This document shows, piece by piece, positions 1-23,910 of a DNA stretch of 23,910 nt. Every line of letters starts with the position of its first letter. Positions within the stretch are counted from its first letter, which is position 1. Where the stretch lies: the IMG/VR virus record IMGVR_UViG_3300044295_000401. The stretch is one strand, 5' to 3'. The translations under genes and the position numbers were made by a program. The stretch is from an uncultured virus (IMG/VR IMGVR_UViG_3300044295_000401) (taxonomy: Duplodnaviria; Heunggongvirae; Uroviricota; Caudoviricetes). A model generated the notes under the pieces. That model saw only the letters and a program-made list of their open reading frames with translations. It did no database searches and was not told the origin of the DNA.

Positions 1-586
1 GTAGACCAGAATCAGCTCCGCGTCTAACTTCTTCCATTTCAATTCCGCCAACGTCTTCCATAATAAGAATTAACTGTTCTACATTATCATAAGAAAACGT
101 TTTAATAAAGTCTTTAACTTGATATGCTTCAAACTTTTCTGTTTGAAATACCACTACAGCAGTTTTACCTAATTCTACGTATTTGTTACAAATTTTAGCA
201 ATAGAAGTTGACTTGCCAGTACCAGGAGGACCAAAGAGAAGAATGTTGCGTTTAGCAATTTCAAATCCTAGCTCTTTGTATTTATGAATATTACGAAAAA
301 AACAATCAGCTTTATCTTCAATTTCTTTAGTGTTTACAAAGTCTTCTAGAATGTTGTCTTTAATAAAACTTGTTCGTTCTAGGTAAAACCCAGAAAGATT
401 TTGCATGATTGTGTAAATACCAGGTTCTACTTTATATGGTTCAGGATTCTTTTCGACTTCAATATATTTTAATTGAACAAACTTACCTTCTGGGGTAAGG
501 GTAGAATAATCGCTTTCTGGGATAAAATCTCCAACAGCGGCTTTATTAAGATCTGTAACTTTTTCTACTCGGAAATGACCTGCCAT
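1..586 (-). CDS. BCS1-like AAA+ ATPase, 5' part (runs off the window edge; absent from the ORF track)
   Basis: Manual translation from ATG at 586: MAGHFRVEKV...KRNILLFGPPGTGKST (Walker A)...LILIMEDVGG (Walker B-like). A GAGG SD and a promoter lie upstream. Confidence 0.85.
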   Translation of the reverse strand, partial: MAGHFRVEKVTDLNKAAVGDFIPESDYSTLTPEGKFVQLKYIEVEKNPEPYKVEPGIYTIMQNLSGFYLERTSFIKDNILEDFVNTKEIEDKADCFFRNIHKYKELGFEIAKRNILLFGPPGTGKSTSIAKICNKYVELGKTAVVVFQTEKFEAYQVKDFIKTFSYDNVEQLILIMEDVGGIEMEEVRRGADSGL

Positions 587-615
587 TCAAACCTCTTAAT
601 TAAAAGATAACTACA

Positions 616-644
616 ACTATAACACTATCTGATGTGTTTGTCAA
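616..644 (-). promoter_or_regulatory. sigma70-type promoter for the AAA ATPase
   Basis: TTGACA (644-639), 17-nt spacer, TGt-TATAGT (621-616). The -35 contains the TGA stop of the upstream gene. Confidence 0.8.
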
Positions 645-955
645 CTTTTCTTTGGCCGTGTATCGTGTTCTGGTTTATTTAACAACATCCAATGCGCAAA
701 AAATAGATTAGCACAAGCATTTATTAAATGATTTGTTTTAGTTTCTTCGTCCATGTCTTGACCGTCATTAAATTGTGTAATATGACGCATTGCTGCTGCT
801 GTTAAACGGTGAATGTCTAACCCATTTTGCCAATTCCAGCGACCGTATTTCTTTTCACCCGCCATTAATACGCGAGCCAGTTCCCATAATGGTTCGCGAG
901 GCAGCAAAGATAAGTCCGGTTTCTCTTGATCGTATTTTTTACCTTTTTCTGACAT
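641..955 (-). CDS. DUF5664-type dATP/dGTP diphosphohydrolase domain protein
   Basis: Family pattern GKKYDQEKPDLSLLP...ARVL.AGEKKYGRWNW..G......AAAMRH.....G.D.DEET..NHL..A.AN. Confidence 0.8.
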   Translation of the reverse strand: MSEKGKKYDQEKPDLSLLPREPLWELARVLMAGEKKYGRWNWQNGLDIHRLTAAAMRHITQFNDGQDMDEETKTNHLINACANLFFAHWMLLNKPEHDTRPKKS

Positions 956-956
956 A

Positions 957-1247
957 TTAAATAAATAGAGTTTTAAGGTTGTTTAATTTTTCGCGTAGTT
1001 CTTTATTTTCTTGTTCAAGTTTTTGTATATATTCTTTGTCTTTTAATGCAAAATTAACTTTTTGTTGTAGTTTTACAATGTACTTATCTTGATCATAAGA
1101 CCAATGCCCTATAATGACCGGCTGTGTTTCTTCTATTACAAGAAGTCCTTTTGTAACAAGGTCGCCTAAAGATTCTAAAATAAGGTTTTCTTTTTGTTTA
1201 GCAAGCTCTTGTGCCATGTCACTAAAGGTTTTATCTGTGCTGATCAT
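957..1247 (-). CDS. hypothetical protein with C-terminal coiled coil
   Basis: 96-aa ORF in an ATGA overlap with pth2; tail YIQKLEQENKELREKLNNLK. Confidence 0.7.
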   Translation of the reverse strand: MISTDKTFSDMAQELAKQKENLILESLGDLVTKGLLVIEETQPVIIGHWSYDQDKYIVKLQQKVNFALKDKEYIQKLEQENKELREKLNNLKTLFI

Positions 1248-1597
1248 AGAAGCTCTAGTTCTCCTGTAATACGGTCAATTTTGTAATCTTCATCAGGACC
1301 AAATGCACAACAAGTAATTGTTCCGGGGTCAACTTCAGTATTACCTGCGTCTTTAATAACAGTAAATCGAACACCGGTTTCTTCTGCTTTACTTACTAGT
1401 TGAAACAGTTCATCTTGAGTATTACAGCCTACTACAATTTTAGGCATACCTGTTTCAAGCCAAAGATTTACGCGGCTGTCAGGATAAATATTACATCCGG
1501 TAGTAACTACTGACCTAACTGATGCATGCGCTACTTGAGCTGCAATTTTCCCTTTCCTTAAGTGAAGATCTTTCCTCACGACAATAACTTGTTTCAT
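1244..1597 (-). CDS. pth2: peptidyl-tRNA hydrolase, PTH2 family
   Basis: KQVIVVRKDL...GKIAAQVAHAS...W...G.PKIVV...IKDAGNTEV.PGTITCCAFGP....IDRITGELELL; AAGGAG SD. Confidence 0.93.
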   Translation of the reverse strand: MKQVIVVRKDLHLRKGKIAAQVAHASVRSVVTTGCNIYPDSRVNLWLETGMPKIVVGCNTQDELFQLVSKAEETGVRFTVIKDAGNTEVDPGTITCCAFGPDEDYKIDRITGELELL

Positions 1598-3740
1598 TTA
1601 ATAACTCCTTTAGGGCTTCTTTATTCTTTTTTAGTTTATAGTTTTTAAACAAAGCATCGCAGTCAAGAACAGTTTCAAATACGTAAATAGTATCATACAC
1701 CATTCCAAGCAGTCTGTCAACATCATATTGGCCGTTAAACTTTTCAGCAAGCTCTAATGTATTTTTATCTTTGTAATATACCCAGATTCTATCGCCTTCT
1801 ACATATTCAGAACCATCGAGTGTGTCTCTTATTCGAGCTTCGTTGGTGCGTTCACTATTTAATGTTTTTTCACTAATAGTTTTACGAGAAGACCAGCGTT
1901 TAATATCTTGTACATCGCATGCTTCTTTAATGTATTTGTTATATATTTCTACGTAGTTTTGTTTGTGGTTAAGAATTGAGTCAATTACTTCCTTAATCAT
2001 TTCTTTAAGCGCTGGAGGTTTAGTAGAAGCTTTTAATGCAGAACCTTTGATCTTTGTTTTTTTACCATCAAATAGAACATAGTTCTTAGCTTTAAGAATA
2101 GCTACAGTAGGATAATACCCATCATCTTCCCATCGAATTCTTTCTGGGTATAGAGCATTGATTGCTTTTAAGTTTTCTTCTCTTTCTGATTCAGTAATAA
2201 ATTCTCCATCTCTTTTACAGTAAGAAATTGAGTCTGTATCAGCATTTGGGACGTTAAAACCCATGCGCTCTGCCCATTCCAATGCACTTTTAAGTATTTC
2301 TCGTCCGGTGGAAGTAATAAACTCAGCAGCGTCGGGTGAATTAAAGTTAAGTCCCGTTGCGCCCATGAATCCGTACCCGGAGTTAATAACGATTTTTTGT
2401 GCGTTTTGTAATCCATCATAATAAACCGATTCTTTTGCTAGCTTTTTATTTTTTAATCGTTCTTCTGTAAACTTTTCAATAATTTTTAAGAAGTTACCTT
2501 TAGGATCTTTATCTTCATCATATACTTTACAAGCTAGTATAATGGAGGGGTAAAGTGATGCAATGTCTACTTTATGTACATTCCTATAAATTCCAGGATT
2601 ACCAAATGAAATTGCGCCTTCAAATGATTTAACTTCACTTGCTTTAGGAATGCTATGTCCATGTTGAAGATAACTACGAATCATCATAGCATTAATTTGT
2701 GAGCCAGTAGCAGATTCTACTACCTGTTGAAATGTTTTAGGAACAGACTGCGTGAGATAAAAGGATGCCGGTGATGTTAAGTCAAATACAGCTAAAGCAT
2801 CGTCGCTATCATCAATACAATATCGTTTAATTTTATCCCATTCTACAGGATCTGTATACTTAAAACGAATAACAGAGGCATCGTAAAATTCGCGATTTTT
2901 CTTTTCTAATCCTTCAATTTTAATAATATTCTTTAATCCATAGCTATCATATTTTTTAGCAGCAGCATCGTGTTTAATAGCTAAGAAATAAGTATCAATA
3001 ACTTCTCTACCATATATACGAATTTTATTATATTCTAAATCTCTACTTCCATCTACGCGAAACTTAGAAGGTTTATTATTAATTTTTAAAGCAGAACCGT
3101 CTCTACCTAAATTTAATTCAATACCTTCTTGTTCTGCAATATAGTTTAAGTAAGGAAAGTCATAAGAATAAATGTTATGACCACAGATAATAGATGGGTT
3201 TAATTCTCTAACCCAATTACACCATGCTGTAAGCATCTCGCCTTGAGATGAATAATCATCATAAGCAAATAGCTTACGGGTTATATTACCGTTTTTACGA
3301 AATGTATTGGAGATAAGTAGAACTTTTGATGTATTATCGTGATATAAGCCGGTGGCTTCAATATCAAAAGATAAAATAGACGGATCGGTATGTTGCATAC
3401 CTTTATAAAAGGTATACCCGTCTTTAATCATTAAAGCTTCTTTGGGGTCATATACCGTAAAGAAGTCCGTTTTAGTCTTTCTGGCGCTCTGGAGATATAT
3501 ATTCCATTCTTCTTGTGAAAAAAACTGTTTTCCGTATTGGTAATGCAAGTTTCCTTGAAGTCTAAACGTTTGTTTCTGGCTCCTATTAAGTAATACCCAG
3601 TATCTATTAGGTGCCACTTTTTGTGAAATGTTCTCGCCATCTTCTGTAAAAAGAACCGCTTTATCGTCTTGTACTTCGATCCCGACTAGTTTTTGTGTTG
3701 GATTTTTCCCGTAAATCAATGGGTCGCTGAAGTCTTGCAT
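1515..3740 (-). CDS. polB: family B DNA polymerase with 3'-5' exonuclease
   Basis: ExoI SFDIEATG, ExoII GHNIYSYDFPYL, ExoIII YCIDD; polymerase motifs DIASLYPSII, KIVINSGYG, ADTDSI, KAKNY. Confidence 0.95.
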   Translation of the reverse strand: MQDFSDPLIYGKNPTQKLVGIEVQDDKAVLFTEDGENISQKVAPNRYWVLLNRSQKQTFRLQGNLHYQYGKQFFSQEEWNIYLQSARKTKTDFFTVYDPKEALMIKDGYTFYKGMQHTDPSILSFDIEATGLYHDNTSKVLLISNTFRKNGNITRKLFAYDDYSSQGEMLTAWCNWVRELNPSIICGHNIYSYDFPYLNYIAEQEGIELNLGRDGSALKINNKPSKFRVDGSRDLEYNKIRIYGREVIDTYFLAIKHDAAAKKYDSYGLKNIIKIEGLEKKNREFYDASVIRFKYTDPVEWDKIKRYCIDDSDDALAVFDLTSPASFYLTQSVPKTFQQVVESATGSQINAMMIRSYLQHGHSIPKASEVKSFEGAISFGNPGIYRNVHKVDIASLYPSIILACKVYDEDKDPKGNFLKIIEKFTEERLKNKKLAKESVYYDGLQNAQKIVINSGYGFMGATGLNFNSPDAAEFITSTGREILKSALEWAERMGFNVPNADTDSISYCKRDGEFITESEREENLKAINALYPERIRWEDDGYYPTVAILKAKNYVLFDGKKTKIKGSALKASTKPPALKEMIKEVIDSILNHKQNYVEIYNKYIKEACDVQDIKRWSSRKTISEKTLNSERTNEARIRDTLDGSEYVEGDRIWVYYKDKNTLELAEKFNGQYDVDRLLGMVYDTIYVFETVLDCDALFKNYKLKKNKEALKELLNETSYCREERSSLKERENCSSSSACIS
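1692..1720 (-). promoter_or_regulatory. candidate internal sigma70 promoter inside polB, upstream of pth2
   Basis: TTGACA (1720-1715), 17 nt, TATGAT (1697-1692); about 90 nt upstream of the pth2 ATG. Confidence 0.55.
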
Positions 3741-3822
3741 TTTGCTTCTTTTTCCATTCTAGTTGTTTAGGGCAATCAGGAGCGTGACCTTTATGATCGT
3801 CGTATCCACAACAAGTTTTCAT
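3661..3822 (-). CDS. Cys/His micro-protein, 53 aa (not in track)
   Basis: MKTCCGYDDHKGHAPDCPKQLEWKKKQ...; starts in an ATGA overlap with the upstream gene; its tail overlaps the polB start. Confidence 0.5.
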   Translation of the reverse strand: MKTCCGYDDHKGHAPDCPKQLEWKKKQNARLQRPIDLREKSNTKTSRDRSTRR

Positions 3823-3950
3823 TGACATGATTTTTTACACTTTGTTTTCTTTTGAGGTTTAGAAGCTTGAGCAGCTATATAACCACAATAATAACCTAAT
3901 CCACCAATTGATGAAACTAAAGCTGCAAAAGCTAGTATAAAATTAATCAT
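3819..3950 (-). CDS. small single-pass membrane protein, 43 aa (not in track)
   Basis: MINFILAFAALVSSIGGLGYYCGYIAAQASKPQRKQKCKKSCQ; hydrophobic helix then basic tail; fills the gap with overlaps at both ends. Confidence 0.6.
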   Translation of the reverse strand: MINFILAFAALVSSIGGLGYYCGYIAAQASKPQKKTKCKKSCQ

Positions 3951-4272
3951 ATTTATTACCGTTATCTACTTCAAAGTTAAGTAGATCCATCATTAGATTA
4001 CCAGCGGCACGAATAAAAAGCTTTCGGCTTTCATCGGTATCATCAAAATAATTAATCTTTCCTAGCTCTTCACTAGCTAGAACATAACCGTCTTTAGTTT
4101 TTTCAATATTAATAGTGATTTTTTTCATAGTCTTATGATAACCTTTTTTTAAGGATTTGTCAACAGTAATTATTTTATTTACAGTATGTCCTTGTTTTTG
4201 ATGCTGTAAAAAATGATGTTCAGTAAATAATAGTAAATTACATTTGTCGCAAAATGAAACAAACTTAGACAT
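3943..4272 (-). CDS. protein with N-terminal C2H2-spaced zinc finger and C-terminal HicB-like region; probable second start at 4128
   Basis: CDKC-x12-H-x4-H; in-frame Met49 begins MKKITINIEKTKDGYVLASEELG. Confidence 0.6.
   Translation of the reverse strand: MSKFVSFCDKCNLLLFTEHHFLQHQKQGHTVNKIITVDKSLKKGYHKTMKKITINIEKTKDGYVLASEELGKINYFDDTDESRKLFIRAAGNLMMDLLNFEVDNGNKYD
4135..4163 (-). promoter_or_regulatory. internal sigma70 promoter, predicted leaderless start at ATG 4128
   Basis: TTGACA (4163-4158), 17 nt, TATCAT (4140-4135), 6 nt, ATG. Confidence 0.7.
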
Positions 4273-4589
4273 TAGTTATAGCCTTTATCATTTTCCGGTT
4301 CTGGTATTTCGTCTAGTAGCTCTTGTAATGGGTTTGCTACATCTACTATAGCAATGTGTTTAAGGTCCTTAATAGGGAATGCCTGGTTAATGTTCTCTCC
4401 ATCAGGGGATAGGTATACAAACTGATCATCTGCGTCCATAACGAATCCTTGGAGTGTTAGAGGCATTTGCATCTCATGTACGTTACCTTCTCCGTCAAGG
4501 TTCACGCTGTTGGTTATTTGAAGGTCTAAGATAATCTCTACAAACTCTCCAGCAAATGTTTCAAAGAATGCGTTATTGTTCTTTTTCAT
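4272..4589 (-). CDS. acidic protein with possible Sm/LSm (Hfq-like) fold
   Basis: FVEIIL...LTLQGFVMDADDQFVYL...QAFPIKDLKHIAIV resembles the Sm1/Sm2 strands; fold assigned by eye. Confidence 0.5.
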   Translation of the reverse strand: MKKNNNAFFETFAGEFVEIILDLQITNSVNLDGEGNVHEMQMPLTLQGFVMDADDQFVYLSPDGENINQAFPIKDLKHIAIVDVANPLQELLDEIPEPENDKGYN

Positions 4590-4860
4590 GTTCGGTTTCC
4601 CATTGGTTTACTGAAAATTCAGGGTAGTCCATAAACTCATCGTGGTATGTAGCAATTGCTCTGTTAGTATAATAAGTCATTTTATCCCAGTCTTTAGGAA
4701 TTTCTGGGTTTTTAATAGCGGGTGGAGGCATGCCGATTTCTGCTGTATAGTCGGCGATTCTTTCTGCTAATGTTATAGCAAAACATTTATCCCATTCTCC
4801 GGGAATATCTGAGTTATAGATAATGTCAGTTAGGTCTTTAATAAATTCTGAGCGTTTCAT
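4573..4860 (-). CDS. hypothetical protein, 95 aa
   Basis: MKRSEFIKDL...; the ATG at 4860 forms a TAATG overlap with the helicase stop, so it is preferred to the track's start at 4869. Confidence 0.7.
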   Translation of the reverse strand: MKRSEFIKDLTDIIYNSDIPGEWDKCFAITLAERIADYTAEIGMPPPAIKNPEIPKDWDKMTYYTNRAIATYHDEFMDYPEFSVNQWETEHEKEQ

Positions 4861-6815
4861 TATTGCCACTCTCCGCTAGAATCGTTATCAGATTCTGCTT
4901 TCTTCTTTTGTTCAAGGAGATATTCAAGCTCTGCTTCTTCTTCTTCTGTAACCTCTCGAATTTCACCGCGTTTACCAGACCAAGCAAAGTTAAACATTCC
5001 AAGTTCACCAAGATCGTTCTTAAGGATAGCCATTTGTAGGAACTTATCTTTATCTGCGGTTTCTGGGGTAAAGAATGGACGCCAAATAGAGATGATGCTA
5101 CGGAATGATTGATAGAGAAAGCTAGAACCTTTAATAGCTGTATAACTTTTAATTGGTTTATCCGGGCCTGAACCAAGGCTAAACTTATTTGGTTGTACTA
5201 GAGTAACCATCGCTACGTTAAAGTCGTTTACTAAGTCTTGGAGCTGTCCCGCAATATCTTTTGAAGCTGCCGTGTCCTCTGACTTATCGCTGTTAACTCG
5301 TTCAAAGTAATCAAGCATGACCAGCTTGACTTTTTTCCCGGTTTCGGCTTCAACTTCTTCAATATATTCTCTAATGTCGTTAACAGTAGGACAAGATCTA
5401 TCATAAAACCAGACGTTAGCGTAATCCTCTTTAATTTTTTTAGTGATGTTTTGGATTTCGCCCGCTTGGATCTTGGCATATAGGTCGCCTCGTGATAGTC
5501 CTGTTGTTTTATATAGTAGCTTCTCAAATAATCGGTTGCGATGCATGTCTAAGCTAGCAAACACAGATACTACACCAGCTTTAGAAGTATTCTTAAGGAT
5601 TTCAAGTGCTAAGGCCGTTTTACCCGAAGAGGCTGCACCCACAATACCAAGGTTCATACCAGTTGTAATAGGCATAGCTTGGTCTAAGCACTTAATTCCA
5701 GTAAGAACAGTATTTTCATCAATGTGTTTAACGAAGTGCTCAAACTCATCTTGAATATCATGAATACGTCGAGCTTTAAACTCTTCTTCTTTTTTTACCT
5801 CAAAGCCCATTTTTTGACAATATTTATTAAGCCAAGGATTAGTTTGTGGGCTATATTGACCGCCTTCCCAATTATCTGAATAGACTGATTTTTCAATAAT
5901 ATTTTCGTATAATTCTTCTTTTGAAAACTCTTCTTCGCCATATCTTTCCGCTTGAGCTTTTAGAGCAGATTTACAAAAATAATATGCTTGCGCTTTATTA
6001 TATTTTAAACCTCTACAAGTAGCAGCAATAACCATAAGCGCATTATGGCGTTCACCAGATTCAAAAAATCCACAAGCTAAAGCCCATTTATAAGGTTTCC
6101 AACCTTTAGGAATATTTTCTAAGCATTCTTTTAATTCTGGAAGAATTACATTATTTACTTTTGCTTCTACTTTTTCTTTACGTTCAAATAATGTTTTTAT
6201 AGAATCATTAATTTTAAATCGTTTATAATAAGATAATACATCTTCTTTATTAAAATTTGTTATATCTTTAGATGATTCAACAATTGAATCTAGGTTATAA
6301 TTTAGTAATTCTTCAGATGTTAGTGGTATTTTAAAAAAACCCGTTTTTTCATTTCTTGTAAATAATAAACGAAAAATACGCTGATGATCATACATTGATG
6401 TATCGAATGTTTTTAAGTCTTTGGCTAAAGACATAACAATACATTTAACATCTTCTAATGAAATTTGATCTTCTAAATCTATAATAAAGCCAACACCTTT
6501 ATTACCTGAAAAAGATATTTGTATGTGTTCATCGTTTAACCCTATTTGTTTAAGACGATTATAAAATATTTTTGCGTCATTAAAAGCAGTTTTAACATCT
6601 TTGCTATCAAAATCTGCCCAAATTCGATCAGTTAATGAGCCTGACATTTTGGCTAAACTTTTAGTTTTTAACCATTCATTATATTGTTTATCAGTATATT
6701 TCATCATAGAAATGAAATATGGTTTATTAATATTTTTAATATATTTAAAAGGAGATTCAATATCAGGAATTAAAATATTGTTTGTATAATCTTCTGAAAA
6801 ACGAATATATTGCAT
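4860..6815 (-). CDS. primase-helicase fusion: AEP-like primase, PriCT-like helical domain, DnaB-like (SF4) helicase
   Basis: AEP motifs IWADFD, SFSGNKG, DTSMYD..RIFRL...RNEKTG; PriCT-like GERHNALMVIA; helicase GAASSGKT, FASLDM, VMLDYFE, LKNDLG. Confidence 0.88.
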   Translation of the reverse strand: MQYIRFSEDYTNNILIPDIESPFKYIKNINKPYFISMMKYTDKQYNEWLKTKSLAKMSGSLTDRIWADFDSKDVKTAFNDAKIFYNRLKQIGLNDEHIQISFSGNKGVGFIIDLEDQISLEDVKCIVMSLAKDLKTFDTSMYDHQRIFRLLFTRNEKTGFFKIPLTSEELLNYNLDSIVESSKDITNFNKEDVLSYYKRFKINDSIKTLFERKEKVEAKVNNVILPELKECLENIPKGWKPYKWALACGFFESGERHNALMVIAATCRGLKYNKAQAYYFCKSALKAQAERYGEEEFSKEELYENIIEKSVYSDNWEGGQYSPQTNPWLNKYCQKMGFEVKKEEEFKARRIHDIQDEFEHFVKHIDENTVLTGIKCLDQAMPITTGMNLGIVGAASSGKTALALEILKNTSKAGVVSVFASLDMHRNRLFEKLLYKTTGLSRGDLYAKIQAGEIQNITKKIKEDYANVWFYDRSCPTVNDIREYIEEVEAETGKKVKLVMLDYFERVNSDKSEDTAASKDIAGQLQDLVNDFNVAMVTLVQPNKFSLGSGPDKPIKSYTAIKGSSFLYQSFRSIISIWRPFFTPETADKDKFLQMAILKNDLGELGMFNFAWSGKRGEIREVTEEEEAELEYLLEQKKKAESDNDSSGEWQ

Positions 6816-7297
6816 TATTTACCTGCGTTTTTGTATTTAACTAAATTCATAATCCAAGAATGAAATTCTGGTACAGTTGCATTATTTTTTGCTCTATTAC
6901 AAATTTTACAACAAGTTAAACTATTTATAGAATCATATCCTTGAGTATTTATTAATCTATCAATACCATTATGACTATAAGATTTGCCTCCAATTATATT
7001 AGTAATTGAATCTTTCATTCCGCAGTAAATACATTCAGATTCAATTAGAGATTTAAATTCTTTAATTGAAAGATTAAATTCTATTTTTCGTTTTTTTGCG
7101 TTGTTTTTATATTGATTATAGATATATTGATAAGGAGGAATTTTACCTCCAAAATCTTTACAACGAATGCATCCTTCAAATTTATTTTGAAGTTCATTAT
7201 ATGAAAGTATTATTTTATCACCACATTTACAAATACAATTCCAATAATGTAAATTATTTATAGTATGCGAATAATTCTGTATTGTAAAATTAGCCAT
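6815..7297 (-). mobile_element. free-standing HNH-type homing endonuclease
   Basis: YWNCICKCG, YKNNAKKRKIEFNLS, CIYCG, GIDRLINTQGY...NSLTCCKICNRAK; very AT-rich; TAATG-coupled to the primase-helicase. Confidence 0.85.
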
Positions 7298-7322
7298 TTC
7301 CTCTCTCTCCTCTTAAAACGTT

Positions 7323-7676
7323 TTAATCCTTTAGCTCAATCCCGATAAAATGTGGCTTACTAGAATGTTCAAAAAGCCTAAACTTTAAATACATATCCTC
7401 ATTCTCATAAGTAATATATATCATATCACTAACACGAGCTACAGTCAAGAGGTTAAATTTTTCAGGTTCTAGTTTTCCTGAACTTACTTCTCTTCCGATT
7501 TCTTTACTATAGTTATCATCTGGGTGAAGATAAGAAACACCAAGATTAAATTTTGCTTTAGTAAAAGGATGACAAAGAGATTCTAATAGATCCTCTTTAA
7601 GAAAATTTACTTCAAGGGCATACGTACACCCATTTTCAAAGTCGTGGAAAAATTGAATATCTTCGTATTTATCCAT
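7323..7676 (-). CDS. hypothetical phage protein
   Basis: 117-aa ORF containing GVSYLHPDDNYSKEIGREVS. Confidence 0.7.
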   Translation of the reverse strand: MDKYEDIQFFHDFENGCTYALEVNFLKEDLLESLCHPFTKAKFNLGVSYLHPDDNYSKEIGREVSSGKLEPEKFNLLTVARVSDMIYITYENEDMYLKFRLFEHSSKPHFIGIELKD

Positions 7677-7682
7677 AATTAC

Positions 7683-7889
7683 TTACTCTTCACAAAATTC
7701 TGGCATACCAATTTCAATACCACCAAGAATATTATTATGCGCTTTTTCACATATTTCATTTATTTGATCTAATGTAATCCTATTACAAACGTCAACTTGA
7801 CCTTCGTTATAGCTAGAACAATAAAACACGGTTGGCTTTTGTGAAGCACAACTGGTTAAACATAACATAATAAAACTGAGTTTTTTCAT
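7683..7889 (-). CDS. predicted lipoprotein, 68 aa
   Basis: The ATG at 7889 gives MKKLSFIMLCLTS-C: basic N-terminus, hydrophobic core, lipobox. The track's longer start runs into the structured intergenic element. Confidence 0.65.
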   Translation of the reverse strand: MKKLSFIMLCLTSCASQKPTVFYCSSYNEGQVDVCNRITLDQINEICEKAHNNILGGIEIGMPEFCEE

Positions 7890-7977
7890 AAAAAGGTGAG
7901 GGCTGGTAAGCGAGGAGGATAAACTTTCCATTTAAGCTATAAGCACCCTCGGGGGATTAAATTGTTATAAGAACAAA
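7890..7977 (-). ncRNA. candidate structured RNA element A
   Basis: GC-rich intergenic stretch; stems GAGGG/CCCUC, GCU/AGC and UGGAAAGU/GCUUACCA with loop UUAUCCUCCUC, followed by ACC and U5. Confidence 0.4.
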
Positions 7978-8235
7978 CTATGCTTCAACTAGCTCTACAA
8001 CTTCGCCTAGTACCCAAGCAGGGATCTTAGAAATACGTTCGCGTACTTTTTCAGCAGTATCTTCAGATACTTTACCTTGTGATACTGCATCTTCTAGAGC
8101 TTGTAGTTGATACTTTGCGCTCTCTACGCGATAGATTTTACCATCACGCATTTTAATATAAGGTGGTTTCCCGTCATCTTTTGACTTACAAAAAGAACCC
8201 ACTTGTTGACGCTTTAGTTTTTTACGTTCAGCCAT
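7978..8235 (-). CDS. hypothetical basic protein, 85 aa, possibly nucleic-acid binding
   Basis: MAERKKLKRQQVGSFCKSKDDGKPPYIK...; GAAGGA SD; lies near the recombination genes. Confidence 0.65.
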   Translation of the reverse strand: MAERKKLKRQQVGSFCKSKDDGKPPYIKMRDGKIYRVESAKYQLQALEDAVSQGKVSEDTAEKVRERISKIPAWVLGEVVELVEA

Positions 8236-8716
8236 TTTCATTTCCTTCATTCGTTACTTGTTGTTCGTTATTAAATTCCGTTTGTGTTTCCGCTGCTGCT
8301 TTCCTAGCTTCAGCCATAATTTCATCACGATGTTCATTGTACGTATTAGCAATTAATACGTATTTTGCATCCATTAGATTTTTACCAATACCAAAACATT
8401 CGCGTTCAAGAGCATCAGTATGTCTATATGTTTTACCTACAGGAAACTCTACAAGTGATTTAATTAATCGCCGTAGTTGACGATTCGATAAACGGTCAAC
8501 ACTAGCACTAAATCGTGGAGTGTATAGAGTAAGCATCATAGATGCAATTTCTACAGGATCTGGTTCGGCTTCAAGACGTTTACGTTCTTCTTCAATGAGC
8601 TGTTTTTCAACTTCAGCAGCATCTACGGCTTTTTCTATTTTAGCTTCTTCTGGAAGTGTGTCAAGCTTTTCAACATCATCCATTGAAACTTCAATTTTAT
8701 TTAATTTATTACCCAT
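8228..8716 (-). CDS. hypothetical helical protein, 162 aa
   Basis: Start MGNKLNK at 8716, directly after the micro-ORF stop. Confidence 0.7.
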   Translation of the reverse strand: MGNKLNKIEVSMDDVEKLDTLPEEAKIEKAVDAAEVEKQLIEEERKRLEAEPDPVEIASMMLTLYTPRFSASVDRLSNRQLRRLIKSLVEFPVGKTYRHTDALERECFGIGKNLMDAKYVLIANTYNEHRDEIMAEARKAAAETQTEFNNEQQVTNEGNENG

Positions 8717-8718
8717 TA

Positions 8719-8793
8719 TTAATAACCTGCTACACAAACACAAGGATGTTTTTCACCGCATCCAGGGCACTTTGTTTCAATGATTAAGTCCAT
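8719..8793 (-). CDS. 24-aa CPxCG zinc-finger micro-protein (not in track)
   Basis: MDLIIETKCPGCGEKHPCVCVAGY; starts in the last codons of the annealing-protein gene and stops 2 nt before the next ATG. Confidence 0.5.
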   Translation of the reverse strand: MDLIIETKCPGCGEKHPCVCVAGY

Positions 8794-9326
8794 TCTTCGC
8801 TTTCTGTAGCAGCAGCTTGAGCTTCTGGCTTCTTTTTACGGAACGTTGAAATCTTAGCAGCAGGTGCTGGTTCTGAGGCAGCAGCTAGTGATTCTTTAAG
8901 CTCGGATTTAGCAGCGGTAGCTGGTGCTTTGACTTCTTCTTTTGGATTAACTACAGGACTATCTGCTAGACGGGAACCTTCATCAAGGTCAGAAAGAGCA
9001 AATTGAGTACCATATCCCATTAGAGCAAGAGCACGACCAATTGCACCGGTTTCACTCTTTTCAATAAAGTCAGGGAAGTCTTTTTTAGATTCTTGTTTAG
9101 TAGCGGTAGCGTGGCGTACTTCACGTCCTTCTTTATCAAAGACTGTAACCTTAGCACGAGCTACAGCGCGTTCTTCCGTTACAGAAATAAAATCGGTATC
9201 AATGTGAAAACGTTCGGCTTCTTCATTAAACCATTGAATACGATGTGCTACTTGAAGATAGTCTTTTCCTTTTAGTTTAAGTAGAGGAAGAATAGTTCCT
9301 TTTACTGTTTTTAGTGTACTGCTCAT
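8784..9326 (-). CDS. Rad52/Sak-like single-strand annealing protein
   Basis: LKGKDYLQVAHRIQWF...AVARAKV...IEKSETGAIGRALALMGYG, then a low-complexity Ala/Pro/Glu tail; GGAG SD. Confidence 0.75.
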   Translation of the reverse strand: MSSTLKTVKGTILPLLKLKGKDYLQVAHRIQWFNEEAERFHIDTDFISVTEERAVARAKVTVFDKEGREVRHATATKQESKKDFPDFIEKSETGAIGRALALMGYGTQFALSDLDEGSRLADSPVVNPKEEVKAPATAAKSELKESLAAASEPAPAAKISTFRKKKPEAQAAATESEEWT

Positions 9327-9335
9327 ATTATCTCC

Positions 9336-9572
9336 TTAGCAATGACCGCTAGTTGGGTTAGTTAGTTTATCCATAAAGTTTTGATAATTTTCTTCTGCTA
9401 CTCTACGAGCTTCAATATCATGAAGTATACCAACAAGTTCATAAACTAAATGTGAACCTACTGCTAGTACTCCAGTCATATGATTAACAGTAAATACAGC
9501 ATAATAAATTGAACCGAGAATACTTAGTTTAGCTCCTAATTCAATTAAACCTAAAAGTTTTAGCTTACTCAC
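9336..9572 (-). CDS. small membrane protein
   Basis: Two hydrophobic segments; GTGA overlap with the upstream gene. Confidence 0.65.
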   Translation of the reverse strand: MSKLKLLGLIELGAKLSILGSIYYAVFTVNHMTGVLAVGSHLVYELVGILHDIEARRVAEENYQNFMDKLTNPTSGHC

Positions 9573-9888
9573 TCTTCTTTTCTCCTGTAAAAAAACCTTG
9601 TTTGTCTACTTCAACTTTAAAACGATCAATAGCATCTTCACGAATGTCTCTTAGAATTTCTTTAATATATCCAGTATCGCCCGTTTCAGGATCAAATGGA
9701 ATTTCTACCAAAACGTATTTAGTTCCAGGTCCATCTTTTACTGAATACATTCCAAGAGCTACATTAGGGAATGATTTAGTTTGAACTTCTTCTGATTCTT
9801 CTTTTACAGAAGCTTTAGAAGGATTAATTTCTTCTAGTTTAAGTCCAGTTCGTTCTAGAAATTCTTTTGAATATTTATGCTTACTCAT
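9565..9888 (-). CDS. hypothetical protein, first gene after a promoter
   Basis: 107-aa ORF; ATG lies 7 nt after a -10 box. Confidence 0.75.
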   Translation of the reverse strand: MSKHKYSKEFLERTGLKLEEINPSKASVKEESEEVQTKSFPNVALGMYSVKDGPGTKYVLVEIPFDPETGDTGYIKEILRDIREDAIDRFKVEVDKQGFFTGEKKSE

Positions 9889-9895
9889 ATTTTCT

Positions 9896-9924
9896 ATATT
9901 ACCTCAATTTGTAGTGTTTGTCAA
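9896..9924 (-). promoter_or_regulatory. sigma70 promoter, predicted leaderless or 1-nt leader
   Basis: TTGACA (9924-9919), 17 nt, TAATAT (9901-9896), 7 nt, ATG. Shares AGTTGACAAACAC with the promoter at 616-644. Confidence 0.75.
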
Positions 9925-10259
9925 CTAGTTTTCTTTAATTCTGGGTGCGGATCAACATAACAGATGCCATTAACTTTAAAATGCTCATCTAACTCATGTA
10001 ATTCTAAACGTTTACAAGTTATATAAAGTATTTTAATAAACTGTTCTTTGTCTAATATATTGAAATAACGTTCATCAAAAATTTGAATAGTCTTAATTGG
10101 AATGATTGGTGCCATTTCAAAACTATAACCACTACAAGCGTCTTTTACTGGAGCAGTTGCTACTAATGTTATTCCGCGATAAATATCTTCCTGTATTTTA
10201 AAATAGAAATTCTTATAAGTAATTTCGTTTATTATATTTCTAGCTTCTTGGATAGTCAT
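9921..10259 (-). CDS. hypothetical phage protein
   Basis: C-terminal ELHELDEHFKVNG...DPH motif; ATGA overlap. Confidence 0.7.
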   Translation of the reverse strand: MTIQEARNIINEITYKNFYFKIQEDIYRGITLVATAPVKDACSGYSFEMAPIIPIKTIQIFDERYFNILDKEQFIKILYITCKRLELHELDEHFKVNGICYVDPHPELKKTS

Positions 10260-11122
10260 TCTTCTTTTTTATCTTCTTTATATGCTTTAATTAAACCAGA
10301 ATAATCGCCAAATGAACACGCTCTTTCGTATTCACATGGTTTACCAAATGCTTTACACGATTTATAATTACAAGGAAATTCTTTATTTTTAATCTTTAAA
10401 AGGGTTTGTTCGAGAAGATTAAAAGACTTTTGTTTTGTTTCTTCTGGAACTTCATCAACGATTAATTGATGGGTTAAACCTTTTTCTTTTGCTGGATTTT
10501 TAATAAGAACAGCATAAGCCGCGAATTTAATATCAGGGTAGTTTTCTAAATATAAACTTAACTGTTGACTTTCAATAACCGCTTTCTTTTTGTACTTTGC
10601 GCTAGCTGTTTTGTTATCTAATAAAACAGTTCTTCCATCTTTTAGTTTAACAACAGCGTCAACAACAAATTCAAAGATATCTCCTTCTTCATTTGAAAGC
10701 TCACCACGCTTTTGTACTTCAATAACTTCTTCTATTTCAGGCAGTATATTAGTTATGTAAATATCAATACAAGCTAGGCCACGTTGTACAATATTATCAA
10801 ATACTACTTCTTGATGTTCTTTATTATCAGGGTCTATTGAGTCTTGTAGTTCTTCTGGTACTTCATTTTTAAAGAAATCTAGGGTATTTTGACCGTCCCA
10901 TTTGTGCATCTCTGTAACAAATATATCTTTAGCTTTACCTTGGCACCATTCTTTTTTATCTTTAATACACTCAAGAATGTAGTTTAGCGCAGCGTCCATA
11001 GCAGTACCAAATAAAAGCGGCGTTCGAGTAACATCTGCTTTTAGCTTTTCTATATACTTAAAGTAAAACTTTTTAGGACATAGCTGATACAAATCCAGTT
11101 TGGAATTACTGATGCGTGTCAT
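10256..11122 (-). CDS. PD-(D/E)XK exonuclease, Cas4/AddB-like, probable Fe-S cluster
   Basis: ISNSKL..YQLCPKKF, LLFGTAMD, VVDAVV...VLLDNKTAS, QLSLY, C-terminal CKAFGKPCEYERAC. Confidence 0.85.
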   Translation of the reverse strand: MTRISNSKLDLYQLCPKKFYFKYIEKLKADVTRTPLLFGTAMDAALNYILECIKDKKEWCQGKAKDIFVTEMHKWDGQNTLDFFKNEVPEELQDSIDPDNKEHQEVVFDNIVQRGLACIDIYITNILPEIEEVIEVQKRGELSNEEGDIFEFVVDAVVKLKDGRTVLLDNKTASAKYKKKAVIESQQLSLYLENYPDIKFAAYAVLIKNPAKEKGLTHQLIVDEVPEETKQKSFNLLEQTLLKIKNKEFPCNYKSCKAFGKPCEYERACSFGDYSGLIKAYKEDKKEE

Positions 11123-11123
11123 A

Positions 11124-11303
11124 TTATTGTTGACTTTTTTGTTCGTCTTTTTCTACTTGTTCGTAAAATAGTTTAGCTACACGAATAGCATTTTCCATTA
11201 AACCTTCGTGTGCTTTTAAAGACTTCTCTGTAAGATAGTCTACAGGAAGTTTACGTAAAAAAATCTCTTTAGCTAGATCATATATCGCTTGTTCTTTTGT
11301 CAT
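11124..11303 (-). CDS. hypothetical protein, 59 aa (not in track)
   Basis: MTKEQAIYDLAKEIFLRKLP...; GAGG SD; abuts both neighbours. Confidence 0.7.
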   Translation of the reverse strand: MTKEQAIYDLAKEIFLRKLPVDYLTEKSLKAHEGLMENAIRVAKLFYEQVEKDEQKSQQ

Positions 11304-11480
11304 CTATTCCTCTATTTTTAGGCCTTGTTTAACTAGAAAGTTAACAATCTTTTCAGCTAGTTCATAATCGCGAACAAATGAAAACTCTGGGTTATAATTC
11401 ATTTTATGACGAATTACTTCCCAATCTTTTACAGGTAGAACTTGCTCTGCTAGTTTAATTTTAAGTTCAGTACGTGTCAT
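11304..11480 (-). CDS. hypothetical protein, 58 aa (not in track)
   Basis: MTRTELKIKLAEQV...LAEKIVNFLVKQGLKIEE; GAGG SD; ATGA overlap. Confidence 0.7.
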   Translation of the reverse strand: MTRTELKIKLAEQVLPVKDWEVIRHKMNYNPEFSFVRDYELAEKIVNFLVKQGLKIEE

Positions 11481-11863
11481 GTGTTCCTCTTATATTCGCC
11501 TGTGATTGGATCAATCCATACTATTGATTTAATAATACGTTTGGCATCTAATAAATCATCAATACATAGTTCTGGTTTAGCCATTACAAAATCGGCAACA
11601 TTTTCTAATCCAAGGGCTTTAGTTACTTTTTCTGCCCATTCTCCTCCCGCTGCTGACCAAATAACTATACCGTATCCTTGACGTTTCAAATTAATAAGAA
11701 AGTCAATATTTTTTTTATGAGGTAAAAGGCTCCATGTACCATATTCATCTGTAAATGAAATTAAATCTTCTAAGTTATGCGGATATTTTTGATAATCCCA
11801 CAATATTAGAGAGTCGTCTACATCAGAATAAACAATTCGTTCTTTTTTAAGCGCCTTATACAT
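11477..11863 (-). CDS. HAD-superfamily phosphatase
   Basis: Motif I YSDVDDSL, motif II VIWSAAG, motif III/IV KPELCIDD. Confidence 0.8.
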   Translation of the reverse strand: MYKALKKERIVYSDVDDSLILWDYQKYPHNLEDLISFTDEYGTWSLLPHKKNIDFLINLKRQGYGIVIWSAAGGEWAEKVTKALGLENVADFVMAKPELCIDDLLDAKRIIKSIVWIDPITGEYKRNT

Positions 11864-12512
11864 TTTTAATCCCTAGCTCAATAATATTAGGTCCATTTAA
11901 TGGTTTATATTCTTCTGTACAAATAGCTCCATTAGAATACAATGTTGATCCATTAAAATGTAATCCGTGGCTGTAATGGATATGTCCAAAACAATGAAGC
12001 TTTAACTTATTTAGTTTATTTAAGCGTTGTAGTAATTCTTCAGAACCGACTCTATCCCAAATACAAGAATCCAAAATTCCCTTTGGTGGACAATGAGTTA
12101 AAAGAACTTCAGTATCTTCAGGAATACGATCATAAAACTCGGCTAGCTCGTTATATAATGGAATGTTGTATGCCCAACCACCAAAGTATGGTTGATAAGA
12201 AGTACCAAAGAATTTATATCCGTCGTAGGTATATTCTCTTTCGTGCATTATCTCAATGTTAGGGATTGTTTCTTTAAGAAAGTTTTCAGCTTCTAGTGGG
12301 GTGTGTTGAAATGCCCAGTCGTGATTACCAGGAAGGAATAGAATCTTTTTAAACTTGTGGTGAATAGGGTCTAGTTGTTGTCTAAACTTGATTAGATCAG
12401 AAAAGTCGCCGCTGTTAAGGGCATCCCCGGTGTGAATAAGAATATCAGCTTCTGGGAGCGTTGGGAACGCTTTAAGGTGTGTATCGCTGATATGCACTAA
12501 TTTGAGTGTCAT
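11856..12512 (-). CDS. calcineurin-like metallophosphoesterase (MPPED-like)
   Basis: HISDTH, IHTGD, PGNHD, LTHCPP, FGHIH. Confidence 0.9.
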   Translation of the reverse strand: MTLKLVHISDTHLKAFPTLPEADILIHTGDALNSGDFSDLIKFRQQLDPIHHKFKKILFLPGNHDWAFQHTPLEAENFLKETIPNIEIMHEREYTYDGYKFFGTSYQPYFGGWAYNIPLYNELAEFYDRIPEDTEVLLTHCPPKGILDSCIWDRVGSEELLQRLNKLNKLKLHCFGHIHYSHGLHFNGSTLYSNGAICTEEYKPLNGPNIIELGIKNV

Positions 12513-12518
12513 AGTAAA

Positions 12519-12547
12519 ACTATAACATTAAATTATAGAAATGTCAA
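12519..12547 (-). promoter_or_regulatory. sigma70 promoter, predicted leaderless start at ATG 12512
   Basis: TTGACA (12547-12542), 17 nt, TGt-TATAGT (12524-12519), 6 nt, ATG; no SD. Confidence 0.8.
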
Positions 12548-12594
12548 GTATTTAAATAGTACATTGACAAGATAGGGAGTATACCAAATTAGTA

Positions 12595-13284
12595 TTAAAT
12601 ACTCCAACCGTTTCTCTCTAGCGCATCTAATGCAACTGGACATATTCCAGACGCTTTAACTGCTACCATCATTTGATTAGCTAGATCTTGAATCTCCGGT
12701 TGAGCATCTGATTTGGAGCGTAATTTGTAAAAGTTGGCAAAAGAACGTAAGTTCATAACAGTTACTCGTTCTGTCATATTACCTTGCGGTAGAATATTAC
12801 GATATACTTCTCGTACTCTTTTATATTCAGAATTTGTAATAGTTCCGGATTTTTCAGCTTCCTTAAGATCCTGTAAAACTTGTCGATAACCTAAGTTAGC
12901 ATCTTCACATATTTCTTGATATAGTTTAAGATAATATGTATTACCGGTTAGCTTATTTAGAATAGCTTTTGCGTCATCGGGCATTTCTAAAAAGTCATTA
13001 GGCATAGTTCTATATCGACCACTCATTCCTGAATGACTTGCAATTCGATGTGTCATTACTTGTCTATCGGTACTAATAGGAATACGCATCCAAAAACGGA
13101 ATATTACAGATTCAAAAGGTACAGAATGTTTTAAATCTGCTAACATATTAACTACCCTAGTAGTATCAGCCTCTGTTCTAAGTTCTTTTTTAGATATTTC
13201 TAATGAACTAGTCCAAGCTGAATGAGCAATTGCTGTATCAGAGCCCATAGTTTCAAGTAATTCTACTTTAATTTGTTCGTTCAA
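12595..13284 (-). CDS. thyX: flavin-dependent thymidylate synthase
   Basis: HSVPFE, RQVMTHRIASHSGMSGRY (THR-x7-S variant of RHR-x7-S), R.ILPQ, NLRSFANFYKLR....AQPEI. Confidence 0.9.
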   Translation of the reverse strand: MNEQIKVELLETMGSDTAIAHSAWTSSLEISKKELRTEADTTRVVNMLADLKHSVPFESVIFRFWMRIPISTDRQVMTHRIASHSGMSGRYRTMPNDFLEMPDDAKAILNKLTGNTYYLKLYQEICEDANLGYRQVLQDLKEAEKSGTITNSEYKRVREVYRNILPQGNMTERVTVMNLRSFANFYKLRSKSDAQPEIQDLANQMMVAVKASGICPVALDALERNGWSI

Positions 13285-13795
13285 TGAAATTTCCTCTCAT
13301 TTTATCTAATAATTTTACAACTTCTAAAAATTCTTCATATGAAAAATGATTTCCTTTAATATAATTGCATTCTTTACAACATACTACACAATTATCTTTG
13401 GAATAACCTTTATTAGAATCTTTTTTATCTAAATTAGTTCTATGGTTTCCTTTACTAACATGTTTGTTCCATATTAATTTTTTATTACAATAATGACAAT
13501 TATTAATTTTTGTAAAATCTAAGAACTCTTCAAAAGATAAATTTATTTCTTTTTGCTTTTTACGTTTACTATTTGTTCTTTTAACACTATCTATAAAATA
13601 ATTATAAGTTCCTAAAAATGGAACTCCTTTATGAGAGCAAAACCTACATTTACCACTAGTATTTTTTAAATATTTTCTTTCAACTTTAATTATATTATCT
13701 TTACATTCTATACATTTAAAATGATATACATAACAAGAAGAATTATTATATACTCTTCTTTCACAAAGAATTGCATTGCTTGGATTTAATTCCAT
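13268..13795 (-). mobile_element. free-standing HNH-type homing endonuclease
   Basis: CIEC...CRFC, INLSFEEF, CHYCN, NLDKKDSNKGYSKDNCVVCCKECNYIK; very AT-rich; overlaps the thyX start. Confidence 0.85.
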
Positions 13796-14370
13796 TAAAA
13801 ATGCATTCCTGGTTTTTTAAAGGAAAGATTAAGACGTTCAATTGTATTGATTAGCCTATTAGCAGGAGAACAATTTAATTGAATTACGTTATTATCGTAC
13901 TTTTCTAAAACAGAATTTAATAGAAGACGATCAATGTGTTTAGTTTCGGTTAGATTAGAATAACGTCCTTGAGGATTAAAAATACTTTCATCTAAAGGAA
14001 TATAAAGATTAATTGGTTCTTTAATAAGTTGACGGTTATATGCTTCGGCATATACATTATCGTCTAATTCATTTAAAGAACTAGAGGCGTGATAGTAATT
14101 ACAATAGAAGCTTCCTAGATGTAAGGGACTGTCCGTAATTAGATATTCTACCTTACCATACAAAGAAGTCTCTTGAAGCATTTGTTTATTGGTAATAAAC
14201 ATTTGTTCAAATACCGTTGGTTTTTTACCTTGCCAAGCCCATTCTTTAATTTCTTCTCTAATAAGCTCAACAGAATAACCTTGCTTCTTCATCCAAGAAT
14301 AAAGTTCTGAAGCAAGAGTTGACTTACCGCTACCAGGTGAACCAAACACATTAATTACAGTAGTTTTCAT
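13795..14370 (-). CDS. P-loop kinase/ATPase (AAA_28, NadR-kinase-like)
   Basis: INVFGSPGSGKST, VELIRE.IKEWAW, LITDSPL, GRY. Confidence 0.75.
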   Translation of the reverse strand: MKTTVINVFGSPGSGKSTLASELYSWMKKQGYSVELIREEIKEWAWQGKKPTVFEQMFITNKQMLQETSLYGKVEYLITDSPLHLGSFYCNYYHASSSLNELDDNVYAEAYNRQLIKEPINLYIPLDESIFNPQGRYSNLTETKHIDRLLLNSVLEKYDNNVIQLNCSPANRLINTIERLNLSFKKPGMHF

Positions 14371-14531
14371 TTTACTTCTTTTTTAAGTTTGTTATATTCT
14401 TTAATGATTTTGTCTAATTGTTCCGTGGTTAAATATACTACACCAACACCATCGTAAATACGATAGTATCTATCTGCTCCCTTTTCTTCTGGCGTTGCAG
14501 TTCTAATACAAGGTGAAATTCTTTCTGTCAC
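14367..14531 (-). CDS. hypothetical protein, 54 aa (not in track)
   Basis: GTG start after AAGGGG; MTERISPCIRTATPEEKGADRYYRIYDG...; ATGA overlap with the kinase. Confidence 0.65.
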   Translation of the reverse strand: MTERISPCIRTATPEEKGADRYYRIYDGVGVVYLTTEQLDKIIKEYNKLKKEVK

Positions 14532-14564
14532 TTAAGCCCCTTGGTTAACTAAATGATAAATACT

Positions 14565-14593
14565 AGTATACCACAAACTAAAATAGAAATCTA
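14565..14593 (-). promoter_or_regulatory. extended -10 promoter
   Basis: TAGATT (contains the upstream TAG stop), 17 nt ending TGTGG, TATACT (14570-14565). Confidence 0.55.
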
Positions 14594-14824
14594 CTTATTT
14601 ATTTTACGTTCAATACATGTTAGAATTTCTGAGTTAACTAAATAGTGAGCAAGCTCTTCTTGGACAGGTTCAGTTAGGTTATCAGCACCAAACCGTTTCA
14701 TATCCTTTTCAAGCTTTTTAATGTCTACGTCTGCTAGACATTTGATTTCAAGTTCAGCTAGCTCATGAGTAAAGGTACCTGCTTGAGCTGTTAGAGTTAT
14801 AAGTAACATTGTTAAATTAATCAT
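14591..14824 (-). CDS. small protein with probable signal peptide, 77 aa
   Basis: The ATGA-overlap start gives MINLTMLLITLTAQA-G (AxA cleavage site). Confidence 0.55.
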   Translation of the reverse strand: MINLTMLLITLTAQAGTFTHELAELEIKCLADVDIKKLEKDMKRFGADNLTEPVQEELAHYLVNSEILTCIERKINK

Positions 14825-15141
14825 CGACCGTAATCTTTCCAATGGTTATCGTGAGGTATCCAAGAAGGTAATTGAAGTTCTTTATAATCTATCCAAGCTA
14901 GCGCATATTCTTTATTGTAAAAGAATTCATCTTCTTCATCTTGAGTTAAATAAATCCAATAAGAACCTTTTCCAGTAAAATCTTCGTTATTAACTATAGG
15001 ATTCTTTCCTTGATTATCATACTGTACAACACCAAAATAAATTTCGCATGACAGTGGATTATGCTCTTTCCAATGCTGTGTAACAACAGCGATGGTCTGA
15101 CCTTCTTTAGGTAGTTCTTTTTTGGGATCTTTCCAGTTCAT
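14821..15141 (-). CDS. hypothetical protein with DUF551-like N-terminus
   Basis: MNWKDPKKELPKEGQTIAVV...LAW. Confidence 0.65.
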   Translation of the reverse strand: MNWKDPKKELPKEGQTIAVVTQHWKEHNPLSCEIYFGVVQYDNQGKNPIVNNEDFTGKGSYWIYLTQDEEDEFFYNKEYALAWIDYKELQLPSWIPHDNHWKDYGR

Positions 15142-15144
15142 TTT

Positions 15145-17949
15145 TTATAACTCACATAAACCACCAGCACAAGCTAGTTGTTCAACTCGTTGAGTATTAT
15201 CTTCTTCTTCTTTTACTTCTTTAAGATCAACATCTTTTACAAGTAACATATATTTTTCATACGTTTCTTTAGAGCAAGCTTCAAACGGTGCCTGTTTATA
15301 ATTTCCGCCGTCATATGGTAACAAAGAAATGCCTGTATAATTTTTTCTATTTTTCCAAAGGGATTCGCCTAATTTATCCCATTCATTGTCTTTAACAGAA
15401 ATTGTAGCAGAAACGTTATGTTTATTATCTCCTGTTCTGTGACCTGGAACAATCCAATGTTTATTAAATAAAATTACTCGATCTAATAGATCAAACGCGG
15501 TTTCATTTTCTCTTAAAATTGCACCATCCGGTGATTTTTGAGGAACAGTAACCACAATACCAGTAGAGCTAGTAACATCTTCTTCTACTAATTCAGGGAT
15601 AACTTTAGAAAGATATTGACTTAATGCATCGGATTTATTCATACGAATTCGTCTTAAATAATAAGCACTGTGTCTAGCATGTACGCCGCTAGATGAGCCT
15701 AAAACACAACTTGATGTGCCTTCGGGTTTAATTGCCGTTGTACGTGCTGCTAAATTAATACCGATTTTTTTAGCATATTTTTCATTTACATCAAGTACCA
15801 ATTGTGCTCCTTCTTCCAACCATTCAACGTCAATATTACCGGCATCAGCAATACCCGTACAGCTTACTCCTAACAGTGCTTCTAAATCTGTTGTTTGTTT
15901 CCAAATTGGACGTAAGTAAGGAAAGTCAGTGTAGCTAGCTTGAAGCGTACCAATTAAAGCGGCGGTATAAACTCGATTAAGATAATCGCGTTTATCTTTA
16001 ATTCCGGTCATATTAATTGTTGACAAATTACAAAATTGGTTAGAATTTAAGGCAATTTCATGGCACTGTCCAGTAATAATACCATTAAATATACCTAAAT
16101 GTCGTTTAGGTTCATTAAAACAATATACTTTATCAGCTATTCCAGATTCAGTAATATCTACAACTGTAATATATTGGCTTGCATCTCTTTGGGGAGTTTT
16201 ATCGAACTTTAATCGTTCGCAAGTTAATCCGAGTTTTTTAAGTTGCTGCATTTGAACAGCACCAATGCAAAGTCTATAAGAATCTTGACAATAAAAATCC
16301 TTATATCCTTTATTACCATTAGGTAATGTTCTCATCCCAGCTTTCATTCCTGGAACTATCTTACACTGTACGCCAATAGTTGAAAGAAGACTTTGTAGAT
16401 TGGTTAAAAACTTTCTATCGACAGAACCTAACTGTAATCCGCCTTCTTTTAGTTCACAGCCGTCTCCATCAAATAAGCCCGCCAACCAATTAAGTTTTCC
16501 TTTTAAATTCCATTCAAAAGGAACCATTGATTTTAATTCGTGATTATATTTTAGATTAAAAATATATCTTTCTTCTTTTTCATTATATTTACCGACATTT
16601 CCGGCTAGCCGTTTAATTGATGTTTCTTTAGGTTTATATAACCAAAGAAAATTATATCCATCCATACCTTCTGCTGAAATAAATCCTTGGGTATAAGCAT
16701 AATCATCTTTAACTTCAATTCCGGTTTCAATAATTGGAAATTCATGTTTAATGAGTTTCATTCCAACTTCTAATTCTTTAGCTTTAACTTCTCTGCTATC
16801 TCCAGAATATCCCATAGCAATATGGAATGTATGATATTTAGTACAAGTTAATGATCTGCCATCATTAAAAGTAATTGTAACTAATTCTTGGTTTTCTCCT
16901 GTTACTTTAGGAGTAACTTTTGACCATTCAAATCCATTCCAAATTGTAACTTCTTCATCTACAATAGAATCAATTCGTTTATAACCGTTATCTGTTAAGA
17001 TTTCGGTATCCCCTGTTACGCAAGGATTGTATCCCATGTCAATATTATTTGACCAACTAAATCCTGGTTCACCAGCGCCAGAATTTTTGCAAGTATTAAA
17101 AATATGAATAAATTCTTCTTTGGTTACTTCTTGTAATGGAAGAACAGCAGAGTTATTTGCTCTTGCGCGATAAGGATGTTTTAACCACCATTCTCCAGAT
17201 TTAGCTTTTAACATTTCTGTATCATTTCTATCAAATAAACTAATTAATGCTGCTCTACGAATTCCACCAGCTAAAACAGCATCAGATAATATACATATAA
17301 TATCATGAATTTCAATAGGCATCAACTGTCTTCCGATACTTAATTTAAGACGTTGTTCAACTTCTTCAAGAGCTTTTCTAAGCGGCTCTGGTCCAGGGGC
17401 TTTTGCTCCTGTTGTTACAAGATAAGAGCCTTTTGGACGAATGCTGCTATAATCAAATTGTGGACGAATTCTCCCATAAAAATATGCTTCAAATAAAACA
17501 TTTACAGCTTCAGCCCATCCAATAATACTATCATGTATAATGTATTTTCCTTCTTCTCGCGGAGAGGTGACTTTAGGTAATTGAGAGGTGTGTCTTTTTT
17601 GTACAGAATAACCAACGCCTACACCGGAAAGGAGAAGAAACATAATTTCACTAAAAATTTCAACATCTTTAATATGAGCAAATGAACAATTGTATTGTCT
17701 TGCATTGTTTTTTAAAACGGCTTCTCCTGAGAACTGCAAAGCTCTCATTGATGGCATCGCTTTTAAATCATGAACTCTTTGATATGCTTTAACAATATCT
17801 TTAGATAGTTTAGGAAAACGATCTAAATGCATCAACATATTTCTGTTAATAATTTCTTCTAAAGTTTCTCTTCGTCCTAAATGAGGTTGAAATTTAGCAT
17901 ATGTACGAAATGACGTTTTTGTGCTTAAAAGCTTATTGCTTAAATCCAA
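15145..17949 (-). CDS. nrdJ: ribonucleotide reductase, probably class II (B12-dependent), intein-containing; spliced product 615 aa
   Basis: RTYAK, MPSMR, YNCS, GVGVGYS, GGIRRAALI, GEPG, NP-[intein]-CHEI, CNL, IKPEGTSS, terminal CAGGLC; TTG start with AGGAG SD; no small-subunit gene in the window. Confidence 0.88.
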   Translation of the reverse strand: MDLSNKLLSTKTSFRTYAKFQPHLGRRETLEEIINRNMLMHLDRFPKLSKDIVKAYQRVHDLKAMPSMRALQFSGEAVLKNNARQYNCSFAHIKDVEIFSEIMFLLLSGVGVGYSVQKRHTSQLPKVTSPREEGKYIIHDSIIGWAEAVNVLFEAYFYGRIRPQFDYSSIRPKGSYLVTTGAKAPGPEPLRKALEEVEQRLKLSIGRQLMPIEIHDIICILSDAVLAGGIRRAALISLFDRNDTEMLKAKSGEWWLKHPYRARANNSAVLPLQEVTKEEFIHIFNTCKNSGAGEPGFSWSNNIDMGYNPCVTGDTEILTDNGYKRIDSIVDEEVTIWNGFEWSKVTPKVTGENQELVTITFNDGRSLTCTKYHTFHIAMGYSGDSREVKAKELEVGMKLIKHEFPIIETGIEVKDDYAYTQGFISAEGMDGYNFLWLYKPKETSIKRLAGNVGKYNEKEERYIFNLKYNHELKSMVPFEWNLKGKLNWLAGLFDGDGCELKEGGLQLGSVDRKFLTNLQSLLSTIGVQCKIVPGMKAGMRTLPNGNKGYKDFYCQDSYRLCIGAVQMQQLKKLGLTCERLKFDKTPQRDASQYITVVDITESGIADKVYCFNEPKRHLGIFNGIITGQCHEIALNSNQFCNLSTINMTGIKDKRDYLNRVYTAALIGTLQASYTDFPYLRPIWKQTTDLEALLGVSCTGIADAGNIDVEWLEEGAQLVLDVNEKYAKKIGINLAARTTAIKPEGTSSCVLGSSSGVHARHSAYYLRRIRMNKSDALSQYLSKVIPELVEEDVTSSTGIVVTVPQKSPDGAILRENETAFDLLDRVILFNKHWIVPGHRTGDNKHNVSATISVKDNEWDKLGESLWKNRKNYTGISLLPYDGGNYKQAPFEACSKETYEKYMLLVKDVDLKEVKEEEDNTQRVEQLACAGGLCEL
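16066..17022 (-). mobile_element. intein, 319 aa, with LAGLIDADG endonuclease
   Basis: N-terminus CVTGDTEILT, block B LTCTKYHTF, endonuclease helices TQGFISAEG and LAGLFDGDG, block F KVYCFNEP, C-terminus NGIITGQ followed by Cys. Confidence 0.93.
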
Positions 17950-17967
17950 CTGTAACTCCTACAATAA

Positions 17968-18894
17968 TTAACGTGAACGAACACCTTGACGATTTAATGT
18001 AATTGAACCACCCATTAACGAATGGATATTCTTCATATGTTGTTTATGAGCATTTAACTCTTCATTAATTTTACTCTCAGATTCAAGACCGCGATCTTTA
18101 AGATCTTTAATACGTTTAACAACCGTATCTAAGCTTTCTCCTAAACATTTTACAGCCAATACTGTTTCTTTAATTTCATCAATAGAGAATCCTTCTGTAC
18201 TATCAATCCATTTATTTAATAGCTTTTCGTCAATATTCTTGTTCTTAAGATAAACGGTTCGAGCTAGTGTATCAGGGAATTCTACCTCAACAATAGAACT
18301 AAATCGCCCAGGGCGTTGCATACGCATTGGTACTTCTTCTAAATAGTTTGTTGTTGCAAGGTAAATAACATTATTCTTTTGAACTTCACCATCTAATACA
18401 GAAAGAAGATCATCTTCAAACTCTTTAGCATAAGTATCAAATTCTTCAAAGATAACAAAAGTAAGTTTATCAGGAGCAGTTTGATCCAGAGCTTTATAAT
18501 AGTTTTCTAGTTCAGATGGGTTAGGATTAAATAGAATTACTGCATTGTTTTTAAGAGCTTCTTTAGCAACACGATTAACAATTACAGTTTTACCTGTTCC
18601 TGGTTTACCATGCAGCAATACAGAGCGTTTGTAAATAAACCCTTCTCTAATATAAGCTTCTTTAGTAGAAGGTTTAAGAAAATGCTTTATTTGGTTTAAT
18701 ACGTAGTCATATTCTTTAGAAGGAAGATCAATAATGTCATCACAAGTCATTTTAAGCTTATGGAACTCAATTTGACCAGTATCATAGTTAGTATTAGCGG
18801 TATATGCACCGGAAGGAAGTTCTTTATGCGTTCCATCTATTTTAAATGGAATAAACTTATCGTTGGATTCTACAAATAGATTATATTTTGACAT
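17968..18894 (-). CDS. BCS1-like AAA+ ATPase, 308 aa
   Basis: KRSVLLHGKPGTGKT, FVIFEEFD, LLSVLDG, ATTNY, RPGRF; ATG at 18894 preferred to the track's TTG at 18930. Confidence 0.88.
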   Translation of the reverse strand: MSKYNLFVESNDKFIPFKIDGTHKELPSGAYTANTNYDTGQIEFHKLKMTCDDIIDLPSKEYDYVLNQIKHFLKPSTKEAYIREGFIYKRSVLLHGKPGTGKTVIVNRVAKEALKNNAVILFNPNPSELENYYKALDQTAPDKLTFVIFEEFDTYAKEFEDDLLSVLDGEVQKNNVIYLATTNYLEEVPMRMQRPGRFSSIVEVEFPDTLARTVYLKNKNIDEKLLNKWIDSTEGFSIDEIKETVLAVKCLGESLDTVVKRIKDLKDRGLESESKINEELNAHKQHMKNIHSLMGGSITLNRQGVRSR

Positions 18895-18972
18895 TAAATT
18901 GAATTGCCTTTCTAAAAAACCAAAACCCAAAATTTATATGACTAAAAAATGAAGCGAGATCAAGAATAAATG

Positions 18973-19056
18973 ATTACCGACTGTGCCAGGGCTCGGTAAA
19001 ACACACCTTTACCATACTTGTCTAAGTACCGGCTGGTAATTGTTTTGTCGAAACAA
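18973..19056 (-). ncRNA. candidate structured leader RNA element B
   Basis: Lies in the ~165-nt leader after a consensus promoter; UUGU-UUCG-ACAA hairpin, then stems AUUACC/GGUAAU, GCCGG/CUGGC, UACUU/AAGUA, GGUAAAG/UUUUACC. Confidence 0.5.
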
Positions 19057-19067
19057 GGAATAAAATG

Positions 19068-19096
19068 ATTATAGCAAATTACATGCTATTTGTCAA
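19068..19096 (-). promoter_or_regulatory. perfect-consensus sigma70 promoter
   Basis: TTGACA (19096-19091), 17 nt, TGc-TATAAT (19073-19068). The -35 contains the upstream TGA stop. Confidence 0.88.
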
Positions 19097-19719
19097 TGTG
19101 TTTTTTTTTGAGTTTCAAAAGTTGCCCAACTTTCAATAGTACTTAAGCTTACTGGTCGGTATTTATTACTTCTTACTCCAACATCATATTGACGGTCAGT
19201 AGAGCGGGGTTTCACATTATTATCTGAGTGAATATGTCCATGTAAATGAAAATCTACTGTAAGGTCATGGTTAGTAAACATCGTGTTTTTAAATTCACCA
19301 TGCCAGTTTTCGCCTTCTTTAGCTCCACGCATATTACTTACATCTTCTCGCGGAATACCAGGTAAAGGACAATGACTCATTGAGAATCGTTTATTACCAA
19401 TATAAAATATTCCGGCATTAAGAACTACATCAAATCCTGCTTTATACATTGCATGAATATTTTTATCATGGTTACCTAAAATTAATACTTTAGTTCCATG
19501 AAGACGATTAATAACTTTAGATACTTCTTCACCTTTACATAATCCTACGTCTCCTAGGAAATAACAAATCCCATTAGGAGGTACTGTAGAATTATAATTA
19601 CGAATTAAAGATTCGTGCATATCTTCTAAATCTTTAAATGGACGATTATCGAATTCAATAACTCGTTTGTGACCTATGTGCCAATCACTTGTAAAAAATA
19701 TTGGTTTACGTTCATTCAT
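19093..19719 (-). CDS. calcineurin-like metallophosphoesterase (phage type)
   Basis: FFTSDWHIGH...RPF, YFLGD, LGNHD, SHCP, LHGHIH, YDVGV. Confidence 0.9.
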   Translation of the reverse strand: MNERKPIFFTSDWHIGHKRVIEFDNRPFKDLEDMHESLIRNYNSTVPPNGICYFLGDVGLCKGEEVSKVINRLHGTKVLILGNHDKNIHAMYKAGFDVVLNAGIFYIGNKRFSMSHCPLPGIPREDVSNMRGAKEGENWHGEFKNTMFTNHDLTVDFHLHGHIHSDNNVKPRSTDRQYDVGVRSNKYRPVSLSTIESWATFETQKKTH

Positions 19720-19907
19720 TTATTTTCATTAATATTATATTTATCAACGCAATCATTCCAACCACGCCAATAAATATTTACAACCTTTTCATATAGTTTT
19801 TGATTAATCTCAAGAGCTTCAACATCTCCTGGACTTAATTGAACCCATTCACTTTTTTTAGCTGCTTTAATAAAGTATTCTAAACGTTGTTTTTGAAACT
19901 CTGTCAT
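19716..19907 (-). CDS. hypothetical protein
   Basis: 63-aa ORF with ATGA overlaps. Confidence 0.65.
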   Translation of the reverse strand: MTEFQKQRLEYFIKAAKKSEWVQLSPGDVEALEINQKLYEKVVNIYWRGWNDCVDKYNINENK

Positions 19908-20104
19908 TTGACACCATTCTTATCTTTTAAAGTAATAGATATACCTTTAGGATTAACATACACAATACGTTTAGCTTCTGCAAAATTACGCCAATCAATA
20001 TTTCTATTAAAATCTTTAACTGTAATATCTTTACTAAAAGACCGTGAATGATCTTCTAAGTTATGTGCATATACAGTATACGTAATAATTTTTTGAATAA
20101 ACAT
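19904..20104 (-). CDS. hypothetical protein
   Basis: 66-aa ORF; AAGGG SD. Confidence 0.65.
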   Translation of the reverse strand: MFIQKIITYTVYAHNLEDHSRSFSKDITVKDFNRNIDWRNFAEAKRIVYVNPKGISITLKDKNGVK

Positions 20105-20112
20105 TTAACCCT

Positions 20113-20367
20113 TTAAGGAAGATGAATACCGCTTAGATGTTCAGGATATACTTCTGATGAAAGAGGAGTTAGAATTGGTTTATTATTCATTAGGTAAAAT
20201 AATTGAACTTCTTCTAATGCTTGTTGTAGTTCTTTAATGTCAAATACACCATGATCTCCAGTAATAGATACAACATTATTACCAAGAGCAGATGCTGTCT
20301 TTAATACAAGAACAGTACCTTCAGATTCATTAGTAAGTGTAATCGTTAGATCTTTTTTTAAACTCAT
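20113..20367 (-). CDS. hypothetical protein
   Basis: 84-aa ORF; AGGTG SD. Confidence 0.65.
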   Translation of the reverse strand: MSLKKDLTITLTNESEGTVLVLKTASALGNNVVSITGDHGVFDIKELQQALEEVQLFYLMNNKPILTPLSSEVYPEHLSGIHLP

Positions 20368-20369
20368 AG

Positions 20370-20504
20370 TTATTCACCTTCATCAAAATTATGCGCAACA
20401 GTAAGTATAGCTACTCCAATCAAACCAACAATTAAAGCAATAGGATTAGCAGCTAAACATAATCCAATTAAAACTGAGCCTGTAAATCGTAAAAAATTAC
20501 CCAT
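20370..20504 (-). CDS. small membrane protein, 44 aa
   Basis: MGNFLRFTGSVLIGLCLAANPIALIVGLIGVAILTVAH...; GAGGAG SD supports the start at 20504. Confidence 0.65.
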   Translation of the reverse strand: MGNFLRFTGSVLIGLCLAANPIALIVGLIGVAILTVAHNFDEGE

Positions 20505-20856
20505 TAATAATCTCCTCTTTAACTCCATTAATATCACTATAGCATATTTTTTTAATTCCCGCAAGTTTTAAAGTTTCAAGACAAGAAGGACAAGGACGAG
20601 CTAATGCCATTTTACCATCCCGTGTTTCTCTATAAACATAAGCAGTACAACCTTTAAGATCGGCAAATTTATTATCTAATATTGCACTAAGTTCAGCGTG
20701 AATCATATGATACGGGTGATTACTCTTTGGAGAAGTTTTGTATTTGTTAAATCCGATACTTACAATTTGATTTTTATCCGCAATAACACAAGACATTTTA
20801 TGTACAGGATGATTGCTATAGTCTTTTAGTTTTTTAAGTAGTCGTTGAAACTTCAC
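20497..20856 (-). CDS. zinc-dependent CMP/dCMP-type deaminase
   Basis: SIGFN, HAE (IHAELSAI), PCxxC (RPCPSC), AGIKKICYS. Confidence 0.85.
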   Translation of the reverse strand: MKFQRLLKKLKDYSNHPVHKMSCVIADKNQIVSIGFNKYKTSPKSNHPYHMIHAELSAILDNKFADLKGCTAYVYRETRDGKMALARPCPSCLETLKLAGIKKICYSDINGVKEEIING

Positions 20857-21608
20857 AGTCGGCCTCGCATTGACTTAGCAAACGGATGTTCTACTCCATG
20901 ATAAATACCTAGCACTTCTCCCATACCTCCAGGATATACTTCCATCATTTTGTTCTCCCACTTATCAATACATTTATCTAATAGTTTACTGTTACCTTTA
21001 ACAACAGAGTTAGCAAGCCATGTTAGAATACGTCCAGATGTATCTGTTTTATTTTTATTAAAATAAATATCACTTAGAATATAAGTACAATAACCAAGAG
21101 TATTAAATACATTTAGGTTTTTATTAGCCCCTACTTTAATAACAGCTGGCATCCAAGGAAACCTACCAAACCAACTATTGAATATGTTTTGAATAGAAGG
21201 CCATTTTTCTTTTAGATTATCATAAAAATACTTTAAACCAAATCTACGGGTTTGACCGTATTCGTAAATATCTTCAGCAATAGGACCGCCTAAAATGTTA
21301 TTGCTTACAATCAACCCGATATAATCATCGTGTGTTTCATGATCTTTAGCTTTATTAGGATGACGAATAAACAATCCCGGTTCAACCATAGTAAGAGCTA
21401 CAAAATTAATATGTTTACTTAGATCCTTTTGTCCTTCAACACAAGCGGGATACATTGGATTTAGTTTTTTACTAATCACATGATAAGTAGCATTTATCAC
21501 ATGATGATTACCGCTAGTAGCATCATTATCTGGGTTCTTCATTGTGTGATAACAATTAGCTCTATAATAATTAAGATTCATTTCATTATTAAATTCTTGA
21601 TAGTCCAT
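20853..21608 (-). CDS. hypothetical protein, 251 aa
   Basis: Long ORF with AGGA SD and GTGA overlap; no family recognised. Confidence 0.75.
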   Translation of the reverse strand: MDYQEFNNEMNLNYYRANCYHTMKNPDNDATSGNHHVINATYHVISKKLNPMYPACVEGQKDLSKHINFVALTMVEPGLFIRHPNKAKDHETHDDYIGLIVSNNILGGPIAEDIYEYGQTRRFGLKYFYDNLKEKWPSIQNIFNSWFGRFPWMPAVIKVGANKNLNVFNTLGYCTYILSDIYFNKNKTDTSGRILTWLANSVVKGNSKLLDKCIDKWENKMMEVYPGGMGEVLGIYHGVEHPFAKSMRGRL

Positions 21609-21617
21609 TATTATTCC

Positions 21618-22658
21618 TTATTGTTTACCATGTGCTTTAGCTTCATTAATACCGCTATTAGTTACACGAATAAAGCTAACGTTTTGTTTAAACTCTTTAA
21701 GATTAGATGCGCCTACATAAGAGAATGCACTACGTAACCCGCCTTCAATGTCTTTAAGGATGTTAGCAACTGGTCCTTTATAAGGCACGGTAAAGCTTTC
21801 ACCTTCCGCTGTACGCCACGATTCGTCTTTACCTTGTACTTCATATGACTCCTTTGAAGCAGACCCACGATATTTTTTACTAATAGGTTGTTTTACTGTT
21901 TTATCTACGGACTTTAAATAAGTAACAGCGTAATCGACCTCACCTGGTGCTTCTTCTGTGCCAGCTAGCATACCTCCCAGCATAACAGCTTTAGCGCCTG
22001 CTCCTATGGCTTTTGCTATATCACCAGGGGTACGTATGCCTCCGTCAGCAATTACGTCTACGCTCAAATTACGGCAGGAATAGATAGATGTAAACGAAGG
22101 TACACCACATCCTGTCTTAATGCGCGTAGTGCAAGCTGATCCTCCACCAATACCTACCTTATAAGCATCTACATAAACACCACAATCGTTTAAGTATTCA
22201 TTAAAAGAACTGATCTCTGAACCATCTCCAAAGTTACCTACAACAATATAAGCATTACCATGAAACAAGTTTCTAAGTTCTTCCACTTGTTTAATAACAT
22301 TAATATTAGCACCATGAGCAACATCCACTACAAAAGTATCAGCACCAGCATAAAACAATGCTGAAGCTCTTTCAATTTCTTTTTGACCTAATCCAACAGA
22401 TACCCAAGGTTTAACTTCTGATTGTTTAAATTGGTTAATGTTATCTTCAATACTCATAAAGCGATGAAGACAACCGACACCACCAGCTTGAGCCATAGCT
22501 TTAGCCATCGTAGATTCGGTTACTGTATCCATGTTAGAACTAATTACAGGTAGTTTAAGACTGTTGATTGTAGTTAGATCTATTTCTTTACGGGAATTAA
22601 TTAGAGAAAACTTAGGGACAATTTGAACATCATTATAAGTTAGAGCTTCTTGAAACAT
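21618..22658 (-). CDS. IMPDH/GMP reductase family enzyme without CBS domains, more likely GMP reductase
   Basis: [61 protein letters not shown]. The flap reads WRTAEG (GMPR-like) and lacks the IMPDH Arg-Tyr dyad. Confidence 0.88.
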
Positions 22659-22879
22659 TAAAGCCTTTCAGTTATATACGTTTCAGGGATAATTACCCAT
22701 TTAGTACCAATGATACACATTACTACCTTGTGTAAGTTAAACCGTCTAGCTTCATCTAATTCTTCTTTTTTATGTTCAGGTAGTAGATAATCTGCTATCG
22801 GTCTAATCTCTATCCAAGGAGAAAAGGTATCTTCACCTAGTTGATACTCACGATTTAGATAATACTTAGGTATCTTCAT
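22658..22879 (-). CDS. hypothetical protein
   Basis: 73-aa ORF; TAATG overlap with the next gene. Confidence 0.7.
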   Translation of the reverse strand: MKIPKYYLNREYQLGEDTFSPWIEIRPIADYLLPEHKKEELDEARRFNLHKVVMCIIGTKWVIIPETYITERL

Positions 22880-22959
22880 GCAGCAATAGTGCTAGACACA
22901 ACAATATAAGTAAAGAACATTATTAGAAAATACCAAACATCGGTAGTTTTAATATTCAT
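22876..22959 (-). CDS. possible 27-aa membrane peptide (not in track)
   Basis: MNIKTTDVWYFLIMFFTYIVVSSTIAA; ATGA overlap downstream, but its start lies inside a predicted -10 box. Confidence 0.3.
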   Translation of the reverse strand: MNIKTTDVWYFLIMFFTYIVVSSTIAA

Positions 22960-22986
22960 CTTAACATTTTTCCTTGTTTAAGTCAA
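22958..22986 (-). promoter_or_regulatory. sigma70 promoter, leftward
   Basis: TTGACT (22986-22981), 17 nt, TGt-TAAGAT (22963-22958). Confidence 0.6.
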
Positions 22987-23002
22987 CTGTTTATGGTACA
23001 AT
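22974..23002 (+). promoter_or_regulatory. sigma70 promoter, rightward, predicted leaderless start at ATG 23009
   Basis: TTGTTT (22974-22979), 17 nt, TGg-TACAAT (22997-23002), 6 nt, ATG; overlaps the leftward promoter. Confidence 0.65.
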
Positions 23003-23008
23003 ATACAA

Positions 23009-23323
23009 ATGATTTACATTATGTTTATTATCTTTAGCGTTAACCCTTATGAGGTTGAACCTAAATATAACGAGGCTATTAAAAACGCCAGGATTGCTTC
23101 TTACAAACAATCTGGCTTAGAGAGCCAGGTAACTAATCTAGCTAATACAACCGGTTCTAAAGTCAATCAATGGTTGTATAAGAATAACTTAAAGTCTGTA
23201 TCACAAGTTGTAACGGTTTCTGCTCCTATTATTATTAAAAAAGAAATTAGCTTTCAATACAATAATGTAATGTTTGTTGGTAACTCTAATAAGAAACAAC
23301 TTACTTGGACTGTTTCATTTTAA
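23009..23323 (+). CDS. probable exported or envelope protein; the only credible plus-strand gene
   Basis: Occupies an otherwise empty gap; own promoter; hydrophobic N-terminus; ends QLTWTVSF. Confidence 0.7.
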   Translation: MIYIMFIIFSVNPYEVEPKYNEAIKNARIASYKQSGLESQVTNLANTTGSKVNQWLYKNNLKSVSQVVTVSAPIIIKKEISFQYNNVMFVGNSNKKQLTWTVSF

Positions 23324-23547
23324 AGCCATTCAGGTAGATGATCTTTCTTATCTTTAATAAAGATAAAAGTATAATTTTCTTTTAGTCCGGATGACCAGAT
23401 TTCTCCGGTCTTTTTATCGGACTGTCTAACTAAAACAATAGTGTTTGTAAAGTTATTTGTAATTATACAAACTTGTTCTCTCCAATCTTTATTCCAAGTA
23501 TTACCAATTAGCTTAATCTTTTGATTCGGTTTAAACTGCTCAAACAT
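23320..23547 (-). CDS. hypothetical protein, possibly a small SH3-like barrel
   Basis: FKPNQKIKLIG...VCIIT...IVLVRQSD..TGEI; GGAG SD. Confidence 0.65.
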   Translation of the reverse strand: MFEQFKPNQKIKLIGNTWNKDWREQVCIITNNFTNTIVLVRQSDKKTGEIWSSGLKENYTFIFIKDKKDHLPEWL

Positions 23548-23809
23548 TTATATACTCCTGAACATCAATCTTCTCTAATTGTATAAACACATACTCATAA
23601 GGTATAGCAAGTCGATCGCTTGTATACATAGCTATCCATTGTTTAATTCGTTGTTCACATTGTTCCTCAATATCTTGGTGAAAGATTTGATTTTCAGTAG
23701 CTTTTAATGTATCCTTTAAGTGTTTAAGCTTTTTAAGTTCTTCTTTGATATAAGGTTGATTGATAATCAAAAACTCAATTACATCTTCTTTAATATCATG
23801 AGTAATCAT
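23540..23809 (-). CDS. hypothetical protein
   Basis: 89-aa ORF; ATGA overlap upstream. Confidence 0.65.
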   Translation of the reverse strand: MITHDIKEDVIEFLIINQPYIKEELKKLKHLKDTLKATENQIFHQDIEEQCEQRIKQWIAMYTSDRLAIPYEYVFIQLEKIDVQEYINV

Positions 23810-23910
23810 TTAATCACTTTGAGTTTAGGTTTTTTACCGTTAATATCTTTAATTGTATTAAGTAGTTCACTTACTACAAGATATTCGTCATATCCTTCAA
23901 ACGAAATAGA
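23806..23910 (-). CDS. 3' end of a gene entering from outside the window
   Basis: Open frame ...SISFEGYDEYLVVSELLNTIKDINGKKPKLKVIK-TGA in an ATGA overlap with the next gene. Confidence 0.6.
   Translation of the reverse strand, partial: SISFEGYDEYLVVSELLNTIKDINGKKPKLKVIK

Follow-up and report, generated by a model that had tools for sequence, protein, structure and literature searches.

The described systems closest to the elements considered here are rho-independent terminators, leader attenuators and other promoter-proximal terminators, and riboregulators with C-rich loops such as the RsaE/RoxS and cuckoo/CcsR RNAs. The word CCUCC, found in the loop of one of the elements, coincides in its letters with the anti-Shine-Dalgarno tail of 16S rRNA. 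The 6C sRNA of Actinobacteria (PMC6486639) is a further C-rich-loop riboregulator.

The window, by which is meant the whole stretch of 23,910 nucleotides of DNA that was analysed, comes from an uncultured freshwater phage and constitutes a replication and nucleotide-metabolism module in which all genes lie on the minus strand. Two intergenic elements in it, A and B, had been proposed in a first-pass annotation to be diverged copies of one phage RNA family. The sequences and coordinates given there are exact, both elements do occupy non-coding gaps, and the statement that they resemble no known riboswitch, ribozyme or tRNA agrees with searches of the whole window, which produced 0 Rfam matches at the gathering score and no tRNA; around A and B themselves the only Rfam matches lay far below the gathering score, with E >=2.8. 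On the reading preferred here, to which we assign a probability of roughly 0.62, the two elements are distinct: A would be a 3'-end module or terminator of the mRNA of the p90 gene, and B would be part of a leader and no copy of A.

Among GenBank phages there is no DNA match to the window and no match to p90, and the helicase matches are all below 31% identity; no relatives of the helicase were found in the genome collection searched. A metagenome scan with a nuclease alignment returned full-length relatives at <=27% identity only, which were excluded from use. The sequencing runs listed as containing the window sequence are DNA runs, with no RNA run among them, and contigs from four of these DNA runs over 7700-19200 have no listed variant inside A or B, and so provide no natural covariation.

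Element A and the 3' end of the p90 gene

Element A has the p90 gene group on one side and the helicase-polymerase genes on the other. Its parts and neighbours are the following.

7978..8250, minus strand: gene for p90, a conserved protein of about 90 amino acids of unknown family, whose 3' end is marked by A
7962..7976, minus strand: UUGUU-cuuau-AACAA hairpin just 3' of the p90 stop codon, specific to this window
7898..7950, minus strand: element A, a three-way-junction (Y-shaped) RNA, defined from sequence, relatives, covariation and pair probability
7950-7945 with 7903-7898, minus strand: closing helix of A, GAGGGU with GCCCUC, pair probability 0.95-0.99
7944-7936, minus strand: hairpin 1 of A (weak), GCUUAUAGC
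7935-7931, minus strand: junction of A, UUAAA
7930-7923 with 7911-7904, minus strand: hairpin 2 of A, UGGAAAGU with GCUUACCA, enclosing the loop UUAUCCUCCUC at 7922-7912
7890..7897, minus strand: terminator-like tail of A, an ACC spacer and U5 tract right after the closing helix
7683..7889, minus strand: small lipoprotein-like gene (MKKLSFIMLCLTSC..., lipobox read by eye) between A and the p117 gene

The AUG of this last gene (7889-7887) abuts the tail of A. Three other readings of the region were dropped on inspection of the sequence by eye: a sigma-70 promoter within the element, an opposite-strand gene that would use GGAGG, and a small ORF across A, for which the conserved letters fall in different frames in the window and in the relative G001.

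The p90 protein belongs to no Pfam or PHROG family, and its AlphaFold2 model (pLDDT 89) has no match in the PDB at E <=0.001. Positional orthologues occur in 14 loci, with further ones in addition; because the 14 proteins had diverged too far for their alignment to serve in a scan, only 6 of them were used.

Element A is a conserved, structured phage RNA element with a three-way-junction shape that matches no Rfam family. The Y-shape recurs after the p90 stop codon in all three close relatives (L080, L082 and G001), with one copy per genome, and the covariance model R1 retrieves the G001 copy, which had been left out of its training, at 14.5 bits (E 0.045-0.29). When the four sequences are aligned to the model itself, 98.1% of the helix cells are paired and 5 of 14 pairs are changed on both sides, as compared with at most 49% pairing in slid controls; the covariation score of this same alignment is 0.464 against 0.201 in shuffles, a value reached by 1 of 500, and the parts that covary are the closing helix and hairpin 2. 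The letters conserved among the orthologues are UUAAAUG, CCUCC, CAGCC and the U run, and those of the junction and loop are kept between phages whose coding DNA shares only about 68% identity. A MAFFT pairwise alignment of A with its G001 counterpart is poor. In the window copy the minimum-energy fold draws the interior differently from the three-way junction (z -1.94), and hairpin 2 has a pair probability of just 0.03-0.04.

Beyond the close relatives the same position is occupied by other structures: in L079 by a single long hairpin that has UCCUCC in its loop and U6 behind it (z -6.7), and in more distant phages by a CU-loop hairpin together with an ordinary terminator. The gene 3' of A varies among phages and may be a lipoprotein gene, an HNH-type gene or the p117 gene, the small lipoprotein-like gene being absent from G001 and L080; because the downstream gene differs in this way, A goes with p90. 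Pattern scanning also returned chance matches in unrelated sequence, one in L019 and one in L118, a repeat array in a Calidithermus genome. A similar junction stands ahead of an HNH-type gene in L117, a contig that has no p90 and that was selected by the pattern itself; it served solely to broaden a second model, R3, which like R1 was built from A-type elements.

At the 3' end of the p90 gene, A presents what an intrinsic terminator is expected to have, namely a basal helix of 6 bp, four of them G-C pairs, followed by ACC and U5. Given this helix and the U tract, A should terminate transcription and stabilise the 3' end. Of 26 loci, 19 have a helix with a U tract behind it no more than 200 nt from the p90 stop, and 14 of these hairpins reach -8.9 kcal/mol or stronger. 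A simple terminator scan did not list A, because the “loop” of A far exceeds 8 nt. The spacer before U5 is C-rich and 2-3 nt long in the copies of the window, L082 and G001 (the tail CACCUUUUUAU is identical in G001), which, with only five U in these three copies, suggests that termination may be weak; the L080 copy has U9 and no spacer.

The second constant feature of A is its loop. CCUCC occupies the hairpin-2 loop in the window, L080 and L082 and is also in the L079 loop, G001 has CCCCUCCCC, and CU-rich loops sit on unrelated stems in L083, L091 and L093, so that, as in C-rich-loop RNAs, the unpaired loop is conserved and the stem varies. In 17 of the 26 loci, some of them near-duplicates, a CCUCC-type word is no more than 125 nt away from the p90 stop, as compared with 9.5% of background windows. 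The reading that fits A best is that of a branched intrinsic terminator, or 3'-end module, with an anti-Shine-Dalgarno-like loop. In the mechanism proposed, the 3'-end module of the p90 mRNA would be a branched hairpin with the basal helix GAGGGU/GCCCUC and then the U tract, which would act as a factor-independent transcription terminator and 3'-end stabiliser, while the nested hairpin would display an unpaired CCUCC that may pair with purine-rich ribosome-binding sites or bind a protein. If A works as read, a small lineage of uncultured freshwater phages marks the border between two gene blocks by a branched terminator, and the same compact structure, about 55 nt long, bears a loop of constant anti-Shine-Dalgarno-like sequence.

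It is possible, though we hold this only tentatively, that termination is not the only role of A: it would then be a riboregulator derived from the p90 mRNA 3' end, either intact or after processing, the CCUCC loop of which pairs with phage or host Shine-Dalgarno sequences and damps translation, with the Y-shaped terminator as its scaffold. This would account for a CCUCC-type loop that persists across the family on entirely different stems, in distant relatives even on a hairpin that takes in the stop codon, and for the conservation of the junction and loop letters at the level of coding divergence given above; mRNA-binding sRNAs with C-rich loops do exist, the 6C sRNA being one (PMC6486639). 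The predicted pairing argues against it. Duplexes of the A loop with the start regions of 39 window genes have a median of -6.5 kcal/mol as compared with -6.0 for shuffled loops, and the best of them, -12.4 kcal/mol with the start region of the gene at 7297, is weaker than the shuffled median minimum of -13.55, so the real loop does no better than shuffled ones; no target with co-varying flanks was found, and the gene that follows A in the window lacks a Shine-Dalgarno sequence. A wider version of the same idea is fairly unlikely. It would have the CCUCC loop of this 3'-end riboregulator cover ribosome-binding sites or titrate a factor, would place A in a wider class, so far uncatalogued, of terminator hairpins in phages that carry anti-Shine-Dalgarno loops, and would allow that in this phage leader B borrowed part of the junction as the antiterminator arm of an attenuator.

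Element B and the leader of the ATPase-reductase operon

Element B and its surroundings comprise the following parts.

19068..19096, minus strand: consensus sigma-70-type promoter, TTGACA-17-TATAAT with a TG extension, 12/12 matches
19040..19056, minus strand: leader hairpin or inverted repeat UUGUUUCGACAAAACAA, at about +6 to +22 of the predicted transcript
18985..19033, minus strand: element B, as the three-way junction drawn in the first-pass annotation
18974..18999, minus strand: alternative hairpin UUACCGA(12-nt loop)UCGGUAA, followed by UCAUUUAUUCUU, pair probability about 0.3
17968..18894, minus strand: AAA+ ATPase gene, first of the operon led by B, with its ATG at 18894
15145-17949, minus strand: intein-bearing ribonucleotide reductase gene, 3' of the AAA+ ATPase gene

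A TTGACA promoter is present in the same place in G001, G002 and G006, and transcription would start ahead of B near 19062. Element B lies about 30 nt downstream of the promoter within the leader, of about 168 nt, of the AAA-ATPase/ribonucleotide-reductase operon, and would correspond to the first ~80 nt of the RNA transcribed from it.

The three-way junction that had been drawn for both elements holds for A, where it rests on relatives and covariation, but not for B. In B it is the centroid structure of the isolated 53-mer (z -0.71), while in the 113-nt leader the closing helix and hairpin 2 have pair probabilities of at most 0.006; of its parts only hairpin 1 (UACUU-AGAC-AAGUA, 19028-19015) is thermodynamically robust, with 0.76-0.98 in the same context. 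The junction is absent in G001, which has the one comparable orthologous leader, and in G002 and G006, which have the promoter and short leaders only. It is also mutually exclusive with the alternative hairpin at 18974..18999, and it is this alternative that has a homologue in G001, the terminator-like hairpin GCCGAG-uaacuu-CUCGGU followed by AAUUUUUUU, at a site flagged as terminator-like with -8.4 kcal/mol. The G001 leader consists of three serial hairpins, of which the 5' hairpin and the terminal hairpin with its U run are shared with the window, and the CCTTGTTTCGAC.AACAA of the B leader is conserved there; the consensus fold of the two leaders on a MAFFT alignment is uninformative (-2.1 kcal/mol). 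The conserved parts of the B leader would thus be the 5' hairpin and the terminal hairpin with a U-rich tail, and because these are the parts conserved, B looks like a promoter-proximal attenuator or short leader RNA rather than a copy of A.

A fully specified attenuator is unlikely. In such a scheme the junction, or hairpin 2 (UGGUAAAG/UUUUACCG), would be the antiterminator, UUACCGA..UCGGUAA with the U-rich tail would be the terminator, and the balance between them would set how much of the promoter output reaches the ATPase and reductase genes. Enforced one at a time, the two exclusive folds are indeed only about 1.3 kcal/mol apart (-19.6 vs -18.3), about 95 nt after the same promoter there is a clear hairpin and U7 in G001, and the leader is unusually long in comparison with those of other window promoters. 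Weighing on the other side are the broken U tract (UCAUUUAUUCUU) and 12-nt loop of the window hairpin, the dependence of the comparison on two sequences, the lack of any such leader in G002 and G006, and the searches of the leader, which turned up neither a sensed signal nor a leader peptide with a ribosome-binding site nor an Rfam riboswitch.

Likeness between A and B

The case for one family rests on letters that the elements do share. On the minus strand of the window, A and B are the only places with the words GGTRCTTA, ATGG(T)AAAG and TTACC(G)AGCC, and both have them in the same order. The window contains three TTACC(N)AGCC words, all within or beside the two elements. The first-pass annotation had noted a TTGTT..AACAATT hairpin upstream of each element, and the pattern TTGTT-N(3-9)-AACAA is likewise confined in the window to the positions just upstream of A and of B; the hairpin is kept at B in G001, but none of the A regions of L080, L082 and G001 has it. 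The words common to A and B, moreover, differ from those conserved among A orthologues, and the shared AGCCCU occupies different structural positions, and pairs differently, in the two drawings. Element B has no UUAAAUG, no CCUCC loop and no U tract directly after its closing helix.

Alignment statistics give a mixed picture. Standard local alignment of A with B gives a score of 17 for the cores, reached by 21 of 1000 dinucleotide shuffles, and 18 for the extended elements, reached by 104 of 1000, and other places in the window outscore B against A. With permissive gap scoring of 88 vs 81 nt the score is 48, reached by only 1 of 2000 shuffles, and B scores 38 against the A copy of L082, above a shuffle mean of 28. 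With permissive gaps the likeness exceeds that of shuffled sequence, but real sequence scores as high or higher: against a background of about 43,400 tiles from both strands of the window and G001, two unrelated coding places exceed B when A is the query (58.5 and 51.5), and A ranks only 6th, at 46.0, when B is the query. The B-type leader of G001 scores 27-33 against all A elements, which equals background, and a MAFFT pairwise alignment of A with B is poor. The likeness, as judged from sequence, amounts to a few short words, close to the most that unrelated sequence of the same composition produces.

Tests with covariance models fail in both directions. With R1 and the broadened R3, B is not scored as a junction; the best same-strand match in the B region has at most 5.3 bits and is merely a U run, as compared with 21 (R1) and 16 (R3) other places in the window at 6-14.6 bits. 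R2, built from B with the structure of the first-pass annotation, does not find A at E <=10, and over the loci of 31 relatives it returns nothing convincing, with one match at 11.4 bits (E 4.1). Homologues and covariation, which had been named as the check on the proposal, were found for A, and no B-type junction was found in the relatives. The claim that A and B are diverged copies of one family, as a three-way-junction RNA or a protein-binding element, is not supported; even allowing that B is judged by only one orthologue, it has become very improbable, and B is probably not a copy of A. The two intergenic elements, which look alike in sharing words and a drawable junction, are probably not one family, and the real element A was told from the look-alike B solely by comparison with relatives.

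The least probable reading of all makes A a ligand- or protein-responsive terminator, with an aptamer-like junction, the closing helix as terminator stem and termination raised by binding of a factor, perhaps p90; the junction letters GGU, UUAAAUG and CAGCC are conserved beyond the needs of a plain terminator and the element is always tied to p90, but the junction is replaced by two simple hairpins in more distant relatives, p90 has no recognisable RNA-binding fold and no riboswitch family matches.

Comparison with known systems

Element B resembles leader attenuators and promoter-proximal terminators in its strong promoter, in the length of the leader behind it, in hairpins that exclude each other and in a terminal hairpin that carries a U-rich tail. 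It differs from these systems in having neither a leader peptide with a ribosome-binding site nor a riboswitch match, in the degenerate U tract of the window copy, and in being known from two genomes only.

Compared with the C-rich-loop riboregulators, element A has the same unpaired C/U-rich loop (CCUCC) on a stable hairpin beside a terminator, and the same constancy of the loop with variation of the stems. It differs from them in that no promoter of its own was found, so that the RNA would have to derive from the 3' end of the p90 mRNA, and in that its loop duplexes are no better than shuffled and Rfam holds no sequence match.

Like rho-independent terminators, element A has a G+C-rich basal helix and then a U tract where a gene ends, and ordinary hairpin terminators take its position in more distant relatives. 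Unlike them it is missed by the simple terminator scan, and it is set apart by the 2-3-nt spacer that precedes the short U5 in three of its four copies, by a branched architecture in which the basal helix encloses 41-65 nt with two inner hairpins, and by the conservation of its loop and junction letters.

The region and its relatives

The window has a G+C content of 33% and about 40 genes, every one of which lies on the minus strand, and it is a phage replication module whose annotated genes include the following.

Annotated genes of the window
window, minus strand: family-B DNA polymerase
window, minus strand: DnaB-type helicase-primase
window, minus strand: PD-(D/E)XK nuclease
window, minus strand: ThyX
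window, minus strand: two metallophosphatases
window, minus strand: GMP-reductase-like enzyme
15145-17949, minus strand: ribonucleotide reductase with an intein that has a LAGLIDADG domain
ATG at 18894, minus strand: AAA+ ATPase, the first gene after the leader that holds element B

The public sequencing runs that match the window are freshwater metagenomes, all DNA. No close match was found among GenBank phages; the nearest relative is G001, a syntenic IMG/VR contig of 85.5 kb with about 68% nucleotide identity, and the wider lineage was represented by about 25 further contigs recruited via alignments of the helicase and of p90, a conserved gene of about 90 amino acids. In the reductase region, one contig from run X7 joins 15445 to 17234, omitting 1788 nt (80% likeness), and could represent either an insert-free allele or another organism.

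Conservation and fold of element A

Element A (7950-7898, minus strand) lies 3' of p90 (7978-8250, minus strand), for which 14 positional orthologues were aligned and neither a family nor a fold match was found. The element is real, since its design recurs directly 3' of the p90 stop codon in three relatives (loci L080 and L082, and G001). A basal helix (GAGGGU/GCCCUC in the window, L080 and L082; GUGGU/GCCAC in G001) is followed by a weak hairpin 1, the junction UUAAAUG and a hairpin 2 whose stem is different in every phage (UGGAAAGU/GCUUACCA, UGGUCAAGUA/UACUAGAUCA, UGGUAAGG/CCUACCA and UGAUUGUUGUAA/UUACAGCAAUCA) and whose loop contains CCUCC or CCCCUCCCC in all copies. The 3' part consists of CAGCC, the 3' strand and a U tract, which is U9 in L080 and a C-rich spacer plus U5 in the other copies. 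The conserved letters are non-coding, as the shared blocks lie in different reading frames in the window and G001 and the ATG of UUAAAUG opens different frames in the two phages.

The element of each relative folds on its own into a Y, with z-scores of -3.4 to -3.8 (G001), -2.05 (L080) and -1.30 (L082). In the window copy the basal helix has a pair probability of 0.95-0.99, and hairpin 2, which contains an A-A mismatch, has a predicted probability of 0.03-0.04. The covariance model R1, which was built from three copies, detects the G001 copy at 14.5 bits. In the four-sequence alignment, which was fitted to the model, 98.1% of cells pair and both-sided changes occur in 5 of 14 pairs; the covariation score for these four sequences was reached by 1 of 500 shuffles, and slid controls paired in at most 49% of cells. 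The three-way junction that the first-pass annotation had drawn for both elements stands at A, with covariation over four sequences and recurrence in three relatives, but not at B.

Element B and the proposed two-copy family

Element B (19033-18985, minus strand) lies within the leader of about 168 nt of the AAA+ ATPase gene and starts about 30 nt downstream of a promoter, TTGACA-17-TATAAT with TG (19096-19068, minus strand), which is the only 12/12 match to the sigma-70 consensus in the scanned region. This promoter, unlike the leader behind it, is conserved in G001 and in the related contigs G002 and G006; the leaders of the last two are too short for any B-like element. The comparison of B is thus with one orthologue, the longer leader of G001, which has in common with the window a block CCUUGUUUCGAC.AACAA as well as a terminal hairpin. 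In G001 this hairpin, GCCGAG-uaacuu-CUCGGU followed by AAUUUUUUU, is flagged as terminator-like (-8.4 kcal/mol); its window counterpart is UUACCGA(12)UCGGUAA followed by UCAUUUAUUCUU. The latter takes up a strand of hairpin 2 of the proposed junction and holds the 3' closing strand in its loop, and so excludes that junction. In a 113-nt leader, the closing helix and hairpin 2 of the junction have a probability of at most 0.006, which tells against a three-way junction at B, while hairpin 1 reaches 0.76-0.98 and the alternative hairpin about 0.3; the minimum free energy is -21.7 kcal/mol, compared with -19.6 when the alternative hairpin is enforced and -18.3 when the junction is. B, with its serial hairpins, is an ordinary leader; comparison of the two genomes suggests that it may be an attenuator, or alternatively a short promoter-proximal RNA.

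Farther along (905-1088 of locus L010), the G001 leader runs on into a G+C-richer non-coding stretch of about 184 nt with a fold z-score of -1.22 and no Rfam match, and an extra 67-aa ORF precedes the ATPase gene there. Other TTGACA-type promoters in the window (12519-12547, 9896-9924 and 22950-22990, minus strand) have very short leaders, to which the 168-nt leader of B is the exception.

The strings and coordinates reported for A and B proved exact: GGTRCTTA, ATGG(T)AAAG and TTACC(G)AGCC are, on the minus strand of the window, confined to the two elements, and the window's two TTGTT-N-AACAA hairpins stand immediately upstream of them. The significance of this likeness depends on the null. 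With cheap gaps (88 versus 81 nt) the score of 48 was matched by 1 of 2000 shuffles, but with ordinary gap costs the core score of 17 was matched by 21 of 1000 dinucleotide shuffles and the extended score of 18 by 104 of 1000; against a background of real sequence (about 43,400 tiles from both strands of the window and G001), two unrelated coding places outscored B when A was the query (58.5 and 51.5), and five places outscored A when B was the query. The likeness is therefore at the upper limit of what chance yields, without exceeding it.

Nor did reciprocal models bear out the proposal that B is a diverged copy of A's family. These runs covered the window and the retrieved sequence of relatives, with E-values that are rough owing to shortened calibration. 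In the B region R1 found nothing but a U-run match of 5.3 bits, against 6.2-12.6 bits at 21 other window sites; R3, which was broadened with G001 and locus L117 so that loop and tail weigh less, scored at best -0.3 bits there on the B strand, against 6.0-14.6 bits at 16 other sites. R2, built from B with the proposed structure, found B itself in the window, A being absent from its four chance matches (6.3-8.4 bits), and gave a single match (E 4.1) over 31 loci of relatives. The A orthologues score 53-82 among themselves, and B scores 48 with the window A, 38 with the L082 A and 22.5-26.5 with the three remaining ones; the G001 leader gives 27-33 whichever A element it is compared with, the shuffle mean being 28. 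The letters common to A and B differ from those conserved among A orthologues, and the shared AGCCCU forms junction and stem in one drawing and stem alone in the other. Given the model tests, the score matrix and the unshared conserved letters, the two-copy family is probably not real, and a shared functional family has no support. A local exchange of sequence between the two sites, in this phage alone, keeps a small probability, and the clustering of TTACC(N)AGCC words and TTGTT hairpins at both speaks for it; the upstream hairpin is indeed present at both in the window, but at A it occurs in this window alone, and at B it is ancestral, being present in G001.

By eye, the A tail CACCUUU (7890-7898, minus strand) is the exact 7-nt complement of AAAGGUG in hairpin 2 of B (19004-19012, minus strand), probably by chance.

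Element A as a proposed 3'-end module

The gene after A varies between phages, so that A belongs to the p90 3' end: p117 follows directly in G001 and L080, an HNH-like gene (by eye) is inserted in L082, and a small lipoprotein-like gene, absent from G001 and L080, is inserted in the window (7683-7889, minus strand). The latter encodes a lipoprotein-type signal (MKKLSFIMLCLTSC), starts inside A's U tract and has no Shine-Dalgarno sequence. HNH-type endonuclease genes lie near the 3' side of A in the window (6815-7297, minus strand; PHROG HNH endonuclease) and, by eye, directly after A in L082 (4094-4543), and the site seems prone to the insertion of free-standing endonuclease genes.

More distant relatives have two features at this position. 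One is a CU-rich-loop hairpin, often with the stop codon within its stem (L091, UCAUAG-UCCUCCUCCU-UCUAUGA; L093, CCUAG-CCCUCCU-CUAGG; L083, CCUAGUA-CUCUCCU-UACUAGG); the other, an ordinary G+C hairpin, carries a U run and is present in L083, L084, L081, L091, L093, L103 and L104. In L079 both are merged into a single long hairpin that has a UCCUCC loop and is followed by U6. Among 26 p90 loci, which include near-duplicates and are not 26 independent cases, a helix with a U tract occurs within 200 nt of the p90 stop in 19 (with -8.9 kcal/mol or lower in 14 of these), and a CCUCC-type word within 125 nt in 17, compared with 9.5% of background windows.

Other loci have different sequence here. 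About 20-190 nt past the p90 stop, L105-L110 carry in A's place a long conserved non-coding stretch (GUGUCACCUACC...GGUGAGUUC...) that looks structured and, in L105 and L109, has no Rfam match at E <=0.01. Some relatives have tRNA genes 3' of the p90 region (L112 1583-1659, Rfam tRNA match of 38.1 bits), and the sequence after the p90 stop of L103, L087 and L092 is tRNA-like by eye. L117 285-670 (IMG/VR contig G007) is a gene-free stretch of about 390 nt, apart from a short opposite-strand reading frame of 42 aa, and ends in an A-like junction (GAGGGU..UUAAAUGG..CCAGCCCUC, hairpin UGGUG/CGCCA) without CCUCC loop or U run, just upstream of a 172-aa gene, by eye an HNH-type endonuclease with N-terminal repeated motifs; p90 and Rfam matches were not found on this contig, and the junction, found by pattern, may be chance.

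From its position at the p90 3' end and the U tracts and CCUCC-type words across loci, A is read as an intrinsic terminator of branched form, or a 3'-end module, whose nested hairpin would display an anti-Shine-Dalgarno-like loop; all functions proposed for A (covariation over four sequences) and B (one orthologue) are predictions from sequence and fold. A escapes a simple terminator scan, its enclosed part being too large. Since the U5 tract is short and set behind a spacer, termination may be leaky, which would fit the genes lying directly 3'. Against the start regions of 39 genes in the window, the loop is predicted to pair no better than shuffled loops do.

Neither A nor B matches an Rfam family, as had been expected, and no tRNA was found in the window. 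C-rich-loop riboregulators include RsaE/RoxS and the cuckoo RNAs; A has a loop like theirs. It is predicted to work like an intrinsic terminator, but encloses a larger, branched part, and it is at most a candidate member of either RNA class. A further C-rich-loop riboregulator is the 6C sRNA (PMC6486639).
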